From NCBI GenBank assembly GCA_023248155.1, contig JAHFFE010000003.1, forward strand, positions 108 through 64,107: a stretch of DNA of 64,000 bases, read 5' to 3'. Below the pieces are notes generated by a model that saw only the letters and a list, made by a program, of their open reading frames with translations, was not told the origin of the DNA and ran no database searches. How positions within the stretch are numbered: position 1 is the stretch's first letter; the number at the start of each line of letters is the position of its first letter. Source of the DNA: Candidatus Omnitrophota bacterium. GTDB taxonomy: Bacteria > Omnitrophota > Gorgyraeia > 1-14-0-20-64-10. Shown piece by piece: positions 1-64,000 of the stretch. Made by a program: the position numbers and the translations under genes.

Positions 1-355
1 TCGGGCATGGGACCCGTGGACACGCTAGGAATGGACTACCCATTCCGTCGCTCTGTCTGCGGCCTTGCCGAGAAACAATTCGATTCGGCCTTCGCCAAGG
101 TCCACTTGCCCCATATCCCGACCCGCCTCTTACCAAACAGACGCTTGAGCTAGAGTGAGAGCCACGAAGGGGTTTGCTCTCCGCACCGTGAAGAGCCCGA
201 ACGGCCATGGTGTCCCGCGTTCTTTAGCGGGACGAGTGAGGGCGAAACCCGGAGTGAGGCGAGCACGGTGGAGCGAGACGAACGATGCGGGAGCAAGACC
301 CCTTTGCGGCGATCGAGTAATGGTAGATGCCCGAGCCGACTCTAGAACAGAGAAG

Positions 356-832
356 TTAAGCGGAGCGGGAGTAGGTGATGAAGGAGTGCGGGAGCGGGTC
401 GGAGAGGTGGTCTTCGCGGGCAGTTTCTTTCCAGCCGGTCTTGTCCCACTTGAAAAAGGTATCGCCCTCAAAATCTTTATGGATTAATGTGAGCTCGATT
501 TTATCGGCCAGCGGAAGTGCCTGTTCAAACAGTGTTGCACCGCCGATGATGAAAGCTTTCGGTTCATTCTCACAGATCAACAGCGCTTTTTCCAAAGAGG
601 AAGCGTTTACCGCACCGCAGCAGGCAAAATCTTTTTGATGCGTGACCACGATGTTGGTGCGGCCCGGCAGCGGTTTGCCGATCGATTCAAATGTTTTGCG
701 TCCCATGATAATCGGATGGCCCATCGTCAGCTGTTTGAACCGCTTTAAATCTTCGGGCAGGCGCCAGGGCAGCTGGCCGTTTTTGCCGATCACGCCGTTT
801 TGGGAGACTGCGACTATAAATGAAACGGTCAT
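356..832 (-). CDS. folA: dihydrofolate reductase
   Basis: 158-aa ORF with a DHFR-like N-terminus ([50 protein letters not shown]). Its start overlaps the thyA stop by 4 nt. Confidence 0.9.
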
Positions 833-1623
833 ACGGCGATGGGGGCTGAGATGACCGGGTGGAACTGGTAATTTTCCAGAGTGAAATCTTCAAATTTAAA
901 AGCAAAGATCGATTTTACGGCAGGATTCAGTTTCATCGTCGGCAACGGGTACGGTTCGCGCGACAACTGCAGCCGTGCCTGCTCCAGATGATTGGAGTAA
1001 AGGTGGACGTCGCCAAACGAATGAATAAATTCGCCCGGTTTGAGGCCGCAGACCTGGGCCACCATCATCGTTAATAAGGAATACGACGCGATATTAAACG
1101 GCACGCCCAGAAAAACATCGGCGCTGCGCTGGTAAAGTTGGCATGACAGTTTGCCATCGGCCACATAAAACTGGAACAGGCAGTGGCAGGGGGGCAGTTT
1201 CATTTTGTCGACATCAGCCGGGTTCCATGCCGAGACAATCAGCCGGCGCGAATCAGGCCTGGTTTTAATCAGGGTGATCAACTCGCTGATCTGGTCGATC
1301 TTGCGCCCATCGGGGGCGGGCCAGCTGCGCCACTGGTAACCATAGACCGGGCCAAGTTCTCCCTGCGGATCGGCCCAGTCATCCCAGATCGAAACGCCGT
1401 TTTCCTTTAAATACTTAATATTCGTCTCGCCGCGCAAAAACCAGAGCAGTTCATGGATCACCGACTTGGTATGGATCTTCTTGGTGGTCACTAAAGGGAA
1501 GCCGTCGGCCAGGTTAAACCGCATCTGGTAGCCGAAAACGCTTAAGGTTCCGGTTCCGGTCCGGTCAGTTTTTTGGGTGCCGTGCTCCAAAACATGGCGC
1601 AGTAATTGCAGATAAGCTTTCAT
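829..1623 (-). CDS. thyA: thymidylate synthase
   Basis: ThyA-like sequence ([36 protein letters not shown]...). I prefer the internal ATG at 1623 (MKAYLQ) over the ORF-track start at 1647. Confidence 0.9.
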
Positions 1624-1717
1624 AACGCTTTGTATTATACAGGGCAAAAGCGATACGAATCTTAATTTTATGCAATAAGTTCAACTCTCAGGTATACTTC
1701 CTTTGCAAGGTAAAACA

Positions 1718-4700
1718 ATGGCCCAACTACTAATAAAGCGAAGAGGTTTTTTTAGGCGGGTGTTCTTTTTATTTACTCGCTTATTAAGCATTTTGCTTAT
1801 GGGTATATCGCTTGCGCCGCATCTTTTTGCCTATTCGAGCATTCCAGATAATAACGAATGGAATTACAACAATCTCAGGGCGCAGTCTCCATCTGAGACG
1901 GGTTTTGAGGAAAGGATTCGAAAAGAGATCTCTTCCCGTTCTGGCCCCATGGATGCTGCTGGCATGGAGGAGAATCCCTCTTTCTCTTTAGAAAAACCAA
2001 AATTCCCTCGCCTGCACGCGTTACTTCAGCGGGTTAATGAAGAGTTGGAGAAGAGAATTGCTGTTGCTTCCGGTTATGGGAAGATGGCCGAGAAGATGGA
2101 GATTTCTCAAAAGGCTTTAGACAAGGCATCTGATTATGTTGCTTTGCAGAGGCGGTTCCAAGAAGAAATAATGCCGTTTCAGTCTGATCCTGCTGGTTTT
2201 CGGAGATTTCTGGCTGGGCAGGAGTTGCCTCCCTCTGATGTTCTGGAAGAAGCCCGCCGACGTATTGTTCAAAACTCGGAAAACAGACTTCGTGAAACAG
2301 ACATTCTTTTTATAGATAGATCAAACTCATTGATCTGGGCTTTGGCAGGAGCGCTTGAGCCATATTCCATGGAGGCTGAGGATAATGGCGTGTTGTTACA
2401 GGTTGAGGACGCGCAAGGAACTCCTCGGCGATTGGGAGTGATTGCTTACGATGCTGATCGCAGCGATTTTTGGACCCTTCGAGCGTTGGTGCATGAGACA
2501 GGAAATACCCATATCTTGGAATGGGATAGTGCTGGACAGGATCCTCTGCAGGAATGGCTGATCGAGGGGCAGCAACAGTTTTCCGAGTTTGACACGATAA
2601 TGTCTTTCGCCCGCGAACAGAATGATTTCGGAAATGAGGTCCGCTCTCTTATAGAAGAAGCGCATGAGTCAATGCTTTCCGAAGCTGATATGCTCGATGA
2701 TATAGATGACACTGGCAATTTTGACTTTGAGCTCGATGACTCCCCAACCGTTCCCGATCGCATATCGCTTGAAGACAAGTTAAAATGGTTGTTGGAATCT
2801 ACCAATCCTTATGTTGAGAGATCTCGATTGGTTGGCCAACTTAATAATCTGATTGGTGTAGAAACTGTCTACCGGATTGTGTTAACGCGGAAACCGGAAG
2901 ATCTCTTAAAAGAACCCGCAATAGGGCCTCATCGTTATAATGCCCTCCGAATACTGGCGGATGCAATGCCTGCATTTAACCAAAAATATCGTGCGCGAGC
3001 CTATGGTTTTAGCGGTGAGATGTACGAACGGTTTTTGATAAATTTCGGGATAAGCGCGGTGTTGAATAATTACGAATATAACGAAGAGAGCACCCCTCGC
3101 TTAAAAGAATTTATCGAAATTGTCATGCCGTTTTTTCGTAGATTTGACGGAACATTGGCTGTTTTATTTGGGGGAGACAATGATGATCAGCTAAGCATAG
3201 TGGTGCGGGGGATTATTTTATTTGGAGAGGAGTATATGCAAGGGCGGCTGTCACGAGAGAGTATTGAGGAGTGGGTTCCGAGACTATTCAATAGCGCTGT
3301 TCGCTCTGGGAGAAAATTCGCTGATGATATGGTGGATGAAGCAGTCAATTCCGAAAGGCAGATCAGAGAGCTCGTCTCTGCCGCAGGGAAATCATCCGGG
3401 CCGATTCCCGGATGGCCAACGGGTGCGCCTCAGATAGAAGCCAGGGTATTTCGCAAATTTTTACCTTTACGCGAATTACCTCTAAAGCTGGATGGGCCAG
3501 GTGTCCACTCGCCCGAAATTATTGATATGTCGTTTAAGCCGGAAGAAAACGACAGGATTGCGGTAGCGACTTCAGGCGGAACGGTTACCATGTGGAACGC
3601 TGATGCAGGAACCGTTTTTTGGACACAACAGCTGCCCTTTGGAGAAATAACGCATCTGGTATTTGATCCAACCAGAAAGCTTCAGATTGGTTTTCCAGGG
3701 AATGTTTTCTTTATGATGTCAAGACAATGGAGTAGGTTGATAACATTGGAGCCGAAAGGCCATTGGGATCATTCTTGGGATAATTTGGACTCAGCATCAT
3801 TAATTATAACGCCATTGGTGGATGATAATGGCTTCCCGGTTTCTGCTGTTATAAGCGGCCTTTCTATCCACCCCGAAGGCCGTTCCCAGATAGTCGTGAG
3901 TTCTTCCTCTGGAGACGGCGCGTTTCTTGTAGATCCTAGGGACGGCAGTACTAAAACTCTAAAAATTCCCGATAAAACCATTCGGCAGATTGTCTATAAT
4001 TCTGATGGTAAGTGGTTTGTCGCGACGACATCAGCAGGAACCGCTCACATATTGACAGGGAACGGGTTTTTGCCTGTCAGGAATATAGAAATGGGTAATC
4101 CACCAGATCTTTCTGATGCTGTTTTTGATAATGATCGCAGCCGCATGGCTGTTGCGGAAGGTTCAGATGTTAAGATTTGGAACCTCGCTGACAGCAATAA
4201 GGTTGAGCAAAAATCCGCGTTTGGGGGTCGAGTGACAGGATTGACATTTAATCCGAGCGGGGCTTTGCTTGCGGTAGCACGAGAAGATTCCGGCAAAGCC
4301 CATGTTCAAATTTTAGATGCGGCTACCGGGTCGTTGTTGCAGGACCTATCGGCAGGGAACGGAGAAGTTAAAGTTATTCGATTCAGCTATGATGGAAAAA
4401 TTTTGGCGGTTGCGAATCCTCAGGGGGGTATTCAATTGTGGAAGCAATCAGGGCTCGAGGAATCTCGTCTGGTGGAGCAATGGGAGGGGATGCGTTCATC
4501 GGCCGATTCTCTTAGAACGGTCGTGGTGGGTCCCTCGATCGCACGCCAGTTTCCGGCCTTGGAACGGTTGGCGCGGCTGGCTTATCCGCAGATTTTTCTT
4601 GAAGGGGTAAATCGGCTGGATACGATCATTTCGCTGGGTGCCGCCGATATTGATTCCGTTATCTATTACGGTTCGGAGGAAGAAGCGGCCGCTTTCGCGA

Positions 4701-4870
4701 GCGTTGCGGGTGAAGCATTATCGGTTCTCGCGGTAACCCCGGTTCGGTCGAACCTCTTCTTTGTTCAGTTAATGGAAATCTTGAACCAGGTTGGCGTTGA
4801 CCCAGTTGCGTTGTCGAATTCCCTCGAGCGGTTTATTCAGGAGCTTGCCTCGTCCGGCGTTGCCGCGTAA
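1718..4870 (+). CDS. large membrane-anchored protein with C-terminal WD40-like beta-propeller repeats; function unknown
   Basis: 1050-aa ORF. A hydrophobic N-terminal helix (FFLFTRLLSILLMGISLAPHLFAYS) is followed by a long acidic/helical region and then repeats ending in W-N/W-K (VTMWNADAGTVFWTQ, VKIWNLADSN, IQLWKQSG). The ATG at 1718 follows an aagg RBS-like motif. GC looks lower than in the flanking genes. Confidence 0.6.
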   Translation: MAQLLIKRRGFFRRVFFLFTRLLSILLMGISLAPHLFAYSSIPDNNEWNYNNLRAQSPSETGFEERIRKEISSRSGPMDAAGMEENPSFSLEKPKFPRLHALLQRVNEELEKRIAVASGYGKMAEKMEISQKALDKASDYVALQRRFQEEIMPFQSDPAGFRRFLAGQELPPSDVLEEARRRIVQNSENRLRETDILFIDRSNSLIWALAGALEPYSMEAEDNGVLLQVEDAQGTPRRLGVIAYDADRSDFWTLRALVHETGNTHILEWDSAGQDPLQEWLIEGQQQFSEFDTIMSFAREQNDFGNEVRSLIEEAHESMLSEADMLDDIDDTGNFDFELDDSPTVPDRISLEDKLKWLLESTNPYVERSRLVGQLNNLIGVETVYRIVLTRKPEDLLKEPAIGPHRYNALRILADAMPAFNQKYRARAYGFSGEMYERFLINFGISAVLNNYEYNEESTPRLKEFIEIVMPFFRRFDGTLAVLFGGDNDDQLSIVVRGIILFGEEYMQGRLSRESIEEWVPRLFNSAVRSGRKFADDMVDEAVNSERQIRELVSAAGKSSGPIPGWPTGAPQIEARVFRKFLPLRELPLKLDGPGVHSPEIIDMSFKPEENDRIAVATSGGTVTMWNADAGTVFWTQQLPFGEITHLVFDPTRKLQIGFPGNVFFMMSRQWSRLITLEPKGHWDHSWDNLDSASLIITPLVDDNGFPVSAVISGLSIHPEGRSQIVVSSSSGDGAFLVDPRDGSTKTLKIPDKTIRQIVYNSDGKWFVATTSAGTAHILTGNGFLPVRNIEMGNPPDLSDAVFDNDRSRMAVAEGSDVKIWNLADSNKVEQKSAFGGRVTGLTFNPSGALLAVAREDSGKAHVQILDAATGSLLQDLSAGNGEVKVIRFSYDGKILAVANPQGGIQLWKQSGLEESRLVEQWEGMRSSADSLRTVVVGPSIARQFPALERLARLAYPQIFLEGVNRLDTIISLGAADIDSVIYYGSEEEAAAFASVAGEALSVLAVTPVRSNLFFVQLMEILNQVGVDPVALSNSLERFIQELASSGVAA

Positions 4871-4936
4871 TCGCTGCCGGTTCTTGTAATCATGTATCCT
4901 GCGTGTTAAAATTATTGATTCACCTCACTCCTTGTT

Positions 4937-5290
4937 ATGATTGAATACGCCGGAATCTTAATTATGTTCTTACTCGCTGCGCTGCTAGGCGCGGCGTTTA
5001 TTGTACTGGCCAGCACGCTGGGCCCGAAGAAGCCGTCTGCCGTCAAATCCGAGGCATTCGAGTGCGGCGAAAAGGCCTTTTCGATGCCGACGGGCCGGTT
5101 TGCCGTGAAATTCTACCTGGTTGGAATGCTGTTCATCCTCTTCGATGTGGAAATGGTTTTTCTTTTACCGTGGGCGGTTGTTTGCCGCCAGCTGGGCACG
5201 CGCGGTTTCGTTGAAATGCTGATCTTTTTGGGATTGGTGATGGTCGGGTTTGTTTACGCCTGGAAAAAGGGCGCGTTTAATTGGGAATAA
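4937..5290 (+). CDS. nuoA: NADH-quinone oxidoreductase subunit A
   Basis: 117 aa with three TM helices and the motif FECGEKAF...FYLVGMLFILFDVEMVFLLPW. Confidence 0.9.
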   Translation: MIEYAGILIMFLLAALLGAAFIVLASTLGPKKPSAVKSEAFECGEKAFSMPTGRFAVKFYLVGMLFILFDVEMVFLLPWAVVCRQLGTRGFVEMLIFLGLVMVGFVYAWKKGAFNWE

Positions 5291-5299
5291 GAGGCAACC

Positions 5300-5815
5300 A
5301 TGTTCGCCGGTGAAAATTTTATAACAAGTAAACTGGATGACGCGATCGGCTGGTGCCGTAAGTTTTCGCTGTTCCAGTATCCGTTCGTGACCGCCTGCTG
5401 CGGTATGGAATATATGGCGACCGCCTGTTCCCATTACGATGTCGACCGTTTCGGCGCCGGATTCCCGCGCTTTTCGCCGCGCCAGGCCGATGTATTATTT
5501 GTCGTCGGTACGATCAGCCACAAAATGGCGCCGGTGCTCAAGCGGATTTGCGACCAGATGGCCGAGCCCAAATGGATCGTGGCGTTCGGCGTTTGCACCT
5601 GCACGGGCGGTTTTTACGATAATTACGCGACGGTGCAGGGAATCGATACGATCGTTCCGGTTGATGTGTATATCCCAGGCTGCCCGCCGCGCCCCGAGAA
5701 TGTGCTCGATGGCTTGATCAAATTGCAGGACCGTATCCAGCAGCAGCATGGCACCGGCATCCGGCCGGTCTTAACCCCAGAAGATAGAGCTCGTGAACGT
5801 TCCTTTACTGTCTGA
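5300..5815 (+). CDS. nuoB: NADH-quinone oxidoreductase subunit B
   Basis: N2-cluster cysteine motifs (CCGMEYMA ... GVCTCTGG ... PGCPP). Confidence 0.9.
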   Translation: MFAGENFITSKLDDAIGWCRKFSLFQYPFVTACCGMEYMATACSHYDVDRFGAGFPRFSPRQADVLFVVGTISHKMAPVLKRICDQMAEPKWIVAFGVCTCTGGFYDNYATVQGIDTIVPVDVYIPGCPPRPENVLDGLIKLQDRIQQQHGTGIRPVLTPEDRARERSFTV

Positions 5816-6377
5816 TCAGATTAAATCCAAATTCCCGGATGCCGTGATTGCCGCGCATCAGTATCGCGGCGATGACACGGTCACGATCCGCCCCGAATCG
5901 ATCGTTCGCGTGGCGCAAACGCTGCGCGATGATCCGGCATTTCAGATGAATCTGCTGATGGATCTGACCGCTGTGGATTATTCGAAATTCGCCCAGGAGC
6001 CGCAGGGCAAGGGCGGCCATATCAACGCCGGCATCGCCTTGAAACAGCCGTCCGATATTCCCGATGCTAATCCCTGGCCGGGACCGGCAACGCAGGCCCG
6101 TTTCGAAGTGGTCTATCATTTTGTCTCTCTTCCGTTGAAGCACCGTCTGCGCGTCAAGGTTCCCGTTGAAGAATCCAAGCCGGAAATCGATTCGATCTCC
6201 GCGTTGTGGGGCGGGGCCAACTGGTTTGAGCGCGAAGTCTGGGACATGTTCGGCATCCGGTTCACCGGCCATCCGAACCTGAAACGAATTTTGATGTACG
6301 CACAATTTGAGGGACATCCGCTCCGCAAAGATTATCCTGTGACTCAGCGCCAGCCGCTGATCGGCCCGAACAATTAA
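5793..6377 (+). CDS. nuoC: NADH-quinone oxidoreductase subunit C
   Basis: 30-kDa-subunit motifs ([33 protein letters not shown]). GTG start overlapping the nuoB end. Confidence 0.85.
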   Translation: MNVPLLSDQIKSKFPDAVIAAHQYRGDDTVTIRPESIVRVAQTLRDDPAFQMNLLMDLTAVDYSKFAQEPQGKGGHINAGIALKQPSDIPDANPWPGPATQARFEVVYHFVSLPLKHRLRVKVPVEESKPEIDSISALWGGANWFEREVWDMFGIRFTGHPNLKRILMYAQFEGHPLRKDYPVTQRQPLIGPNN

Positions 6378-6378
6378 A

Positions 6379-7773
6379 GTGGAACAACCGCAAAAAACAG
6401 TACAGCAGCAATTGGAAACGGCCACCCGGTCGTACGATCCGAATACCGGACTTGAGACGCGCGATATGCTGCTCAACATCGGTCCGTCGCATCCGGCCAT
6501 GCACGGCATCATCCGCATCGTTGCCAAGCTTGACGGGGAAACGCTCAAGGATATCGATGTTGAAATCGGCTACCTGCACCGCGCCTTCGAAAAAATGTCC
6601 GAAACGGTCAGCTACAACGGCGTGATGCCGTATACCGACCGGCTCAACTATGTTTCTCCGCTGATCAACAACATGGGCTACTGCATGGCCATCGAGAAAC
6701 TGCTCGATCTGCCGGTGTCCGAGCGCGCGCATTATATCCGCGTGATCATGTCCGAGATTTCCCGCGTCACCGACCATTTAACCTGCGTCGGCGCCAGCGC
6801 CATGGAGTTGGGGGCCTTTACCGTCTTCCTTTATATGATCAAGGCGCGCGAATATCTCTGGGAATTAGTGGAAGTAGTCACCGGCGCTCGTTTAACAATT
6901 TCTTACTGCCGCGTCGGTGGTTTAAAGAGCGACCTGCCGGAAGGTTTCGCCGAAAAAACGCATGCCGCGTTTGCCGAGGTGCGCAAGGTTCTGGTTGAAG
7001 TCGATCAGCTGATCACGCGCAACCGGATTTTCTTCGACCGCATGAAGGGAACCGGCAAGATCTCCAAAGAAGACGCGCTTTCGTATGGAATGACCGGTCC
7101 GTTTCTGCGTTCGACCGGTGTCAATTATGATGTGCGCAAAGATTTCCCGTACGCGATCTACGATCAGGTGAAATTCGAGGTTCCGCTGGGAACTTCCGGC
7201 GACAACCTCGACCGCTACTATGTCCGCATGGAAGAGATGGAACAGTCGATGCGGATCGTCGAGCAGTGCCTCAAGCAGATTCCGGGCGGTCCGGTGGCGG
7301 TTGATCCGCAGACCGGTAAGCCGATGGAAGCGTCTGAAATGGTCGACCGCGCCAAGATGGGCCAGATCGACAAGATCACCGACAAGATTGCCATTACCGA
7401 TCCGACGCTCGAAGGTTCCGATTCACGCGTGCACGATAAAATTCTGGTTTCCGAGAAGCGCGTTTCGTTGCCGGCAAAAGAAGATACCTACGGCAACATC
7501 GAAGGATTGATGAACCACTTTAAACTGGTGATGTTCGGCCATGGCATCCGTCCGCCGAAGGGCGAAGTCTATTTCCCGGTCGAAGGGGCCAACGGCGAGC
7601 TTGGTTTTTATGTCGTCAGCGACGGAACCGATAAAGCGTACCGTGTGCGCGTCCGTCCGCCGTGCTTTACGATTATGTCCGGTCTGCATAAATTATTGGT
7701 GGGCGAGCAGATGGCTGATATGGTTCCCACATTTGGTTCCGTCAATATGATCGGCGGAGAGCTCGACCGCTAA
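6379..7773 (+). CDS. nuoD: NADH-quinone oxidoreductase subunit D
   Basis: 49-kDa subunit (NIGPSHPAMHGIIR ... ends IGGELDR). GTG start; TAATG overlap with the next gene. Confidence 0.9.
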   Translation: MEQPQKTVQQQLETATRSYDPNTGLETRDMLLNIGPSHPAMHGIIRIVAKLDGETLKDIDVEIGYLHRAFEKMSETVSYNGVMPYTDRLNYVSPLINNMGYCMAIEKLLDLPVSERAHYIRVIMSEISRVTDHLTCVGASAMELGAFTVFLYMIKAREYLWELVEVVTGARLTISYCRVGGLKSDLPEGFAEKTHAAFAEVRKVLVEVDQLITRNRIFFDRMKGTGKISKEDALSYGMTGPFLRSTGVNYDVRKDFPYAIYDQVKFEVPLGTSGDNLDRYYVRMEEMEQSMRIVEQCLKQIPGGPVAVDPQTGKPMEASEMVDRAKMGQIDKITDKIAITDPTLEGSDSRVHDKILVSEKRVSLPAKEDTYGNIEGLMNHFKLVMFGHGIRPPKGEVYFPVEGANGELGFYVVSDGTDKAYRVRVRPPCFTIMSGLHKLLVGEQMADMVPTFGSVNMIGGELDR

Positions 7774-9581
7774 TGCAGAACTTTGATTTTACGAAATTAG
7801 AGGCGAAGGCCGCTGAAATCCTGGGCCGCTACGAAGAGAAGCGGGCCGCCACATTGCCGCTGCTCTGGCTGGTTCAGGAAACATTCGGCCATATTCCGCC
7901 GGAAGGCGAGGCCTGGGTCGGACAGAAGGTCGACAAGAGCATCGCCCATGTGCGCGAGGTCGTTTCGTTCTACACCCTTTATCACACGCAGCCGATCGGC
8001 AAACAGCATATTCAGGTCTGTGTTTCCACGCCCTGCATGCTGCGCGGCGCCAAGAAAGTAATCGCCCAGCTCGAAGAAAAATTGGGCATCGGCGTCGGGC
8101 AGACCACGCGCGACGGCAAAATCACTCTTTCAACGGTTGAATGTCTCTGTGCCTGTGAATCGGCGCCCATGGCGCAGGTGAATGATGATTACACCGGTAT
8201 TCTTGATGCCGCTGCGATTGATTCATTGGTCAAGCAGGCAACGCAATCCCCCGAAAAGCCGGTTCAATTACCCGAGCCGACGGCCTATATTGCCACCGAC
8301 GGCCCCGTCATCTCCCAGCGGTTCAAGAATGTGAACGGAACCTGGTTTGATGCGTATGTCGCCGACGGCGGTTATCAGGGCGCCAAGAAAGCGCTCGGCA
8401 TGCAGCCCCAGCAGATCATCGATGAAGTGATCAAATCCAATTTGCGCGGTTTGGGTGGCGCCGGTTTCCCGACGGGTAAGAAATGGAGTTTTATCCCGAA
8501 GGACAATCCGAAACCGAAATATCTGGTGGTCAACGCCGACGAGGGCGAACCCGGAACTTTTAAAGACCGTTATATTCTTGAGCGCGATCCGCACGCGTTA
8601 ATCGAAGGAATGATTATCGCCGCCTTTGCGATCGGTTCGCACAAGGCCTACATCTATATTCGCGGCGAATATGTCCGCTCAATCGAGCGAACCAATAAAG
8701 CGGTTGCCGAAGCGTATGCCAAAGGCTGGCTCGGCAAGAATATTCAGGGCAGTGGGTTTGATCTCGACATTGTCGTGCACCGCGGCGCCGGCGCTTACAT
8801 CTGCGGCGAAGAAACCGCGCTCTTAAGTTCACTCGAAGGCAGTAAAGGTTTTCCAAAATTAAAGCCGCCGTTCCCGGCGATCTCCGGTTTATTTAAATCA
8901 CCGACGATCGTCAACAATGTGGAAACGCTGGCATCGGTCTCGCATATTCTGCGCAACGGCGCCGAGTGGTACGCCAAAATCGGTACCGCCAAGCAGGGCG
9001 GCACGCGGTTATTCAGCGTCTCGGGCCATGTGGTTCGCCCCGGTGTTTATGAAGCGCCGGTCAGCGTGACACTGCGCGACTTGATCTACAAATATGGGCA
9101 GGGAATTCCCGGCGGCAAGAAATTGAAGGCCGTCGTTCCGGGCGGTATCTCAGCCAAGATTTTACGCGCCGATGAAATTGATGTGGCGATGGACTTTGAT
9201 TCGCTCATGGCGGTTGGTACGATGGCCGGTTCCGGCGGTGTGATCGTAATGGATGAAACCACCTGTATGGTCGACGCGCTGAAAGCGGCGTCACACTTTT
9301 TCGCCGATGAGTCATGCGGGCAGTGCTCGCCGTGCCGCGAAGGATCGGGCTGGTTGTTTAAGATGGTCAGCCGCGTTTCCAGAGGCCAGGGCAAGACCGA
9401 CGATATTCCAAACATGCTCACCACGGCTGCAGCGATGGAAGGCAAGACCATCTGTGTGTTTGCCGACGCGGCTGCCTGGCCGGTGCAGAGCTACATCAAT
9501 AAATTCCGTTCCGAGTTTGATCATCATATCGCCACCGGCAAGTGCGATATCGCGCAAACAACAGCCAAGGTTTCTGTCTGA
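7773..9581 (+). CDS. nuoEF: fused NADH-quinone oxidoreductase subunits E and F
   Basis: 602 aa. The N-terminal ~170 aa are NuoE-like with the 2Fe-2S motif (CVSTPC ... CLCAC). The remainder is NuoF with the FMN site (GLGGAGFPTGKKW), an NADH site (GEPGTFKDR) and the 4Fe-4S motif (ESCGQCSPCREG). Confidence 0.85.
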   Translation: MQNFDFTKLEAKAAEILGRYEEKRAATLPLLWLVQETFGHIPPEGEAWVGQKVDKSIAHVREVVSFYTLYHTQPIGKQHIQVCVSTPCMLRGAKKVIAQLEEKLGIGVGQTTRDGKITLSTVECLCACESAPMAQVNDDYTGILDAAAIDSLVKQATQSPEKPVQLPEPTAYIATDGPVISQRFKNVNGTWFDAYVADGGYQGAKKALGMQPQQIIDEVIKSNLRGLGGAGFPTGKKWSFIPKDNPKPKYLVVNADEGEPGTFKDRYILERDPHALIEGMIIAAFAIGSHKAYIYIRGEYVRSIERTNKAVAEAYAKGWLGKNIQGSGFDLDIVVHRGAGAYICGEETALLSSLEGSKGFPKLKPPFPAISGLFKSPTIVNNVETLASVSHILRNGAEWYAKIGTAKQGGTRLFSVSGHVVRPGVYEAPVSVTLRDLIYKYGQGIPGGKKLKAVVPGGISAKILRADEIDVAMDFDSLMAVGTMAGSGGVIVMDETTCMVDALKAASHFFADESCGQCSPCREGSGWLFKMVSRVSRGQGKTDDIPNMLTTAAAMEGKTICVFADAAAWPVQSYINKFRSEFDHHIATGKCDIAQTTAKVSV

Positions 9582-11155
9582 TGCCTAAGATTACAATCGA
9601 CGGAAAAACAATTGAAGTTGCAGCCGGCACGACGGTAATCCAGGCGGCGGAGCAAGTAGGCGTTTTTATTCCGCGCTACTGCTACCATCCCGGTTTGTCG
9701 GTGGCGGGTAACTGCCGCATCTGTTTGGTCGATGTCGAGAAGGCCCCCAAGCTGCAGATTGCCTGCAACACGCCGGTCGCCGAGGGTATGGTCGTCAACA
9801 CCACCAGCAAGAAAGTCACGGATGGCCAGCAGAGCGTTCTGGAATTTTTATTGGCCAATCATCCGCTCGACTGCCCGGTCTGCGACCAGTCCGGCGAGTG
9901 CGACCTCCAAAACTTTTATATGCAGTACGGCCGGTACGATCCGCGTTTCGAAGAGCAGAAGAACAAGAAACCGAAGGCGGTTCCGATCGGGCCTACTGTT
10001 ATGCTCGATGCCGAGCGCTGTGTATTATGTTCGCGCTGTGTCCGCTTTACCGACGAAATTACCAAGACCGGTGAGTTCGGCATCTTCAACCGTGGTGAAA
10101 AAGCCGAGATCGGTTTGTATCCCGGTAAAACACTCGATAACGATTATTCCGGCAATGTGGTCGATATCTGCCCGGTGGGCGCTTTAACCGACCGCGATTT
10201 CCGCTTTAAGGCGCGTGTCTGGTACCTGTCGACGGCGCCGTCGGTCTGCAACGGCTGTTCGCAGGGTTGTAACATTGATGTGCATTATGTACTCGACCGC
10301 CCGCATCTGGCCGATGGCGCGCGCGTAATGCGCTTAAAACCGCGCTACAACGCCGATGTCAACCAGTGGTGGATCTGCGACGAGGGCCGTTATGGTTTTA
10401 AGTCGGCCGATCAGGACCGCATCGAGAAAATCTCCTTAAAGGGCGCTGTGGCTGCCTGGGATATCGCGCTTACGCAAATCGCCACGGCCGTCACCAAATT
10501 AAAAGCAGCCAACCAACTTTCCGCGATGGCGGTTATTCCGTCGGCACAGTTAACGATCGAAGACCTTTATGCCGTCAAGAAATTAACGGATCAGCTTCCG
10601 GGCGTTGTTTGTACGGCGCAGGTTCCGCCGCTGCCGGGCAAGTCAGACGATCTTTTGATGAAGGCCGATAAAAACCCGAACAGCGCCGGCGTTGCGTTGC
10701 TCGAACTTGATAAAACTCCGGCCAGTTCCATTATTGAGGCGGCAGTTTCCGGGCAGATCAAGATTCTCTGGGTGATCGGGCAGGACCTTGTGAAATTATT
10801 TGGCGAGGAGAAGGTGAAACAGCTGGCGCAGAAAGTGGAGCTGTTCATCTATCAGGGGCCGAATACCAACAAAACTTCTTCGTACGCGCATGTTGTTTTA
10901 CCGGCGTCGCATTATCTGGAAAAAGACGGCACCTTTATCAATGTTCAGAATCGTGTTCAGCGGATTGGTAAAATTCTTCCGGCACTGGGCGATTCCAAGG
11001 CCGACTGGCAGATTGTTGCCGCGCTGGCCGCCAAGCTGGGGTTAACCGCCGGCTGGAAATCACTGCCGGAGCTTTTTGTTGCTGCCGCTGCTGAGGTGAA
11101 GCCGCTCAATGGACTGACCTATGAAAAAATTGGTCAGCAGGGCTTCACGGTATGA
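9581..11155 (+). CDS. nuoG: NADH-quinone oxidoreductase subunit G (short form, ~524 aa)
   Basis: N-terminal 2Fe-2S/4Fe-4S motifs (CYHPGLSVAGNCRICLV, HPLDCPVCDQSGECDLQ, CVLCSRCVRF). Start taken at MPKITIDGK (ATG overlapping the upstream stop). The C-terminal molybdopterin-like domain is truncated compared with ~700-900-aa NuoG. Confidence 0.85.
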   Translation: MPKITIDGKTIEVAAGTTVIQAAEQVGVFIPRYCYHPGLSVAGNCRICLVDVEKAPKLQIACNTPVAEGMVVNTTSKKVTDGQQSVLEFLLANHPLDCPVCDQSGECDLQNFYMQYGRYDPRFEEQKNKKPKAVPIGPTVMLDAERCVLCSRCVRFTDEITKTGEFGIFNRGEKAEIGLYPGKTLDNDYSGNVVDICPVGALTDRDFRFKARVWYLSTAPSVCNGCSQGCNIDVHYVLDRPHLADGARVMRLKPRYNADVNQWWICDEGRYGFKSADQDRIEKISLKGAVAAWDIALTQIATAVTKLKAANQLSAMAVIPSAQLTIEDLYAVKKLTDQLPGVVCTAQVPPLPGKSDDLLMKADKNPNSAGVALLELDKTPASSIIEAAVSGQIKILWVIGQDLVKLFGEEKVKQLAQKVELFIYQGPNTNKTSSYAHVVLPASHYLEKDGTFINVQNRVQRIGKILPALGDSKADWQIVAALAAKLGLTAGWKSLPELFVAAAAEVKPLNGLTYEKIGQQGFTV

Positions 11156-12231
11156 TCTGGGATATCGTTATTAAACTGGTGATCGCAGGGGCCGTTTTCT
11201 TTTTCGTGTTGAACCTGGCCGGCGCGCATACCTGGCTCGAGCGCAAGCAGTCGGCCGTGATGCAGGACCGCATCGGCGCCAATCGCGCCACGCTGTTCGG
11301 CCAGCGGCTGCTCGGCATTCCGCACTCGATTGCCGACGCCGTCAAGATGTTCACCAAAGAAGATTTTATTCCGGCCAATGCCGATCCATTCCTGCATACG
11401 CTGGCTCCATTCCTATCGGTATTTTTTGCAATGGTGGCGTTTGCCGGCATTCCGTTTGGCGATCATCTCATGCTGGGCGGGCGGATGATTGAATTGCAGG
11501 TGGCCAAGGTCGATGTGGCACTGCTCTATATTTTCGCGATGCTCTCGCTGGGCGTGTACGGTGTGATTCTGGCCGGCTATGCTTCGCGCAGCAACTACGC
11601 ACTGCTGGGTGCCATGCGGGCGTCAGCGCAGATGATCTCGTACGAAATCGCGCTGGGCGCCGGGATTGCCGGCATTGTAATGATTTACGGCACGCTCGAT
11701 CTGCAGGAAATGGTTCGCGCGCAGGGTGGGTTGGCCTGGGGTTTTCTGCCGAAATGGGGCATCTTTTTACAGCCGGTGGCGTTCTTTATTTTCCTGACCG
11801 CCGCGCTCGCTGAAACCAAGCGTACGCCGTTTGATCTTCCGGAAGGTGAGTCTGAAATCATCGGTTACTTTGTGGAATACAGCGGCATGAAATTCGGCAT
11901 GTTCTTTTTAACCGACTTCGTGGAAACCATTTTGGTGGCCTGCCTGGCGACGACGCTGTTCTTCGGCGGGTGGCAGATCCCGGGTCTCTCGGTCGCCGGG
12001 TTTAATTTCTTCGGACATCTGATCGCGGTTAACCCGGTTATTTACGCATTATTGGGTGTCATGAGCTTTACGCTGAAGGTGCTGATCTTCTGCTGGCTCT
12101 TTATGGCGATCCGCTGGACATTACCCCGGTTCCGCTATGATCAGTTAATGCGATTGGGCTGGCAGTACCTGTTTCCGATCGCGATCGCGAATGTGGTAAT
12201 AACCGGCCTTATTCTGGCCCTGGTAAAATAA
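11152..12231 (+). CDS. nuoH: NADH-quinone oxidoreductase subunit H
   Basis: Polytopic membrane protein with NuoH motifs (ERKQSAVMQDRIGANRA, YEIALG, PFDLPEGESEIIGYFVEYSGMKF). Confidence 0.9.
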   Translation: MIWDIVIKLVIAGAVFFFVLNLAGAHTWLERKQSAVMQDRIGANRATLFGQRLLGIPHSIADAVKMFTKEDFIPANADPFLHTLAPFLSVFFAMVAFAGIPFGDHLMLGGRMIELQVAKVDVALLYIFAMLSLGVYGVILAGYASRSNYALLGAMRASAQMISYEIALGAGIAGIVMIYGTLDLQEMVRAQGGLAWGFLPKWGIFLQPVAFFIFLTAALAETKRTPFDLPEGESEIIGYFVEYSGMKFGMFFLTDFVETILVACLATTLFFGGWQIPGLSVAGFNFFGHLIAVNPVIYALLGVMSFTLKVLIFCWLFMAIRWTLPRFRYDQLMRLGWQYLFPIAIANVVITGLILALVK

Positions 12232-12878
12232 TGGCAATCCGTAAGCGCGAGCTGACATTCTGGGAAAAATTATATTTGCCGCAGATCTTTTCCGGTTTGA
12301 AGCTGACGATGAAACATTTCTTCGTTAACCTCTTTATTCACATGGCGCACCGGCTCGGTTTAATGAAGAACAGTTCGGCGGCCGTGACGATTCAGTACCC
12401 CGAAGAACGGCGCTGGCTGGCTCCGCGTTTGCGCACGCGCCATCGGTTGATGCTGCGCGAAGAGGGGACCCCTCGCTGCGTGGGCTGCATGATGTGTGAA
12501 ACGATCTGCCCGGCCAAGTGTATTACCATCGTAGCGGGTGAGCACCCGGACCCGAATGTCGAAAAATACCCGACGCGGTTCGATATCGACCTCGGCAAGT
12601 GCGTTTACTGCGGTTATTGTGTTGAGGCTTGCCCGGAAGATGCGATCCGGATGGATACCCAAATCCTGGACATCGCCGCTTACTCCCGAGACGCGATGAA
12701 GCTCGATATGCACGAACTGCTCAACCCAACATTGCGCAAGCCGCTTAAAGAATGCGAGCTTAAATTTCCGCACAAGTGCGCCATCCATGACGGTAAGATA
12801 ACCGGCAGCTGGGATGCCGTCTATGGCAAAGGCCCCAAGAAGTCCAACCAGTTCGAGTCTGAAACACCCTCGCACTAA
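12231..12878 (+). CDS. nuoI: NADH-quinone oxidoreductase subunit I (with ~60-aa C-terminal extension)
   Basis: Two 4Fe-4S ferredoxin motifs (CVGCMMCETICP, CVYCGYCVEACP). Confidence 0.88.
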   Translation: MAIRKRELTFWEKLYLPQIFSGLKLTMKHFFVNLFIHMAHRLGLMKNSSAAVTIQYPEERRWLAPRLRTRHRLMLREEGTPRCVGCMMCETICPAKCITIVAGEHPDPNVEKYPTRFDIDLGKCVYCGYCVEACPEDAIRMDTQILDIAAYSRDAMKLDMHELLNPTLRKPLKECELKFPHKCAIHDGKITGSWDAVYGKGPKKSNQFESETPSH

Positions 12879-12901
12879 TCCGTCTGGGGTATAATAACCC
12901 C

Positions 12902-13912
12902 ATGGATACTCAGTGGATATTGCCTGCGGTTATTGTGGGTGCTATTTTTCTGGCTGAGATTCTCCCGCCTTTGTTGGTAAAAACCCGTTTGTTGAAACTC
13001 CCCACTGAATTATCTAGTTACAAACTGTTTTTCAGAACAGTACGCCAATTTTCTATTCGATTTCTTATTGCAGCCGTTGTGCTGGTCATTATTTTTGTTC
13101 GCCCCCAGTTCCTCGCTTTTATTCCTGCTCAGTTTGGGCTTTTTGTTTTTTATGGAATTTTATCCTCGGTAATTATTACCGTTCTTGTGTATAGAACTGT
13201 GCCTGTATTGGGAACCCTTTGTCCTCAGTGCGGAAAAAAACTGAAAAAACATGATAACGAGCCCGATACGATTGAATCGATTCTAATCAGGAAGCCGTGC
13301 CCGCAATGCGGATTAAAATTCGCGAAACCAGTTGATTCCGAACGAATGGCAGAGGAAGGAGAAAGGTCATTCTTCGATTATCTTGCTCTTTCTTTCGGAA
13401 ATAACTCTAAGTGTTCTATCTGTGGACAGCCCGGTCGGGATAATTTTGAAGATGGCAGGGGAAAGGAAAAACGCCTTTGCAGGGATCATGTCGTCAGTGA
13501 GCTGGAGAAGGAATTTCTCGCGTTCGACAAGAAGATGGTGGTGGTTTATCCGGGGCTGGAAGATCGCAAGAAGGCTTTTTATGTTTATCAGTACTACACG
13601 ACCGCCGAGATTAAGAAATTTAATATGAAGGAGATCGTGGGCGATTTAACCGAAAGCGGATTGGCTGCCATTGGCGGAGAGTGTAAAAAGTGTTCAGGAA
13701 AGGCGAGTGTGGCTTATTTCGGCAAGGGAACTTTTCGCTGGGAAGACGACTATCCAAAGCTGGAAGAAATTGACCATGCTCCTGAAATTCTCTGCCGCAA
13801 ATGTACTTTTAAGCAGATCAGGGAATCACTGCGGAGTTTTCAGGGATATTTTAATGAACCGGTCACTTCGCCCCATAAGGATGAAGGGATCCAATTGCCT
13901 TGGACGCTTTGA
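12902..13912 (+). CDS. hypothetical membrane protein with multiple CxxC zinc-ribbon-like motifs
   Basis: 336 aa. ~4 N-terminal TM helices are followed by a soluble domain with CPQCG(x21)CPQCG, CSICG ... C, and CKKC ... CRKC. No family recognised. The DNA is AT-richer than the nuo genes. Confidence 0.5.
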   Translation: MDTQWILPAVIVGAIFLAEILPPLLVKTRLLKLPTELSSYKLFFRTVRQFSIRFLIAAVVLVIIFVRPQFLAFIPAQFGLFVFYGILSSVIITVLVYRTVPVLGTLCPQCGKKLKKHDNEPDTIESILIRKPCPQCGLKFAKPVDSERMAEEGERSFFDYLALSFGNNSKCSICGQPGRDNFEDGRGKEKRLCRDHVVSELEKEFLAFDKKMVVVYPGLEDRKKAFYVYQYYTTAEIKKFNMKEIVGDLTESGLAAIGGECKKCSGKASVAYFGKGTFRWEDDYPKLEEIDHAPEILCRKCTFKQIRESLRSFQGYFNEPVTSPHKDEGIQLPWTL

Positions 13913-13928
13913 CCAAAGGAGAGAATAA

Positions 13929-14234
13929 ATGAACGCTCAATCATTAAAAATACCGGTGATTGTCTCATGCGTTATGTTGTTGATCGCGATTATTGGCGAT
14001 GCGTCCTCCGGATACTATACGTTGTTGCGATTAGTGGTGTGCGGAACAGCGGGTCTTTCGGCCTGGCTTGCCAAAGAGCAGAAAAAGGATGTCTGGTTAT
14101 GGGGTTTGATTCTTATCGCGTTGGTCTTTAATCCGATTGTTCCTGTCCGGTTCGACAGGGACCTGTGGGGGATAATCAGTTTTTGCGCCGGGGCTGCCCT
14201 CTTTGTTTTCTATATGCAGAATAAGCCCCGCTAA
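13929..14234 (+). CDS. hypothetical small membrane protein (3 predicted TM helices)
   Basis: 101 aa, hydrophobic segments VIVSCVMLLIAIIGD, LLRLVVCGTAGLSAWLA, LWGLILIALVFNPIV, IISFCAGAALFVFY. Confidence 0.45.
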   Translation: MNAQSLKIPVIVSCVMLLIAIIGDASSGYYTLLRLVVCGTAGLSAWLAKEQKKDVWLWGLILIALVFNPIVPVRFDRDLWGIISFCAGAALFVFYMQNKPR

Positions 14235-14320
14235 ATTTGCCGCGAAGGCTATAAAAGGACGAGCCATGAATTTGCGCCGTACCGGTACCGGGTTCGGAGG
14301 GGACAGGTTAGATAGCTAAG

Positions 14321-14545
14321 ATGCGACTACAGGTGAAGGTAGTGCCCCGGGCTAAGAAGCCGGGCGTTGAACAGCTCGCTGACGGTACCTGGAAAGTTTC
14401 TGTATCTGCCCCGGCCGAAGATGGCCGGGCGAACGCCGCGGTTATTGAAGCGCTTGCCAAACATTTCGACACTCCAAAAAACTCCATCCGAATTATCCGC
14501 GGGGAAACCAGCCGCATCAAACTGCTCGAGATTGCCTCAACTTGA
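14321..14545 (+). CDS. DUF167 (YggU/UPF0235) family protein
   Basis: 74 aa (VKVVPRAKKPG ... VSVSAPAEDGRANAAVIEALAKHF ... IRIIRGETSRIKLLEI) matches the YggU pattern. Confidence 0.65.
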   Translation: MRLQVKVVPRAKKPGVEQLADGTWKVSVSAPAEDGRANAAVIEALAKHFDTPKNSIRIIRGETSRIKLLEIAST

Positions 14546-14697
14546 CATCGCAAAATGCGACCAGTCATGGTTCGATAGGCTCACCACGACCGGATAATTA
14601 AGATCTCCGATAAAATGATTTGGGAATGATGTCTATCCTTGATATTGCTGAATACACACAAATATTGTAATATAAGAATTTGGACGGTGGATTGACA

Positions 14698-14717
14698 ATA
14701 TAACTTAGGAGTTATAT
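14698..14717. promoter_or_regulatory. perfect 8-bp inverted repeat ATATAACT-TAGG-AGTTATAT; candidate antitoxin operator overlapping the promoter/RBS of the toxin gene
   Basis: Palindrome sits 5 nt upstream of the higB-like ATG, between TTGACA (14692-14697) and a TATACT -10-like hexamer (14715-14720). It overlaps an AGGAG. Confidence 0.35.
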
Positions 14718-14721
14718 ACTT

Positions 14722-15066
14722 ATGAGTGCGAGGGAAGTGGTTTATTATTTGGATGATAAGGGCCGGTGTCCGGTTCTTGAGGAGTTAGATCGACTGACTC
14801 CGAATGAGCGGGGTAAGATTCTCGCTTATATTTCGCTGCTCGAAGAGCAGGGTGAAGCGCTTCGCCGGCCGATTGCCGATTATGTAGGGGATAAGTTATA
14901 TGAACTTCGGCCAAAAGCGCATCGTGTGCTTTATTTCTTTTATGTTGAGAGGCAAGTGGTTATTCTGCATTTGTTTCGAAAGAAGACGGATAGGCTTCCT
15001 GAAAAGGAGCGGCAGGTTGCGTTGGAGCGAATGAAAGATATTATTCAGCGTGGAGGGATAAAATGA
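14722..15066 (+). CDS. type II toxin-antitoxin system RelE/ParE-superfamily toxin (HigB-like)
   Basis: 114 aa. The sequence VVYYLDDKGRCPVLEEL ... GDKLYELRPKAHRVLYFFYVERQVVILHLFRKKTDRLPEKE fits the phage-derived killer-protein family that pairs with XRE antitoxins. Confidence 0.75.
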   Translation: MSAREVVYYLDDKGRCPVLEELDRLTPNERGKILAYISLLEEQGEALRRPIADYVGDKLYELRPKAHRVLYFFYVERQVVILHLFRKKTDRLPEKERQVALERMKDIIQRGGIK

Positions 15067-15374
15067 AACGTGTTCAATTGATAGCGCATAAGGAAGTTCT
15101 CGGGAAATATCTTAAAGATGAGAAATTCCGCAAGGATTACGAACAGGAGCTTGAGAAGCTGCGCATCGTGCACGCGTTGGTTAGTCTTCGGGAACGCCGG
15201 GGATTAACGCAGGCAGCTCTCGCTCGACGAATGCATGTGACCCAGCCATTTATTGCCAAGCTGGAATCCGGCCAGATACGGAATTTTAATCTGGAAACTT
15301 TAGTGAAAGTAGCTGTTGCGCTGGATAGTGAATTGGAAGTGCGATTTAGACCGCATATCGCTCGTGCGGCATGA
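15063..15374 (+). CDS. HTH XRE-family antitoxin (HigA-like)
   Basis: 103 aa with an HTH (LRERRGLTQAALARRMHVTQPFIAKLESG). 4-nt overlap with the upstream toxin gene. Confidence 0.75.
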   Translation: MKRVQLIAHKEVLGKYLKDEKFRKDYEQELEKLRIVHALVSLRERRGLTQAALARRMHVTQPFIAKLESGQIRNFNLETLVKVAVALDSELEVRFRPHIARAA

Positions 15375-15381
15375 CAGGGTT

Positions 15382-16818
15382 TTAGAAGATGTGCTGGATG
15401 GAGCGGATGGAAATCGCCAGGAACGGATACTGCCAAATTCCCAGCACGAAGATTCCAATCAGGCAGGCAACGATCGACATCTTCATTGTGGTACCGATTT
15501 TGATCGGAGTAGCATCAACCGGTTCGTCGGCATAAAGCGTTTGGACGACCCGCAAGTAGTAGTAGAGTGAAATTACCACAGCCACCGCACCAATAATTGC
15601 CAGCGTTAAATAACCCTGTGACAAGGCACTTAAGACCAGTAGGAACTTTCCGAAGAATCCCGCCATCGGCGGAACACCTGCCAGCGATAATAGACCGATG
15701 AACATCGCCGCCGCCAAGAACGGTGACCGCTTTGAAAGCCCCGCGAACGATTTAATTTCATCGGAACCGGTTTGCAATGTAACCGCTGTAATTACGAGGA
15801 ACAACACCAGGTTTGTGAACAAATAGCCGAGCAGGTAATAGGAAACCGCTGCCGAGCCGATATCGACGCCGGCAGTAATACCCATCAATAAATAACCGGC
15901 ATGGCCGATTGATGAATAAGCCATGAATCGTTTGATATTGGTTTGCGGGATCGCGCAAAGATTGCCGTACAAAATGGTGGCTCCGGATGCGAATACCAGC
16001 ACGCTGTTCCAGGCCATCGAGAACGGCAGGAACAGTTCCTGCAAAATCCGCAGCGCCACCAAAAATGCCAGCGCCTTCGAGCCGACCGACAAGAATGCGG
16101 TGACCGGCGTGGGTGCGCCCTGGTAAACATCGGGCGCCCAAATTTGGAACGGTACCACTGCTGCTTTAAACAAAATGCCCGCCAGTACCAGCAAGATGCC
16201 GAACACCAGGCCGGCCGGTAAAGTCTGCGCGCGCAGAGACATCGCGTGGATCGTTTCAAAGTGCAGGGAACCGGTGGTGCCGTAAATAAAGGCGATGCCG
16301 TACAAGAACAGCGCCGAAGAAAGCGAGCCGAGCACGAGGTACTTCAGGCCGCTCTCGAGCGATTGCAGATTGGTATGCAGATAAGAGACCAGCACATAGA
16401 GCGTAATGGCGACCAGTTCGAGCGAGATGAATAGCATCAGGAAGTTGGCCGATGACGCGGCCAGGAACATACCGAGCACGGCGATTAAGAACAGCAGATA
16501 AAATTCGCCATGCGCGCGGTCAACCGCTTTTCCGAATTCGCGCGCCAGCACCAGCGCCACGATACCGGACACCGTAAAAATGCCCTTAAAAAATAGCGCC
16601 ATCGTATCGACGCGGAACATGCCGCTGAATAGTTCATGCGAGCCGCCTTCTTTGGCCAGCAGAAATAAAATGGGGAACAGCGGCAGCATGCCGGCGATGG
16701 CGATTAAGCCCATCAGCGGATGTTTCTCTTCGCCCCATTTTAGGTCCAGCGCCAATAGCAGGAAGATGATGGTGCTGAGCCATACCTCGGGTAATATCCA
16801 GAAGAGGGTGTGCATCAT
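15382..16818 (-). CDS. nuoN: NADH-quinone oxidoreductase subunit N
   Basis: 478-aa antiporter-like subunit (FLMLFISLELVAITLYVLVSY ...). Confidence 0.88.
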   Translation of the reverse strand: MMHTLFWILPEVWLSTIIFLLLALDLKWGEEKHPLMGLIAIAGMLPLFPILFLLAKEGGSHELFSGMFRVDTMALFFKGIFTVSGIVALVLAREFGKAVDRAHGEFYLLFLIAVLGMFLAASSANFLMLFISLELVAITLYVLVSYLHTNLQSLESGLKYLVLGSLSSALFLYGIAFIYGTTGSLHFETIHAMSLRAQTLPAGLVFGILLVLAGILFKAAVVPFQIWAPDVYQGAPTPVTAFLSVGSKALAFLVALRILQELFLPFSMAWNSVLVFASGATILYGNLCAIPQTNIKRFMAYSSIGHAGYLLMGITAGVDIGSAAVSYYLLGYLFTNLVLFLVITAVTLQTGSDEIKSFAGLSKRSPFLAAAMFIGLLSLAGVPPMAGFFGKFLLVLSALSQGYLTLAIIGAVAVVISLYYYLRVVQTLYADEPVDATPIKIGTTMKMSIVACLIGIFVLGIWQYPFLAISIRSIQHIF

Positions 16819-18293
16819 TTTAAGTGCGCCAGAATATTCGGTGTTGCCGTGGAAATAATTTCAAGCAGCGAGCGCGGCCAGATACCAACGATCATGAGTG
16901 CCGCCAGTAAAATGAGGTACGGAATTTTTTCAAAGTTAGTGGCGTCTTTTAACTCGGCCCATTTCGGATTGAGCGGGCCGAAGAAAGCGGTACGTACCGT
17001 CCGCAGCATATAAAACGCGGTGGTGACGATGCCGAAGATGGCAGCCAGCGCCGACCAGCGATAAACATTCCACGACGCGAAGAAGATCAACAGTTCGGAA
17101 ACGAAGTTGGCGAAGCCAGGCAAACCGCTGGATGCCATTGCTGCCATGATGAACAGTGTGGAAACAAACGGAATCTGCCGTGCCAGACCGCCCCATTCGG
17201 CGGTGATGCGGGTATGCGTTTGATCGTAAATATGGCCGATTGCCGCGAAGGCCAGTGCCGTCATGATGCCGTGCGCGAACATCAGCAGTACCGCGCCGTT
17301 TAATCCGACCGGGTTCATGCAGGCCAGGCCCAGCAATACATAACCCATATGGCTGGATGACGAATAACCGATTGTGAATTTAATATCTTTCTGCGCCATT
17401 GCCACGAAACCGCCGTATAAAATGTTCATGATCGCGATGATCGCCACCCAGGGCATCCAGAATTGCGCGCCGGCGGGCAGTAACTGCATGGCGATGCGCA
17501 AAATGGCGTAGGAGCCCAGTTTCATCAGCACGCCGGCATGCAGCATGCTTACAGCCGATGGCGCTGATGCGTGGCCGAGCGGCGACCAGGAATGCAGAGG
17601 CCACATTGGCGCGATCACGCCGAAACCGAACAGCAGGAACGGGAATACCCAGACCTGCAGTTGAGTCGGAAGCGGATTCTGCATCAAGTACCGCTCTAAA
17701 AAGATCAGGTCAAAACTTTGCGCGCCGCTGGCCAGATAAACGATTGAAAGACCGATGAGCGCCAACACCGCGCCGGCGGTCAGGTAAAGCGTCAGCTTCA
17801 TCGTGGCATATTCTTTGTCTTTCGATCCCCAGATGCCGATCAACGGGAACATCGGGATCACAGCCATTTCGTAGAACAGGTAGAAAAAGAACAGGTCGAG
17901 TGAAGCGAAGACGCCGGCCACGCCGCCGATCAAGAGCAGGTAGAAGATGTAATATTCTTTGACGCGCTTCTGCACGCGGTAGGAAACCAGTACGCCGGTA
18001 AACGAGCAGAGCGAGTGCAGAAGAACAAGCACGACGCTGATGCCGTCGAGGCCCACCTGATAATTAATGCCGAGCGTGGGAATCCAACTGATTTTTTCCA
18101 GACACTGATAGCCGCCGAGCACTTTATCGTAATGGTAAACGCAATGCAGGGCGATCAACAGCGGCACCGCCGTAAATGCGGTGGCGATCCAGCGAACCCA
18201 CTTGTCGCGCCCCTGCGGAACCATCATTAAAAGGATGGCGCCGATGATCGGCGATAAAACGAGTGCGCTTACTGGACCCATCGGAATACCCAT
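16815..18293 (-). CDS. nuoM: NADH-quinone oxidoreductase subunit M
   Basis: ~490-aa antiporter-like subunit (LFFFYLFYEMAVIPMFPLIGIWGS ...). Exact start uncertain (18293 or 18281). Confidence 0.88.
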   Translation of the reverse strand: MGIPMGPVSALVLSPIIGAILLMMVPQGRDKWVRWIATAFTAVPLLIALHCVYHYDKVLGGYQCLEKISWIPTLGINYQVGLDGISVVLVLLHSLCSFTGVLVSYRVQKRVKEYYIFYLLLIGGVAGVFASLDLFFFYLFYEMAVIPMFPLIGIWGSKDKEYATMKLTLYLTAGAVLALIGLSIVYLASGAQSFDLIFLERYLMQNPLPTQLQVWVFPFLLFGFGVIAPMWPLHSWSPLGHASAPSAVSMLHAGVLMKLGSYAILRIAMQLLPAGAQFWMPWVAIIAIMNILYGGFVAMAQKDIKFTIGYSSSSHMGYVLLGLACMNPVGLNGAVLLMFAHGIMTALAFAAIGHIYDQTHTRITAEWGGLARQIPFVSTLFIMAAMASSGLPGFANFVSELLIFFASWNVYRWSALAAIFGIVTTAFYMLRTVRTAFFGPLNPKWAELKDATNFEKIPYLILLAALMIVGIWPRSLLEIISTATPNILAHLK

Positions 18294-20161
18294 AAGAAGA
18301 TGGCGGCAAAACCAATCCAGACCATAAACGCGTAGCTCTGAACGCGCCCGGTTTGAATGCGGCGAAGGACCAGCCCGGTGACACCGGTTATTTTAGCCAT
18401 GCCGTTGGCGAACAGGCCCATGATTACATATTTCTCGAACAGGCCGAGGAATACCGCGCCTTGCTGTTGAACGTTCTGGTTTAAGTAGCGGTAAATCTCG
18501 TCGATCCAATATTTACGCGTGAGCGGTGTGGCCAGCCAGGTCAGTTTCTTTTGCGCGGCGGCGGAGGGCTGCATTCCTTTGCTGTAAATCATGAATGCCA
18601 GCGCGAGGCCGCCAATGGCTACAATCGACGAGATGATCGCCACCGTCATGTTGAACTCGACGTGGATGCCGCCATGCGTCGTGTGATGCAAGAATTCCGG
18701 GAAGCCCATGAAACCGCCGAAGATCGTCGGGATCGTTAACAGCATTAAGGGAATGGTCATCGCCCAGGGTGATTCGTGAATGCCGCCATGATGTCCGTGG
18801 GACTCCTCGTGATGATGAACGCGGCTTTCACCGAGAAACGCGATGCTGAACAAGCGGCCCATATAAAAGGCGGTGAGTCCGGCAGTCAGCGTGCCGACGA
18901 GATAAAGAATTTTATTCTGATGAAATGCGACAGCCAGAATTTCGTCCTTGCTCCAGAAACCACTGAGAGGAAAAATTCCGCAGAGTGCCAGTGTTGCCAG
19001 CAGGAATGTCCAGCCGGTGATCGGCATTTTCTTGAGCAGGCCGCCCATTTTCCAGATGTCGTTGCTGTGCACCGCGTGAATCGCCGAACCGGCTCCCAAG
19101 AATAACAGCGCTTTAAAGAAGGCGTGTGTGGTCAGGTGATAGATGCCGGCTGTGTAACCGCCGAGACCAAGCGCCATTACCATATAACCTAGCTGGCTCA
19201 ATGTAGAGAAGGCGAGAATTCGTTTAATGTCGTTCTCGACGAGCGCCATACTCGCGGCGAACAGGGCAGTAAACCCGCCGATCCAGGCAACCATGATCAG
19301 CGCCTGAGGCGCTTCCCAGAATAAGAAATAAGTCCGTGCAATTAAATAAACGCCGGCAGCCACCATCGTGGCGGCATGGATTAATGCGGAAACCGGAGTG
19401 GGGCCTTCCATCGCGTCGGGCAGCCAGACATGCAACGGGAACTGCGCCGATTTACCGAGCACGCCGCAGAAAACCAGCGCCGCGGCAACGGAGAGCGTTG
19501 CACTGGAAATTAATCCGCCATGAACAAATTCCGGAATCCGATGGGCCAGTTCAACAAAGTTGAGTGTTTTTTCGTGTCCGCCGAGGCCGGAGATATTCCA
19601 GAGCGTTAAGATACCGAGTAAAAATCCGAAGTCGGCGATGCGGTTTACCAAAAATGCTTTTTTGCCGGCGGCGGCTGCGCTGGGTTTCTCGTACCAGTAA
19701 CCAATCAACAGATAAGAACTGGCGCCGACGAGTTCCCAGAAAATAAAGAGGCTGACGAAATTATTGGAAAGGACAATGCCGAGCATTGAGAAAGCAAACA
19801 GTGACAGGCAGGCGAAATAACGGGTGTAGCTGCGATCTTCCTTCATATAACCGGTGGAATAGATAAAGACCATTAATCCGACGCCGGTCACCACGAGACT
19901 CATCAAGATGGCCGGTTTATCGAGCAGAAGACCAAACTCCAGCAATAGGCCGGGCAGGTTAATCCAGTTGAGTGAACTTTGAATAATCTGCGGATGTTCG
20001 CCGCCGGCATGCATCAGCGCTTGCAGCGCGCAGACGAAGCTGACTACCAAGCCGCCGATGGCTAATGCGGTGCTGGCCGGTTTTGATTTACGCGCGCCCA
20101 GAACAATGGCCACACAGGCCAGCAGCGGCGCAAACAGTAAAATCCAGGGAAGGGCTACCAC
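18269..20161 (-). CDS. nuoL: NADH-quinone oxidoreductase subunit L
   Basis: ~630-aa antiporter-like subunit (SLFIFWELVGASSYLLIGYWY ...). Present start is probably the GTG at 20161-20159, giving MVALPWILLF. The ORF-track TTG at 20182 lies inside the terminal inverted repeat of the inserted element. Confidence 0.85.
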   Translation of the reverse strand: MVALPWILLFAPLLACVAIVLGARKSKPASTALAIGGLVVSFVCALQALMHAGGEHPQIIQSSLNWINLPGLLLEFGLLLDKPAILMSLVVTGVGLMVFIYSTGYMKEDRSYTRYFACLSLFAFSMLGIVLSNNFVSLFIFWELVGASSYLLIGYWYEKPSAAAAGKKAFLVNRIADFGFLLGILTLWNISGLGGHEKTLNFVELAHRIPEFVHGGLISSATLSVAAALVFCGVLGKSAQFPLHVWLPDAMEGPTPVSALIHAATMVAAGVYLIARTYFLFWEAPQALIMVAWIGGFTALFAASMALVENDIKRILAFSTLSQLGYMVMALGLGGYTAGIYHLTTHAFFKALLFLGAGSAIHAVHSNDIWKMGGLLKKMPITGWTFLLATLALCGIFPLSGFWSKDEILAVAFHQNKILYLVGTLTAGLTAFYMGRLFSIAFLGESRVHHHEESHGHHGGIHESPWAMTIPLMLLTIPTIFGGFMGFPEFLHHTTHGGIHVEFNMTVAIISSIVAIGGLALAFMIYSKGMQPSAAAQKKLTWLATPLTRKYWIDEIYRYLNQNVQQQGAVFLGLFEKYVIMGLFANGMAKITGVTGLVLRRIQTGRVQSYAFMVWIGFAAIFLWVFRWVQ

Positions 20162-20457
20162 CCCGCACCTTTGCCCGCACAAAGACTATGTTCTATGCGA
20201 CCTTTCAACTGTCCGAGTGCTTTTCCATAATATTTAAGCCTATCTTCTCGCAACGAGGCGTCTTTCTCCGACTTGTAAGCTTCATAATAGACTAGTTGGA
20301 TAGGTAAACGATGCTTGGTGGAAGCAGACATTCCGTTCTTATGTTCGTTTATTCTCTTTTGAATATCTGCGGTTCGTCCAATATATAATTTCCCATCCGC
20401 CTCGCTTTTAAGGATGTATACATAGAACATTTGCGGGCAAAGGTGCGGGGCTACCAT
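20155..20457 (-). CDS. GIY-YIG nuclease-domain protein (YhbQ/UPF0213-like)
   Basis: Sequence FYVYILKSEADGKLYIGRTADIQKRINEHKNG ... Y fits the GIY-YIG motif. The ORF-track start at 20457 is the ancestral nuoL ATG; the element-internal start is likely ATG at 20430 (MFYVYIL). The C-terminus runs into the left TIR. Confidence 0.7.
   Translation of the reverse strand: MVAPHLCPQMFYVYILKSEADGKLYIGRTADIQKRINEHKNGMSASTKHRLPIQLVYYEAYKSEKDASLREDRLKYYGKALGQLKGRIEHSLCAGKGAGW
20161..20179. repeat. left terminal inverted repeat of the GIY-YIG mini-element
   Basis: 19/19 reverse-complement match to 20432-20450. Confidence 0.7.
20432..20450. repeat. right terminal inverted repeat of the GIY-YIG mini-element
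   Basis: 19/19 reverse-complement match to 20161-20179. Confidence 0.7.
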
Positions 20458-20762
20458 TTCAGCGCGCGGACCTCATCGGCGTTAATCTTGCCGGTTTTGC
20501 GCGAGAGCAGCAGCGCGATCGCCAGACCGACGGTGACTTCAGCGGCGGCGACGATCATCACAAAGAAAACCATGATCTGTCCGGCGAGATCCCCCTGAAT
20601 ATAAGCGAACGAAACGAACGCCAGGTTGGCGGCCGAAAGCATTAATTCCAGGCTGAGCAGAACCAGAATTAAATTGCGGCGCGTAACTACGCCGACCAGT
20701 CCGATTGTGAACAGGATGATGCTCAAGCCCAGTAGCTGTTGGATAGTGACGATTTCAGACAT
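20451..20762 (-). CDS. nuoK: NADH-quinone oxidoreductase subunit K
   Basis: 103 aa with 3 TM helices (LSLELMLSAANLAFVSF ...). The stop TAG is formed by the right CTACCA copy. Confidence 0.88.
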   Translation of the reverse strand: MSEIVTIQQLLGLSIILFTIGLVGVVTRRNLILVLLSLELMLSAANLAFVSFAYIQGDLAGQIMVFFVMIVAAAEVTVGLAIALLLSRKTGKINADEVRALKW

Positions 20763-21259
20763 CAGAGTTTCTTCTTTGCAAGAACGATGGCGCCGATGAC
20801 GCCGACCAATAACAATATGGAAGCTACTTCAAACGGGAGCGCGTAGATGGTAAATAATTGTTCGCCGACGGCGCGCGTGGTGCCGGTGACGCCGGTCTGG
20901 ATATCGGACAGTTTCTCCGACTGGAATGTATTGATGACGCGGCCGGCCTGCGAGATAAAAAAGAGACCGAACAGTGCCGCTCCGATTAACAGCGCCGGCT
21001 TGCGTGAGCGCAATAATGTTTCCGGCGTGATATCGAGCAGCATCACCACGAACAAGAAGAGGATTAATACCGCGCCGGCATAAACCAGAATTTGGATGAC
21101 CGCGACGAAATAAGCGTTGAGCGCGACGAACAGGGCGGAGAGGGCGAACAGCGTAACGACAAGGCTCAAGATCGCGTAGACAGGATGACGCGCCAGCAGC
21201 ACGCCCAACGCGCCAAAGACCGCGATACCCGCGACCGTATAGAAGAAAAGAGGATCCAT
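20762..21259 (-). CDS. nuoJ: NADH-quinone oxidoreductase subunit J
   Basis: NuoJ-like TM protein. Start taken at MDPLFFYTVAGIAVFGAL (21259) rather than the ORF-track start at 21334. Confidence 0.8.
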   Translation of the reverse strand: MDPLFFYTVAGIAVFGALGVLLARHPVYAILSLVVTLFALSALFVALNAYFVAVIQILVYAGAVLILFLFVVMLLDITPETLLRSRKPALLIGAALFGLFFISQAGRVINTFQSEKLSDIQTGVTGTTRAVGEQLFTIYALPFEVASILLLVGVIGAIVLAKKKL

Positions 21260-21556
21260 TAAGTTGAATTTGAATGAGTAGAAGCGTAAAGGTTGTATTG
21301 TATCAAATGAGCAGATTTTTTGGCAAATATTCATACAGATTGGGTATACTTCCTCTATATGGGGAGAAATATGCGCATTTGGGTGCGTTTTTTATTTGGC
21401 CGAATAAGAAGCCGATTTCAAAACCCTTATTTCCGCTGCAAGGGCAAGGGCTGGGTTGCGCCTTTGTTCTCGCTCCTTGATGTACTGCAAGAGTACACCA
21501 TCGTCGCTCGGCCTCGGCTCACTCCAGCCGTTGTCCTTTCGCGGGGAAACCGGGTC

Positions 21557-23968
21557 TTGAAAGCGGCTTTGAGCGCTTTGCTAATCATTAGCATGGCGCT
21601 GCCGACCCATTTTGCCAACGCACTCCGTCCCACCGGTCTCGAAGAATCGGAACCTACCAGACAACTCTTCCTCCAAAAACTTCGTGGAAATTCCACTGGT
21701 CTTGAAGAGAACAACTACCGGATATCGGTCGATACCGGAGTGAACGGTTTGATGAGGGCGGATAATCGCGCCGGTTATTTAACCGATTTTCGTGATCGGA
21801 TTTCAGCAGCAGGCGGTTTGCTGTGGAATTTAAATGAAAGGCAGCCCTCAGTAAACTCTGAAGAGAGAGCGCGGGTTATGACGGTGGGCTCGCCGGGGTC
21901 TGTCGCGGGACCGGTTTATGGATTCGTACGGTACCGGATTGTGCGGCCCTTTGCCGACGACCCTAGTCGAATGGCAATTCTGATTGAGGATTTGGGCGTG
22001 GATCCAAAGTACGCAGATCAATTGACCGAACGGGGGCTCATTAATCTCGTTAAAGCAAATGTGACTTTGTGGCGCCCGGTTGTGCTAGCGCGCGTTCCGT
22101 TAGTTTCTTCGCAGAGCCGTATTCTGCGGGATGCCGGATTTGTGTCGAATGGACAGGAAGATGCCGAGGAAAATATCTTGATGGCGTACGGCGGTTCGGA
22201 GTGGACTTCGAAGCCAATGAATCTGGAATCGGTTGCTTCGGAACAATCCGTCGATCTTTTGCCAATGGCCGGCTACGCGATTCGTGGGGATAGTTCGTCC
22301 GAGCAGTCTCCCACTCGGGGTGAGTGGAGCTGGTCGGGTGTGGCGCAAACCCAGTGGCCCCAACTGTTACAGATTTTAAACGAGGGCCGGACGGAAGGAC
22401 AGGCGGCTTTTACCTACGAAGATTTGGTTTATCTGCAGAGTGATCGGCAGGTTTCTTCCATGGTTCTTTATCCAAGCGGAGAGCCGGATACGATCGCCGC
22501 CGTGATTCTTTATAACCACGAACAAGAGACGCATCGGATTATTGCGTTCGGCGTCGGGCAGAATTTTCGTGGGCAAGGATTAGGGCAATACCTGCTCGAG
22601 TTGTTTAAAGATCAGGCATTAACGGAAACGCGTCCTAACGCGGATGTGTCTGTTCGCCTTGATACCGGTGGGCAAACGCCTGTATTTTTCAGAACTGCCG
22701 GTTTTACAGCGCCTGCTGCCGGGGTTCAGCCCTCTGAATTTTTAGATACGGGGGATGATGCGGTTTCGATGGGCGTTCGCCGGATTGATCCCGAGTTTTT
22801 GGCGGCGATGACCCGCGCTGGTTTTACCAATTCTGGACAGGAAGAACTTCCTCGCGGGCTGCCGCAAGGGCTTTACGACAGCATGAACGAAATGAATCAG
22901 CTGGGGGTTACTGAACCGACGCCGATGCAGATCGTGCATATCGAAGGGTCTTCTTCGGAAGTGGCTGATGCGCTTAGAGCACAATTGGGTGGATTGTCTC
23001 ATCCGGCGCAAAGAATGAACGGGGTCGGCTTCTTCAAATCATTTCCTCTTGTGACTGTTGAAATAACGCTTCATGGGTCTTATGGTCAGTACCCCCGGGA
23101 AGACCATATGGTACTGATTGCGCCTGCCGGGTGGATCCTTAGCCGTGTGGATCAGCTTCAGCGGGGACAGGTCCCTTTGGAGCTTTATCCGTACAGTCTG
23201 CATTTCATTGTTTTTCCGACGCTTCAGCAGGTCTATTTTAAGGAGATCTCTGTGGGTGTTCGGGAATTTGCCCAGGATAGAATACGCCAGCTTCATGGGA
23301 TGTCTGCCTGGTCAGCCGCTGTCCGGCGGTTGAAGCAAGATTACCCGGGTTACCTGATTGTGGCGGCGACTACGAATCCGATGACAAAGATTTCTTTCCC
23401 GAGAGTTTTTTCTGAGATTCCTCAAGCGGAGCAAGAGGCTGCCATACAGGCGGTTGAGCCTACGCTGACAACCGACATCATCAGTCCCAAAGACATTAGT
23501 GCCATTCAAATTCGCCGGGTTCCACCTGTCAACGCTGGGCAGGAAGAAGGTGCTGTTTTGTTTGAGCCGGCTTCATTTGCAGTGAAGAGCCGGACGCTGG
23601 CTATTTTTACGCCTGAGACGGCTCTGCAGGGCGCCCGCGCATTGCAGTTCATGAATCCAGCGCAGAGAACTCGAATTCAAGTGGCGATTGTTGTGAGCGA
23701 TCGCGAACAGCAATCATTGGTCCAATCTCAGTTGCCGGATTTTGTAGATGTGAGCGAATGGGTGATTGTTTCGGAATATGCCACAAAGAAACTCCAGGAG
23801 CATATTCTGGATCTGCAGATTTCGGCCTGGAGCCGTGGAGCCGATACTTATCTGGTTGAAACCTCGGCTGATCTGCAGGAACTGGCGCTGTTTTTGGGAA
23901 TGCCGCAGCAATATCAGGTCAATTACCTCGAATGGCTTTCCGCTCTATCTGCCGAGAGTTTTGCATAA
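21557..23968 (+). CDS. secreted hypothetical protein containing a GNAT-fold acetyltransferase-like segment
   Basis: A TTG start at 21557 gives a signal peptide MKAALSALLIISMALPTHFANA. The mid-protein GNAT motif is IIAFGVGQNFRGQGLGQYLLELF. There is an internal duplicated motif AGF(V/T)xNGQE(D/E). An alternative upstream ATG lies at 21359/21371. Confidence 0.5.
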   Translation: MKAALSALLIISMALPTHFANALRPTGLEESEPTRQLFLQKLRGNSTGLEENNYRISVDTGVNGLMRADNRAGYLTDFRDRISAAGGLLWNLNERQPSVNSEERARVMTVGSPGSVAGPVYGFVRYRIVRPFADDPSRMAILIEDLGVDPKYADQLTERGLINLVKANVTLWRPVVLARVPLVSSQSRILRDAGFVSNGQEDAEENILMAYGGSEWTSKPMNLESVASEQSVDLLPMAGYAIRGDSSSEQSPTRGEWSWSGVAQTQWPQLLQILNEGRTEGQAAFTYEDLVYLQSDRQVSSMVLYPSGEPDTIAAVILYNHEQETHRIIAFGVGQNFRGQGLGQYLLELFKDQALTETRPNADVSVRLDTGGQTPVFFRTAGFTAPAAGVQPSEFLDTGDDAVSMGVRRIDPEFLAAMTRAGFTNSGQEELPRGLPQGLYDSMNEMNQLGVTEPTPMQIVHIEGSSSEVADALRAQLGGLSHPAQRMNGVGFFKSFPLVTVEITLHGSYGQYPREDHMVLIAPAGWILSRVDQLQRGQVPLELYPYSLHFIVFPTLQQVYFKEISVGVREFAQDRIRQLHGMSAWSAAVRRLKQDYPGYLIVAATTNPMTKISFPRVFSEIPQAEQEAAIQAVEPTLTTDIISPKDISAIQIRRVPPVNAGQEEGAVLFEPASFAVKSRTLAIFTPETALQGARALQFMNPAQRTRIQVAIVVSDREQQSLVQSQLPDFVDVSEWVIVSEYATKKLQEHILDLQISAWSRGADTYLVETSADLQELALFLGMPQQYQVNYLEWLSALSAESFA

Positions 23969-24076
23969 GATTTTCTCGACGAGAATGATGCGTTTTCCCC
24001 GCCTTTATTAATCGGTATAAAAGTTACATAGCCTATTTGATTGACCCTCTGTGCGGCTCACCGATAAGATGAGTTT

Positions 24077-24964
24077 ATGACCACCACACTCCCGGTGTCG
24101 ACAGAACAGCTCCAGCAAATTGCAAAACAAATTCGCAAAGAAATTATTCTGATGTTAACCGCTTCCGGGTCGGGTCATCCGGGCGGATCGCTCTCGATGG
24201 TGGAAATGATCACCGCATTGTTTTTCAGCGCGATGAAGCATGATCCGAAAAATCCGAAATGGGAAGATCGCGACCGGTTTATCTTAAGCAAGGGGCATGG
24301 TTGCCCGGCGGTTTACGCGGCGATGGCGATGACCGGTTATTTTCCGAAAGAATTGCTGCTGACGCTGCGTAAATTGGGCTCGCCGCTGCAGGGCCACCCC
24401 GATACGCGGTTTATGCCGGCGCTGGAAGCCTGCACCGGATCGCTTGGGCAGGGGCTTTCAATCGCTTGCGGCATCGCGCTGGCCGCGCGGATGGATAATA
24501 AGGATACCTGGACTTACTGCCTGACCAGCGACGGTGAATCGGAAGAGGGCCAGGTCTGGGAAGCGGCCGGGTTTGCCGGCTTCCATAAAATGGACCATCT
24601 GATCGCATTACTCGACTACAACAAATTCCAGCTCGATGGCCCCGTCAAAAATATTCTCGATCCGGAACCGTTCAAGGCGAAGTGGGAAGCGTTCCGCTGG
24701 CACGCGCAGGAAATCGACGGCCACGATGTCGGTCAGGTGGTTGAAGCGATTGAAAAAGCCAAATCGGTTAAGGGCCAGCCGCATGTGATCATCTGCAACA
24801 CGATCAAGGGCAAGGGCGTTTCGTTTATGGAGAACAATAATTATTTCCACGGTGTGGCACCCACAGCGGAAGAAGCGAAAGCGGCGCTGGCTGAAATTGA
24901 CGGAGATCCGTCGTTGTCGGAAGCGTTGATTGTCGCCGGTAAGATCAAGAAAGGCGGCAAGTAA
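24077..24964 (+). CDS. transketolase, N-terminal (thiamine-diphosphate-binding) subunit
   Basis: 295 aa (GSGHPGGSLSMVEMITALFF ... GSLGQGLSIACGIALA). Confidence 0.88.
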   Translation: MTTTLPVSTEQLQQIAKQIRKEIILMLTASGSGHPGGSLSMVEMITALFFSAMKHDPKNPKWEDRDRFILSKGHGCPAVYAAMAMTGYFPKELLLTLRKLGSPLQGHPDTRFMPALEACTGSLGQGLSIACGIALAARMDNKDTWTYCLTSDGESEEGQVWEAAGFAGFHKMDHLIALLDYNKFQLDGPVKNILDPEPFKAKWEAFRWHAQEIDGHDVGQVVEAIEKAKSVKGQPHVIICNTIKGKGVSFMENNNYFHGVAPTAEEAKAALAEIDGDPSLSEALIVAGKIKKGGK

Positions 24965-25899
24965 TGGAAATCACTTTGGGGTTAGCCACGCGCGATGCCT
25001 ACGGTCAGGCGCTTACCGAGTTGGGCCGCAAGAATAAGCAGATTGTCGTCCTCGACGGAGATTTGGCTTCTTCCACGCGCACCGGGATGTTCGCCAAAGA
25101 GTTTCCGGAGCGCTTTTTTAACGCCGGTATTGCCGAAACGAACCTGGTGGGGTTGGCCGGCGGTTTGGCGCAGGGCGGAAAAATTCCATTCATCTCGAGT
25201 TTTGCCTGTTTTATGGTTTGCAAGGGATACGATCAGCTGCGGATGGCAGTGGCCGTGCCGCATTTGAATGTGAAAGTAGTCACCTCGCATGGCGGCATCA
25301 GCATCGGCGAGGATGGCGCTTCGCAGCAGTCGATTGAAGATGTCGGTCTGATGGTGACGCTGCCTGGATTTATCGTGGCGGTTCCATCGGACGAGCATTG
25401 CACGCGCGCGCTGGTAACGCAGGCCGCCGAGATTGAAGGCCCTGTGTATATCCGCACCGGCCGTCCGAAGGCGCCGATTCTTTACACGGCCGATGAGAAG
25501 TTTCAGTTTGGCAAAGGTAAATTGATTTCAAAGGGAACCGATGTGACGATTGTCGCCAACGGCTTGCTGGTGGCTGAAGCGTTAGTGGCTGCCGATGAGC
25601 TGGAGAAGGAAGGAATTTCAGCGTCGGTCATTGATATGCATACGATTAAACCGCTGGATGAGGAATTATTAATCGCGCAGGCCAAAGCAACCGGCGCTGT
25701 TGTGACGGCCGAAGAACATCAGGTCTGGGGCGGGCTGGGCGCCGCTGTGGCGCAGTGCCTGTCGAAGAATTACCCGGTGCCGATGCAGTTCGTGGCGATT
25801 CAGGACACTTACGCAGAATCGGCCAAGCCGGAAGAGCTGATGAAAAAGTACGGCCTGACTTCGCAGAAAATCATCGAGGCCGTCAAGAAAGTCTTATAG
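24964..25899 (+). CDS. transketolase, C-terminal (pyrimidine-binding) subunit
   Basis: 311 aa (FFNAGIAETNLVGLAGGLA ...). ATG overlaps the upstream stop. Confidence 0.88.
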   Translation: MEITLGLATRDAYGQALTELGRKNKQIVVLDGDLASSTRTGMFAKEFPERFFNAGIAETNLVGLAGGLAQGGKIPFISSFACFMVCKGYDQLRMAVAVPHLNVKVVTSHGGISIGEDGASQQSIEDVGLMVTLPGFIVAVPSDEHCTRALVTQAAEIEGPVYIRTGRPKAPILYTADEKFQFGKGKLISKGTDVTIVANGLLVAEALVAADELEKEGISASVIDMHTIKPLDEELLIAQAKATGAVVTAEEHQVWGGLGAAVAQCLSKNYPVPMQFVAIQDTYAESAKPEELMKKYGLTSQKIIEAVKKVL

Positions 25900-25901
25900 C
25901 C

Positions 25902-26552
25902 GTGAACCTCTATTTCAAGCAGATAGAGATCGGGCCGATGCAGAATTTTGTTTATCTGATCGGCTCACTCCGCACGCGCGAAGCGGCCGTGGTGGACCCC
26001 GCCTGGAATGTCGATAAAATCCTGAAGGCCGCCGCCGAAGATGAAATGATCATCAAGTCGGTGCTGGTGACGCATACTCATTTCGATCATATCAACGGCG
26101 TTGAGGCGCTTGTGCAGGCCACCGACGCGCAAGTGTTCGTGCATAGCCGGGAAGCCGCAGCCATCCATTTGGAAGATCAGAGCGTCACTTCGGTGGAAGG
26201 CGGCGATGAAATTGTCATCGGCGATCAGAAACTTTCGTTTCTACATACGCCGGGGCATACGCCCGGATCTCTCTGTTTTGAAACGGAAGACCGGCTGGTG
26301 ACCGGCGACACGCTGTTTATCGGCGGATGCGGCCGGTGCGATCTGCCGGGCGGCGATGCCGAGCAGCTGCATAAAAGTCTATCGCGCCTGCACGCGATGA
26401 AAGAATCGCTGGCGATTTATCCGGGGCATAACTACGCGCCGACGCCGTCCTCTTCAATCGGCAACGAAAATAAATACAATCCTTTCTTGATGGCGCCTAC
26501 CGCGCAGGATTTCTTGAATTTGATCGGCGGAGTGAAAAAACGCGGTGGATAA
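25902..26552 (+). CDS. MBL-fold metallo-hydrolase (glyoxalase II-like)
   Basis: VLVTHTHFDHINGVEAL ... HTPGHTPGS ... GDTLFIGGCGR. Probable GTG start at 25902 (VNLYFKQIEIGPMQNFVYLIG). Confidence 0.75.
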   Translation: MNLYFKQIEIGPMQNFVYLIGSLRTREAAVVDPAWNVDKILKAAAEDEMIIKSVLVTHTHFDHINGVEALVQATDAQVFVHSREAAAIHLEDQSVTSVEGGDEIVIGDQKLSFLHTPGHTPGSLCFETEDRLVTGDTLFIGGCGRCDLPGGDAEQLHKSLSRLHAMKESLAIYPGHNYAPTPSSSIGNENKYNPFLMAPTAQDFLNLIGGVKKRGG

Positions 26553-26892
26553 AATTATCATTGAAGCGCTGGAATGCTACGCGCGCGTGGGTGTGCCGGA
26601 GGCCGAGCGTGAAATGCCGCAAAAAATCTTGATTGATATTGAATTGTTTTTGGATTTAAAGGACGCCGGCCGTTCTGACTCGATTACGCATACGCTCGAT
26701 TACGCCGCGGTGGCGGATCGGGCGAAACAAATTTGCGCGTCAAAGCCATTTTTGCTGGTAGAAGCGCTGGCCGAAGCGATTGCCGATGCCGTACTGTGGG
26801 AATTCCGCCCGAAGGAACTGAAATTGCGCGCCCGGAAATTTTCGGTGCCGGGCACCGCGTCGGTCGGGGTCGAGATTACTCGCGGTAAGTAG
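26545..26892 (+). CDS. folB: dihydroneopterin aldolase
   Basis: 115 aa (IIIEALECYARVGVPEAEREMPQKILIDIELFLD). Confidence 0.8.
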   Translation: MDKIIIEALECYARVGVPEAEREMPQKILIDIELFLDLKDAGRSDSITHTLDYAAVADRAKQICASKPFLLVEALAEAIADAVLWEFRPKELKLRARKFSVPGTASVGVEITRGK

Positions 26893-27277
26893 CGAACGAG
26901 TTCGGTGTTTCCCAAAGCCGGATCTCAGTGACGGGGAACCCTTCGGTTTTCGCGTGATCGAAAATGAACTTCGCGATTGTTTCGGCGGTCGGATTTGATT
27001 TGAGAATAAAGAACGGTTCTTTTGACTGAGCAAGAACCGGCACCAGCGGGTCGGCTTCATTGAGAATAAGTTTATGGTCGAGTGTGTTGTCGATCCAGGT
27101 TTGCAGCCGCTGTTTGACCTCGTTGAAATCCATCACCATGCCGCGGTGGTCGAGCGCCGTTTTGGAAAGTTCCACTTCGGCCTTGGCGTTGTGGCCGTGC
27201 AGGTATTTGCATTTGCCTTCGTAATTGAGCAGGCGGTGGCCGTAACAGAAGTGAATGATTCGCGTGACGCAGTACAT
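26876..27277 (-). CDS. queD: 6-carboxytetrahydropterin synthase / 6-pyruvoyl-tetrahydropterin synthase family
   Basis: 133 aa with the motif FCYGHRLLNYEGKCKYLHGHN. The 3' end overlaps folB by 17 nt. Confidence 0.8.
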   Translation of the reverse strand: MYCVTRIIHFCYGHRLLNYEGKCKYLHGHNAKAEVELSKTALDHRGMVMDFNEVKQRLQTWIDNTLDHKLILNEADPLVPVLAQSKEPFFILKSNPTAETIAKFIFDHAKTEGFPVTEIRLWETPNSFATYRE

Positions 27278-27288
27278 GGACTCATCTT

Positions 27289-27966
27289 ATGACGGTAAAG
27301 AATAAAGATCAAGCCGCCGCGGTTTTAGTCTCCGGCGGCGTGGAGAGCGCGGCGATGCTGTCCGATGCGCTGAAACGGTTCGAGCGTGTTTATCCGGTCT
27401 ACATTCGCAAAGGGTTTATCTGGGAGACGGTCGAGCAGGTTCATTTGAAGCGGCTGCTGAAATCATTGGCCGCTGAATCTGAAGGATTGGCGCCGCTTTC
27501 TGTGTTGGAAGCGCCGATGAAGCCTGTTTACAAGCCGCACTGGAGTCTGGGCGTGAGCCGGATTCCCGGCGCGCGCGCTCCCGATTCTGAAGTTTATCTG
27601 CCGGGCCGGAATTTGCTGTTCTTGAGTTTGGCCGGACTTTTTTGTAGTCTAAGAAGAGTGCCGGTGTTGTGGATTGGTGTTTTGAAGGGCAATCCATTTA
27701 AAGATGCGCGGCCTGCCTTCTTCAAAGGGATGGAACGGTTGATCCGCGAAGCCGCCGGAATTCCTGTTAAAATTGAAACGCCGTACTCCGCGTTGTCAAA
27801 AGGGCAGGTGATTCGCAAACACCCCGACATTGATTGGCGAATGACGTTTTCATGCTTAAATCCGGTGAATCACCGGCATTGCGGGCGCTGCCAGAAATGC
27901 GCCGAACGAAAAACCGGTTTTCGCGCGGCGGCAGTGATTGACCCGACGATCTATTCGAAAGGATGA
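27289..27966 (+). CDS. queC: 7-cyano-7-deazaguanine synthase
   Basis: AAVLVSGGVESAAML P-loop-like N-terminus and the C-terminal zinc motif CGRCQKCAERK. Confidence 0.8.
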   Translation: MTVKNKDQAAAVLVSGGVESAAMLSDALKRFERVYPVYIRKGFIWETVEQVHLKRLLKSLAAESEGLAPLSVLEAPMKPVYKPHWSLGVSRIPGARAPDSEVYLPGRNLLFLSLAGLFCSLRRVPVLWIGVLKGNPFKDARPAFFKGMERLIREAAGIPVKIETPYSALSKGQVIRKHPDIDWRMTFSCLNPVNHRHCGRCQKCAERKTGFRAAAVIDPTIYSKG

Positions 27967-27970
27967 ATTG

Positions 27971-28339
27971 ATGAGACTTTATAAGGGTGGAGTAGGCCAG
28001 GCATCATGGGCCTTGCACCGGCTGACCGGTATTGGGGTTTTATTTTTCCTGTTTACGCATATTGCCGACACGGCGCTGATCATGGTCGGGCCGGAGTGGT
28101 ACAACAAGATCATCGCGATCTACCAGATGCCGCTGTTTGGCATCTCCGAGATTTTTCTGTTTGCCGCCGTTTTATTCCACTCGCTCAACGGTCTGCGCAT
28201 CGTGATCATCGATTTCTGGCCGGAGGCCACGGTGCATCACAAACTGCTGTTTAAGGGAATGATGGGAATTTTTCTGGCGGTTTTCATTCCGGTCGCGTGG
28301 ATTATGCTGGGCCACGCACTGCATGGGGGGGCGCACTAA
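27971..28339 (+). CDS. sdhC: succinate dehydrogenase/fumarate reductase cytochrome b subunit
   Basis: ~122 aa with 3 TM helices (HRLTGIGVLFFLFTHIADTAL). Confidence 0.7.
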   Translation: MRLYKGGVGQASWALHRLTGIGVLFFLFTHIADTALIMVGPEWYNKIIAIYQMPLFGISEIFLFAAVLFHSLNGLRIVIIDFWPEATVHHKLLFKGMMGIFLAVFIPVAWIMLGHALHGGAH

Positions 28340-28740
28340 TGACTACGGCCAATAATTACGGAAGCCGTCAGCGCCCCACGCAAGGGATCGAGCGGTATGC
28401 CTGGGTTTTTATGCGTTTGTCGGGATTGGCGCTTTTGATTTTGGCGCTGGGACATTTATTCATCATGCATGTGTTCAACAGCGTGCATAACATTGATTAT
28501 AATTTTGTCGCGGCCCGTTATGAGCGTTTGTTCTGGCGCGTTTATGACATGGCGATGCTCTGGCTGGCGCTGATTCACGGCATGAATGGCCTGCGCACGA
28601 TCGTCGATGATTATACGCGCGGCGCCGTCCGCGTCTGGACAGTGCGCTCCCTCTATATCGGCGGAATATTTCTGCTGGCCGTTGGAAGCTGGGTGATTAT
28701 CTGTTTTAAGCCGGTTGCCGCTGCCGGAGGGATGCATTAA
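28339..28740 (+). CDS. sdhD: succinate dehydrogenase hydrophobic membrane anchor subunit
   Basis: ~133 aa with 3 TM helices; TAATG overlap with the upstream gene. Confidence 0.65.
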
Positions 28741-30467
28741 TGGCCACGCATCAATTTGACGGAATTATCGTCGGGGCCGGCGGCGCTGGGTTGATGGCCG
28801 CGCTGCAGGCGTCGAAAACGGCAAAGATTGCCGTGTTATCGAAATTGTATCCGACGCGTTCGCACACGGGTGCCGCGCAGGGCGGCATCGGCGCCGCGCT
28901 GGGCAACTCAGAAGAAGACAACTGGGAATGGCACATGTTCGACACGGTCAAGGGCGGTGATTATCTCGTTGACCAGGACGCGGCCGAAATCATGTGCCAG
29001 GAGGCCGTCGAGGCCGTCTACGAACTCGAGCATATGGGCCTGCCGTTTAACCGCAATGCGGACGGCACGATCGCGCAACGGCCGTTCGGCGGTCACACGC
29101 GTGACCATGGCAAGGCGCCGGTTCGCCGTTCCTGCTATGCGGCCGACCGCACCGGGCATATGATTTTGCAGACGCTCTATCAGCAGTGCATCAAGCAGGG
29201 AGTCACGTTTTTTAACGAATATCATGTCATTGATCTGCTGACGAATAATGGCGCGGCCTGCGGCGTTGTGGCCGTTGAGATCGCCACCGGCGAAATTCAC
29301 ACATTTCACTCGAAGGGCGTGATGTTTGCCACCGGCGGATCGGGCCGCATGTTCAAGATCACTTCCAACGCGCTGACATTGACGGGTGATGGTATGGCCG
29401 TGCTTTACCGGAAGGGTCTGCCGCTGGAAGACATGGAATTTTTCCAGTTTCATCCGACGGGCATCTACAAGATGGGTATTTTAATTACCGAGGCGGCGCG
29501 CGGCGAAGGCGGTATTTTGCGCAACGGTTCGGGCGAGCGGTTCATGGAGCGGTACGCGCCGACGCTGAAAGATCTGGCGCCGCGCGACATGGTCAGCCGA
29601 GCGATCCATCAGGAACTGCGTGCCGGCAAGGGAGTTAACGGTAAAGATTATGTGCATCTGGACTTAACGCATCTGCCCGCGAAAACGATCCATGAAAAAT
29701 TGCCGGACATCACCGACTTCGTTGAAACCTACATGGGTCTCGATCCGACGAAAGATTTAATTCCGATTCAGCCGACCGCGCATTACGCGATGGGCGGAAT
29801 TCCGACGAACTCGAACGCCGAAGTAGTAATCGACGAGAAAAATACGCCGATGCCCGGTTTGTACGCGGCCGGTGAATGCGCCTGCGTTTCGGTGCATGGC
29901 GCCAATCGGTTGGGCACCAACTCGCTGGTCGACATCGTTGTGTTCGGCCGCCGCGGCGGGAAGGCGATGGCTCAGTTTGTTCAGAAGGCTGCATTGCAGC
30001 CGCTGCCGGCCGATCCGGAAGCACCGGCGCGCGCGCGGATCGATAAACTGTTCAACAGCACCGGCACCGAAGTGGTGGCGCGTATCCGCGAGGAACTGCA
30101 GGCCGAGATGATGGACAAGGCCTCGGTCTACCGCATCGAAGCCGACTTGAAGAAAATGCTGGAGATCATTGAGCATCTAAAGAAAAAGTATGAGAGCGTC
30201 CGGCTGATTGATCACGGCAAGAAATTCAATATGGAATTACTGGAGGCGTTTGAACTCGAGCATCTGCTGCAGCTGGCGCAGGTAACCGTGACGGCCGCAT
30301 TGGCGCGCAAAGAATCGCGCGGTGCGCATTCGCGCGATGATTATCCGAAGCGCGACGACGCGAATTTCTTGAAGCACAGCCTGGCGTATCCCGAGGGGTC
30401 GGGCGTGCGGCTTTCCTACAAACCGGTTTCGATCACGCGGTTTCAACCGCAGGAAAGGAAATACTAA
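28740..30467 (+). CDS. sdhA: succinate dehydrogenase/fumarate reductase flavoprotein subunit
   Basis: FAD site [16 protein letters not shown], the covalent-FAD His in [10 protein letters not shown], and the HPTG motif. Confidence 0.92.
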
Positions 30468-30469
30468 TC

Positions 30470-31183
30470 ATGGACGTCAAGTTCAAGATTCTTCGTTTCG
30501 ATCCGGATAAGGACAAGAAACCGCACTGGGAATCGTACCAGGTGGAGATGGAGCCGACTGACCGCGTGCTTGACGGGCTTGAGCTGATCAAGGGCCGAGT
30601 GGACGGGACGCTGGGTCTGCGCCGATCCTGCGCGCACGGCGTTTGCGGTTCCGACGCGATGCTGATCAACGGCAAGAATCTGCTGGCCTGTAAAGTGCTG
30701 GTGAAAAGTTTGCCGCAGCCGATCACGATTGAACCGATGCGCGGATTTAACGTACTGCGCGATCTGATCGTCGATATGGAACCGTTCTTCGCGAAATACC
30801 GCGCCGTGAAGCCGTACTTGATCGAGAAAGACGAGCGGCCCGAGCATAAAGAACGGCTGCAGTCTCCGGCTGACCGCGAAAAGTTTGAAGACACGACCAA
30901 ATGTATTTTGTGCGGCGCCTGCACCACCAGCTGCCCGTCGTTCTGGGCCAATCCCGATTATGTCGGACCGGCCGCGATTGTTCAGGCGCACCGGTTTATA
31001 TTCGACAGCCGCGATCAGGGCAAGGAAGAACGCGTCGAAGTGCTCGACGGCCGCGACGGCGTCTGGCGCTGCCGCACCGTTTTCAACTGCGTGGAAGCCT
31101 GTCCGAAGGGAATCAATGTGACGAAGGCCATCGGCGAGGTGAAGCAAGCCTTGTCGAAAGGGGAGTTGGATCCCCCGAAATAA
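30470..31183 (+). CDS. sdhB: succinate dehydrogenase/fumarate reductase iron-sulfur subunit
   Basis: CAHGVCGSDAMLINGKNLLAC, CILCGACTTSCPS, and CRTVFNCVEACPKGI. Confidence 0.92.
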   Translation: MDVKFKILRFDPDKDKKPHWESYQVEMEPTDRVLDGLELIKGRVDGTLGLRRSCAHGVCGSDAMLINGKNLLACKVLVKSLPQPITIEPMRGFNVLRDLIVDMEPFFAKYRAVKPYLIEKDERPEHKERLQSPADREKFEDTTKCILCGACTTSCPSFWANPDYVGPAAIVQAHRFIFDSRDQGKEERVEVLDGRDGVWRCRTVFNCVEACPKGINVTKAIGEVKQALSKGELDPPK

Positions 31184-31186
31184 CGG

Positions 31187-31327
31187 ATGGCTGAAGAATC
31201 TAAATCGTCCGCCGATGAAATGGACCGTCATTTTTTCTGCCCCACCTGCGGACTAAAACTGTTCAATCGTTCCTGCAAATGGTGGTGTCCCCGCTGCGGT
31301 TACCATGAGTCCTGCGCCGATATGTAG
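31187..31327 (+). CDS. small zinc-ribbon protein (46 aa), hypothetical
   Basis: MAEESKSSADEMDRHFFCPTCGLKLFNRSCKWWCPRCGYHESCADM. Two CxxC pairs; begins 3 nt after the sdhB stop. It is below the ORF-track size cutoff. Confidence 0.4.
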   Translation: MAEESKSSADEMDRHFFCPTCGLKLFNRSCKWWCPRCGYHESCADM

Positions 31328-31365
31328 TTATTGACGGCCATTCATTTTTTAGTCATACTGATCCC

Positions 31366-34300
31366 ATGCGACGCGATTTTTTATTTGTCCGCTTTGTTGC
31401 CCTCTTTTTAATCCTTTCACAGACTTTTTCCGCCGGAGTTCAGGCAGATAGGGCTGTTTCTTCAGACGTTCTGCGCCAAATTTCGCCGCCAGAAGCCATC
31501 TCCTCATCAGCCGGTATCGCCGATTCTTTATCGGCCGGTTCCGGGTTGGAAGAAAAAGTATGGGTGAATGGGATTCTTCCTAATTTAAGGCGGACGGCAA
31601 GGAATGCCTCAGACCAAAAAATTGCTGCCGGGGTTTTGTCTCTTTTGGAGAGATGGGCGGATCGGCCGGTTGACGCGGCCGGATCTGTTCGTTCTCCTGG
31701 CCAACTTGCGCTGGAAATCGCCGCTATTTTAGGCCGGACGGAGGATATTTCCTGGCGATTGTTTTTGCAGGATCAGTTGGAACGGCTCTCTCTGTTAAGG
31801 GCTAGGGAAGGGAATGAGCAGCACCTTCAGGCCCCCTGGAACAAAAAACTTACCTCCCGTGAATATCCGGATGATTTCTTAAATACGGTTCCCCGGGAAT
31901 TAGTCAACGCGCTCTTCAAAAACCCCGATGTTGTCGCGTTAAGTTCTTTCGTTCAAACGGAAGTTCAGCCGGTTCAATGGCTTGATGTCAGAGAAGGTGC
32001 TGATCGGCTTCAGCCGACGAGTGAGCCCGGCGATTGGGTTTCGTTTTGGAGCCAGTTAAAAGACCCTGCCACCCAAATAGTCTGGGTTGGTGAAAGTTTG
32101 TTTGGTTACGCGACGGCCCGATCAACACTTCGTATTCAGGTGGTTGCGCAGGGGAAAGGACCTTTGCCGATCGGGCAAAGGGTTGCCCTGGAGATTCCAC
32201 TGGCCAATAACCACGGCAATAAGGTTCAGGTTGTTTCTCCTTCGGAGGGCATTATTTCTCGAGAGCCGGGACTGCTGATTTCGTTCTCCCAGCTATTTCT
32301 GGAGGAGGTTCCGGGCGTTTATCGGTTGAATAAGGATTTTCTGACGGAACGTCTCTTATCTGTCTGGGGAATCAGAGAATATCTTCGAAGGACAGAGGCG
32401 GGGAATCCGGAAATCGCGTTGGGCTGGGAGGCGTTGAAGCAGTATCAGGCGCAATGGGAAATTTTTATCCACGCCGAAATCAACGATCCCCAGTTGCGCG
32501 AGGCGTTGCAGATATTTGAAAAGTGGGTTTTGGATCCTGGGCAAGTTTCTCCCGCTGAGCTTGCCGATCGATTGGCTGCCGCGTCCGGGCGTTTGCCGCG
32601 GGAGACGGCGGCACAATGGGAGGACTGGATTTTCTCCCAGCGCGAAAGTTTCGCGGGGCCTGACCGGGATCCATATGAATTCTTATCCCGCCTGGCGGAG
32701 CATGTCGCCTCGGAACCAAATCCCTTAGTTATCTCAGAGCTGGCTCCATGGCTTCTCGATCAATCGAAGCCATTCATCAGAGAACATGATGCATTGGGGG
32801 AGTTGCTGGATTCCCTGGATCTCGCGGCGGCCGGGGAAACGCGGACAATGGCGGAGCAAATTCAGCAAAGAGAGCAAGGCCTGAAACGACTGGCGGAGGA
32901 TCTTTCGCTGCGAGTAGAGGAATTGCTTAATCGTCCCGAGCGGGAATGGAAAAATCTTTTATTACTGCGCCTGGGAGAGCTCAGTTATTTCCGTCATCCG
33001 GATGCGGCCTGGAACCAGCAAATGAACGAGCCGGCTCAATCGGAGGAAAGCATCCTCGATGCGATCCGCGGATTGATCAGATTCCCTCCGGCGGATTCCT
33101 TATCCGTTGGGCATTTTCTCGCGGACATTCAGAAGAGACCTCTCTCCGGAGTCCGAATGGAGAGCGAAACGGGTTCCGGCCGTTTTGTGATGGGAGAAGC
33201 CGCGTCGCTGGCCGAAGCGGTTTCAAGAAGCCCGGAAGTTCGTTTGGTTTCTGATTTTCTGGAACTTGACCCCTCGAATGGTTCTTCCATCGAATTGCTT
33301 GTTCGGCTGGGAAGAGATTTCCAGAGTGCTTCGGCGGGGCAATGGATCCGGGTTCAAATTCCTCCCCGTTTTGGCGGGGGATTCGGCCGGGACAAAGGTC
33401 CGGTGACTTCGCGTGAACTCAACGCAGTCCGTTCGATTCGCGTTGATCCGTCCGATCTCTTTTTTGTATGGAGGGGGCGCCTCTACATCGACGGTGGCTA
33501 CCTGTCGACGGTCTATTTAACTCTGCATAATTTATTGGAGCAGAATCGCATCGAACAGGGCGGAACGGATTCCGCGGCGAATGAGCAGGCGCTGCGTTTC
33601 AAGACCCTTCTTGATTTTGATCAACACCAGGAACAGATTCGTATCCGGTTCCTGCATCAAACGCTGCTGGATGGTCTTCGGGCGTATCAGGAATTTGTGC
33701 ATGGCCGAAGCGGGGTTTCTGTCGCGCTGGCCGTCTATGGAGCGCTGGCCCCTACCGATATGGATATTCTCGAGAGGGAACTCCAGAAAGAGGAGCCGCA
33801 TTGGCCCACCGTGCTCCGTTATCTGCTGGCGCTTCAACAGGGAATCTATCGTTTCCTTGAAGATCACAAGCATTCCGTCCCTGGAACGCGCCGGCTGAAT
33901 CAACAGCTCGAGCTAGTGGACGCGATGTTGGATGATCTTTTATTGAATCGGCCTGAACTGGCCCGAGAGACTTCGGCTTCCGTCCGTTCTTTTAAGCGTT
34001 CGCCCTGGTTGTCGTTTGCCGCCGGCGTCGCGGCAGGGGGAGTGGTTGCCGTAGGAATGCGCCGGACCCCGCCTACCGTTGTTACGACAAGAACTGTGGA
34101 GAGCGAATTAGCCGCCCCGCATCTTTCTGTTGGGCTTAAGACGGATGCCGAAGACAGCCGCGGAAGAAGGCCGGCGCTCAATCCGGGGCAGGTCCGTTTT
34201 CGCCTGCCTGTTCCCGGCGCGGACATTCTCAATGTCGTGGAAAATCATCTGCTGGTGGCTGCTCTTTACCAGAAAGATCCGGAGGGTCGCTATCGGTTGG

Positions 34301-37300
34301 TTTCCCGGCGGGATGCGGATCCTTCCGAGAGCCGTGTGGTTGATTTCCGTTTAAATCCGGATCAGCTAAGGCAGGATCAGGAACTGATCGCCGTTACGTT
34401 CCCGGCCGAATGGGTGACAAATTCCGGCCTGCCGAATTCTTTCCAGCAGATTTCTGATTTAACGCATGAAGAAATCGGCGCCTGGGTGGCCGCGCGCGTT
34501 TCGAATGGATCCGCGCCCGAAATTCTGCTGGACCAATCGAGGACCATCCTTCCCGTCCAGGTGACCCGAGCTCCCGAGGGAGATTTTCAGCAGGCTCAAT
34601 TTCCAAATCAGATCGCGGCGTTGATGCAGGGTCTGTCGTACGCGATTTATCAGAGGCAGGAAGGCGCTTCACCGGGATATCGCCAGGTTGGCAGCGGCCT
34701 GTTTCAGGCCGATGCGCCATTAAGCGTTCCTTCGGGAGGATTAGCGCTTCTTTTGCCGCGGGAATCGACCGCTCAGCCGCCTCCGTTTCTGGAGGCGCTG
34801 AACCAGCTGGCCGACGGATTGGTCGTCCGGATTTTCGGATCGAAAGCTCTTTTGGCGCATGCGCGGTCATCCGTTTTAAATTCAGGGCTGGAAGAAAAAG
34901 GGGTGATTCAGAGATTGTCGCCGATTAAAACGGAGAGTGATCTTTTTGTCGGAGATTGGGTTGCTTGGAGTTTGCCCGGGCAAACTTCGCCCGATTATTT
35001 TGAAGTTCAAGCGATTAATTCGGACGGCGCAGAGATTTTGCCGATTTCCAACGAGACGGGCATTGACGCCGCGGCGGCTCCGGCATTTGTTTCCTGGCAG
35101 GATCTGAAGCGTTTTTACCGCTCGATGCCGATGGCGGTGGGGCAGGCCTTCTTTTATCTGAATCTTTATCAGCGTTTATCTTTGGACGAACTGCCTTCGG
35201 CCGAGCCGATGCTGAAGATGCTTCAGCAAGAAACAATTTCTCTTTCCCAGATTACCCGGCAAACAGAATCGGCCTGGAGCGCGCTGCGGTCCGTTTGGGT
35301 GAACGGCGGCTATGCCCGATTGAGCGGTCTGCTTAAATTGGGAACTGATGCCGTTGACGCGCCGGTTATTCAGGCCGCTTCCGGCCCTCATTTTTCACCC
35401 TCGGCTTCTCACCGGGTCAGCGCCAACCAATTGGCCGCGAGCGCGGTTTTGTCAGTATTGGACTCCATGAAGTTTGGGGATGACCCGGATGATGCCGTGG
35501 GAAACGCGGGAGCTGTGGTTGGGTTTGGAAACGAAGGCAGTTTAGAAGCAACTGTTATTCCGGAGCAGTCTTCCTCCCAGGTTATTTCCGGTTCAGGCTG
35601 GGTTGATTCGGTTCCGATTGAAGCTACGGCGGATTCTTCACCGGATCCGGCTCTTCAGCTCGATTCTTCCGTTCCTCCCGTCGCGATTGCTGAGTTGTCA
35701 GCGCCTCCTTCCGGTGTTGTTGAAAGTGATTTACAGGATGGTTCTACGCGGGGAATTGCCGCTGGAGAGACTCCGCCGGGCCGTGTTTTTCCTTCGACGG
35801 CATCTTCTCTGTTGCCGGTGCTCGCTGAAGCAGCCGGTGTTCCTTCCATTGGCAAGATGAAAGCGGGAGATCTTTTCGAGTTGTTATCCGATACGCTTCC
35901 GACGAAAGAAGCGCCGCTTCAACTGTTATCTCAGCAGGGTTCTTTATTGTCCGCGGTGAACGCGTTGGTTTCGGAACCGATTCCTTCTGATGAACGGTCA
36001 AAAATCGCCCGGCTAGAAATACTGAATAATTTACTGCATCGTTCCTTGGTCGGTTTGAATTTACTGGCCCTTGAGCCGAGGGCTCTTCCGGATGATTCGG
36101 AAAAGATAATGACCAAAGCGATTTATTTAAGGCGCCAAGCGCTGGTTCAATCCGGATTAGCGGTTAATCCGGCCGCCTCTTTGGAAAAAACCCGACTGCA
36201 GCGGTGGGCCGCCGGCGCGGGAGGAGGGCTAACGCGACGGGAACTGCTTTCTGGTGGCGCCGGGGCTCCGTTGGGATGGGCTGCTTCGGCATTAATTCCT
36301 TTGGCCCGGGCTGAACAAAGAGAAGTCACCGTAGAGGTTCCGAGGCAAATTCCCGTGCTAAACGGCAAGGTGCTTTTAAAACCGGAGGAACAAAAAATCC
36401 TGATCCCGATTCCTCGTTCCCGCGCTGAACAGGTGGCGAATATCCGGCGCCCCCGCTCGGATGATCTGGTGGTTCTTTACCGCTATGATCCGGATTTAAA
36501 AAAGTATATCAAGATCGGGGAAACGCTGGTTTTTTCAGACGAATCTATTCCCGTGGATGGGGAACGGGTGGCTGAAATTAATTTTGAGGACGGCAAAGAA
36601 GTAAACTCTTTGGGCGGGCTTTTGGTCGCGGTTTATCCGGCGGAGGAGCAGGCGGATCTGCTGGAGGTCATTGATTTGGAATCGGCCGGTTCCCGCCCGT
36701 CGGTGACTGCCTTGAAAAAGAAATTGGGAGATCAGCTGAAGACTCCAAAACATGTTCATCCCACATTGTACGATGTTGTGCTGGACGGAAAACTGGACCG
36801 GCTTTTTGATTACCGGCCATTGGCTTTACATCTGGAAAATTCACCGCGCGTTGTTGAGCAAGGGGAGCGGCTCGAGTTTCGTCTGCCTCCGGGGCTGCGG
36901 CGGCGCGCGGAGGGTTTTTCGGCCGTGGCTTTTCAATTTATCCAGTACTCAGAGAAAGAGGATGGACCCAAGAAAACGGTTTTACTTCCACAATCTATTT
37001 CGCGAATCTCAGATGAGGGCTGGCTTTCCTTTGGCCGGAATCAGCAGGAAAATTTACCTCCGGGCGTTCCAAATTCAAATGGCTGGGAGAAAAGTACTCC
37101 TATCGTGTTAGTATTCTCCAACGAATTTCTGGCGCAGCAGGCATTTCAAGGGGCTGTCACTGTTTGGCGGAAGGGAAAACCGATTCGCTCCGTTGATTTT
37201 CGGCTTTTCCCGCAGGCTTCCTTTGGTTTTCTCGTACAAAAAAGGGGTTCCAATAACAGTCTCCAAATTTATTGGGAAGGACGAACGCCTCAGCAAGAGA

Positions 37301-37821
37301 AACCGCCGGTGGTTGCGGTTCCTAAAAGCGGCCTTGAAGAATCTGTTTCTGTGGGGATATTGCCCCTGGATCAGGCGCGGCGGTTTGATCCGGCTGCGCG
37401 CGGCGGCATCCTTTTGCCTTTGCCCGATGAAGCAGGGCTTGAAGAATCCGCGGCTGTCATCGCTGATAACGGACTGTCTCCGGTAGCCGGGGTGCCTTGG
37501 ATAGGCGGCGGATCGGGCGTTAGTCAGGTGCTCGCGAAAGCAATCGGCATGAACGCACAGCCGGGACAAAACCTTGTGCTGGTGATGGCCTCTCCCGGTG
37601 TAACAGCTGAATCTGTTCAAGCGGTTCTCAGCGCGGAACGTCTCGATTCTTTCCCGCGGGTTGTGGTTGCTTCGCCGGAGCAGGTTACTCAATTTACGCG
37701 GCAGACAATTTCCAGGTTGGCTGCTGTTTCTCCGGCGCTGCCCCCGGTCGTAGTTTTGGTGGTCGCGCAAAGGGTTCAATCGGAGTCCGGCCAACAGTTT
37801 ACTTTACTGATCTGGGCGTAA
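31366..37821 (+). CDS. giant secreted hypothetical protein (2151 aa)
   Basis: Signal peptide MRRDFLFVRFVALFLILSQTFSAGVQA. The rest is a very long uninterrupted ORF with no recognisable catalytic motif and a Ser/Pro/Ala/Asp-rich low-complexity region around aa 1380-1500. Confidence 0.6.
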   Translation: MRRDFLFVRFVALFLILSQTFSAGVQADRAVSSDVLRQISPPEAISSSAGIADSLSAGSGLEEKVWVNGILPNLRRTARNASDQKIAAGVLSLLERWADRPVDAAGSVRSPGQLALEIAAILGRTEDISWRLFLQDQLERLSLLRAREGNEQHLQAPWNKKLTSREYPDDFLNTVPRELVNALFKNPDVVALSSFVQTEVQPVQWLDVREGADRLQPTSEPGDWVSFWSQLKDPATQIVWVGESLFGYATARSTLRIQVVAQGKGPLPIGQRVALEIPLANNHGNKVQVVSPSEGIISREPGLLISFSQLFLEEVPGVYRLNKDFLTERLLSVWGIREYLRRTEAGNPEIALGWEALKQYQAQWEIFIHAEINDPQLREALQIFEKWVLDPGQVSPAELADRLAAASGRLPRETAAQWEDWIFSQRESFAGPDRDPYEFLSRLAEHVASEPNPLVISELAPWLLDQSKPFIREHDALGELLDSLDLAAAGETRTMAEQIQQREQGLKRLAEDLSLRVEELLNRPEREWKNLLLLRLGELSYFRHPDAAWNQQMNEPAQSEESILDAIRGLIRFPPADSLSVGHFLADIQKRPLSGVRMESETGSGRFVMGEAASLAEAVSRSPEVRLVSDFLELDPSNGSSIELLVRLGRDFQSASAGQWIRVQIPPRFGGGFGRDKGPVTSRELNAVRSIRVDPSDLFFVWRGRLYIDGGYLSTVYLTLHNLLEQNRIEQGGTDSAANEQALRFKTLLDFDQHQEQIRIRFLHQTLLDGLRAYQEFVHGRSGVSVALAVYGALAPTDMDILERELQKEEPHWPTVLRYLLALQQGIYRFLEDHKHSVPGTRRLNQQLELVDAMLDDLLLNRPELARETSASVRSFKRSPWLSFAAGVAAGGVVAVGMRRTPPTVVTTRTVESELAAPHLSVGLKTDAEDSRGRRPALNPGQVRFRLPVPGADILNVVENHLLVAALYQKDPEGRYRLVSRRDADPSESRVVDFRLNPDQLRQDQELIAVTFPAEWVTNSGLPNSFQQISDLTHEEIGAWVAARVSNGSAPEILLDQSRTILPVQVTRAPEGDFQQAQFPNQIAALMQGLSYAIYQRQEGASPGYRQVGSGLFQADAPLSVPSGGLALLLPRESTAQPPPFLEALNQLADGLVVRIFGSKALLAHARSSVLNSGLEEKGVIQRLSPIKTESDLFVGDWVAWSLPGQTSPDYFEVQAINSDGAEILPISNETGIDAAAAPAFVSWQDLKRFYRSMPMAVGQAFFYLNLYQRLSLDELPSAEPMLKMLQQETISLSQITRQTESAWSALRSVWVNGGYARLSGLLKLGTDAVDAPVIQAASGPHFSPSASHRVSANQLAASAVLSVLDSMKFGDDPDDAVGNAGAVVGFGNEGSLEATVIPEQSSSQVISGSGWVDSVPIEATADSSPDPALQLDSSVPPVAIAELSAPPSGVVESDLQDGSTRGIAAGETPPGRVFPSTASSLLPVLAEAAGVPSIGKMKAGDLFELLSDTLPTKEAPLQLLSQQGSLLSAVNALVSEPIPSDERSKIARLEILNNLLHRSLVGLNLLALEPRALPDDSEKIMTKAIYLRRQALVQSGLAVNPAASLEKTRLQRWAAGAGGGLTRRELLSGGAGAPLGWAASALIPLARAEQREVTVEVPRQIPVLNGKVLLKPEEQKILIPIPRSRAEQVANIRRPRSDDLVVLYRYDPDLKKYIKIGETLVFSDESIPVDGERVAEINFEDGKEVNSLGGLLVAVYPAEEQADLLEVIDLESAGSRPSVTALKKKLGDQLKTPKHVHPTLYDVVLDGKLDRLFDYRPLALHLENSPRVVEQGERLEFRLPPGLRRRAEGFSAVAFQFIQYSEKEDGPKKTVLLPQSISRISDEGWLSFGRNQQENLPPGVPNSNGWEKSTPIVLVFSNEFLAQQAFQGAVTVWRKGKPIRSVDFRLFPQASFGFLVQKRGSNNSLQIYWEGRTPQQEKPPVVAVPKSGLEESVSVGILPLDQARRFDPAARGGILLPLPDEAGLEESAAVIADNGLSPVAGVPWIGGGSGVSQVLAKAIGMNAQPGQNLVLVMASPGVTAESVQAVLSAERLDSFPRVVVASPEQVTQFTRQTISRLAAVSPALPPVVVLVVAQRVQSESGQQFTLLIWA

Positions 37822-37825
37822 TTTT

Positions 37826-38422
37826 TTAAATAATAGTTGCCGCCATCATCGCCGCCATATAATCCGCAAAAGTCATTCCGTACATCGCCAGGAACTGATC
37901 GTCGATATCAATATCTCCGTCTCCATCGAAATCAGTATCAGTGCTCGTGATATCGACAGTATCTTCCATGTCGGTTTCATTGATCACGTCATCGGTATCC
38001 GTCGTATCGGTGATGTCGATTTCCGGCTCGATGAAAGCGGCTTCAGCCGCCGGAGGTTCAACTACCAGAGCAGTTTCTACCGGAGGAGCCGTTGTTTCCG
38101 CGGCGGCGGCAGGCGCTGCCGGGGCTGTCACTATTACGGCCGCGGGTGGAGCAATCACGGTGACCACCGTGGTCGGAGCCGGAGTCACGGCAGCTGGAGC
38201 AACGAACGCGGCCGCGGCCGCTTGAGCCGGGTTCATGGCCATGGCAACGGCTTGCATCGCTTCCAACGCCGGATCTTTGGCCGTTGGGTTCATTGTATTG
38301 GACTGCGGGATAACGGCCGCCGTTTCGGTGGACGGAGGCGCCATCATCGCTTCTGCGTTATTAGTGAAGATCGACATCGTAGTGAAAGTAACGGTCAAAA
38401 TAAAAACGACAACTTTTCTCAT
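37826..38422 (-). CDS. secreted low-complexity protein with Ala/Pro/Thr-rich core and Asp-rich C-terminus
   Basis: Start at MRKVVVFILTVTFTTMSIFTNNAEA (signal peptide). The C-terminus has calcium-binding-like repeats (DTDDVINETDMEDTVDITSTDTDFDGDGDIDIDD). Confidence 0.5.
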   Translation of the reverse strand: MRKVVVFILTVTFTTMSIFTNNAEAMMAPPSTETAAVIPQSNTMNPTAKDPALEAMQAVAMAMNPAQAAAAAFVAPAAVTPAPTTVVTVIAPPAAVIVTAPAAPAAAAETTAPPVETALVVEPPAAEAAFIEPEIDITDTTDTDDVINETDMEDTVDITSTDTDFDGDGDIDIDDQFLAMYGMTFADYMAAMMAATII

Positions 38423-38550
38423 TGAAATCTCTCCTTGTTGGATAACAGATAAATAAAAAGCCGCCTTCGCTCCCCGCTGTGCGCGGGTCGCGAGAGACGG
38501 CATTGTGGTTGTACCAGTAAAGTTTTTCATTGTCTTGGTAGCCTGGCTAA

Positions 38551-38619
38551 CCGTTCTGGTTCCATGGCTTTGCGTCCCCAGATTCCTCTGGGTTTGCCTT
38601 TTTCAAGCAAACTAACTAC
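38551..38619. repeat. copy 1 of a duplicated ~65-bp intergenic motif (TGGCTTTGCG - 6-bp-stem hairpin - TTTGCCTTTTTCAAG-AAACTA)
   Basis: Aligns with 38730-38810 with identical 31-nt spacing between the two conserved blocks. The hairpin is cccaga-ttcc-tctggg. Confidence 0.55.
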
Positions 38620-38729
38620 TTAATTTATGAAGCTAAGGCGACTCTCCTTATTAACAAAAAAGCCTTGGTCAGGAACCCCTGATCAAGGCACATGATATGG
38701 CGTTTTATTGTCATATCTTGGCAGCTCGG

Positions 38730-38810
38730 CAGTCCTTTTTAGGGATCCGTGGCTTTGCGACCTTGGATTACTCCAAGTGTGCCTTTTTCAAGAAACTACA
38801 TTGCAACTGA
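38730..38810. repeat. copy 2 of the duplicated intergenic motif
   Basis: Same conserved blocks. The hairpin is cttgga-ttac-tccaag, with compensatory base changes relative to copy 1. Confidence 0.55.
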
Positions 38811-38930
38811 TTAGCTACATGGGAACTATACCTGCCGTGTAGTGAAAAAGTCAAGGGGTCGATGAAATTTTTATATCTACATAATGCTATTGATAGCAAC
38901 AGGTTATGTTCATATGATACAATAACCGCC

Positions 38931-39857
38931 ATGGAAATTCAGGACTCACCCTATTTAAAACAATTGTTTGTCTGCGTCAACAAGAAAGAGCAGGGGAAAT
39001 CGTGCTGCGCCGACAAACAGGGAGAGCTGATCCGCGATCGGCTCAAGGCTTATGTCAACGACCATGGCTTGAAGGGAAAAGTACGTGTTTCCGGATCGGG
39101 CTGCGTTGATTTTTGCGAGCAGGGTGCCAACATCATGGTTTACCCGGATTATAAGTGGTATTCGCATGTGACACCGGCCGATCTCGATAAAATCATCGAA
39201 ACGGAATTAAAACCGCTGGTGCCGGCACTCGACGCCGGTTCTTCGGGACCGAAACCGGTCCAGGCCTTTTTGTTCGATCTGGGCAATGTGTTAATCCGGT
39301 TTGATCATATGCTGGCGGCCAAACGGCTGACGAACCGCACCGCGATCCCGCCGCTGGCGCTCTATCAATTGGTGTATGAATCGCCGCTGGTGACCGATCA
39401 CGATGAAGGGCGCATTTCAACGCGCCAGTTTTACGAAGGGGTGCAGCAGCAACTGGGCGTCAAGATTCCATACGAGGAATTCGTCGATGTCTGGAACGAG
39501 ATTTTTTGGGAAGAGAAAGAGATGACCAGCCGCGTCGAGTGGCTGCTGCAAAATTATCCCGGATACCTGATCTCGAACACGAACCGTCTTCATTTTGATT
39601 ATTTGCGCCGCTGGTACCCTGTATTGGAGAAATTGAACGGCTGGATTTTATCGTACGAAGTCGGCGCGCTCAAACCCAAGCCGGAAATTTATCAGCGCGC
39701 GCTGGAGATGATCAAGCTGCCGGCTTCGAAAGTTCTCTACATTGATGACCGCGCCGATCTGATTGAGGCCGGCCGCCGTCTCGGATTCCAGACGCACCGG
39801 TTCACCGGATGGCAGGCATTTTCGCGTGATCTGCAGACCCGCGGAATTTTCGTTTGA
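38931..39857 (+). CDS. fusion protein: thioredoxin-like [2Fe-2S] ferredoxin domain + HAD-superfamily hydrolase domain
   Basis: N-terminal domain with Cys ligands (LFVCVNKKEQGKSCC ... GSGCVDFCEQGANIMVYPDYKWY). C-terminal HAD motifs (FLFDLGNVLIRFD ... YLISNTN ... KPKPEIY ... YIDDRADLIEAG). The ORF-track start at 38862 is also possible. Confidence 0.55.
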   Translation: MEIQDSPYLKQLFVCVNKKEQGKSCCADKQGELIRDRLKAYVNDHGLKGKVRVSGSGCVDFCEQGANIMVYPDYKWYSHVTPADLDKIIETELKPLVPALDAGSSGPKPVQAFLFDLGNVLIRFDHMLAAKRLTNRTAIPPLALYQLVYESPLVTDHDEGRISTRQFYEGVQQQLGVKIPYEEFVDVWNEIFWEEKEMTSRVEWLLQNYPGYLISNTNRLHFDYLRRWYPVLEKLNGWILSYEVGALKPKPEIYQRALEMIKLPASKVLYIDDRADLIEAGRRLGFQTHRFTGWQAFSRDLQTRGIFV

Positions 39858-39923
39858 ACGATCGGGCACTGTCATTCCATTAAAATTGACTATTCGGCGG
39901 CCCTCCGCTATTCTAAAAAGAAT

Positions 39924-40808
39924 ATGTCTTCCCTAGAGTCCAACATTAAGGCCCTCATCAAGCTGCTGGGGGATGACCATCCGGATGTGGTGGAAGCGGC
40001 GCGATTAAAACTCGTTGAAATGGGCGATACGGCGCTTCCTTTCCTGGAGAAAACAGCGCTCTCCGGCGAAGATTCCAAAACGCGCGTGGAAGCCAAGCAG
40101 GTGATGGAAGGGATTCGTTTGGCATCGCTCAACCGTGATTGGGCGGCGAACGCCCGTCTTTCCGATAAGAAGCTCGATCTGGAACTGTCCGTTTTTCTGC
40201 TGGCGAAAGTATTGTATCCCGCGCTGCGGTTTGCGGAATATCAGCAGAAACTCGATGAGCTGGCTGAGAAAGTCCGCCGTAAAATCCGCTGGCTCCGGAA
40301 GCCGGAATCGCGCCTGGCTGCGATGAATGCCGTGTTGTTTGATGACGAAAAATTTCAGGGTAACTGGGGCGATTATTTTGATCCGCAGAACAGTTATCTC
40401 AACGCTGTACTCGATCGCAAGGTTGGCATCCCGATCAGCTTGTCGGTGCTGGTTCTGCTGATCGCCAAGCGAGCGAAAATTCCTCTTAAAGGCGTCGGGA
40501 TTCCGGGCCATTTCATGGTGAAATACCAGGACGATCAGCGCGAAATTTATCTGGATCCGTTTAACGGCGGCCGGATGCTGACGCGGCCTGAGTGCGTGCA
40601 GTTTATTTTGGAGGCCGGTTTCCCATATCAAAAGGAATTTCTGGAGCCTGTTTCATCGCGCGATATCCTGGGACGGATGCTGCGCAACTTGATTTTGATT
40701 TACTTGGACCGTCATGAAAAAACGCTTGAAAAAACATTGACCCGCTTCCTTGATCTAATTTATGAAGAGACGGGCTTTCAAATAAAACCGCTGGGAGAAC
40801 TTGAATAA
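39924..40808 (+). CDS. transglutaminase-like (Transglut_core2 / SirB1-family) protein
   Basis: YFDPQNSYLNAVLDRKVGIPISLSVLVLLIAKRAKIPLKGVGIPGHFMVKY resembles the SirB1/YchA family core. Confidence 0.5.
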   Translation: MSSLESNIKALIKLLGDDHPDVVEAARLKLVEMGDTALPFLEKTALSGEDSKTRVEAKQVMEGIRLASLNRDWAANARLSDKKLDLELSVFLLAKVLYPALRFAEYQQKLDELAEKVRRKIRWLRKPESRLAAMNAVLFDDEKFQGNWGDYFDPQNSYLNAVLDRKVGIPISLSVLVLLIAKRAKIPLKGVGIPGHFMVKYQDDQREIYLDPFNGGRMLTRPECVQFILEAGFPYQKEFLEPVSSRDILGRMLRNLILIYLDRHEKTLEKTLTRFLDLIYEETGFQIKPLGELE

Positions 40809-41641
40809 TGAAGATTCGGATTGGACACAGCCCCGACCCCGATGATGCCTTTTTATTTTACGGGATGACGCAGGGCAAGATTCCGCTGAACGGTTTTACC
40901 GTCGAGCATTTCCTGGACGGCATCGAAGAGTTGAATCAGCGCGCGCTGAAGGGCGAGATGGAGATGACGGCCATTTCACTGCATGCCTATCCGTACTGCG
41001 CCGATAAATACAAGATTCTGACGGCGGGGGCCAGCGTGGGCGAAGGCTACGGGCCGATCGTTGTGTCAAAAAAGCCGATGGAACTGGCCGATCTTAAGAA
41101 AGTGCGCGTCGCGGTTCCCGGAACGATGACGACCGCGTCATTGATGCTGCAGCTGGCGCTGGGGCAAGCGATGAAATTTGAAGTACTGCCGTTTGACAAG
41201 ATATTGGAGGCGGTGCGCGACGGCGCCGTCGACGCCGGTGTGATCATCCACGAGGGCCAGATCACTTATCCGGAATTCGGCGTTCATAAAATTCTCGACC
41301 TGGGAGACTGGTGGGAAAAAGAGACGAAACTTCCGGCGCCGCTCGGCGTGAATGTGGTGCGCAAGGATCTGGGCGAGAAAACGATGGTTGATCTGGCGCG
41401 GCTGTTCAAGCAGAGCCTTGATTATTCGTACGCGCACCGGCAGGAAGCGGTGGAGTACTCAATGAAATATGGGCGCGGTTTGAATGCCAGTCTGACCGAT
41501 AAATTTATCGGCATGTATGTGAACCGTTGGGCTGTTGATTGCCGGCCCGATGCCGCGCGCGCGATGCAGCTGCTGCTGGACCGTGCCGCCGACGCGAAAC
41601 TGACGCCGCGCAAGGTTCAGTTGGAATTTGTGGAGATATAA
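40808..41641 (+). CDS. menaquinone (futalosine pathway) biosynthesis protein, MqnA/MqnD family (MqnD-like)
   Basis: N-terminus MKIRIGHSPDPDDAFLFYGM resembles the MqnD SPCPNDTF region. Confidence 0.5.
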   Translation: MKIRIGHSPDPDDAFLFYGMTQGKIPLNGFTVEHFLDGIEELNQRALKGEMEMTAISLHAYPYCADKYKILTAGASVGEGYGPIVVSKKPMELADLKKVRVAVPGTMTTASLMLQLALGQAMKFEVLPFDKILEAVRDGAVDAGVIIHEGQITYPEFGVHKILDLGDWWEKETKLPAPLGVNVVRKDLGEKTMVDLARLFKQSLDYSYAHRQEAVEYSMKYGRGLNASLTDKFIGMYVNRWAVDCRPDAARAMQLLLDRAADAKLTPRKVQLEFVEI

Positions 41642-41647
41642 AGGCTG

Positions 41648-42073
41648 ATGCCTGATCCTGAAATTCGTTTATTCACGCTGGAAGAAGCAGAAGCGGTTCT
41701 GCCCGAAATTCGGACGGTTCTGAACCGTTTGCGCGGACAGAAGAAGAAGGTGGAATTGCTCGAAGACCAGAAAGCGGTCGAACAGCTGACCTGGCTGCAG
41801 CCGGACGGCAGTGTCAGCCCGAAAGCGGGCGATGCGATCGTGCGGATTGAGCGCCAGCAGTTAAAAGAAGCCAAGATGTTTACCGATCTTTTGAAGCGGG
41901 TCTCTGATCTGGGCGCGCAGTTAAAAGACCTCGACGCGGGCCTGCTCGATTTCTTTGCGATGCGCGGGGACGAGCTGGTGCTGCTTTGCTGGCGGGACGG
42001 GGAAGAGCGAATTGCTTATTGGCATGATCTGGAATCGGGTTTTCAGGGCCGGCGGCCGATAGAGGAATTTTAG
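41648..42073 (+). CDS. hypothetical protein (possibly DUF2203-like)
   Basis: 141-aa soluble, charged ORF. Family assignment is from memory only. Confidence 0.3.
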   Translation: MPDPEIRLFTLEEAEAVLPEIRTVLNRLRGQKKKVELLEDQKAVEQLTWLQPDGSVSPKAGDAIVRIERQQLKEAKMFTDLLKRVSDLGAQLKDLDAGLLDFFAMRGDELVLLCWRDGEERIAYWHDLESGFQGRRPIEEF

Positions 42074-42074
42074 A

Positions 42075-42806
42075 ATGGATATTAAAGGCAAAGTGATTTT
42101 GGTGACGGGGGGAGCAAAGCGCGTGGGCCGCGTTATTGCGGAAGGGTTGGCCGCGCGCGGCGCCTCAATCGCGATCACCTACCGGACTTCCGATGTTGAA
42201 GCGAAAGATGCGCTCCGGATGCTCCGCCGGCATGGCGTTGAGGCCGTGGCGGCATGCGTCGATCAACGAAAACCGGCGCAGATCCGTGCCGCGGTCCGTT
42301 CGATTGAAAAAGCGCTCGGTCCCGTCGATGCGTTGATTAACAGCGCTTCCAGTTTTTATCCGGTCTCGCTCGAAAAAACAACAGAAGCCGTCTGGAATGA
42401 TCTGATTGAAACCAATCTGGCCGGGCCGTTCTGGTTCGCGCAGGCGCTGGGTCCGAAAATGAAACGGCGCGGCCGCGGCAAAATTATCAATATGATTGAT
42501 GTATCGGTGGAATCACCCTGGATTGATTATCTGCCGTACTCGGCAGCCAAGGGCGGTTTGGCGACGCTGACCAAGGGATTGGCCAAGGCGTTAGCGCCGG
42601 CGGTTCAGGTGAATGGGATTTCGCCGGGGCCGATTCTGTTTCCATCCGGAATCTCGGCGGCTGAGAAAAAGAAAGTTTTGGAGAAAACCCTCTTAAAGAG
42701 GGTGGGGTCTCCGGAGGATATTTTACGGGCCGTCGTTTATCTGCTCGAATCCGATTTTGTGACGGGAATAATCATGCCGGTGGACGGAGGCCGTTTGCTT
42801 GCGTAA
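42075..42806 (+). CDS. SDR-family oxidoreductase (pteridine-reductase-like N-terminus)
   Basis: VILVTGGAKRVGRVIAEGLAARGASIAITY ... YSAAKGGLATLTKGLAKALAP (YxxxK catalytic dyad). Confidence 0.7.
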   Translation: MDIKGKVILVTGGAKRVGRVIAEGLAARGASIAITYRTSDVEAKDALRMLRRHGVEAVAACVDQRKPAQIRAAVRSIEKALGPVDALINSASSFYPVSLEKTTEAVWNDLIETNLAGPFWFAQALGPKMKRRGRGKIINMIDVSVESPWIDYLPYSAAKGGLATLTKGLAKALAPAVQVNGISPGPILFPSGISAAEKKKVLEKTLLKRVGSPEDILRAVVYLLESDFVTGIIMPVDGGRLLA

Positions 42807-43203
42807 ACCTTTAAATATTCCGATTGCCGTTATTATCGAGGGGCCGAAAATTCTCATTTCACAGCGTGCCCCCGAAGATTCATTCGGCGGCTACTGGGAA
42901 TTTCCGGGCGGCAAGGTGGAGCTGGGTGAAACGATGGAGCAGGGACTGATCCGCGAAATACAGGAAGAGTTGGGCGTGCAGATCCTCATTACGCGCAAAC
43001 GGATGATCATCACGCACCCGTATCCGCATCGCACGATCCGTTTGCATTGCTACGACTGCCAATTGACCTCCGGTGAGCCGCGCGCGATTGAATGCGCCGA
43101 TTGGAAATGGGTTTTTCCGCAGGAACTGGCCGCATTTACATTTCCGCCTGCGAGCGCACGGCTGATTCAATCATTGCAGAATCTGGAGAACAACAGCGAA
43201 TGA
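42799..43203 (+). CDS. NUDIX hydrolase (MutT-like)
   Basis: Nudix box GGKVELGETMEQGLIREIQEELGV. Confidence 0.8.
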   Translation: MRKPLNIPIAVIIEGPKILISQRAPEDSFGGYWEFPGGKVELGETMEQGLIREIQEELGVQILITRKRMIITHPYPHRTIRLHCYDCQLTSGEPRAIECADWKWVFPQELAAFTFPPASARLIQSLQNLENNSE

Positions 43204-44003
43204 ACGCGTTGCAGGGATATTTGGATACGGCCGTGAAGGCCGCTTTGTCGGGCGGCGCTATTTTGCAAAAGAATTACGGCAAGTTAAGCCGCGGCCAGGT
43301 GCATGCAAAAGGTCATCATGACTGGGTCACCGATGTGGATCATGCGTCTGAAAAAGCGGTGCTCGGCATCATCACGAAGAAATATCCGAAGCATGCGATT
43401 ATGGCCGAGGAATCAGCGCCGAAAGCGGCTATGGAGGAATGCCAATGGTTGATCGATCCGCTCGACGGAACGATCAACTACCTGCACGGGTTCCCGATGT
43501 TTTGTGTTTCAATCGCGCTGGTCTACGAGGGACAGCTGGCCGCCGGCGTTATTTATGATCCGTTCAAGAAAGAACTGTTTACCGCGCTGCGCGGCAGCGG
43601 CGCTTATTTGAATAAAAAACGGTTGAAGGTCTCGGGCCGCAAGCATCTGGAAGAATCGCTGCTGGCGACGGGGTTCCCGTTTCGCGCGCAGGACAAGCTC
43701 GATGTTTATCTGCAGTCGTTCAAGACGGTCTTCCTGAAAACCGGTTCGATTCGCCGGCCGGGTTCTGCGGCGCTCGATTTGGCCTATGTCGCTTGCGGCA
43801 GGCTCGACGGGTTCTGGGAAATGTCGCTGCAGCCCTGGGATATCGGCGCCGGCGCGCTGATGATTACAGAGGCCGGGGGCAAAGTAACCAATTTTTTTGG
43901 CAAGGAAACTTTTCTGCGCGATGGCCATGTCGCCTCGGGAAGCCCATTAATTCACAAACAGTTGTTAGAGACTATTTCACCGATCTTTCGAGGTAAAATA
44001 TAG
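43200..44003 (+). CDS. suhB: inositol monophosphatase family protein
   Basis: WLIDPLDGTINYLHGFPMFCVSIAL and WDIGAGALMITEAGG. Start taken at MNALQGYL (ATGA overlap). Confidence 0.8.
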   Translation: MNALQGYLDTAVKAALSGGAILQKNYGKLSRGQVHAKGHHDWVTDVDHASEKAVLGIITKKYPKHAIMAEESAPKAAMEECQWLIDPLDGTINYLHGFPMFCVSIALVYEGQLAAGVIYDPFKKELFTALRGSGAYLNKKRLKVSGRKHLEESLLATGFPFRAQDKLDVYLQSFKTVFLKTGSIRRPGSAALDLAYVACGRLDGFWEMSLQPWDIGAGALMITEAGGKVTNFFGKETFLRDGHVASGSPLIHKQLLETISPIFRGKI

Positions 44004-44005
44004 TT

Positions 44006-44932
44006 ATGGAGAATGTAGTGATTCTTGGATCCGGCTGCGCCGGATATACGGCCGCGGTTTACGCGGCGCGCGCGAATTTAAAACCGCTGTTAATCGGCGG
44101 TGGTCAGCCGGGCGGCCAGCTCGCGACCACCACTGAAGTGGAAAACTTTCCCGGTTTCCCGGAAGGAATTCAGGGTCCGGAATTAATGGAACGGATGCGC
44201 AAGCAGGCCGAACGGTTCGGTACCCGCTTTATGAATGCGCAGATCACGAAGGTTGATCTTTCCAAGCAGCCGTTTAAGCTCTGGGCCGAAGAGGTTGAGA
44301 TTGTTTCCCAGACGGTGATTATTGCCACAGGCGCTTCCGCCAAATACCTAGGGCTTCCGTCGGAAAAAGCGCTTCTCGGTTATGGCGTCTCAGCCTGCGC
44401 GACCTGTGACGGATTCTTTTTCCGCGGCAAGGAGATTGTCGTGGTCGGCGGCGGCGATAGCGCGATGGAAGAGGCCACTTTCCTGACGCGGTTTGCCACG
44501 AAGGTGACCGTGATTCACCGCGGCGATTCGTTCCGCGCGTCAAAAATCATGCTGGAACGGGCGAAGGCCAATCCGAAAATTCAGTGGATCATGAATACCG
44601 AAGTGCTGGAAGTCAAAGATCCGGCGAAGAAAAAAGTATCCGGTGTCCGCTTGAAGAACCGTGTTACCGGCGAGGAAAGCGATTTTGCCTGCGAGGGATT
44701 CTTTCTGGCGATCGGGCATCAGCCGAACACCGGGTTTCTGGCCGGACAGGTGGAACTCGATGCGAAAGGGTATCTGGTCATCAAGCATGGTTCGACGCAT
44801 ACCTCGGTTGAAGGGGTATTCGGCTGCGGTGATGTGCATGACATCCGCTACAAGCAGGCGATCAGCGCTGCGGGCTGGGGGTGTATGTCGGCTCTGGATT
44901 GTGAACGGTATCTGGCGGAAAAAGCATCATGA
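44006..44932 (+). CDS. trxB: thioredoxin-disulfide reductase
   Basis: ILGSGCAGYTAAVYAAR ... redox-active CATCDG ... GGGDSAMEEA. Confidence 0.9.
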   Translation: MENVVILGSGCAGYTAAVYAARANLKPLLIGGGQPGGQLATTTEVENFPGFPEGIQGPELMERMRKQAERFGTRFMNAQITKVDLSKQPFKLWAEEVEIVSQTVIIATGASAKYLGLPSEKALLGYGVSACATCDGFFFRGKEIVVVGGGDSAMEEATFLTRFATKVTVIHRGDSFRASKIMLERAKANPKIQWIMNTEVLEVKDPAKKKVSGVRLKNRVTGEESDFACEGFFLAIGHQPNTGFLAGQVELDAKGYLVIKHGSTHTSVEGVFGCGDVHDIRYKQAISAAGWGCMSALDCERYLAEKAS

Positions 44933-45693
44933 CAGACAAACTGTTTAGACTCGACGGAAAAGTGGCGCTGGTTACGGGCGCCTCGCGCGGTTTGGGAAAG
45001 GCGATGGCATTGGCGCTGGCCAGGGCCGGAGCCGATATTGCCGTGAATTCGCGGACCGCAGCGGCGCTGGCCGAGGTTGTTTCCGAAATAAAAGCGCTGG
45101 GCCGCAAAGTCATTGCGGTCCCGGGTGATGTCAGCGATGAATCGGCGGCGCAGAAAATCGCCGATGCTGTCTGTAAGCAGCTGGGCCGCATTGATATTTT
45201 GCTCAACAATGCCGGTGTGTGGGAAGGGTCCTACCTGGTCCGCCTGAAGAAAGAAGACTGGGATCATGTACTGCAGGTGAACCTGACCGGCACATTCCTG
45301 CTTTCGAAGGCGGTCGGGAAAGTAATGCTGAAGCAGAAGTCGGGCAAGATCATCAGCATGGCATCGATTCTCGGATTCAAACCGAGTCCGCAAACGCTCG
45401 CCTATTCAGCCACGAAAGCGGCTGTGATTCAGATGACGCGCATCATGGCGCTGGAACTGGGGCCTGCCGGCATTCAGGTCAACGCGATCGCGCCCGGATT
45501 TTTCTTCACCGATATGACGAAGCGGTATTCGGAAAACGAAGAAGCGATCAAGGCGTATGAAGCGAAGAGCCCCTCGCGGCGGTGCGGCCAGCCGGAAGAT
45601 TTAGAGGGAATTGTGGTTTTTCTTTCTTCAAAAGCCTCAGATCATATCACCGGACAGACGATTGCGATTGATGGCGGAGAGAGCCTGGCCTAA
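44929..45693 (+). CDS. SDR-family oxidoreductase (FabG-like)
   Basis: KVALVTGASRGLGKAMALALARAGADIAV ... YSATKAAVIQMTRIMALEL. Confidence 0.8.
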   Translation: MTDKLFRLDGKVALVTGASRGLGKAMALALARAGADIAVNSRTAAALAEVVSEIKALGRKVIAVPGDVSDESAAQKIADAVCKQLGRIDILLNNAGVWEGSYLVRLKKEDWDHVLQVNLTGTFLLSKAVGKVMLKQKSGKIISMASILGFKPSPQTLAYSATKAAVIQMTRIMALELGPAGIQVNAIAPGFFFTDMTKRYSENEEAIKAYEAKSPSRRCGQPEDLEGIVVFLSSKASDHITGQTIAIDGGESLA

Positions 45694-45699
45694 CGGCGT

Positions 45700-46296
45700 A
45701 TGGCGATTATTCTGTTTTCTGTTTTATTGGCGGGAGTAGTTCTTTTAATGTTATACGGAGGAGCCCGATCCATGAGTGTATTACTCGGAAAACAAGTAGT
45801 GATGGTGATCGCCTCCAATCAGTTTCGCGATGAAGAATATTTCACGCCGCGGAAAATTCTGGAATCCGCCGGCGCTAAAGTGACGGTGGCTTCTTCCCGC
45901 CTTGATGAAGCGACCGGAATGCTGGGCGGCAAGGTAAAGCCCGATATTCTTTTGAAGCAGGTCAATGTGCTCGATTACAGCGCCGTTGTTTTTGTGGGCG
46001 GCATGGGCGCGACTGAATACTGGGATGATCCGGTGGCGCACGCGCTGGCGAAAGCATCATTTCAGGCCGGTAAGCCGACGGCAGCCATCTGCCTGGCGCC
46101 GATGACGCTGGCCAATGCCGGCTTGCTGCAGGAAAAAAAAGCGACGATCTGGAAAGATGCGGCCGCTGAGTTCAAAGCCAAAGGCGTTAATTATACCGGC
46201 AGTCCCGTTGAAAAATCAGGCAATCTGATTACCGGGTCGGGTCCCGATGCCGCTGAGGCGTTCGGAAATTTGTTAGTCGAGGCGCTCTCATCCTGA
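45700..46296 (+). CDS. DJ-1/PfpI-family protein with N-terminal hydrophobic segment
   Basis: VVMVIASNQFRDEEYFTPRKILESAGAKVTVASS ... AICLAPMTLANAGLL. Confidence 0.65.
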   Translation: MAIILFSVLLAGVVLLMLYGGARSMSVLLGKQVVMVIASNQFRDEEYFTPRKILESAGAKVTVASSRLDEATGMLGGKVKPDILLKQVNVLDYSAVVFVGGMGATEYWDDPVAHALAKASFQAGKPTAAICLAPMTLANAGLLQEKKATIWKDAAAEFKAKGVNYTGSPVEKSGNLITGSGPDAAEAFGNLLVEALSS

Positions 46297-47765
46297 AACG
46301 ATTTATTCTCGCGATTGACCAGGGAACCACCGGCACTCGCGCGATCCTTTACGATAAATCCGGCCGCGTTGCCGCACAGGCCTATCGTGAACTAAAACAA
46401 TATTTCCCCAAGCCCGGCTGGGTCGAACATGATCCGGACGAAATATGGAACTCCACATTGTTCGTCATCGGTCAGGCATTGAAAATAGCGAAGACCTCGT
46501 CTGCTTCGATTGCCGCGATTGGCATCACCAACCAGCGTGAAACGACCATTCTCTGGGATCGTCAAACCGGCAAGCCGGTCCACCGCGCGATTGTCTGGCA
46601 GGACCGCCGCACTTCCGATCTCTGCAAGCGGCTGAAAAAGAAAGAACTGCTGGTTCGTAAAATCACGGGACTGGTTCTCGACCCTTATTTTTCCGGAACG
46701 AAAATCGCATGGCTGCTGAAGAATCCGGCGATCCGCCGGTTGGCGCAGCAAAAACGGCTGGCGTTCGGTACGCCCGATTCCTGGCTGCTCTGGAAACTGA
46801 CCGGCGGAAAAATCCATGCCACTGATGTAACGAACGCCTCGCGCACATTATTATGGGATCTTTCCAGAAAACAATGGTCCGCTCCGATGCTTCGGATGCT
46901 GGGAATTCCGGCTTCGATTTTGCCGCGCGTTCATCCGTCCGGTTTTGTTTTTGGAACGACGGTAAAGCAGGGGCCGTTGGCGGCAGGGATTCCGATCGCC
47001 GGAATTGCCGGTGATCAGCAGGCCGCGTTATTCGGTCAGGGCTGCGTGAAGCCGGGTCAGGCGAAAAACACGTACGGCACCGGCTGTTTTCTTTTGATGC
47101 AGACCGGAAAGAAGAAAATTATTTCGAAGAACGGTTTATTGACGACCGCTGTTTGCGACGAAAAGGGCCGGCCGGCTTACGGACTGGAAGGCGCTGTCTT
47201 TATTGCCGGCGCTGCCGTGCAGTGGCTGCGTGACGGGTTAAAGATTATTAAAAAAGCATCCGAGACGGAAAAGATGGCCCGCTCGGTTCCGGACAGCGGC
47301 GGTGTCTATATGGTTCCGGCATTTGTCGGACTGGGCGCGCCGTACTGGAATCCGGATGCGCGCGGGTTAATCTGCGGTCTAACGCGCGGCACCGGGCCGG
47401 CGCACTTGGTGCGTGCCACGCTCGAATCAATCGCGTATCAGTCGGAAGAACTGGTTGATGCGATGCAAAAAGACAGTGGAATCCGTCTTAAGCGATTGCA
47501 GGTCGACGGCGGCGCCGTTAAAAATAATTTCTTGTTGGAAATACAGGCGAACCTGCTCGGTGTTCCGGTCGCGCGTCCGCGCAATGTGGAGACAACGGCG
47601 ATGGGCGCCGCTCAACTGGCGGGGCTGACGATTCGGTTTTGGTCGACCGCTCAATTGCAGCGGATGCGGCAGGCCGATAAAACTTTTTTGCCGAAATGGT
47701 CTGCGGCGCGCCGGAAGCAGGCGGTGGCGGGTTGGAAGAAAGCGGTTTCACGCGCTTTATTATGA
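46293..47765 (+). CDS. glpK: glycerol kinase
   Basis: N-terminus KRFILAIDQGTTGTRAILYD ... FPKPGWVEHDPDEIW ... IGITNQRETTILWD and the rest match GlpK. No ATG/GTG/TTG exists in frame between the upstream stop (46209) and 46458, so a CTG at 46293 (overlapping the DJ-1 TGA) is the only plausible start. Confidence 0.8.
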   Translation: MKRFILAIDQGTTGTRAILYDKSGRVAAQAYRELKQYFPKPGWVEHDPDEIWNSTLFVIGQALKIAKTSSASIAAIGITNQRETTILWDRQTGKPVHRAIVWQDRRTSDLCKRLKKKELLVRKITGLVLDPYFSGTKIAWLLKNPAIRRLAQQKRLAFGTPDSWLLWKLTGGKIHATDVTNASRTLLWDLSRKQWSAPMLRMLGIPASILPRVHPSGFVFGTTVKQGPLAAGIPIAGIAGDQQAALFGQGCVKPGQAKNTYGTGCFLLMQTGKKKIISKNGLLTTAVCDEKGRPAYGLEGAVFIAGAAVQWLRDGLKIIKKASETEKMARSVPDSGGVYMVPAFVGLGAPYWNPDARGLICGLTRGTGPAHLVRATLESIAYQSEELVDAMQKDSGIRLKRLQVDGGAVKNNFLLEIQANLLGVPVARPRNVETTAMGAAQLAGLTIRFWSTAQLQRMRQADKTFLPKWSAARRKQAVAGWKKAVSRALL

Positions 47766-49309
47766 AGAGACGTGATTTAAGCCGGATTGACGGGCATTCA
47801 TTTGATCTGCTGGTCGTCGGCGGCGGTATTGTCGGGGCCGGTGTTGTTCGCGATGCCGCCGCGCGCGGGCTTTCCTGCGCGCTGGTCGATGCCGGTGATT
47901 TTGCTTCAGGCACATCCTCAAAAACAACCAAGCTGATTCATGGCGGCATCCGTTACCTGGAACAGTTTGATTTCGGACTGGTGCGCGAATCTCTGCGTGA
48001 ACGGGCGCTGCTGCTGAAGCTGGCGCCCCGCCTGGTCCAGCCGCTTCGCTTCCTGATTCCGGTTCGCGGCAATCGTCCCCGCCCATGGCCGTTAATCCGA
48101 GTCGGAATATGGTTGTATGACCGGCTGGCCGGAAAGTCAGTGCTGGAATCTTCCGCTGTTGTTGTTGGTAAAAAACTTTTCGAGATCGAACCAAAGCTGG
48201 CTTCCTCGGGAATTGAAAAAGCGGCGCTGTATTCGGATGCGCAGATGGATGATGTCCGCCTGGTGCTTGAAAATCTACGGCTGGCCGATGAAGCGGGTGC
48301 TGTGCTGGCGAACCATCTTCGTGTGCAGTCCTGGATCATTGAGCAGGGAAAAATTGCCGGCGCTGAATTAAAAGATGTTTTGACGGGCCGCATGCTTTCG
48401 GTCCGCGCGAAGGTAGTCGTGAATACGACGGGGCCGTGGGCTGACCGGTTGCGCCGGTTGGCTGAGCCTTCGTTGAAACCGCTGGTTCGTCCTTCGAAGG
48501 GAATTCATCTCGTTTATCCCGATCTCGGTTTCCGGCATGCGCTGCTGTTGTCGGCCCCGAAGGATGACCGCGTTTTCTTTTTGATCCCGTGGCGCGGCAT
48601 GTCACTGATTGGCACCACGGATACCGATTATGAAGGTGATCCTTCGGCTGTTTCTGCTGAAGCAGCGGATATCGATTATCTGATCCGTGAGACGAACGCT
48701 GTTTTGCCCGGTCTGGATCTTAGAAAAGAGCGGGTGATTGCGTCATTCGCCGGTGTTCGTCCGCTGGTGGCCGATGAAAAAAAAGATCCCTGGGCCGTCA
48801 GCCGTTCGCACAAGATCCATACCGATTCCAACGGGCTGATTACGATCGTTGGCGGGAAATTCACCACGTATCGCGCCATTGCGCAGGAAGCGGTCGATCA
48901 TCTGGATAGTTTGTTCAAGGAAAAACAGCTGGAGCTTTGCCATACGGCGATTTTTCCGCTCGGCTGTGCCGACGGCAACTGGCGCTCGCCGGAAATCCAA
49001 TCGTTGATGCAGGAATTATTAAAGAGCGGCGTTCTGCATCCGGCGCAGGGAAGCCGCCTCGTTCAGCGGTATGGCAAAGGGGCGCTTAAAATCTTTGAAT
49101 GGATAAAAGAAGATCCTTCGTCGGCTCAACTGCTTTGTCAGCACCACCCATTCATCCGCGCGGAGATCCGTTATGCCGCCGAGGAAGAGATGGCGATGAC
49201 GCGCGACGATATTTTGTCCCGTCGGCTGCAGGTAAGCCTGACTCCTTGCCGCGGCGACGATTTCCCTAGTTCTGTTATGGAAGGCCTTTTTTCGGGCAGA
49301 GCGTCCTGA
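47762..49309 (+). CDS. glpD: FAD-dependent glycerol-3-phosphate dehydrogenase
   Basis: DLLVVGGGIVGAGVVRDAAARGL ... TSSKTTKLIHGGIRYLEQ. ATG overlaps the glpK stop. Confidence 0.85.
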   Translation: MKRRDLSRIDGHSFDLLVVGGGIVGAGVVRDAAARGLSCALVDAGDFASGTSSKTTKLIHGGIRYLEQFDFGLVRESLRERALLLKLAPRLVQPLRFLIPVRGNRPRPWPLIRVGIWLYDRLAGKSVLESSAVVVGKKLFEIEPKLASSGIEKAALYSDAQMDDVRLVLENLRLADEAGAVLANHLRVQSWIIEQGKIAGAELKDVLTGRMLSVRAKVVVNTTGPWADRLRRLAEPSLKPLVRPSKGIHLVYPDLGFRHALLLSAPKDDRVFFLIPWRGMSLIGTTDTDYEGDPSAVSAEAADIDYLIRETNAVLPGLDLRKERVIASFAGVRPLVADEKKDPWAVSRSHKIHTDSNGLITIVGGKFTTYRAIAQEAVDHLDSLFKEKQLELCHTAIFPLGCADGNWRSPEIQSLMQELLKSGVLHPAQGSRLVQRYGKGALKIFEWIKEDPSSAQLLCQHHPFIRAEIRYAAEEEMAMTRDDILSRRLQVSLTPCRGDDFPSSVMEGLFSGRAS

Positions 49310-49907
49310 TCGGGCAGGCAAGACAGTCCGGTTTGGACGCTTTGCATATCCGGCGTCCGTGAAAAATCATCGTATGGGAAAAAGTGGTCCATTCTTTTTC
49401 GGGCAGCAGCTTCATCAGATCGGCTTCAATTTTGTCCGGATCATTCTCGCGCGATAAATCCATCCGGTTGCTTAACCGCCGCACATGCGTGTCGACGACG
49501 ATGCCCGGCACCCCGTACACATTCCCCAGGATCACGTTGGCCGTTTTTCTCCAGACACCCGGCAGCGTGATCAGATCTGCCATCTTCCGCGGCACTTTCC
49601 CTTTGAAGCGGGTTTCGATTTCGCGGCCGAGGTTCTGGATTGATTTGGCTTTTTGCTTGTAGAAACCGGTGGAATGTACCAGCGTTTCCAGTTCGGGCAG
49701 GGGGATCTTTCCGTAATCGGCGGCCGTTCTGCATTTTCTAAAAAGCGCCGGCGTTACTTTGTTAACCCGTTCATCGGTGCATTGCGCCGAAAGGACCGTG
49801 GCGACCAGCAGTTCCAGCGCGTTGGAATGGTTTAATGCGCAGTGCGCGTCGGGATGCGCTTTCTTCAGTCCAGCGGCAATGGCTTTTGCGCGGACGGGTG
49901 GGATCAT
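49275..49907 (-). CDS. nth: endonuclease III
   Basis: LVATVLSAQCTDERVNKVT ... LPGVWRKTANVIL ... C-terminal CLACPIRTLC Fe-S motif. The 3' end overlaps glpD by 35 nt. Confidence 0.85.
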   Translation of the reverse strand: MIPPVRAKAIAAGLKKAHPDAHCALNHSNALELLVATVLSAQCTDERVNKVTPALFRKCRTAADYGKIPLPELETLVHSTGFYKQKAKSIQNLGREIETRFKGKVPRKMADLITLPGVWRKTANVILGNVYGVPGIVVDTHVRRLSNRMDLSRENDPDKIEADLMKLLPEKEWTTFSHTMIFHGRRICKASKPDCLACPIRTLCPKKGLP

Positions 49908-50809
49908 TCTTCGGTCAGCGAATATTTTAACGCGGTTTCCAGCTCGGCATATTTGAACCGGTAACCGGTGTTCTTGAGCCGTTTCGGTTCGACACGCGTG
50001 GAAGCCAGCAGCAGATCATCGCCCATCTGTCCGAATAATAGCCGTACGCCGAACACCGGCATCGGAATAATCGCAGGCCGTTTCAGAACGCGGCCCAGTG
50101 TTTGTGTAAAGTCGGCATTGGTCACCGGATTTGGCGAAACAATATTCAGTGGCCCGCGAACCGATTCGTTGGAAATGGAATGCAGTATCGCGCCGGCCAC
50201 GTCGGCGATCGAAACCCAGCTCATCCACTGTTTTCCACTTCCCAAAATTCCGCCGGCGCCCATCTTGAACGGCGGCAGCATCTGCGGCAGTGCTCCGCCT
50301 TTTCCGCTGAGCACAACGCCAAACCGCAGGTTAACAACACGGATTCCTTTATCGGCGGCGGGCGAGCAGGCGCCCTCCCATTCAACGCCGGTCTCCGGTA
50401 GAAATCCTGTTCCGGGCGCGCTTTCTTCGGTCAGCGTTTCCTCGCCGCGTTCGCCATAAATGCCGATGGCCGACGCGCATAAAAAGGATTTGGGCGGGGA
50501 AGCCAGTTTCGCCAATGACTCGGCCAGGAAACGGGTTCCTTTCACGCGGCTGTCCCGAATCTGCGCTTTTTTTTCGGCTGTCCACCGGCCATGCGCGATC
50601 GGATCGCCGGCCAGATGAATCACGGCATCAAATCCTTCCAGCTGTTTCAAATCAATGACGCGCGCGACCGGGTTCCATAAAATTTGGGGATAAGAAACCG
50701 GATGTTTTGATCGGCCCAGTCCGGTGACCGAATGTTTTTGCGCCAGCAGCGCCTGCGTGAGCGCGGTTCCAATTAATCCTGTCGATCCTGAAATCAGTAT
50801 TTTAGCCAT
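49904..50809 (-). CDS. TIGR01777/YfcH-family NAD-dependent epimerase/dehydratase-like protein
   Basis: MAKILISGSTGLIGTALTQAL ... HLAGDPIAHGRWTAEKK. Confidence 0.75.
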   Translation of the reverse strand: MAKILISGSTGLIGTALTQALLAQKHSVTGLGRSKHPVSYPQILWNPVARVIDLKQLEGFDAVIHLAGDPIAHGRWTAEKKAQIRDSRVKGTRFLAESLAKLASPPKSFLCASAIGIYGERGEETLTEESAPGTGFLPETGVEWEGACSPAADKGIRVVNLRFGVVLSGKGGALPQMLPPFKMGAGGILGSGKQWMSWVSIADVAGAILHSISNESVRGPLNIVSPNPVTNADFTQTLGRVLKRPAIIPMPVFGVRLLFGQMGDDLLLASTRVEPKRLKNTGYRFKYAELETALKYSLTEE

Positions 50810-50852
50810 GCGGCTATTTTAGCAAGTTTCTCTGGTAAAATATCTTTCTCCG

Positions 50853-51878
50853 ATGAAAGCAGTCTATTTCGAAAAAACAGGCGGTTCCGATGTTCTCCGG
50901 CATGGAGAACTGCCGACGCCGAATTTTGGAACCCAGGAAGCGCTGATCCGCGTTGAGGCCTGCGGCGTCAATCATCTCGATTTGTGGGTGCGCGGCGGTC
51001 TGCCGGCGCCGATCCCATATCCGCATATCGGCGGATGCGAAATCGTCGGCCGCGTGGCGGCGAAAGGGCCGGGTGCGCGCGGCATCAAGATCGGCCAGCG
51101 GGTTCTGGTCGCTCCCGGCATTTCCTGCGGAAAATGTTCAGCCTGCAAATCAAACCGCGACAGTCAGTGCCCCCAATTTAAAATCGTCGGTTTCCAGATC
51201 AACGGCGGGTTTGCCGAATACGCGGCGGTGCCCGCGAAAAATCTGATTCCGGTTTCCGGCCGCTGGACGCCCGAGCAATGGGCCGCGACGCCTCTGGTTT
51301 TTCTGACGGCCTGGCATATGCTGGTGACGCGGGCTGGTCTAAAGAAAAAAGAAACTGTTCTGGTGCAGGGCGCCGGATCGGGCATCGGCACCGCCGCGAT
51401 TCAGGTGGCGAAATATCTGGGCGCGCGCGTGATCGCCGTGGCCGGGTCCGATGAGAAACTCAAGAAGGCTCGCGCGCTGGGCGCCGATTTTACCGTTAAC
51501 TACGCAAAATCTGATTTCGCGAAAGAAGTTCTGAAAACAACCAAAGATCGCGGCGTCGATGTGGTGTTCGAGCATGTCGGGCCGGCCACTTGGGCCGGTT
51601 CAATACGCTGTCTTGGTCGCGGCGGCCGCCTGGTCACCTGCGGCGCGACGACCGGTCCAAAAGTGGAGCTCGATCTGCGCTTTTTCTATACGAAAGAAAT
51701 AAGCGTTACCGGCTGCTACATGGGATCGCGCAAAGAACTCAATGCAGTATTGGCGCTGCTCGCCAAAGGAAAATTAAAACCGGTGGTGGGCCAGGTTTTT
51801 CCGCTCGCGGAAACGGCCAAGGCCCAAACCACGATGGAAAACCGAAACTTTTTCGGCAAACTGGTAATTAAGGTTTAA
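50853..51878 (+). CDS. zinc-binding MDR-family alcohol dehydrogenase / quinone oxidoreductase
   Basis: GVNHLDLW ... structural-zinc CGKCSACKSNRDSQC ... GAGSGIGTAAIQVAK. Confidence 0.75.
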   Translation: MKAVYFEKTGGSDVLRHGELPTPNFGTQEALIRVEACGVNHLDLWVRGGLPAPIPYPHIGGCEIVGRVAAKGPGARGIKIGQRVLVAPGISCGKCSACKSNRDSQCPQFKIVGFQINGGFAEYAAVPAKNLIPVSGRWTPEQWAATPLVFLTAWHMLVTRAGLKKKETVLVQGAGSGIGTAAIQVAKYLGARVIAVAGSDEKLKKARALGADFTVNYAKSDFAKEVLKTTKDRGVDVVFEHVGPATWAGSIRCLGRGGRLVTCGATTGPKVELDLRFFYTKEISVTGCYMGSRKELNAVLALLAKGKLKPVVGQVFPLAETAKAQTTMENRNFFGKLVIKV

Positions 51879-51890
51879 GGAAGGAATAGA

Positions 51891-52964
51891 ATGGCTGTTA
51901 CTGAAAAGCAGATTATGGATGCGCTCCGGCAGGTGAAAGATCCTGAGTTGGGCCGCGATGTGATTACGCTGGGCATGATCAAAGATTTAACCGTTTCCGG
52001 CGGCAAAGTATCGCTGACGCTTGAATTGACCACGCCGGCTTGTCCGGTGCGCGAAACATTCGAGCAGGATCTGAAAACCGCGCTGGCCGCGGTACCGGGT
52101 GTTACCGAGATCGAACTAAAAACGACGGCGCAGGTTCGCTCGGTCGCCGCGTTTGGTTCGCAATCGATCGCGGGCGTCAGTAATGTGATCGCGATTGCCA
52201 GCGGCAAGGGCGGCGTCGGAAAATCGACGGTCAGTGTGAATCTGGCGGTGGCGTTGGCGCGCGACGGCGCGCGCGTCGGGTTGATGGATGCCGACATCTA
52301 CGGGCCGAACATTCCGTTGATGATGGGACTGACCCAGCTTCCTGCGTTGAGCGGCGACAAAATTGTTCCGGCGGAGAACTTCGGTGTGAAAGTAATGTCG
52401 ATGGGATTTCTGGTAAAGCCGGATGAGGCGATTATCTGGCGCGGGCCGATGCTGCACGGCGCGATCAGTAAATTTTTAAAAGAGGTAGTCTGGGGCGAAC
52501 TCGATTATCTTTTGGTGGATCTTCCTCCGGGAACCGGAGATGTGCAGTTGTCACTGTCCCAGGTGATCGCGATGAGCGGCGCGCTGATTGTGACCACGCC
52601 TCAGGATGTGGCGCTGATGGATGTGCGCAAATCGATCACGATGTTTGAAAAGGTGAAGGTTCCTTTGCTGGGCGTCGTCGAGAATATGTCGTCGTTCATC
52701 TGCCCGCACTGCAACAAAGCTACCGATATTTTTGATAAGGGCGGCGGCGTGCGCGCAGCCGAACAGATGAAAATTCCGTTTCTGGGTGAAATTCCGCTGC
52801 TGCTGCAGGTAAGGGAAGGTTCCGACTCGGGGCATCCGGTGGTTTTGACCCATCCCGATTCGCCGGCCTCGCAGGCGTTCGTGCAAATTGCCCGCCGTCT
52901 GGCTGCCCGCGTCAGCGTATTGGCTGCTGCCGCGCCCGCTGCCGATCCCGTCTGGAAAACATAA
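51891..52964 (+). CDS. apbC: Fe-S cluster carrier ATPase Mrp/ApbC (with N-terminal DUF59 domain)
   Basis: IAIASGKGGVGKSTVSVNLAVALA ... CPHC. Confidence 0.85.
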   Translation: MAVTEKQIMDALRQVKDPELGRDVITLGMIKDLTVSGGKVSLTLELTTPACPVRETFEQDLKTALAAVPGVTEIELKTTAQVRSVAAFGSQSIAGVSNVIAIASGKGGVGKSTVSVNLAVALARDGARVGLMDADIYGPNIPLMMGLTQLPALSGDKIVPAENFGVKVMSMGFLVKPDEAIIWRGPMLHGAISKFLKEVVWGELDYLLVDLPPGTGDVQLSLSQVIAMSGALIVTTPQDVALMDVRKSITMFEKVKVPLLGVVENMSSFICPHCNKATDIFDKGGGVRAAEQMKIPFLGEIPLLLQVREGSDSGHPVVLTHPDSPASQAFVQIARRLAARVSVLAAAAPAADPVWKT

Positions 52965-52991
52965 ACCGACGGCGCATGTTATAATAAAAAA

Positions 52992-53363
52992 ATGGATTCC
53001 GAGGAGTCAGTAAGGCAGGACGGCACCCGGCCCGTACTTCAGCCGGGACATATGATTGTGTATGTCGATACCGGCGGCACGGTTTGTCCGAAGAAAAGTT
53101 CTAAAATAATCTTTGAACGGTTTACGGCGCTGATTCGCGAACGGCATTTGTCCGACCGCATTCGTGTGATTGAGCGGGGTTGTTTCGGCCTCTGCAAGAT
53201 TGCCCCAAACGCCTATATTGAGCCGGACGAAATCTGGTATTCTCAGTTTCACCTGGAAGATGTTGATGAGATTGTCGAGAAGCATTTGATTGGGGGCGAG
53301 CCGGTTCTGCATTTGATAGAATATCCTAAACGGCGGGTTCCCCGCAAAAAACGAGGAGCGTAA
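52992..53363 (+). CDS. thioredoxin-like ferredoxin-fold protein, paralogous to the N-domain of the 38931 fusion but with only three Cys
   Basis: IVYVDTGGTVCPKK ... RGCFGLCKIAPNAYIEPDEIWYSQFHLEDVDEIVEKHL aligns with GSGCVDFCEQGANIMVYPDYKWYSHVTPADLDKIIETEL. Confidence 0.45.
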   Translation: MDSEESVRQDGTRPVLQPGHMIVYVDTGGTVCPKKSSKIIFERFTALIRERHLSDRIRVIERGCFGLCKIAPNAYIEPDEIWYSQFHLEDVDEIVEKHLIGGEPVLHLIEYPKRRVPRKKRGA

Positions 53364-53365
53364 AA

Positions 53366-53839
53366 GTGTCTGAATCATGCTGCGGTTCTGCTCATGGAGT
53401 TGAAGTAGGAAGTGTCGCCCCAGATTTTACCGTTAAGGATCAGGACGGAAATCCGGTCACGCTCTCAAGTTTCGCCGGCAAGAAAACCGTCGTATTGGCT
53501 TTCTATCCGTTTGACTGGAGCCCGGTCTGCACGGGTGAGAATTGCGCGATCAGCGAAGATCTGCCCAAGTTCGACGACAAGGACACGGTTGTGTTCGGCA
53601 TCAGCTGCGACTCGCATTTTTCGCACAAGGCCTGGAAAGAAAAGCTGGGATTGAAGCAGTCTCTGCTGAGCGACCAGAAGCGCGAAGTGGCCAAGAAGTA
53701 CGGCCTTTTTCTGGAAGATTTCAACTGCAGCAAGCGCGCGACGATTATCGTCGGCAAAGACGGGAAAGTGATCTTCAAGAAAGTCCAGGAGATCAAGGTA
53801 CCCCGGAGCAATCAGGAAATTCTCTCCGCGATCAAGTAA
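53366..53839 (+). CDS. peroxiredoxin (AhpC/TSA family, Bcp-like)
   Basis: VAPDFTVKDQDGNPVTLSSFAGKKTVVLAFYPFDWSPVCTGE. Confidence 0.8.
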   Translation: MSESCCGSAHGVEVGSVAPDFTVKDQDGNPVTLSSFAGKKTVVLAFYPFDWSPVCTGENCAISEDLPKFDDKDTVVFGISCDSHFSHKAWKEKLGLKQSLLSDQKREVAKKYGLFLEDFNCSKRATIIVGKDGKVIFKKVQEIKVPRSNQEILSAIK

Positions 53840-53842
53840 ACA

Positions 53843-56272
53843 ATGTCCGAGATTTTGTTCCGTCCAACGGAAGATCAGATTCTCGAGCAGGAGGTTCGCC
53901 GGCACGTCGCGGTAACCACCTGGGATAAGCTGATTTCCATGCTCGACCCGGTTTATAACTGGGGCCGCAGCAACTCCGTCTGGCCGCTGCAATTCGGTCT
54001 GGCCTGCTGTGCGATCGAAATGATCTGCACGGCGGCCAGCCGGTTTGACATCGCACGGTTCGGCGCGGAACTGTTTCGCGCCTCTCCGCGTCAGGCCGAT
54101 CTGATGATCGTCTCAGGGACCGTCACCAAGAAAATGGTCCCGATGATCGTCCGCCTCTACAATCAGATGCCGGAACCGAAGTATCTGATTTCGATGGGCG
54201 CCTGCGCCAGTGCCGGAGGTCCTTTCAAGGAAGGGTACAATGTCGTTTCCGGCATCGACAAGTTTTTGCCCGTCGATGTCTATATCCCGGGCTGCCCTCC
54301 GACGCCGCAGGCGTTGCTGAACGGTTTGATCACGCTGCAGGAAAAAATCCACGGACAAAAAATCTCGACGGCGCGCTGGTATTCGGAAGGCCCGGGGCAG
54401 GAAGTTCCGGTTCCTTTGCTGGGTCCCGATTTAATTGATACGCGCCGCAATCAGGAAATCAAAGAAATCTGCGCGCTTCCCGAACCGGCCAAGCCGGCCG
54501 TTCTTCCTTCCTATATAACGGCTCCCAAACTGACACCGACTGAGGCCGAGGGTGCATCTGCTGCGGCGGTCGCTTTGGCGGCGCGATTAAACAAGGCCGT
54601 GGGGGATGGCTCGGTAACGCTATCCGGCAGCGCTCTGCTGGTAACGCCCGCTTCATTGCAGGCTGTGGCCTCTTACTTGAAACTGCAGCCGGATCTGAAA
54701 TTAAATTATCTGACCAATCTGACCTGTGTCGATTATCAGGACTGTTTCGAGGTGGTTTATCATCTGCAGTCGTTGCCAGGCACCGGCGCTCCGTTGGCAT
54801 TGAAAGTACGCGCCGACAAAACCGACCCGCGTGTTCCGACGGTCATGGGCATATGGCCCGGCGCCGATTTTCAGGAGCGGGAAGTCTTCGATATGTTCGG
54901 CGTCCGTTTTGAAGGTCATCCGAATCTGAAACGAATCCTGATGTGGGATGGCTTTCATGGGTACCCTCTGCGCAAAGATTATCTTGAGGCTTACTATGAA
55001 GCCCCCGGCAAAATCTTCCCGAGCCGCTGGAAAGAAGGGCACCATCAGCGCGCCGAGGAAAAAGCCCGGTTCGGCGATAACTTAAAATATCCGAATGGTT
55101 TTGATCCGGCATTGTTCCAGCCGGCCAAGGAATCGTTCGCGGCGGGGACGCCGGCGGTTGCCGACGGCATCCGGACCGATGATCTGGTGATCAACCTGGG
55201 ACCGCAGCACCCGTCGACGCACGGCGTTTTCCGCATGAAGATCCGCGTGGACGGCGAACGAATCCTGGCGCTCGAGCCGGTCATGGGCTACATGCACCGC
55301 AACCATGAGAAGATCGGCGAGCGCAACAACTACCTGATGATTTTCCCGTATACCGACCGCCTCGACTACATTTGCTCAATGGGCAATAACTTCGGTTACG
55401 CGCTGGCCGTCGAGAAACTGTTGAATGTCAAGCCGACCGAGCGCGCCGAATATATCCGCGTGATCATGGCCGAGCTGACCCGCATCGTCAGTCATTTCTG
55501 GGCCGTTGGATTTTTATTGAACGACCTGGGTGCTTTTTTTACGCCGGCGCTGTACGCGATTGAAGAACGGGAATTGATACTCGATCTGTTTGAGATGGCC
55601 TCGGGTTCGCGCATGATGTGCAATTATTTCCGGTTTGGAGGCGTTGCGGCCGATCTGCCCGCGGAATTTTTGCCGATGGCCAAAGCACTGGTCAATGACC
55701 GCATCCCGAAGGCGATCGAGCTGATGGACAACTATCTCGCCAAAAATGAAATCTTACTGAATCGATGCCGCGGCGTCGGCGTTCTGCCGAAAGACGCGGC
55801 GATCGCTTATTCGGCCGCCGGTCCGGTACTGCGCGCTTCCGGTGTGTCGTATGATTTGCGCAAGGCCGATCCGTACTCGATCTATGACCGGTTTGATTTC
55901 GATGTTCCGACGGCGCAGGAGGGCGATGTTTACGCGCGCTACCGCGTCCGGATCGCCGAGATGTGGGAATCGCTCAAGATTTTACGCAAAGCGCTGGCCG
56001 AAATTCCGGCCGGTGAGATTCAGGCCGGAAAGAAATTGTGGAACATCCGAGTTCCGGCCGGCGAATCGTACGGCCGCGTCGAGAATCCAAAAGGCGAGCT
56101 GGGCTACTATATTGTTTCCGACGGCACCGATCATCCGTACCGTTACCATGTGCGCGCGCCGTCGTTCATCAACCTGACGGCACTCGAAAAAATGTGCAAG
56201 GGGCACCTGGTCGCTGATGTGGTGGCGATCCTCGGTTCCATCGACATTGTGCTCGGGGAGACCGACCGGTGA
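53843..56272 (+). CDS. nuoBCD: triple-fused NADH-quinone oxidoreductase subunits B, C and D
   Basis: 809-aa single ORF. NuoB segment: GLACCAIEM ... [11 protein letters not shown] ... PGCPPTPQ. NuoC segment: [16 protein letters not shown] ... [25 protein letters not shown]. NuoD segment: [15 protein letters not shown] ... ends [14 protein letters not shown], with no NiFe-hydrogenase Cys motifs. Confidence 0.85.
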
Positions 56273-56919
56273 AAATCTACGGCCTTGAGCTTTTGCGCGG
56301 CCTCGGCATCACGATGGGCCGGTTTATCGCCACCTATACGGTTGGGTTCAAGCGCACTTTTGTAAACCGCAACCGCGGTTCATTCCGCCAGAGCGCCTCG
56401 GAAAAAGGCGTTTTCACGGTTCAGTATCCCGAAGAACGGCTCAAGCCGCCCGAGCGGTTCCGCGTTCTTCCGGTTCTGATTTACGACGGGAAAAAGGGGG
56501 ATACGCGAACGCAGCAGGCCGAACGCTGCACCTCGTGCGGCATCTGCGCGAAAGTTTGTCCTCCGCAGTGCATCTGGATCGTGCAGGCCAAAGATGCCGC
56601 CGGTAAGGCAATTCCGAAAGCGGCTGAATTCTCAATCGATACCGATGTCTGCATGAACTGTGGTTTCTGCGCAGAGTTCTGTCCGTTCGACGCGATCAAG
56701 ATGGACCATGATTTTGAATTAAGCAACGGCGAGCGCCATCAATCCCACATCTTTGACATCAACAAACTGCATGTTTCCACCGAATATTATGCCGAGACAC
56801 ATCCGATCGCCTGGGCCGAAGAGCAGGCGCGCAAGAAAGCCGATGCCGAGAGAAAAGCCGCCGCTGCAGCAGCCGCTGCGGCCGCGGCCAAGAAAGCCGC
56901 CGAGACACCGCCGCAATGA
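56269..56919 (+). CDS. nuoI: NADH-quinone oxidoreductase subunit I (second copy, Ala/Lys-rich C-terminal tail)
   Basis: [15 protein letters not shown] ... [13 protein letters not shown]. The tail is [21 protein letters not shown]. Confidence 0.85.
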
Positions 56920-57278
56920 CAAATCAGCTGACCTACTGTTTTCTAGGAATTTTTCTGCTGGCCGCGCTGGTAGTTCCGCTGCTGCCGATTGTATTGGCGC
57001 GGTTTGTCGCGCCCAAGAAGCCGGGACTGACCAAGAACCAGGTTTACGAATGCGGCATGGAAACCGAAGGGGATACCTGGGTCCAGTTCCGCATGCATTA
57101 CTATCTGTTCGCAATTTTATTTGTCGTCTTTGATGTCGAGGCGCTCTTTCTGTTTCCGTGGGCGTTGGTTTTTCGCTGGGGCGGATGGACAGGTCTTGCG
57201 GCGATTACTGTGTTTGTCGGAATTTTGCTGGCCGGCCTGGTCTATGCCTGGCAGGAAAATGTTCTGGAGTGGGAATGA
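56916..57278 (+). CDS. nuoA: NADH-quinone oxidoreductase subunit A (second copy)
   Basis: 120 aa (YECGMETEGDTWVQFRMHYYLFAILFVVFDVEALFLFPW). Confidence 0.85.
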   Translation: MTNQLTYCFLGIFLLAALVVPLLPIVLARFVAPKKPGLTKNQVYECGMETEGDTWVQFRMHYYLFAILFVVFDVEALFLFPWALVFRWGGWTGLAAITVFVGILLAGLVYAWQENVLEWE

Positions 57279-58378
57279 TGCCTGACTTGACCTGGCTGAT
57301 GACGGTAATCCGCCTGCTGATTCCGGCGATAATCATTCTGGCGGTTGCTCCGGTGGGAATGATGTACCTGACCTGGCTCGAACGCAAAGTAATTGCCCGC
57401 ATCCAGGGCCGCGTCGGTCCGAATCGTGTCGGCCCCTATGGGTTGCTGCAGCCATTGGCCGATGGCGTTAAAATGCTGACCAAAGAAGATCTCATTCCGC
57501 GCGGCGCCGATGTACTGTGCCATTTTCTGGCGCCTATCCTGATTGTGGTGCCGGCGTTGTTTCTGTTTACTGTGCTGCCGATCGGCCCAACGCTGGTGGC
57601 TGCGCCGTTAACGACCGGGCTGCTTTTCTTCGTCGCGGTCGGATCGGTCGGAACACTGGCGATCTTTGCGGCGGGGTGGGGCTCGCGCAATAAATTCGCG
57701 CTGTTGGGCGCCACGCGTTCGGCCGCTCAACTGGCCGCCTATGAAGTGCCGCTCGTTTTAAGTCTTGCCGTGATTCCGTTGATGACCGGTTCTTTGAATA
57801 TGACCGAGATTGTTCAGGCCCAGCAGGCGAAATGGTTCGTATTCACACCATGGGGACTGACCGGATTCATCCTGATTTTAATTACGGGTCTGGCTGAAGT
57901 GAACCGCACGCCGTTCGATCTTCCCGAGGCCGAGTCGGAAATTATCGGCGGGTTCCATACCGAATACAGCGGCATGAAATTCGCGCTGTTTTATATGGCT
58001 GAATTTTTGGGTACGCTGGCGCTCGGCATGCTGGCCAGTGTTTTATTTTTGGGCGGCTGGCATGGCCCGTTTTTACCGGGGCCGGTCTGGCTGCTGCTCA
58101 AAACCTTTTCTATTATTTTCTTCGCGATCTGGGTGCGCGGCACCTGGCCGCGTTTTCGCGTGGATCATTTGATGGAATTTGCCTGGAAGGTGCTGCTGCC
58201 GCTGGCTCTGTCGAATTTATTGGGTGCGGCTTTTTGCGCGCTGAAGGGCGGGTGGATCGGCAATATTGTGGCGACCGCACTTCCAATAAGTGTTTTTCTG
58301 CTGACCACGCAGTTATGGCTGAAGCCGAGGCCCCGTCCGACGACCGCGTGGATTGAGACGAATTCTCAGAGTAATTGA
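57275..58378 (+). CDS. nuoH: NADH-quinone oxidoreductase subunit H (second copy)
   Basis: Start at MMPDLTW (ATGA overlap). Motifs ERKVIARIQGRVGPNRVGPYGLLQPLADG and PFDLPEAESEIIGGFHTEYSGMKF. Confidence 0.85.
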   Translation: MMPDLTWLMTVIRLLIPAIIILAVAPVGMMYLTWLERKVIARIQGRVGPNRVGPYGLLQPLADGVKMLTKEDLIPRGADVLCHFLAPILIVVPALFLFTVLPIGPTLVAAPLTTGLLFFVAVGSVGTLAIFAAGWGSRNKFALLGATRSAAQLAAYEVPLVLSLAVIPLMTGSLNMTEIVQAQQAKWFVFTPWGLTGFILILITGLAEVNRTPFDLPEAESEIIGGFHTEYSGMKFALFYMAEFLGTLALGMLASVLFLGGWHGPFLPGPVWLLLKTFSIIFFAIWVRGTWPRFRVDHLMEFAWKVLLPLALSNLLGAAFCALKGGWIGNIVATALPISVFLLTTQLWLKPRPRPTTAWIETNSQSN

Positions 58379-58430
58379 CAATCCGGCGCAATTTTAGGAT
58401 AGTAGTACAAATACGAGGAGGAATTAGAGA

Positions 58431-58742
58431 ATGGCTTATGTGATCGCGGCCAAATGTTTGGGAGAACAGTACGCGCAGTGCGTCGAAGTTTGTCCCGTTG
58501 ACTGCATCTATCCGGGTGATTACAAGGGCGAGACCTTCATGGTCATCGATCCCGAGATTTGCATCACCTGCGGCGCCTGCTTGCCGGTCTGCCCGGTCGG
58601 TGCCATCGTTGAAAGCGAAGATTTTGATCCGGAATACGCGAAGGTCAACAAGGATCTGTCTCCTGAGTATAAGGGTCACGCCAAAGTGACTCCCCGCCCG
58701 AGCAACGATCCTCCTCGGAAGCCGGGCAACAAGCTCGTTTAA
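58431..58742 (+). CDS. 4Fe-4S ferredoxin
   Basis: 103 aa (CVEVCPVDCIY ... CITCGACLPVCPVGAI). A strong GAGGAGG RBS lies upstream. Confidence 0.8.
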   Translation: MAYVIAAKCLGEQYAQCVEVCPVDCIYPGDYKGETFMVIDPEICITCGACLPVCPVGAIVESEDFDPEYAKVNKDLSPEYKGHAKVTPRPSNDPPRKPGNKLV

Positions 58743-60314
58743 TTGATCCCGGAGGCCGTTAAAGCTGTTATCGGGAACCCCTTTTTGGCGCGCGAACGAA
58801 TCGCGTTGGCCGCCAGTGAGGGGTTTTCTGTTTTAAACGAAGAAGATCTCTTTTTACTGCAGTGGTACGGCCTCTTTCCGCAGAAAGACGAACCCGATCT
58901 CTGGGTGTTCCGTTTCATGCCTCCGATGGGCCAGCTGGCATCGTCCCAGTTGAAATGGTTTTCGAAGAAACTTCCATCCACGGCATTCCTTAATTTAACA
59001 GCGCGCCAGTCGGTTCAGGTTGAGGGGATCGCTTCAAAAGATTTGGAGGACTGGTTGTCGGAATCGGAAGCGGCCGGTTTGTTCGCGCGAGGCGCCGGCG
59101 GCGACACGGTTCGTAATATCGTGACCTGTCCGGTGGCCGGTCTCGATGGACGGGAATTGTTCGATGTGTCCGGCCTCGTTCGCGATCTGTCCGTGCGATT
59201 CCACCGCAATCCCGACTTCGTTAATCTTCCCCGGAAATTAAAAGTCTCCATCGCCGCTTGTCCGGAGCAATGCCAGCAGCCCGAAATTCATTGCGTCAGT
59301 TTTGTCGGCGCGCTGCGCGAACAGGATGGTGAGAAACTGCCGGGTTTCGATCTTTGGGTCGGCGGCGGCTTAAGCGGTTCCGTCGCGTTTGCCCAACGAT
59401 TGGGCGGCTGGCTTCCGGCCGATCAGGCGGTTCCGGTACTGGAAGCGATTGCCGGAATCTATCGTAATTCCGCTGATTGCCGCACGAACCGCGACCGCGC
59501 GCGCCTTCGCCATTTAATCGCCGATTGGGGAATAGAGCGGTTTAAAACGACATTGCAGGAGAGGCTCTCATTTCCGTTGGAAGATGTGCCGGTGCCGGTT
59601 GATCCGCTCGAATCGGTCCGTGATCATTTGGGTGTTCGGGAAGAGAAAGAATCCGGATTTTTTTATGCCTCTGTTTTTGTGCCGTCGGGCCGCTTAACGG
59701 TTCCGCAGTTAAAAAAACTGGCTGATATCGTTGATCGTTACGGTGACGGCACCGCACGTGTCACTCCGCGCAAAAATCTGATTATTCCGCATCTGCTGCA
59801 GGAACGGGTCGCGCAGGTTCTGGAAGGACTTGATTCCGTCGGATTAAAAACGCAGGCCTCTTCGCTGTTGCGCGGAATGAATGCGTGTCCCGGCGCCGAT
59901 TCCTGTACGCGCGCGCAGGTCCATACACGCGGCCGCCTGGAAGAATGGTCTTTGTATTTGAAACAGCAGGTTTTATTGAGCGAACCGGTATCGATCCATT
60001 TTTCCGGATGCCAGGCGCAGTGCGCGCAGGATGCCGTTGCCGGCATCGGCATTCAGGGCCGGTCCTCGTTGGTCGACGGAAAACCGGTTGAACTGTTTGA
60101 TTTATTCGCGGGCGGACAATTAGGCGCCCGCCGCCGCTCGGCCGAACCGGTCGCGCATGATCTTCCATCCGATCAGGTTCCTTTGGCGATTGAACGGTTG
60201 TTGATGCTCTATAAAAAAAAGCGCCAGCCGGGCGAATCGTTTTCCGATTATTGCGCCCGCGTGGGCGTGCCGTTGTTAAAAGAAGCGGCGGTTCCTCCGG
60301 TGGCGGCCGAATAA
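58743..60314 (+). CDS. sulfite/nitrite reductase-family hemoprotein (siroheme + 4Fe-4S)
   Basis: 523 aa with two reductase-like halves. The second half carries the C-x5-C ... C-x3-C siroheme/Fe-S motif (NACPGADSC ... GCQAQC). The first half has TCPVAG ... ACPEQC. TTG start right after the ferredoxin stop. Confidence 0.65.
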   Translation: MIPEAVKAVIGNPFLARERIALAASEGFSVLNEEDLFLLQWYGLFPQKDEPDLWVFRFMPPMGQLASSQLKWFSKKLPSTAFLNLTARQSVQVEGIASKDLEDWLSESEAAGLFARGAGGDTVRNIVTCPVAGLDGRELFDVSGLVRDLSVRFHRNPDFVNLPRKLKVSIAACPEQCQQPEIHCVSFVGALREQDGEKLPGFDLWVGGGLSGSVAFAQRLGGWLPADQAVPVLEAIAGIYRNSADCRTNRDRARLRHLIADWGIERFKTTLQERLSFPLEDVPVPVDPLESVRDHLGVREEKESGFFYASVFVPSGRLTVPQLKKLADIVDRYGDGTARVTPRKNLIIPHLLQERVAQVLEGLDSVGLKTQASSLLRGMNACPGADSCTRAQVHTRGRLEEWSLYLKQQVLLSEPVSIHFSGCQAQCAQDAVAGIGIQGRSSLVDGKPVELFDLFAGGQLGARRRSAEPVAHDLPSDQVPLAIERLLMLYKKKRQPGESFSDYCARVGVPLLKEAAVPPVAAE

Positions 60315-60315
60315 A

Positions 60316-61425
60316 ATGAAAGCGGTGGTAATCGGCGGCGGATTGATCGGATTGGCGGTGGGGGAAGAGCTGGTTCGGCGCGGCGTCGAAGTGGATTTAA
60401 TTGAACGCGGAGAATTCCTGGGCCAGGAATCATCGTCGGCGGCGGCCGGTATTTTAACTCCACAGGGTGAGGCCGAGAAGCCGGGCGCCTTCTTTGAACT
60501 GGCAAAAACATCGTACGGATTATTTCCCGAGTTGATGGCGCGCTTAAAAGCATTGACGCCGCTCGATACAGGTTACGCAGTCCCCGGACTTCTGGCCGTT
60601 GCTTTTTCCGAGGAAGAAGCAGCTATTTGGAACCAAAAAGCGGAATGGCAGAAAGCGCAGGGAATTGCATGTGAGTCGTTGACTGAGCAGAAAGTTCGCG
60701 CGCTCGAGCCGCGGCTGGGCAAATCCATTTCCGGTATTTTATGGCCGCAGGCGGCTGTGGTCGATCCGGCGGCGCTCGTGCAAGGCTGCGCGAAATTATT
60801 TGAAGCGCAAGGCGGGCGGATTCATTGCTCCACGGTAGTCACCGGCGTGTTGGCGCAGGCGCGGCAGGTGTACGGCGTCTCCACCTCGCACGGCCGCTTT
60901 GAAGGCGATGCCATCATCAACTGCGCAGGCGCCTGGGCCGGGTTCGAACGGCATTTCCCGATTTCGGTTCCGTGCAAACCGGCGCGCGGCCAGCTTCTGC
61001 AGTACGAGACCGATTCGCCCTGGATTTCGCGCATCATCTATTCATCCAACGGGTATCTGGTTCCGCGGTCGGCCCATCGCCTGATTGCCGGAAGTACGGT
61101 AGAATATGTAGGGTTTGACAAGCAGGTGACGGAGTCTTCCACGCAGTCCATTCACGAGCGGGCGGTCCGTTTGGTTCCGGATATTGCCCATCTTTCAATG
61201 GAAGCGGCGTGGGCAGGATTGCGGCCCGATACTCCGGATCATCTGCCGATTTTGGGTGAAACCGATTGGCAGGGACTCTGGATGGCGACCGGGCATTTTC
61301 GCAGCGGGATATTGCTGGCTCCCGTGACGGCCCGTTTAATCGGCGACGCGCTTCTGCGTGGAAAGACCGAAGTGGACCTGTCGGAATTTCGCCTGAGCAG
61401 GTTTAATAATATAAAAAAGGAGTGA
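60316..61425 (+). CDS. FAD-dependent oxidoreductase (glycine oxidase ThiO / D-amino-acid oxidase family)
   Basis: MKAVVIGGGLIGLAVGEELVRRGVEVDLIER ... and a C-terminal GHFRSGILLAPVTARL-type motif. Confidence 0.7.
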   Translation: MKAVVIGGGLIGLAVGEELVRRGVEVDLIERGEFLGQESSSAAAGILTPQGEAEKPGAFFELAKTSYGLFPELMARLKALTPLDTGYAVPGLLAVAFSEEEAAIWNQKAEWQKAQGIACESLTEQKVRALEPRLGKSISGILWPQAAVVDPAALVQGCAKLFEAQGGRIHCSTVVTGVLAQARQVYGVSTSHGRFEGDAIINCAGAWAGFERHFPISVPCKPARGQLLQYETDSPWISRIIYSSNGYLVPRSAHRLIAGSTVEYVGFDKQVTESSTQSIHERAVRLVPDIAHLSMEAAWAGLRPDTPDHLPILGETDWQGLWMATGHFRSGILLAPVTARLIGDALLRGKTEVDLSEFRLSRFNNIKKE

Positions 61426-61994
61426 TTGAGATGATTCGCGTAGGAGATACCTTGCCGGAACTGGAGTTGGATGCTTTTGTTAATGACGAAATCAAGAAAA
61501 TCAAACTGTCGGATCTAAAGGGGAAGTGGGCCGTTTTTCTGACCTATCCGGCCGATTTCACCTTTGTTTGTCCGACGGAACTTGAAGAAGCCGCTGATTT
61601 GTATGAAGCCTTCAAGAAGGAAGGCGCCGAATTGTTAAGCGTCAGCACCGATACGGCCTATGTTCACAAAGCCTGGCACGATGTCTCGCCGGCGATCAAG
61701 AAGGTCAAGTATCCAATGCTGGCCGATCCATCGGGCCGGTTATGCCGCTTGTTCGGAACTTACCGCGAAGAGAACGGTCTCTCAATTCGCGGCACATTCA
61801 TCGTTGATCCGGACGGCGTTTTGAAGGCCGCCGAGTATCATGACAACAGCTTTGGCCGCAGCACGCCGGAGACTCTGCGCAAGGTTCAGGCCGCCAAATT
61901 TGTGCGCGAGCACAAGGGCGAGGTTTGTCCTGCGAAGTGGACGCCGGGCGGGAAGACGCTCAAGCCGGGTATTGATCTGATCGGCAAGATTTAA
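61422..61994 (+). CDS. 2-Cys peroxiredoxin (AhpC-like)
   Basis: PADFTFVCPTEL peroxidatic-Cys motif plus a resolving Cys near the C-terminus (EVCPAKW). Confidence 0.82.
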   Translation: MIEMIRVGDTLPELELDAFVNDEIKKIKLSDLKGKWAVFLTYPADFTFVCPTELEEAADLYEAFKKEGAELLSVSTDTAYVHKAWHDVSPAIKKVKYPMLADPSGRLCRLFGTYREENGLSIRGTFIVDPDGVLKAAEYHDNSFGRSTPETLRKVQAAKFVREHKGEVCPAKWTPGGKTLKPGIDLIGKI

Positions 61995-62020
61995 GCGTTA
62001 AATTGTTGTAAAATAATAAG

Positions 62021-62043
62021 AATAAGCCGGTTACGGCTTATTT
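62021..62043. terminator. candidate bidirectional stem-loop terminator (9-bp stem aataagccg/cggcttatt, loop GTTA)
   Basis: Lies between the convergent prx (+) and lplA-like (-) genes and overlaps the lplA-like stop codon. A T-rich run lies on the minus-strand side. Confidence 0.4.
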
Positions 62044-62741
62044 GCGCGGGTTTGAGCCAGGCGCGTAATCTCTTCATCCGGAGGGATGATGCCTGGCTCA
62101 ACTGCGTTCCAGCAGGCCGCGATTGCCGATTGAATTTGAGCGGATGAAAGCGGCAGGTTGATCAGAAATTCAGGATGCGGCCGGCTTTTGCGGTATTCCG
62201 GTTGTTTGGGCGGCAGACGCAGATACCGCTCGATCGCTGCCAGATCGAAGCCGTAAAGAAAAGTGCCGTGCATCAGAACAACGTTTTTGAGCCGGCGCTG
62301 GGCGTTGCCCGAAAATTTTTTACCATCGAGTGTTAAATCACTCAGGCCGTCAATCTGAATGCGGCTTCCGGTCAACAGAGGGGCCAGGGCTTGTTGATGA
62401 TTCTTGAGCACCCACTGGTTGGTGCGGGTGATGCCGTCAAGTTCTTTGGAAACAGAAGTAGGAATGATCAGCGAATAGTTGAGGCATCCGGGACCCTGAA
62501 GCACGGTCCCTCCGCCGCTGCGGCGCCGAACCACCGGGATTTTATCGTCGGAACAACGGTCGAGGAACAGTTCGCGCGCGGCATCGTTGGAAAGGCCCAG
62601 TACGGCAAACGGAACGGGTGATTCCCATAACCGTAAAATGCCGGAGCCGGGAAGCAGGCCGCGTGAACAGCGGTCAAGCAGCCATTCGTCGCAGGCAAGA
62701 TTTTCGTCAGGTGCAGCGTAACCGATTCGCAACAATCGCAT
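62031..62741 (-). CDS. lipoate-protein ligase / octanoyltransferase family protein (BPL/LPL catalytic domain)
   Basis: Start at MRLLRIGYAAPDENLA. Motifs VVRRRSGGGTVLQGPGCLNYSLII and KKFSGNAQRR. Confidence 0.7.
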   Translation of the reverse strand: MRLLRIGYAAPDENLACDEWLLDRCSRGLLPGSGILRLWESPVPFAVLGLSNDAARELFLDRCSDDKIPVVRRRSGGGTVLQGPGCLNYSLIIPTSVSKELDGITRTNQWVLKNHQQALAPLLTGSRIQIDGLSDLTLDGKKFSGNAQRRLKNVVLMHGTFLYGFDLAAIERYLRLPPKQPEYRKSRPHPEFLINLPLSSAQIQSAIAACWNAVEPGIIPPDEEITRLAQTRANKP

Positions 62742-62753
62742 GGTTTTATTATA

Positions 62754-64000
62754 GATGACACGAAATACGCCGTATATCAATACCATTCCTGCAGAGCAGG
62801 AGCCCCCGTATCCGGGCGATCGCGAGATCGAGCGGAAGATCAAGAGCTATATCCGCTGGAACGCCATGGCGATGGTGGTTAAAGCCAACCGCACCCACAG
62901 CGACCTGGGCGGGCATATCTCCACGTATGCGTCATGCGCCACGCTCTACGAAGTCGGGTTCAATCATTTCTTTCACGGCGGCGAGGGCGGCCGGCCGGCC
63001 GATATGGTTTTCTTTCAGGGGCACGCTTCTCCCGGTAATTACGCGCGCGCTTATCTCGAGCGGCGTCTCGAAAACACTCAGCTTCATAATTTCCGCCAGG
63101 AATTAGCCGAAGGCGGCGGGCTTTCATCCTATCCTCATCCGTTCTTGATGCCGAATTTTTGGCAGTTCCCGACCGTCTCGATGGGTCTGGGTCCGATCGT
63201 CTCCATTTATCAGGCTCGCTTTAATCGCTATCTGAAAGCCCGCGGTTTCCTGAAAGAGGAAGAACCGAAAGTCTGGTGTTACATTGGCGACGGTGAAATT
63301 GACGAGCCGGAATCGCTGGGCGCTTTAACATTGCCGGCACGTGAACAACTCGATAATTTAATCTGGGTCGTCAACTGCAACCTGCAGCGTCTCGACGGTC
63401 CGGTCCGCGGCAACAGTAAAATTATTCAGGAACTCGAAGGGTTGTTCCTCGGCGCCGGCTGGAATGTGATCAAGGTCGTCTGGGGTTCCGGCTGGGACGC
63501 GCTGTTGAAGGCCGACAAGAGCGGACTGCTGATCAAGCGGATGCAGGAAGCGGTCGACGGCGATTATCAGAAATATTCAGTCGAGCCGGGCAGCTACGCA
63601 CGCACCCATTTCTTCGGAAAATATCCGGAACTGTCCGAGCTGGTGATGCAGATGACCGATGATCAGATCCATAAACTGATGCGCGGCGGACATGATCCGA
63701 TGAAAGTCTATGCCGCTTACAAAGCCGCCGTTGAATTCAAAGGCGCACCCACCGTAATCCTGGCCAAGACCGTGAAGGGGTACGGCCTCGGTGAAGCGGG
63801 TGAAGGCCGCAACATCACGCACCAGCAGAAAAAGCTGAACGAAAAAGAATTACGCGAATTCCGCACGCGGTTTAATATTCCTTTGAGCGACGAAGAAGTG
63901 GTCGACGCGCCGTTTTACCGCCCGGCCCGCGACAGCGCCGAGAACAAATATTTGATTGATCAGCGCAAAAAACTGGGCGGTTTCTTGCCGGCCCGAAATC
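62754..64000 (+). CDS. aceE: pyruvate dehydrogenase E1 component, homodimeric type (5' partial; runs off the window)
   Basis: Manual translation from the ATG at 62754 gives [46 protein letters not shown] ... [22 protein letters not shown] ... [10 protein letters not shown], a typical AceE N-terminus. Confidence 0.8.

Follow-up and report, generated by a model that had tools for sequence, protein, structure and literature searches.

We analyzed a 64-kb stretch of DNA (64,000 nucleotides, hereafter the window) from an Omnitrophota MAG in which the complex I genes form two convergent half-operons, nuoA-I on the plus strand and nuoJ-N on the minus strand. The nuoI gene (12231-12878, +) and the nuoN gene (15382-16818, -) both end with a TAA stop codon, that of nuoN lying at 15382-15384. 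The 2,503 bp in between (12879-15381), which we call the islet, carry five ORFs, all on the plus strand, and the islet sequence is identical across contigs of two samples. The ORF map and the family matches are in full agreement with the initial annotation concerning the two convergent halves, their ends at 12878 and 15382, and the presence of genes for a 336-aa protein, a 101-aa protein, a DUF167 protein and a toxin-first pair. The same annotation counted 14 complex I genes split into two halves. The split is correct, but the genes are not 14 separate ones: nuoE and nuoF are fused in this genome, and the 14 subunits are thus encoded by 13 ORFs. The features of the locus are as follows.

4937-12878, plus strand: left flank, nuoA-B-C-D-(E/F fused)-G-H-I half-operon (Pfam matches for all subunits; same order in at least 16 Omnitrophota relatives)
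12879-12901, plus strand: 23-bp spacer between nuoI and the 336-aa gene, with a small hairpin, GGGGT-ataata-ACCCC (sequence)
12902-13912, plus strand: 336-aa membrane protein (sequence and predicted structure; GC3 0.445)
13929-14234, plus strand: 101-aa small membrane protein, DUF6804 (PF20619, E 5.8e-22, 78.1 bits versus a cutoff of 27; GC3 0.588)
14321-14545, plus strand: 74-aa DUF167/YggU protein (PF02594, E 2.6e-23; TIGR00251, E 3.8e-26; GC3 0.573)
14639-14720, plus strand: putative control region for the toxin-antitoxin genes, AT-rich (sequence only)
14722-15066, plus strand: HigB-like toxin of the Gp49/RelE-ParE superfamily, 114 aa (PF05973, E 3.3e-22; GC3 0.452)
15063-15374, plus strand: HigA-like XRE-HTH antitoxin, 103 aa (HTH_3, E 7.8e-13; coordinates)
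15382-21334, minus strand: right flank, nuoJ-K-(GIY-YIG insert)-L-M-N half-operon, convergent with nuoA-I (Pfam; synteny in relatives)

The canonical 14-gene nuoA-N operon is that of the E. coli and Thermus type. As in this operon, all core subunits are present here and follow the canonical order inside each half. Unlike it, the gene set falls into two convergent units, with the break after nuoI; nuoE is fused to nuoF; and genes foreign to the set are found after nuoI, with one more between nuoK and nuoL. The nuoI|nuoJ boundary is the divide between the hydrogenase-like module and the Mrp-antiporter-like module of the complex.

The hairpin in the spacer downstream of nuoI is not followed by a T-run, which argues against an intrinsic terminator at this position; a terminator scan of the spacer found none either, although the consensus used may not fit Omnitrophota. 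The DUF6804 gene starts 16 bp downstream of the 336-aa gene and is preceded by the ribosome-binding site AAGGAGAG. Residues 9 to 93 of its product align to positions 6 to 88 of the 91-position PF20619 model, and plasmid-record homologues carry the annotation "DUF6804 family protein"; a literature search on DUF6804 returned nothing. The 74-aa protein scored 82.4 bits with PF02594 (cutoff, 30.9) and 91.1 bits with TIGR00251 (cutoff, 35), so that both small proteins can be assigned to families above threshold.

The last two genes were initially described as a RelE/ParE-XRE toxin-antitoxin pair with the toxin first, and the family matches agree with this. The toxin reached 78.8 bits with PF05973 (cutoff, 23.9) and aligned over residues 5 to 111 to the HigB chain of PDB entry 6af3 (6af3_A, E 1.7e-11), and the antitoxin matched the HigA chain of the same entry (6af3_B, E 2.4e-5) as well as HigA2 (7ewc, E 2.7e-4). 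Since the chains matched by toxin and antitoxin belong to one PDB entry, the pair is, as judged by homology, of the HigBA type. The toxin and antitoxin ORFs share 4 bp (ATGA), and both this overlap and the toxin-first order are shared with the Streptococcus pneumoniae HigBA module of 6af3. The superfamilies of the two proteins are likewise those of HigBA modules, and a palindrome is present upstream. Sequence similarity to 6af3 is nevertheless modest. Upstream of the toxin gene, promoter-like hexamers are found at 14639-14666 (TTGATA/AATATT) and 14692-14720 (TTGACA-17-TATACT), with the reservation that this consensus, too, may not fit Omnitrophota. A perfect 8+8 palindrome, ATATAACT-tagg-AGTTATAT, lies at 14698-14717, overlaps the AGGAG ribosome-binding site and is a candidate HigA operator. 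By homology and by analogy with characterized HigBA modules, HigB would act by cleaving ribosome-bound mRNA, and the roles of HigA would be to neutralize HigB and to repress the promoter. What distinguishes this pair from other HigBA modules is its position: the antitoxin stop codon is 7 bp away from that of the convergent nuoN, so that antisense read-through from the nuoJ-N operon into the pair may occur.

Base composition and mobility signatures

The initial annotation described the islet as visibly lower in GC, and this was borne out: its GC content is 0.463, compared to 0.539 in the window, placing it in the lowest 1% of all 2.5-kb windows (lower values were found in 0.8% of them, all at 1300-4400). 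GC3 is 0.445 in the 336-aa gene, 0.452 in higB and 0.462 in higA, compared to 0.64 to 0.70 in the nuo genes, membrane subunits included. The GC contrast is due to codon choice and not to membrane-protein composition. These three genes lie about 3 SD under the window's genes and are comparable to the GIY-YIG ORF (0.436), the other clearly inserted gene. GC3 is near-native in the two remaining genes, DUF6804 (0.588) and DUF167 (0.573). The compositional difference from the host thus holds for the 336-aa, higB and higA genes and does not hold for DUF6804 and DUF167; in other words, codon usage sets apart three of the five genes and not the islet as a whole.

We then looked for marks of mobility. 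No integrase or transposase gene was present among the family matches of the islet ORFs, no tRNA was found in the 64-kb window, and no Rfam match was obtained in 12000-16000. When the surroundings of the islet, of its individual modules and of 336-aa homologues elsewhere were searched for terminal inverted repeats and target duplications, nothing exceeded shuffled expectation; the GIY-YIG element, which served as the positive control in this flanking-repeat test, stood out. A 13-nt inverted repeat (12867-12879/14722-14734) was discarded, as it is at chance level by our own estimate.

The nuoI-nuoN junction in relatives

Of 61 informative NuoI loci, 16 were convergent, and all of these came from Omnitrophota-type MAGs, with a NuoI 63 to 76% identical to the one studied here. 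Another 10 loci were colinear and came from MAGs labelled otherwise (e.g., Nitrospirota and Rokubacteria), and many Acidobacteriota loci likewise lacked nuoJ-N after nuoI. A literature search on the nuo layout of Omnitrophota returned nothing. The convergent split is old and common to this Omnitrophota clade, nuoI and nuoJ being noncontiguous in all 16 convergent relatives. The initial annotation had placed the islet where the operon split occurred. This could not be upheld: the split is clade-wide, and in one of the closest relatives (L010) the halves meet in a 4-bp stop-codon overlap, leaving no insert between them.

From this 4-bp overlap, the nuoI|nuoN gap extends up to 9.7 kb in other relatives (L052), and its contents are unrelated from one genome to another (HAD, cpYpsA plus SRPBCC, DLH, LpxD, PilT, TPR, and MNT plus HepT). 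At one locus (L011), an MNT/HepT toxin-antitoxin pair is alone in the junction. None of the five islet genes was detected by tblastn or family HMM in the gaps of the 16 convergent relatives, so the finding that was expected to speak against an acquired origin, namely, the same genes at the same site in relatives, was not made there. The 336-aa protein was also absent from 80 of 80 NuoI loci of relatives.

The 336-aa membrane protein and its family

The 336-aa protein was predicted to contain three to four transmembrane helices, all N-terminal (about residues 3 to 108), as well as five CxxC motifs and a single CxxH, in good agreement with the roughly four helices and the domain rich in CxxC zinc ribbons read from the sequence at first. 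A CPQCG...CPQCG zinc ribbon (C107/110/133/136) is followed by a conserved C-terminal domain of about 165 aa with two putative metal sites, one CCCH (C171, C174, C193, and H196) and one CCCC (C261, C264, C298, and C301). The domain was modelled with confidence (pLDDT, 94 to 98; pTM, 0.90). Nevertheless, no PDB match was obtained by sequence or by Foldseek (best E, 0.8; TM, 0.2), no Pfam or NCBIfam model scored above threshold, and the PADLOC defence models returned nothing. The structure prediction proposed with the initial annotation thus yields a confident model with neither a fold match in the PDB nor a Pfam family.

Like zinc-ribbon and treble-clef proteins, among them the weakly matching HVO_0758 mu-protein, the 336-aa protein has CPxCG knuckle pairs, and as in treble-clef sites, each CxxC knuckle in the model is paired with a helix-initial CxxC or CxxH. 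It differs from these proteins in its two-site domain of about 165 aa, for which no known family or solved structure was matched. Weak matches to FpoO (one family member, E 0.004) and Vfa1 (two members) were judged to reflect generic zinc-finger similarity and were rejected. Most likely, the protein is a membrane-tethered, cytoplasm-facing adaptor predicted to bind three metal ions.

The CCCH+CCCC domain has about 150 relatives, and soluble stand-alone domains make up over half of the family. The nearest full-length homologue (P0002) is 45% identical to the 336-aa protein. Scanning with the family alignment gave no relative in the GTDB species genomes and added two loci from metagenomes; a word-indexed profile search with a 49-sequence alignment yielded at least 4 proteins. 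A tblastn search of plasmid and phage collections gave no match to the 336-aa protein. This two-metal domain family, which is unannotated, modelled with confidence and unmatched among solved structures, deserves attention of its own.

Origin of the islet

Taken together, we hypothesize, with a probability of roughly 70%, that the 2.5 kb represent a lineage-specific mosaic accessory islet that grew at the permissive tail-to-tail junction of two old half-operons. As separate and convergent transcription units, these would date back to an ancestor of this Omnitrophota clade. An insertion between two 3' ends breaks no promoter and no gene, which would explain why different lineages carry different genes at this junction. 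The islet itself would hold three units: the 336-aa and DUF6804 genes, the stand-alone DUF167 gene, and a self-contained higBA pair with its own AT-rich promoter region. Given the spacers of 23 and 16 bp, the shared strand with nuoI and the lack of a terminator, the first two genes are most likely expressed by read-through from nuoA-I and would form the 3' tail of its transcript. On the basis of codon usage, the 336-aa gene and higBA were probably acquired, and DUF6804 and DUF167 look native. Such a combination suggests that the islet was built in more than one event and not by the arrival of one mobile element. Timing and direction (gain here versus loss elsewhere) rest on parsimony and codon usage.

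This organization resembles the flexible genomic islets described at convergent junctions, in that the flanks are conserved (here in at least 16 genomes) and the gap content is hypervariable, includes toxin-antitoxin modules and is partly atypical in composition. It differs from them in that integrase, tRNA or repeat boundaries are missing and the flanks are two halves of one enzyme's gene set. On this view, the unusual composition within a core respiratory cluster would be the outcome of ordinary genome flux at a permissive site and not a new system. The junction, where accessory and selfish genes land repeatedly, could serve as a strain-level marker and help in annotating uncultured genomes.

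The initial annotation favored horizontally acquired cargo stabilized by the toxin-antitoxin module, that is, a single island in which this module holds the 336-aa, DUF6804 and DUF167 genes in place. GC is indeed low throughout the region, the genes are missing from relatives, and the module sits at one end. However, composition is not uniform (GC3 of 0.57 to 0.59 in DUF6804 and DUF167 versus 0.44 to 0.46 in the others), and neither an integrase or tRNA nor att-like or terminal inverted repeats were found. Additionally, the genes do not travel together: the other loci of the 336-aa family lack DUF6804, DUF167 and higBA, the five-gene block was not seen anywhere else, and the 336-aa protein was unmatched in plasmid and phage collections. 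We thus regard a single island as unlikely. What stands of the claim is that this is accessory, lineage-specific DNA, absent from 16 relatives and atypical in GC3 in three of five genes; what falls is a single, uniform cargo. Nothing supports the stabilizing role given to the toxin-antitoxin pair, and at the L011 junction a different pair (MNT/HepT) stands with no cargo next to it.

The 336-aa protein, perhaps together with DUF6804, could alternatively serve complex I as an accessory or assembly factor specific to this lineage, expressed with nuoA-I and acting at the membrane beside NuoH/NuoI. Its gene is separated from nuoI, which is on the same strand, by 23 bp in which no terminator was found, and by its predicted topology the metal-binding domain would face the cytoplasm, as the peripheral arm does. 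Furthermore, the gene of P0002, in a different organism, is directly downstream of a nuoA-B-C-D-nuoI-like cluster, so that two of the eight informative family contexts examined adjoin a nuoI-type gene, far above what a random position would give. Such a position is unexpected for neutral cargo and counts against the reading as a mosaic accessory islet. Against a role in complex I, the protein is missing from each of the 16 relatives that share this nuo layout and from the 80 NuoI loci surveyed, and the six other contexts are unrelated (rpmB/SUI1, SPFH, lolCD-like, rplB, RTX and tmk). Over half of the family is soluble, codon usage is foreign-like, and no fold similarity to complex I subunits was detected (Foldseek E of at least 1.8, i.e., noise). 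We therefore consider this role improbable as well. DUF6804 was found near the 336-aa family at none of the other informative loci; the membrane-associated pair suggested for the 336- and 101-aa proteins thus finds no echo in conserved co-occurrence.

A bolder version would be that the 336-aa protein founds an unrecognized family whose membrane-anchored zinc-ribbon subfamily is a facultative complex I factor, recruited to the 3' end of nuoA-I (Q-module) and docking on the cytoplasmic side near NuoH/NuoI. We regard this as a long shot; if true, function and not chance would explain why the gene is found behind nuoI-type genes in two distant lineages.

Compared to a mosaic islet, it is very improbable that the islet genes are ancestral residents lost in the sampled relatives, with low GC reflecting weak expression or relaxed selection: the near-native GC3 of DUF167 and DUF6804 and the room for many changes left by a NuoI identity of 63 to 76% would fit, but many independent losses would be needed over 16 genomes with unrelated gap genes and a minimum gap of a 4-bp overlap, and the 336-aa gene and higBA are about 3 SD low in GC3, like the GIY-YIG ORF.

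Separately, the right half-operon carries an element of about 290 bp with inverted-repeat ends, inserted between nuoK and nuoL, whose GIY-YIG ORF encodes 100 aa (GC3 0.436). The element has 107 homologues. Searches for viral relatives of the GIY-YIG protein found none, and searching viral contigs with the 19-mer of the repeat gave one single-arm match, about the chance expectation by our own estimate. A literature search on bacterial GIY-YIG elements with inverted-repeat ends returned nothing. Such a miniature GIY-YIG element, inserting between translationally coupled genes of essential operons, merits a study of its own.

Gene content and origin of the nuoI/nuoN islet

The complex-I genes span 4937-21334 of the window, and the islet between their two convergent half-operons holds five ORFs, in the layout that the initial annotation had described. 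By Pfam, the left flank consists of nuoA, B, C, D, fused E/F, G, H and I, and the right flank of nuoJ, K, L, M and N, with a GIY-YIG ORF between nuoK and nuoL.

Genes of the islet and its flanks (window coordinates, strand, assignment and its basis)
11152-12231, plus, nuoH (ORF map)
12231-12878, plus, nuoI (ORF map, Pfam)
12902-13912, plus, 336-aa ORF, no significant family in Pfam, NCBIfam or PADLOC
13929-14234, plus, 101-aa ORF, DUF6804 (E 6e-22)
14321-14545, plus, 74-aa ORF, DUF167 (E 3e-23)
14722-15066, plus, 114-aa ORF, Gp49/RelE-like (E 3e-22)
15063-15374, plus, 103-aa ORF, XRE HTH protein (E 8e-13)
15382-16818, minus, nuoN (ORF map, Pfam)
20155-20457, minus, GIY-YIG ORF between nuoK and nuoL (PF01541, GC3 0.436)

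The compositional contrast noted earlier is real: the GC content of the islet is 0.463, versus 0.539 for the window, and lies below that of 99% of 2.5-kb windows. This contrast is a matter of codon choice. GC3 is 0.445 in the 336-aa gene and 0.452 and 0.462 in the toxin-antitoxin pair, near-native in DUF6804 (0.588) and DUF167 (0.573), and 0.64-0.70 in the nuo genes, membrane subunits included. Such mixed codon usage among the islet genes argues for stepwise assembly, not for one mobile island. Elsewhere in the window, the low-GC3 class comprises only the GIY-YIG ORF (0.436) and a WD40/beta-propeller gene (0.456) located directly 5' of nuoA at 1703-4870. The latter encodes a 1,055-aa protein and is, apart from the islet, the window's one large gene of low GC3 (GC 0.43-0.49 across 1500-4500). 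Since it adjoins nuoA, the nuoA-I half-operon has a second foreign-looking gene at its opposite end.

No tRNA, Rfam match, integrase or terminal repeats above chance were found around the islet or its parts. Overall, we consider it likely (probability about 0.7) that the region is a mosaic islet of accessory genes at a convergent junction that is itself conserved, which is a kind already known. The observation behind the initial annotation is confirmed, and its proposal of acquired DNA holds insofar as the DNA is accessory and the toxin-antitoxin pair is real; however, the mixed codon usage and the missing mobility signature do not fit a single island, and nothing indicated that the toxin-antitoxin pair stabilizes cargo by addiction.

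The start codon of the 336-aa gene lies 23 bp after the nuoI stop, across a spacer with a short hairpin lacking a T-run, and DUF6804 starts 16 bp after the 336-aa stop, preceded by the ribosome-binding site AAGGAGAG. A terminator scan found no terminator-like site between nuoI and these two genes. Given the short spacers and this result, the simplest inference is that both genes would be expressed by read-through from the nuoA-I promoter. DUF167 has its own upstream spacer of 86 bp. The AT-rich 176-bp spacer 5' of the toxin gene contains promoter-like hexamers and a perfect palindrome (ATATAACT-tagg-AGTTATAT, 14698-14717) that overlaps an AGGAG site. Toxin and antitoxin genes overlap (ATGA), and 7 bp separate the stops of higA and nuoN. 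Judged from sequence, the pair is a HigBA-type module, as both proteins match the two chains, HigB and HigA, of one solved complex, 6af3 (E 1.7e-11 and 2.4e-5, respectively).

Arrangement of the nuo genes in relatives

We scanned GTDB species genomes with NuoI and mapped all window proteins by tblastn onto the 80 loci recovered, L010-L089. The best NuoI matches (63-76% identity) were MAGs either assigned to Omnitrophota or auto-labelled 'uncultured Planctomycetia'. The convergent nuoA-I/nuoJ-N layout was present in 16 of the 80 loci, every one Omnitrophota-type, and a colinear nuoI-nuoJ order in 10, from MAGs labelled otherwise (e.g., Nitrospirota and Rokubacteria/Methylomirabilota). No nuoJ-N was present in the downstream DNA at hand for 35 loci, and 19 were too short for a layout call; many Acidobacteriota loci lacked nuoJ-N 3' of nuoI. 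Because the 16 Omnitrophota-type loci share the convergent layout, both the split and the inversion go back to the ancestor of the clade; the islet, to which they had initially been tied, did not cause them. The breakpoint coincides with the boundary of the hydrogenase-like and antiporter-like modules of complex I, and this clade-wide split at nuoI/nuoJ is new.

In L010, a locus among the closest relatives, the nuoI and nuoN stop codons overlap by 4 bp. The gap measures 0.8-9.7 kb in the other relatives, and its contents are unrelated between genomes (HAD phosphatase, cpYpsA plus SRPBCC, dienelactone hydrolase, LpxD, PilT-type ATPase, TPR proteins). None of the five islet genes was detected by tblastn in any relative's gap, nor did the HMM of the 336-aa family match there. 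The 336-aa protein and the same islet are identical on two ENA metagenome contigs. In L011, a close relative, the junction holds a toxin-antitoxin pair of MNT (Polbeta nucleotidyltransferase) and HepT (1540-2435); such modules seem to have been drawn to this site repeatedly.

Additionally, nuoE and nuoF form one 602-aa ORF in the window (7773-9581), combining a 2Fe-2S thioredoxin-like domain with the 51-kDa FMN and 4Fe-4S domains. Many Omnitrophota gave a single continuous tblastn match to it, and others gave split matches.

The 336-aa protein and its family

Close relatives of the 336-aa protein are rare (4 in 5.8 billion proteins). An exhaustive profile search retrieved 149 cluster representatives (E <= 1e-3), of which 92 reach E <= 1e-10. 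What they have in common is confined to the C-terminal ~165 residues. Two sets of ligand columns are conserved there, namely C171, C174, C193 and H196, and C261, C264, C298 and C301. Roughly 100 of 152 sequences show the resulting CCCH + CCC[C/H] pattern; the remainder mostly lack some ligand columns and are apparently fragments. No transmembrane segment is present in 57% of the members, and the rest have 1 to 5. The window protein combines 3-4 transmembrane helices with an extra CPQCG...CPQCG ribbon, an architecture shared by its nearest full-length homologue, P0002, and by two further homologues, P0005 and P0006.

AlphaFold2 predicted the ~165-aa domain with a pLDDT of 95-98 inside the full-length protein, and a stand-alone family member with a pLDDT of 94.1 and a pTM of 0.90. 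In these models, both metal sites are treble-clef-like, a CxxC knuckle in each pairing with ligands at a helix N terminus. The domain has no covering model in Pfam, NCBIfam or PADLOC and no PDB sequence match, and Foldseek searches of PDB and BFVD returned best E values of 0.26-0.93 at a TM score of about 0.2. It thus represents one new, unclassified, confidently folded two-metal domain family.

Informative genomic contexts of the 336-aa family (n = 8)
Window, after nuoI
L003/4/5, after nuoA-B-C-D and a nuoI-like Fe-S gene
L007 586-1305, between rpmB and SUI1
L009, after an SPFH gene
L090 10001-11155, after a lolCD-like ABC pair, with a start/stop overlap with the lolD-like ATPase gene
L093 843-1541, after rplB
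L094, among RTX/cadherin genes
L097, before tmk

These eight contexts revealed neither a conserved partner nor a nearby DUF6804; therefore, the membrane pair of 336-aa and 101-aa proteins suggested initially is unsupported. A minority reading would link the 336-aa protein to complex I. A nuoI-type gene adjoins the family member in 2 of the 8 contexts, above chance, and the L003/4/5 cluster is truly of the complex-I type, its NuoD matching Nqo4 at E 1e-103. Two observations weigh against this reading: none of the 16 syntenic relatives has the protein, and the codon usage of its gene is foreign-like.

The L003/4/5 genes, which stem from a groundwater organism, form a Q-module cluster that is compact and unusual: the NuoI-like gene directly follows nuoA-B-C-D, without nuoH or nuoE-G, and precedes a gene for a 306-aa homologue of the 336-aa protein. 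The NuoI-like protein (L003 8637-9719, also in L004 and L005) has 360 aa and an extra C-terminal PF04060 'FeS' domain.

Family members tend to directly follow highly conserved housekeeping genes (rplB, lolD-like, rpmB). Around those of L093, L090 and L007, the search revealed neither inverted repeats nor target duplications.

The GIY-YIG element at the nuoK/nuoL junction

The GIY-YIG ORF belongs to an element of ~290 bp (20152-20456) that encodes only this ~85-100-aa nuclease. It is bounded by 31-nt terminal inverted repeats (20161-20191 and 20420-20450), of which the outer 19 nt are perfect (CCCCGCACCTTTGCCCGCA). The insertion lies exactly at the overlapping nuoK-stop/nuoL-start junction, and the 9-bp direct repeat GGGCTACCA flanking the element is the duplicated overlap. 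In L010 and L011, the same junction is uninterrupted, representing the empty site.

We found 107 homologues at E <= 1e-8, ~85-aa proteins; the few with a source label came from CPR/Patescibacteria, Omnitrophica and KSB1 MAGs. Three other loci could be inspected.

Other loci with a GIY-YIG copy (n = 3)
L098/L099 (L098 4998-5432), between atpG and atpD
L100 4976-5274, between pstA and pstB
L027 241-541, adjoining a putative oxidoreductase-like ORF (judged from sequence)

All three copies are bounded by inverted repeats. The L098 element has the same repeat sequence as that of the window and an interior only about 60% identical, and homology between these two elements extends precisely as far as the repeat ends; beside the L098 element lies a MITE-like copy without an ORF. 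In the window and in L098, the duplicated junction supplies the start and stop codons of the element ORF and leaves the host gene that follows with a GTG start, which maintains translational coupling. The searchable literature yielded no account of such elements, and they may represent a previously undescribed kind of miniature mobile element targeting coupled gene junctions in essential operons.

Follow-up and report, generated by a model that had tools for sequence, protein, structure and literature searches.

The minus-strand leader of the gene at 38422..37826, which encodes a secreted protein, is best explained as a series of two complete riboswitches of the c-di-GMP-I (GEMM-I) class, with an aptamer and a terminator in each (probability about 0.9); an OFF-type model is preferred for it. 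Both aptamers lie on the minus strand, carry the canonical ligand-contact nucleotides and are followed by terminators, and this tandem layout is conserved in two related loci. c-di-GMP is the probable ligand, and the OFF direction and a sharper response are predicted from the model given below. The original prediction for this region described a duplicated motif with a covarying hairpin. A textbook element accounts for that finding fully, with a correction of the strand as well as of the target gene.

Identity of the repeated motif

The duplicated motif was recovered by the repeat finder as one 53-nt direct-repeat family (38558-38610 and 38743-38795) with 77% identity, and the start-to-start distance of 185 nt agreed with the spacing first described. 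The sequence TGGCTTTGCG was common to both copies. The two hairpins with a 6-bp stem and a 4-nt loop were likewise found, at 38577-38592 (CCCAGA TTCC TCTGGG) and 38762-38777 (CTTGGA TTAC TCCAAG); three of the six stem pairs differ between the copies, each being changed on both sides. The shared blocks were present as claimed, but the second one had to be corrected to TGTGCC in copy B, where copy A has TTTGCC. Similarly, the (C/A) difference after CAAG is real, but it is in nature a 1-nt indel (CAAGCAAACTA vs CAAGAAACTA). The intergenic length of about 440 bp is right for the ORF calls (38423-38861), although the true start of the plus-strand gene is probably further on, at 38932.

The whole 64-kb window, that is, the entire stretch of DNA analysed, was scanned with Rfam at gathering thresholds, and exactly two matches were obtained, both on the minus strand. 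Both were to RF03167 (c-di-GMP-I-GGC, clan CL00126) over model positions 1-80 of 80. The E values for the 64-kb window were 1.9e-13 and 4.1e-13, so the match is far beyond chance. Furthermore, a low-threshold Rfam scan of 37700-39000 on both strands turned up neither another credible RNA nor a third aptamer. The matched elements and the flank of the first are as follows.

38716..38792, minus strand: c-di-GMP-I aptamer 1 (RF03167, 65.1 bits, E 4.1e-13; P1, P2 with a GUAA loop, P3)
38533..38607, minus strand: c-di-GMP-I aptamer 2 (RF03167, 66.2 bits, E 1.9e-13; P1, P2 with a GGAA loop, P3)
38793..38800, minus strand: 5' flank UGUAGUUU of aptamer 1 (from the aptamer-enforced fold; invariant in three genomes)

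Read on the minus strand, TGGCTTTGCG becomes CGCAAAGCCA, and TTTGCCTTTTTCAAG becomes CUUGAAAAAGGCAAA, which runs from the P1 5' strand through the J1/2 junction into the first part of P2. The AAACTA block becomes UAGUUU and is able to extend P1. In the aptamer-enforced fold, the flank 38793..38800, which corresponds to this AAACTA block, can pair with 38715..38709, lengthening P1 of aptamer 1.

The hairpins with their T-rich runs had been taken as plus-strand terminators or attenuators directed toward the HAD gene. The supposed terminator stem is actually the P2 stem of a c-di-GMP-I aptamer with its GNRA loop, and the supposed terminator tail is simply complementary to the GAAAAAGGCA(A/C)AC joining region, which is conserved, a purine-rich GAAAAAGGCAAAC junction that contains the ligand-contacting G. 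A consensus scan did flag both hairpins as terminator-like on the plus strand, and both fold. However, the folds are weak (-8 to -9 kcal/mol), the stems are of 6 bp only, and the T run, itself explained as the complement of the aptamer junction, is interrupted (TTTGCCTTTTT). No Rfam match was obtained on the plus strand, whereas both repeats are full-length matches to the model on the minus strand. Moreover, no plus-strand gene ends upstream, and the likely promoter and start of the HAD gene (38890-38932) lie downstream of the repeats. The G-U pairs in P3 of the orthologs would become A-C mismatches on the opposite strand, which also counts against a plus-strand reading. Plus-strand terminators or attenuators are thus extremely improbable, and the link to the HAD gene did not hold; the element belongs to the minus-strand secreted-protein gene.

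Structure and covariation of the aptamers

Each aptamer folded alone into P1/P2/P3. Pair counts were based on six aptamers from three sequences, namely the window, a related locus (L007) and a Logan contig (L008). A standard pair was found in 95.5% of the cells of the canonical structure (22 pairs over six aptamers), and the slid-register controls were 18-46% paired. Six pairs were changed on both sides among the six aptamers. The covariation score was reached by none of 500 shuffles in a sample of modest statistical power (six sequences, two lineages plus paralogs). P3 of the orthologs showed compensatory changes as well as G-U pairs.

The earlier view that the compensatory changes reflect RNA structure and not a protein-binding palindrome is sustained, as the stem changes preserve pairing and the riboswitch model is matched. 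Judged by covariance score, by the supported P1/P2/P3 and by the ligand-contact bases described below, the two RNAs are members of the c-di-GMP-I clan. The repeat is therefore two complete sensor RNAs of a known c-di-GMP class, real, conserved and ordinary as members of it.

Ligand-contact positions

In the c-di-GMP-I prototype Vc2, the residues contacting c-di-GMP are G20, A47 and C92, and an inter-helix Watson-Crick pair between P2 and P3, C44-G83, is universally conserved (PMC4744006; PMC11218506). The contact equivalents are G38783 (G20), A38756 (A47) and C38721 (C92) in aptamer 1, and G38598, A38571 and C38538 in aptamer 2. The six aptamers show no variation at the corresponding alignment columns 10 (G), 37 (A) and 73 (C). 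The candidate inter-helix C (column 34; GAC/GUC, in the P2 3' internal loop) and the candidate inter-helix G (column 64; unpaired AG/UG, in the P3 3' strand) are invariant in the six as well, and these two columns probably pair as the inter-helix C-G.

RF03167 was the highest-scoring clan member for every one of the six aptamers, with 64-71 bits against a gathering score of 59. The GGC variant was reportedly defined by Weinberg et al. (PNAS, 2017). Judging from the model consensus, GGC probably denotes the bases at positions 20/47/92. The consensus of the GGC model, ACGCGAAgCc, and the canonical ACGCAAAGCC differ at the A47 equivalent alone. At this position the stretch reads CGCAAAGC in all six aptamers and is a mismatch to the GGC model in every alignment; the G that appears to mark the RF03167 variant occurs in none of them. 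In cGAMP-sensing GEMM-Ib RNAs, an A is expected at the position equivalent to G20, where all six aptamers have G.

These positions bear on whether the aptamers might be of the true c-di-GMP-I-GGC type or of the cGAMP-sensing GEMM-Ib type, with a ligand other than c-di-GMP. The lead of RF03167 in the clan scores of all six would agree with this. On the other side stand the A at the A47 equivalent, the G at the G20 equivalent and the C at the C92 equivalent, and two weaker matches of the same clan in the window also exceed their own gathering scores. A different ligand is considered very unlikely. The occurrence of G, A and C at the three contact positions in all six points to canonical c-di-GMP sensors, built on a scaffold that happens to score best with RF03167. 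The best Rfam match to the GGC model does not imply a variant binding site.

Conservation of the leader

P0002, a relative of the regulated protein, is encoded in GCA_964607585.1 (locus L007) and on the Logan contig L008. One related genome was found for the comparison; two further loci (L001 and L002) were identical to the window and contributed no added variation. The L007 locus is syntenic with the window, with SDR, DUF2203, VitK2_biosynth, Transglut_core2 and HAD genes, which are divergent from the small gene. L007 and L008 each have two RF03167 matches (64-71 bits) in the same order and orientation as in the window, with a terminator after each aptamer. The presence of the tandem pair in a second genome shows the copies to be functional units and contradicts a recent local duplication with random differences in the hairpins. 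Since the pair is common to both lineages, the duplication is older than their split. A genome scan for synteny via the HAD protein found nothing, and a metagenome scan gave only four HAD-only relatives with 36-39% identity, none with a riboswitch.

The mean column identity of the three aligned leaders was 90%. The promoter hexamers, both aptamers, both terminators, an RBS-like relic and the RBS are kept in all three; differences occur in the promoter spacer and in part of the linker ahead of terminator 2. The identities between the window and L007 were as follows.

Leader: 87.9% nt identity
Three neighbouring genes, whole CDS: 87-88% nt identity
Three neighbouring genes, third codon positions: 68-74% identity
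Regulated CDS: 70% nt identity, 55% aa identity

The identity of the leader is above that of third codon positions and of the regulated protein. The leader is therefore under purifying selection, which acts on it much more strongly than on the protein it controls.

The same comparison can be set against two other readings, a pair of protein-binding operators and a local duplication that is decaying and has no present function. The region does lie between divergent genes, and the whole unit (aptamer, terminator and RBS-like box) looks duplicated. However, the changes in the stems are compensatory with the structure kept, the conserved single-stranded nucleotides fit the riboswitch model, and both copies with their terminators are ~88% identical where third codon positions are ~70%. 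An operator pair or a decaying duplication is therefore given next to no weight beside tandem riboswitches.

Organization of the leader

The remaining elements, from the promoter to the regulated gene, are listed below in the order of transcription.

38825..38854, minus strand: sigma-70-type promoter TTGACT-18 nt-TATAGT (promoter scan; hexamers invariant in L007, spacer varies)
38694..38717, minus strand: linker hairpin GAUAUG...CAUAUC, separating aptamer 1 from terminator 1 (seen in several folds; conserved)
38677..38693, minus strand: 5' strand of terminator 1 and putative antiterminator arm (duplex energy; truncated-transcript MFE; inverted repeat I3)
38689..38662 (stem) and 38661..38656 (U6 run), minus strand: terminator 1 (-17.6 kcal/mol, z = -4.2)
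38642..38649, minus strand: RBS-like AAGGAGAG (unit alignment, repeat families D2/D3; invariant in three genomes)
38522..38532, minus strand: CAAUGAAAAAC, directly 3' of aptamer 2 (invariant in the alignment)
38451..38501, minus strand: terminator 2, with a 42-nt stem (38501..38460) and then UUUUUAUUU (-32.4 kcal/mol, z = -5.9)
38429..38436, minus strand: RBS AAGGAGAG of the regulated gene (read from the sequence; invariant in the alignment)
37826..38422, minus strand: regulated gene of 198 aa, ATG at 38422 (translation)

The minus-strand transcription start is predicted at ~38818. Each aptamer has a terminator of its own, and the pair shares one promoter, one RBS/ATG and a single gene downstream. 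Terminator 1 has the sequence GCCUUGAUCAGG-GGUU-CCUGACCAAGGC plus U6, and its stem is kept in the ortholog despite an indel (-19.2 kcal/mol); terminator 2 of the ortholog has -31.1 kcal/mol. Both minus-strand terminators end in a clean U run and are self-contained, beginning 26 and 31 nt after P1.

The unit-to-unit alignment indicated that the whole module was duplicated, including the aptamer, the terminator, the U run and the AAGGAGAG box. The box at 38642..38649, which comes after terminator 1, is not followed by a start codon; it could be a relic left when a whole leader unit was duplicated, or could serve some function itself. In addition, CAAUGAAAAAC complements the UUUUUAUU tail (U run) of terminator 2 and is paired with the U run in MFE structures. 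The ~20 nt that follow CAAUGAAAAAC vary between genomes, and its counterpart in unit 1 is weaker, being CAAUAAAAC.

Proposed mechanism of the two units

RNA polymerase starting at the promoter 38854..38825 would pass terminator 1 and then terminator 2 on the way to the RBS and ATG. In unit 1, the arm 38693..38677, of which the part 38693..38686 is UGUGCCUU, has its complement in 38793..38777, a segment spanning the P1 5' strand, J1/2 and the P2 base of aptamer 1. The energy of this antiterminator duplex was -19.1 kcal/mol, and 1.2% of shuffled arms were as good. In a transcript truncated before the 3' strand of terminator 1, the antiterminator was the MFE structure, with -39.6 kcal/mol vs -32.6 kcal/mol for the aptamer-enforced fold, thus lying 7 kcal/mol below the latter. 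In silico, it excludes both the ligand-bound core and the terminator. Its arms are invariant in the three sequences, which is consistent with the model and leaves no covariation for testing the pairing.

Without ligand, the 5' strand of terminator 1 would pair with the 5' part of aptamer 1 to give the antiterminator, and transcription would continue. With c-di-GMP bound, this aptamer segment would be locked in P1, J1/2 and P2, and the terminator would form and stop transcription. The significant antiterminator suggests that unit 1 is an OFF switch. In the full-length unit 1, the terminator fold was the MFE structure even without the aptamer constraint; hence the OFF model is based on kinetic, co-transcriptional reasoning.

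For unit 2, no significant complementarity was detected between the aptamer and the 5' strand of the terminator (-14.5 kcal/mol, poorer than the average of the shuffles). The linker ahead of terminator 2 contains few G residues, differs between genomes and lacks complementarity to the terminator. Two other pairings were considered and rejected. The 5'-flank hairpin AGUUUGC/GCAAAC is present in the window as a candidate antiterminator of unit 2, but it is not conserved in L007 or L008; the pairing of the RBS-like box with CUCUC of terminator 2, noticed by eye, is a weak one and unconnected with the aptamer. Terminator 2 is so stable that ligand control of unit 2 is unexplained by the current model, and the OFF direction is assumed for it by homology and analogy with unit 1. 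With two OFF switches in a row, binding of the ligand by either of them would be enough to end transcription, which would make repression tighter, steeper and more switch-like. A sharper response is expected of tandem riboswitches (PMC4759541, PMC12452182).

The direction of regulation could also be different. The characterised natural tandem array Bc3-5 from B. thuringiensis is ON-type (PMC4759541), and unit 2, having a very strong default terminator and no recognisable antiterminator, resembles an ON switch in this respect. Both units might then be ON, or unit 1 OFF and unit 2 ON, so that c-di-GMP would be needed or the response would be band-pass. However, the overlap of the terminator with the 3' side of the aptamer, as in Bc3-5, is absent in both units, the linker before terminator 2 speaks against it through the features just given, and the antiterminator between aptamer and terminator in unit 1 is significant and typical of OFF switches. 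An ON or mixed arrangement is unlikely, although it has to be taken seriously.

Furthermore, the two switches might not be equivalent, with unit 1 as a conventional OFF switch and unit 2 having an undescribed read-out or the opposite direction (e.g. band-pass). The stable terminator of unit 2 (-32 kcal/mol), the lack of a detectable antiterminator and the invariant A-tract 38532..38522 lead to this idea, which we regard as rather improbable. If it were true, the sole output of such a device would be a fast-evolving orphan secreted protein in a c-di-GMP lifestyle switch. Two OFF-type riboswitches in series remain the preferred reading.

Regulated gene and genomic context

The regulated gene is monocistronic. 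The 198-aa protein has a signal-peptide-like N-terminus (MRKVVVFILTVTFTTMSIFTNNAEA), a middle part rich in Ala, Pro, Thr and Val, and a very acidic C-terminal half; its pI is 4.05, with 29 D+E vs 3 K+R. Pfam gave no family for it, a word-indexed search returned only the protein itself, and a scan of species-representative genomes found no relatives. An exhaustive HMMER search of 1.84 billion representatives yielded a single relative, P0002 (152 aa, E 1e-16). What the two proteins share is limited to the N-terminal third, with the signal peptide/N-terminal motif, and a C-terminal aromatic motif, DDxFxAxYGxT...Y..A.MA.T. P0002 lacks the acidic D/T-rich block (about residues 130-175), which is specific to the window. 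The protein is fast-evolving, with 55% aa identity vs 91-95% for its neighbours.

A 2151-aa plus-strand ORF (31366-37821) converges on the regulated gene, the stop codons being 4 nt apart. No Pfam family was found for this ORF at E <= 0.01; its N-terminus is signal-peptide-like, and its product may be a giant secreted or surface protein.

On the other side, the HAD/ferredoxin-like ORF on the plus strand was called from 38862 (331 aa), whereas its L007 ortholog begins with an ATG that corresponds to 38932 (308 aa); the 23 extra N-terminal codons of the call are not conserved in L007. A conserved TGATACAATA(A)CCGCC stands directly before ATG 38932, and a promoter-like TTGATA-17-TATGAT is located at 38890..38918 on the plus strand, before the HAD gene. 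The 5' end of the HAD gene is suggested to be very short or leaderless. For the N-terminal [2Fe-2S]-like part of the protein, Pfam matches were only sub-threshold (DUF1636, Suc_Fer-like).

A Transglut_core2 gene (39924-40808, plus strand) is located two genes away on the opposite strand and is not downstream of the riboswitches. Tandem c-di-GMP-I riboswitches have been described upstream of transglutaminase-like (COG1305) genes in Bacillota (PMC12452182); the proximity here may be coincidental. The surroundings are a chromosomal housekeeping context, and the sequence comes from metagenome assemblies (ERZ27280021, SRR14366787). There are two sets of NADH-quinone oxidoreductase genes (5300-20200; 53843-56272), with a fused NuoE/F (7773-9581) and a fused NuoB/C/D (53843-56272), and a futalosine-pathway menaquinone gene at 40808-41641.

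Through its leader, a lineage-restricted, rapidly evolving secreted protein that belongs to no known family is marked as a probable output of c-di-GMP signalling, here in an organism not yet in culture. This gives a lead to the biology of the protein, which might concern, for example, a cell-surface matrix or a motile-sessile switch.

Comparison with known systems

The present RNAs agree with the c-di-GMP-I class (CL00126/RF01051) and its prototype Vc2 from Vibrio cholerae in having P1, P2 with a GNRA loop, and P3, and in the conserved GGCAAACC...GACGCAAAGCC core. The equivalents of G20, A47 and C92 and the inter-helix C-G bases are present, as are the position in a 5' leader and a terminator-based expression platform. 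Unlike Vc2 and RF01051, however, the scaffold scores best with the GGC-variant model, P1 is short with 4-5 core pairs, and the P2 loops are GUAA or GGAA and not GAAA. As regards RF03167, the GGC model accommodates the A-rich J1/2 junction and short P3 well, but the present copies have A at the A47 equivalent, and the conserved G of the model is absent.

Cd1, located upstream of flgB in Clostridioides difficile, is an OFF-type c-di-GMP-I riboswitch. As in Cd1 and in the OFF-type Bc1 from the B. cereus group (PMC11218506), a separate intrinsic terminator follows each aptamer, and ligand binding is expected to favour termination. In contrast to these, the putative antiterminator in unit 1 draws on the aptamer's 5' side (P1 5' strand, J1/2) across ~85 nt and not on the P1 3' strand. 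Moreover, Bc1 has one aptamer with two terminators (PMC11218506), whereas two aptamers are present here.

The closest arrangement to be compared is Bc3-5 from Bacillus thuringiensis (PMC4759541), which likewise has complete units in series with their own terminators and similar copies, and for which a more digital response is expected, as here. Bc3-5 has three ON-type units, and its terminator overlaps the 3' part of the aptamer, including the C92 equivalent, the P1 3' strand and part of P3 (PMC4759541). In contrast, the present leader has two units with separate terminators, an OFF-looking unit 1 and just one small orphan gene as the target. The c-di-GMP-I riboswitches form an extensive and much-studied class, for which complete units in tandem are on record with statistical enrichment (PMC12452182), and experiments have characterised a triple array (PMC4759541). 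The features specific to this case are the target, a fast-evolving secreted orphan, the use of the aptamer 5' side in the antiterminator, the platform of unit 2 and the mismatch between the Rfam model and the binding site; they do not take the leader outside the known kind. It therefore adds a conserved two-unit example to the known tandem tendency of c-di-GMP-I riboswitches.

Follow-up and report, generated by a model that had tools for sequence, protein, structure and literature searches.

A second, partial complex I operon with a fused nuoBCD gene in a Candidatus Omnitrophota bacterium

The nuo genes of the window

The window, the whole 64,000-nucleotide stretch of DNA analysed here, carries nuo genes at three loci: an NADH-linked cluster 1, a nuoJKLMN set, and a second, partial cluster 2 (nuoBCD, nuoI2, nuoA2, and nuoH2). 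The features are as follows:

4937..12878, + strand, cluster 1, NADH-linked: nuoA, B, C, D, EF, G, H, I (Pfam)
15382..21334, − strand, nuoJ, K, (GIY-YIG insert), L, M, N (Pfam)
51891..52964, + strand, Mrp/ApbC (NUBPL-family) Fe-S cluster carrier (PF10609, E 2e-105)
52992..53363, + strand, thioredoxin-like [2Fe-2S] ferredoxin homolog (NCBIfam fdxn_Clost, E 1e-14)
53366..53839, + strand, peroxiredoxin, AhpC/TSA, BCP-like (PF00578, E 6e-39), stops 3 nt before nuoBCD
53843..56272, + strand, nuoBCD, one ORF of 809 aa, NuoB, NuoC, and NuoD fused
56269..56919, + strand, nuoI2, 216 aa, 2x[4Fe-4S], GTG start, Lys/Ala/Glu-rich C-terminal tail
56916..57278, + strand, nuoA2, 120 aa (PF00507, E 1e-34)
57275..58378, + strand, nuoH2, 367 aa (PF00146, E 6e-114)
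58431..58742, + strand, FdxA-type (7Fe) ferredoxin (NF045490 FdxA, E 3e-23), 53 nt past nuoH2

The second nuo set proposed by an earlier, sequence-only reading is genuine, its NuoBCD, NuoI, NuoA, and NuoH all being matched by domain models. In NuoBCD, the NuoB part (residues ~1–185) is followed by an Ala/Pro-rich variable linker (~186–240), the NuoC part (~240–400), a conserved C–D junction, and the NuoD part (~440–809). The corresponding Pfam matches are PF01058 Oxidored_q6 (residues 55–164, E 9e-28), PF00329 Complex1_30kDa (residues 267–381, E 1e-39), and PF00346 Complex1_49kDa (E 4e-94). As had been claimed, the NuoD part represents a genuine NuoD rather than a hydrogenase subunit: the NuoD model NF004739 scores 436 bits, above its cutoff of 360, and the sequence contains a ten-residue stretch cited for that claim and ends in GETDR without Cys ligands. 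In 12 aligned fusions, the N2-cluster ligands of the NuoB part (C55, C56, C121, and C151) are invariant, as are the quinone-site residues of the NuoD part, H460 in the β1–β2 loop (QHPSTH460G) and Y509 (DRLDY509).

A three-domain single protein of 771–922 aa is found in 119 of the 120 best database matches to nuoBCD. Because these matches, from independent assemblies, carry all three domains, the fusion is not the frameshift or sequencing artefact whose possibility had been raised; it is real and under selection. In one relative (L173), the gene caller broke the fusion gene in two, while the reading frame runs uninterrupted from B through C to D, and the split there is therefore a gene-calling error.

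The four genes of cluster 2 form a real, conserved operon, and the translational coupling reported earlier is readable at each junction as a 4-nt start/stop overlap: GTGA between nuoBCD and nuoI2 (56269–56272), ATGA between nuoI2 and nuoA2 (56916–56919), and ATGA between nuoA2 and nuoH2 (57275–57278). For nuoH2, the ATG at 57275 is the best start placement, rather than the upstream GTG at 57158. NuoI2 matches the Fer4 families of Pfam and has both CxxCxxCxxxCP motifs; its TIGR01971 NuoI score (88.7 bits) lies below the cutoff of 113, and it is therefore a divergent NuoI. Its charged tail is lineage-specific and kept across 145 orthologs. In the nuoA2 translation, the YECGME and FDVE motifs are readable. 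NuoH2 exceeds the cutoff of the NuoH model NF004741 (342 vs 305), aligns over its full length with Escherichia coli NuoH and Thermus thermophilus Nqo8, and retains the equivalents of Nqo8 E163 and E213 together with the RTPFDLPEAE loop; in both NuoH2 and NuoA2, the acidic E-channel residues that coupling would call for are present. All the ORFs of cluster 2 are thus intact, with the N2, N6a/b, quinone-site His/Tyr, and E-channel residues retained.

The other nuo set of the window had been called canonical, a description that does not fit. In cluster 1, the only source of NuoE/F/G in the window, NuoE and NuoF are fused (7773–9581), and the nuoJKLMN genes lie on the minus strand, convergent with nuoA-I, as a separate unit with a GIY-YIG element between nuoK and nuoL. 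This unit is the sole antiporter-arm set in the 64-kb window, 32 kb from cluster 2 and linked to cluster 1, and the same stand-alone convergent layout is repeated in four relatives, down to 54% NuoL identity. The arm is of the ordinary, three-pump type, with one NuoM and a NuoL of ~628–637 aa. Between the window and a relative, the cluster 2 proteins are 68–79% identical and the cluster 1 and J-N proteins 58–78% identical; hence, the two systems are similarly constrained.

Lineage and neighbourhood of cluster 2

The BCD-I-A-H operon is also present in at least nine related contigs. Orthologs of cluster 2 at Planctomycetota, Chloroflexota, Cyanobacteriota, and Verrucomicrobiota loci are 52–83% identical, compared with 31–46% for the paralogs within the genome (A 41, B 46, C 38, D 35, H 38, and I 31%). 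In neighbour-joining trees of NuoD and of NuoH, the cluster 2 and canonical sets are apart in 50/50 bootstraps. NuoD2 and NuoH2 lie on the L131 (2M-type) side of this split, again in 50/50 bootstraps, and cluster with the L131 operon and the Chloroflexota B/CD-I loci, away from the canonical copies. Judged by these comparisons, the paralogs are anciently diverged and cluster 2 is a member of an old cross-phylum lineage and, as had been proposed, not a recent duplicate.

The order B-C-D-I-A-H had been singled out as non-canonical. The order is indeed present, but it is not idiosyncratic; it is a conserved hallmark of the lineage in Omnitrophota, Isosphaeraceae, Chloroflexota, and Sericytochromatia, and the D-I adjacency is found in unfused relatives too. 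L131, from an unfused sister clade, has a complete "2M" operon without EFG, A-B-C-D-I-H-J-K-L(691 aa)-M-M-N, in which NuoL bears a lateral-helix insertion of ~27 aa. The Isosphaeraceae operon reads BCD-I-x-A-H-J-K plus one NuoN-like gene, the Chloroflexota loci hold B/CD-I(-Mrp) only, and NuoA and NuoH are fused in one group of relatives. Within the lineage, the operon is repeatedly broken at differing points. In Chloroflexi, the remainder of the nuoB-CD-I enzyme is placed in a separate nuoLM1M2N-type operon in the literature (PMC7117926), and a 2M cluster of Nitrospira clade 3 is without nuoH/E/F (PMC6606698).

Upstream of cluster 2, the Mrp/ApbC gene scores 347.5 against the cutoff of 348 of the ApbC model NF008669. 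It precedes BCD in Omnitrophota relatives and directly follows nuoI in dozens of Chloroflexota loci; this carrier, a conserved neighbour of the Q-module genes of the lineage, is a putative assembly factor. The thioredoxin-like ferredoxin homolog, with three Cys and one Asp (D26, C32, C64, and C68, invariant in seven orthologs), is part of the same tightly spaced gene string as cluster 2, and in L173 it is fused in frame to peroxiredoxin. The position of the peroxiredoxin at 53366..53839 is kept in relatives.

Downstream, FdxA is 74–92% identical and occupies the same position in Omnitrophota relatives, which makes it a candidate electron donor or acceptor of cluster 2. A sigma70-like site at 58375–58403 lies ahead of it, and FdxA may have its own promoter. 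Such a promoter, and the many partners of ferredoxins, would speak against FdxA as a specific donor. The genes 3' of cluster 2 are, in order, FdxA, a NirA-family reductase, ThiO, a peroxiredoxin, and then a lipoate ligase; in relatives, pyruvate dehydrogenase genes occur in the next 8–10 kb past cluster 2, and the NirA-like protein is poorly conserved (33–39% identity). The peroxiredoxins, ThiO, and the NirA-like protein indicate no single pathway. Neither nuoE/F/G nor nuoJ-N lies directly downstream of cluster 2 or within 10 kb in relatives, so that the claimed absence of both from the operon holds, in relatives, past the window end. No FpoF-like gene is located near cluster 2, and no NdhL-O/S-type subunits occur among the ORFs scanned around it.

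Comparison with known complex I families

By its N2 Cys in NuoB, quinone-site His/Tyr in NuoD, and two NuoI CxxCxxCxxxCP motifs, cluster 2 has the features of a Q module. Several known enzymes do not accommodate it. A 14-subunit NADH:quinone oxidoreductase is ruled out for cluster 2 alone by the absence of NuoE, F, and G, and a group 4 membrane-bound [NiFe] hydrogenase (Ech/Mbh/Hyc) by NuoD, in which neither the N-terminal nor the C-terminal motif positions hold a Cys. The closest PDB matches of nuoBCD are NuoCD, Nqo4, and NdhH, with Mbh and Mbs chains at ~190–200 bits vs ~340 for Nqo4. The scores also fall below the cutoffs for F420H2 dehydrogenase (FpoD 347/600, FpoH 280/475, and FpoI 42/180, score/cutoff), of which no FpoF-like gene is nearby, and for cyanobacterial/plastid NDH-1 (NdhH 374/583 and NdhI 54/302). 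The top-scoring NCBIfam model for nuoBCD is NF009808 (PRK13292), "NADH-quinone oxidoreductase subunit B/C/D", which describes the same three-domain fusion; since the score of 688.5 bits is below the cutoff of 1156, nuoBCD stands outside this equivalog, as a divergent branch or possibly as an independent fusion.

Among described systems, cluster 2 comes closest to the "2M" complex I without EFG and to the nuoB-nuoCD-nuoI genes of Chloroflexi, which are encoded separately (Chadwick et al. 2018, ISME J, as cited in PMC7117926, PMC6606698, and PMC9040806). For the 2M/Chloroflexi enzyme, a link to ferredoxin has been proposed. Cluster 2 resembles them in having no NuoEFG, in the detachment of the Q-module genes from the arm, and in the position of nuoI beside nuoD. 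It differs in that B is fused to CD, nuoA and nuoH accompany the Q module, and the order is BCD-I-A-H. Unlike 2M systems, the window contains no second NuoM and no lengthened NuoL: the 2M lateral-helix insertion (~26 aa), seen as 15+12 aa inserts in L131 NuoL (691 aa), is absent from the window NuoL.

Complex I-like enzymes of 11 subunits without the N module are also described (Moparthi & Hagerhall 2011, PMC3144371; Desulfitobacterium, PMC11238625), and for EFG-less relatives of complex I, ferredoxin use is proposed or shown (PMC6606698; PMC11238625). Cluster 2 shares with the 11-subunit enzymes a Q module plus NuoH/NuoA without NuoEFG and ferredoxin as the candidate donor; however, those enzymes are encoded by contiguous nuoABCDHIJKLMN operons, whereas the cluster 2 operon encodes 6 of the 11 subunits in four genes. 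Cyanobacterial NDH-1 combines an NDH-1M core with exchangeable NdhD/NdhF modules and uses ferredoxin as donor. Like cluster 2, it has no NuoEFG and has scattered genes, and it shows that a single core can combine with alternative modules; in gene content, the Isosphaeraceae BCD-I-A-H-J-K-N set matches the conserved core subunits of NDH-1M. Streptomyces carries a second partial nuo set. As in Nitrospira and Streptomyces, the partial set in the window stands beside a complete one, an arrangement that argues for trans-encoded partners or sharing; the sets of those two miss other subunits than cluster 2, and none is described as BCD-I-A-H.

Possible pumping partners of cluster 2

The gene content had also been likened to a minimal core of ferredoxin- or F420-dependent relatives. 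The likeness is loose, since Fpo, NDH-1, Ech, and Mbh all carry antiporter-like subunits. As such subunits are also encoded by complete operons of the lineage (L131 and Isosphaeraceae), cluster 2 is more plausibly a fragment of a split operon than a minimal enzyme. Most probably, it is one half of a ferredoxin-linked enzyme whose pumping arm is encoded at another locus. We tentatively favour, at a probability of roughly 45%, the reading that cluster 2 supplies the half of a second, NADH-module-free complex I that reduces quinone, and that a J-N set of its own lies at another site in the genome. The Q module (fused NuoBCD and NuoI) and a membrane "heel" (NuoA and NuoH) would constitute a functional half for electron input and quinone reduction. 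A low-potential ferredoxin-type carrier, for which FdxA is the prime candidate, would exchange electrons with the exposed NuoI clusters; from there, they would travel by way of cluster N2 of the NuoB part to quinone in the NuoD/NuoB/NuoH pocket; the opposite direction, from quinol to ferredoxin at the expense of the proton-motive force, would be equally possible. The NuoH/NuoA E-channel would couple this redox chemistry to antiporter-like subunits encoded outside the operon. In this scheme, ferredoxin as donor, the direction in which electrons run, and the assignment of a pumping arm are all putative. No J-N set of the cluster 2 lineage occurs in the 64-kb window or in ~45 kb of each of two relatives, and the proposal of a separate arm is therefore one of analogy: relatives keep the remaining genes at another locus, hence the lean towards an own J-N set.

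Alternatively, and with a somewhat lower likelihood, the single nuoJKLMN set may serve both the NADH-linked and the EFG-less heads, in competition or alternation. The two head clusters break off at one and the same module boundary, after H/I, and nuoJKLMN forms a separate transcription unit read from the other strand. The three-locus layout recurs within ~55 kb in two relatives with known coordinates (L002/L087 and L089/L173), where order and orientation are unchanged; cluster 2 and J-N share one contig in three more (98, 104, and 140 kb), and no J, K, or antiporter gene lies within 10 kb of cluster 2 at about a dozen loci (Omnitrophota-like, L004, and L097 groups). The H|J gene break also falls roughly where mitochondrial complex I has a boundary between assembly modules. 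However, J-N lies next to cluster 1 in all the genomes examined, is ordinary in type, and therefore belongs by descent to cluster 1. H2/H1 and A2/A1 are only 38–41% identical, a test for convergence of NuoH2 on NuoH1 gives no obvious surplus (11 vs 12 sites; in a stricter class, 8 vs 3), the window represents only 2–3% of a genome, and hybrids of complex I are reportedly rare (PMC4453560). If the arm were shared, complex I would be modular at H|J, each head with its own NuoH/NuoA heel, and not at N|M as in NDH-1; one pump arm would be common to heads only ~40% identical, and a single pump could be switched by the cell between electron donors, or between directions of electron flow.

It is unlikely that NuoBCD, I, A, and H stand alone as a non-pumping, membrane-anchored ferredoxin:quinone oxidoreductase without antiporter-like subunits, although this compact, translationally coupled four-gene unit is conserved by itself in several groups and NuoA-NuoH are even fused in one. 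Antiporter-like subunits are present in every complete operon of the lineage found (L131) and, to our knowledge, in every characterised relative (complex I, NDH-1, Fpo, Ech, and Mbh), and NuoH2 and NuoA2 retain the acidic E-channel residues of a coupled enzyme. That cluster 2 is what remains of a decaying, formerly complete second operon, or that an assembly error or a frameshift created the fusion, is very improbable: the gene set is incomplete and the fusion gene is called as two in L173, but the frame there is open, the ORFs and cofactor ligands are preserved, identities across genomes are 68–79%, and the fusion recurs in independent assemblies.

Complex I is commonly regarded as a single block inherited together. 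In this lineage, it is cut at several module boundaries, namely those following I, H, and N, and fused in varying ways (B+C+D and A+H). The resulting natural "sub-complexes" allow one to ask what parts have to co-evolve and how an EFG-less complex I is supplied with electrons. Leads on assembly and on the electron donor are offered by the Mrp/NUBPL-type Fe-S carrier, the adjacent FdxA, and the charged NuoI tail.

Gene content and fusion protein of cluster 2

Cluster 2, the second and partial nuo set of the window, consists of four tightly packed plus-strand genes in the ORF table and profile searches, which bear out the BCD-I-A-H gene string proposed by the sequence-only reading. The overlaps at the successive junctions are GTGA, ATGA and ATGA.

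Genes of cluster 2 and the upstream Fe-S carrier
51891-52964, +, Mrp/ApbC (NUBPL-family) Fe-S carrier
53843-56272, +, nuoBCD, 809 aa: NuoB (PF01058, residues 55-164), NuoC (PF00329, residues 267-381), NuoD (PF00346, E 4e-94)
56269-56919, +, nuoI2, NuoI-type protein with two CxxCxxCxxxCP motifs
56750-56919, +, C-terminal tail of NuoI2, Lys/Ala/Glu-rich
56916-57278, +, nuoA2 (PF00507, E 1e-34)
57275-58378, +, nuoH2 (PF00146, E 6e-114)

By the same table and searches, the gene string extends beyond cluster 2 on both sides. An alcohol-dehydrogenase-family gene, Mrp/ApbC, a thioredoxin-like 2Fe-2S ferredoxin homolog and a peroxiredoxin lie 5' of nuoBCD, with gaps of 3-28 nt, and nuoH2 is followed on its 3' side by an FdxA-type ferredoxin, a NirA-family reductase, ThiO and a second peroxiredoxin. 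No NuoE, NuoF, NuoG or NuoJ-N gene is found among these flanking genes, which all belong to other families, in agreement with the earlier claim that the string lacks them. Promoter and terminator scans revealed no clear operon boundaries except a sigma70-like site (TTGACA-17-GATAGT, 58375-58403), which overlaps the nuoH2 stop just 5' of fdxA; since it adjoins the start side of fdxA, this gene may also be transcribed separately.

The single 809-aa ORF joining NuoB, NuoC and NuoD is supported by its three Pfam domains and by 119 of the 120 best database matches, which are single proteins of 771-922 aa with all three domains; the closest of these 120 share 78% identity and are named Candidatus Omnitrophica. 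A frameshift or assembly artefact is ruled out by these fused matches, the conserved ligands and the open frame in the relative L173. Across 12 aligned fusions, the linker between B and C is Ala/Pro-rich and variable in length, and the C-D junction is conserved; invariant positions include the N2 cysteines (C55, C56, C121, C151), His460 and Tyr509 of the quinone site, and the GE-DR at the C-terminus. In PDB sequence searches, NuoBCD groups with NuoCD, Nqo4 and NdhH, for which the match is far stronger than for Mbh and Mbs. NuoH2 can be aligned over its full length with E. coli NuoH and T. thermophilus Nqo8; the residues corresponding to E163 and E213 are retained, as is the RTPFDLPEAE loop. 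Between genomes, the proteins of cluster 2 share 68-79% identity, and those of cluster 1 (the NADH-linked nuoA-I set) and J-N (nuoJKLMN) share 58-78%. The cofactor ligands and coupling residues of cluster 2 are all intact and under purifying selection. An AlphaFold2 model of the fusion, built from the 12-sequence alignment, had a mean pLDDT of 44.9, too low for use.

Per-locus classification, which allows for HSPs running across in-frame stops, gives true B-C-D fusions in 38 of 165 loci, a separate B with fused C-D in 113 and unfused genes in nine, ruling out that all 594 GTDB matches are triple fusions. The triple fusion is already named in NCBIfam (NF009808) and in JGI annotations; the window protein scores below the NF009808 cutoff.

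Lineage 2 and its operon layouts

The in-genome paralogs of clusters 1 and 2 share 31-46% identity, and parts of cluster 2 share 52-83% with loci of Planctomycetota (Isosphaeraceae), Chloroflexota, Sericytochromatia, Acidobacteriota and Verrucomicrobiota. When the NuoD domain and NuoH are placed in neighbour-joining trees, the second copies of the window join lineage 2, the cluster-2-type nuo genes found across phyla, and the first copies join the canonical EFG-linked ones, a split recovered in 50/50 bootstraps for the NuoD domain and 50/50 for NuoH; the Omnitrophota-like group is recovered in 49/50. A recent duplication is ruled out by this identity range and split, and the earlier description of the copies as old, divergent paralogs holds. 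In a search for a closely related genome without cluster 2, NuoL and Mrp gave matches at 95-97% identity and no match of BCD exceeded 78%, but the 4.5-kb contigs concerned stop before cluster 2.

Layouts of lineage-2 loci
Omnitrophota-like contigs, 70-78% identity (L001-3, L006, L007, L093, L095, L133, L173): Mrp-(TusA)-2Fe ferredoxin-Prx-BCD-I-A-H-FdxA
Sister group, 67-72% identity, including a 3.03-Mb contig: BCD-I-HEPN-like-A+H fused
Isosphaeraceae, some of them cultured species: BCD-I-x-A-H-J-K, a single NuoN-like antiporter, HEPN-like gene
Most Chloroflexota: B, CD (fused), I, then Mrp; sometimes directly 5' of a canonical nuoA-G... operon
L131, unfused sister: A-B-C-D-I-H-J-K-L(691 aa)-M-M-N
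Two Verrucomicrobiota loci, unfused sisters: A-B-C-D-I

No J-N genes occur in up to 10 kb around cluster 2 in the Omnitrophota-like contigs. In the Isosphaeraceae (e.g. L009 10001-19325; also L012, L077, L080, L084), the antiporter of 573-648 aa shares 42% identity with NuoN and 24-27% with NuoM and NuoL; the subunit content of this cluster matches the cyanobacterial NDH-1M core, and NuoL and NuoM must be encoded at another locus or be absent. In L131, NuoL carries 15+12 extra lateral-helix residues compared with the window NuoL, and such lengthening is the published signature of 2M enzymes (complex I with two NuoM; PMC9040806). For the Chloroflexi 2M complex I, another report describes nuoBCDI detached from a nuoLM1M2N operon, with nuoCD fused (PMC7117926), and a Nitrospira 2M cluster is without nuoH, E and F (PMC6606698). 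Because the relatives and these published cases show them, the order and partial content of cluster 2 are lineage traits: B-C-D-I-A-H does differ from the canonical order, as first noted, but is no peculiarity of one genome, being shared by lineage-2 loci. In the Omnitrophota form, the operon is cut in yet another way. Published work already covers EFG-less enzymes, 2M enzymes and detached Q-module genes; our literature search turned up no account of a BCD-I-A-H operon, of such an operon alongside a canonical set that has J-N as a separate unit, or of BCD-I-A-H-J-K-N as seen in Isosphaeraceae, and nothing specific on cluster 2 in the Omnitrophota literature.

Two further traits were observed in lineage-2 clusters. 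In the sister group, NuoA and NuoH form a single 493-aa protein (L004 13813-15294), a second fusion type in the lineage. A small HEPN-like protein lies within or at the end of the clusters (L004 13350-13865; L009 18921-19325; other Isosphaeraceae); it shares 27-34% identity between the two separate groups, and none is found in the window.

The antiporter arm

Other nuo genes of the window
4937-12878, +, cluster 1: nuoA, B, C, D, fused EF (602 aa), G, H, I
7773-9581, +, nuoEF fusion of cluster 1, one 602-aa protein
21334-15382, -, nuoJ, K, L, M, N, convergent with cluster 1

No further nuo genes lie in the 32 kb that separate J-N from cluster 2, a stretch with transketolase, succinate dehydrogenase, glycerol-3-phosphate and other genes. 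In four relatives (54-66% NuoL identity), nuoJKLMN likewise stands alone and convergent with the EFG-containing cluster; since the window J-N also has one NuoM and a NuoL without the lateral-helix insertion, it belongs by descent to cluster 1. Pairwise comparison with lineage-2 J, K and N gives a weak signal (K 83 versus 50 bits; N 263 versus about 240 bits) in agreement with this descent, for which NuoL helix length and synteny are more telling than pairwise identity.

A matching arm of its own for cluster 2, encoded elsewhere in the genome, is the favoured but uncertain reading (probability about 0.45): there is a precedent in relatives whose other genes sit at other loci, and the window is a few percent of the genome. 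Sharing of the one J-N arm by both heads (Q module plus NuoA/NuoH heel) is somewhat less likely. The window and two relatives of known coordinates keep the three nuo loci in the same order and orientation over about 55 kb, and cluster 2 and J-N lie on one contig in three more. A shared arm would fit this layout, since both heads stop at the same module boundary, but plain conserved synteny fits it equally well. Against sharing, H2 and A2 are just 38-41% identical to H1 and A1, a test for convergence of NuoH2 on NuoH1 gave no clear excess, and hybrids of complex I are reportedly rare (PMC4453560). A stand-alone enzyme without a pump arm is improbable.

Minor features were observed around cluster 1 and J-N. 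NuoE and NuoF are also fused in relatives L087 and L089, but L090, which is more distant, has them as two proteins. A Gp49/HigB-like and HTH (HigA-like) pair and a DUF6804 gene lie at 14722-15374 in the spacer that separates nuoA-I from the convergent nuoJ-N; the content of this spacer varies from relative to relative in every one examined. An insertion of ~287 bp between nuoK and nuoL (20161-20447, -), not present in L171 (88-91% nucleotide identity), carries perfect terminal inverted repeats of 19 bp (CCCCGCACCTTTGCCCGCA / TGCGGGCAAAGGTGCGGGG), a duplicated target (TGGTAGCCC) and a 100-aa GIY-YIG ORF. This ORF uses the former nuoL ATG and nuoL now starts at the GTG of the right-hand target copy, thereby preserving the overlapping start/stop chain.

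Candidate electron carrier and assembly partner

With no N module (the NADH module), the NuoI clusters would be exposed to a soluble carrier, for which FdxA is a candidate; its gene, 53 nt 3' of cluster 2, is the most conserved of the neighbourhood (74-92% identity). In EFG-less relatives, ferredoxin has been proposed as donor or acceptor (PMC6606698; PMC11238625). Electrons could run either way, from ferredoxin to quinone with pumping, or from quinol to ferredoxin at the expense of the proton-motive force. In addition, the C-terminus of lineage-2 NuoI bears a conserved extension, about 60-80 aa long, with a Lys/Ala/Glu-rich end that is net positive on average (145 orthologs); the tail of canonical NuoI1 is unrelated to that of NuoI2. 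Such a basic tail could play a docking role.

Mrp/ApbC adjoins Q-module genes in two phyla, upstream in Omnitrophota and directly after nuoI in Chloroflexota (e.g. L016-L045). The NUBPL family is needed for Fe-S insertion into mitochondrial complex I. This neighbourhood and family membership suggest a dedicated assembly role for Mrp/ApbC.

The thioredoxin-like [2Fe-2S] ferredoxin homolog (52992-53363) has an invariant Asp26 together with Cys32, Cys64 and Cys68, not four Cys, in seven orthologs. In L173 (14344-15156) it shares one continuous reading frame with the peroxiredoxin, a fusion that suggests a joint function of the two.
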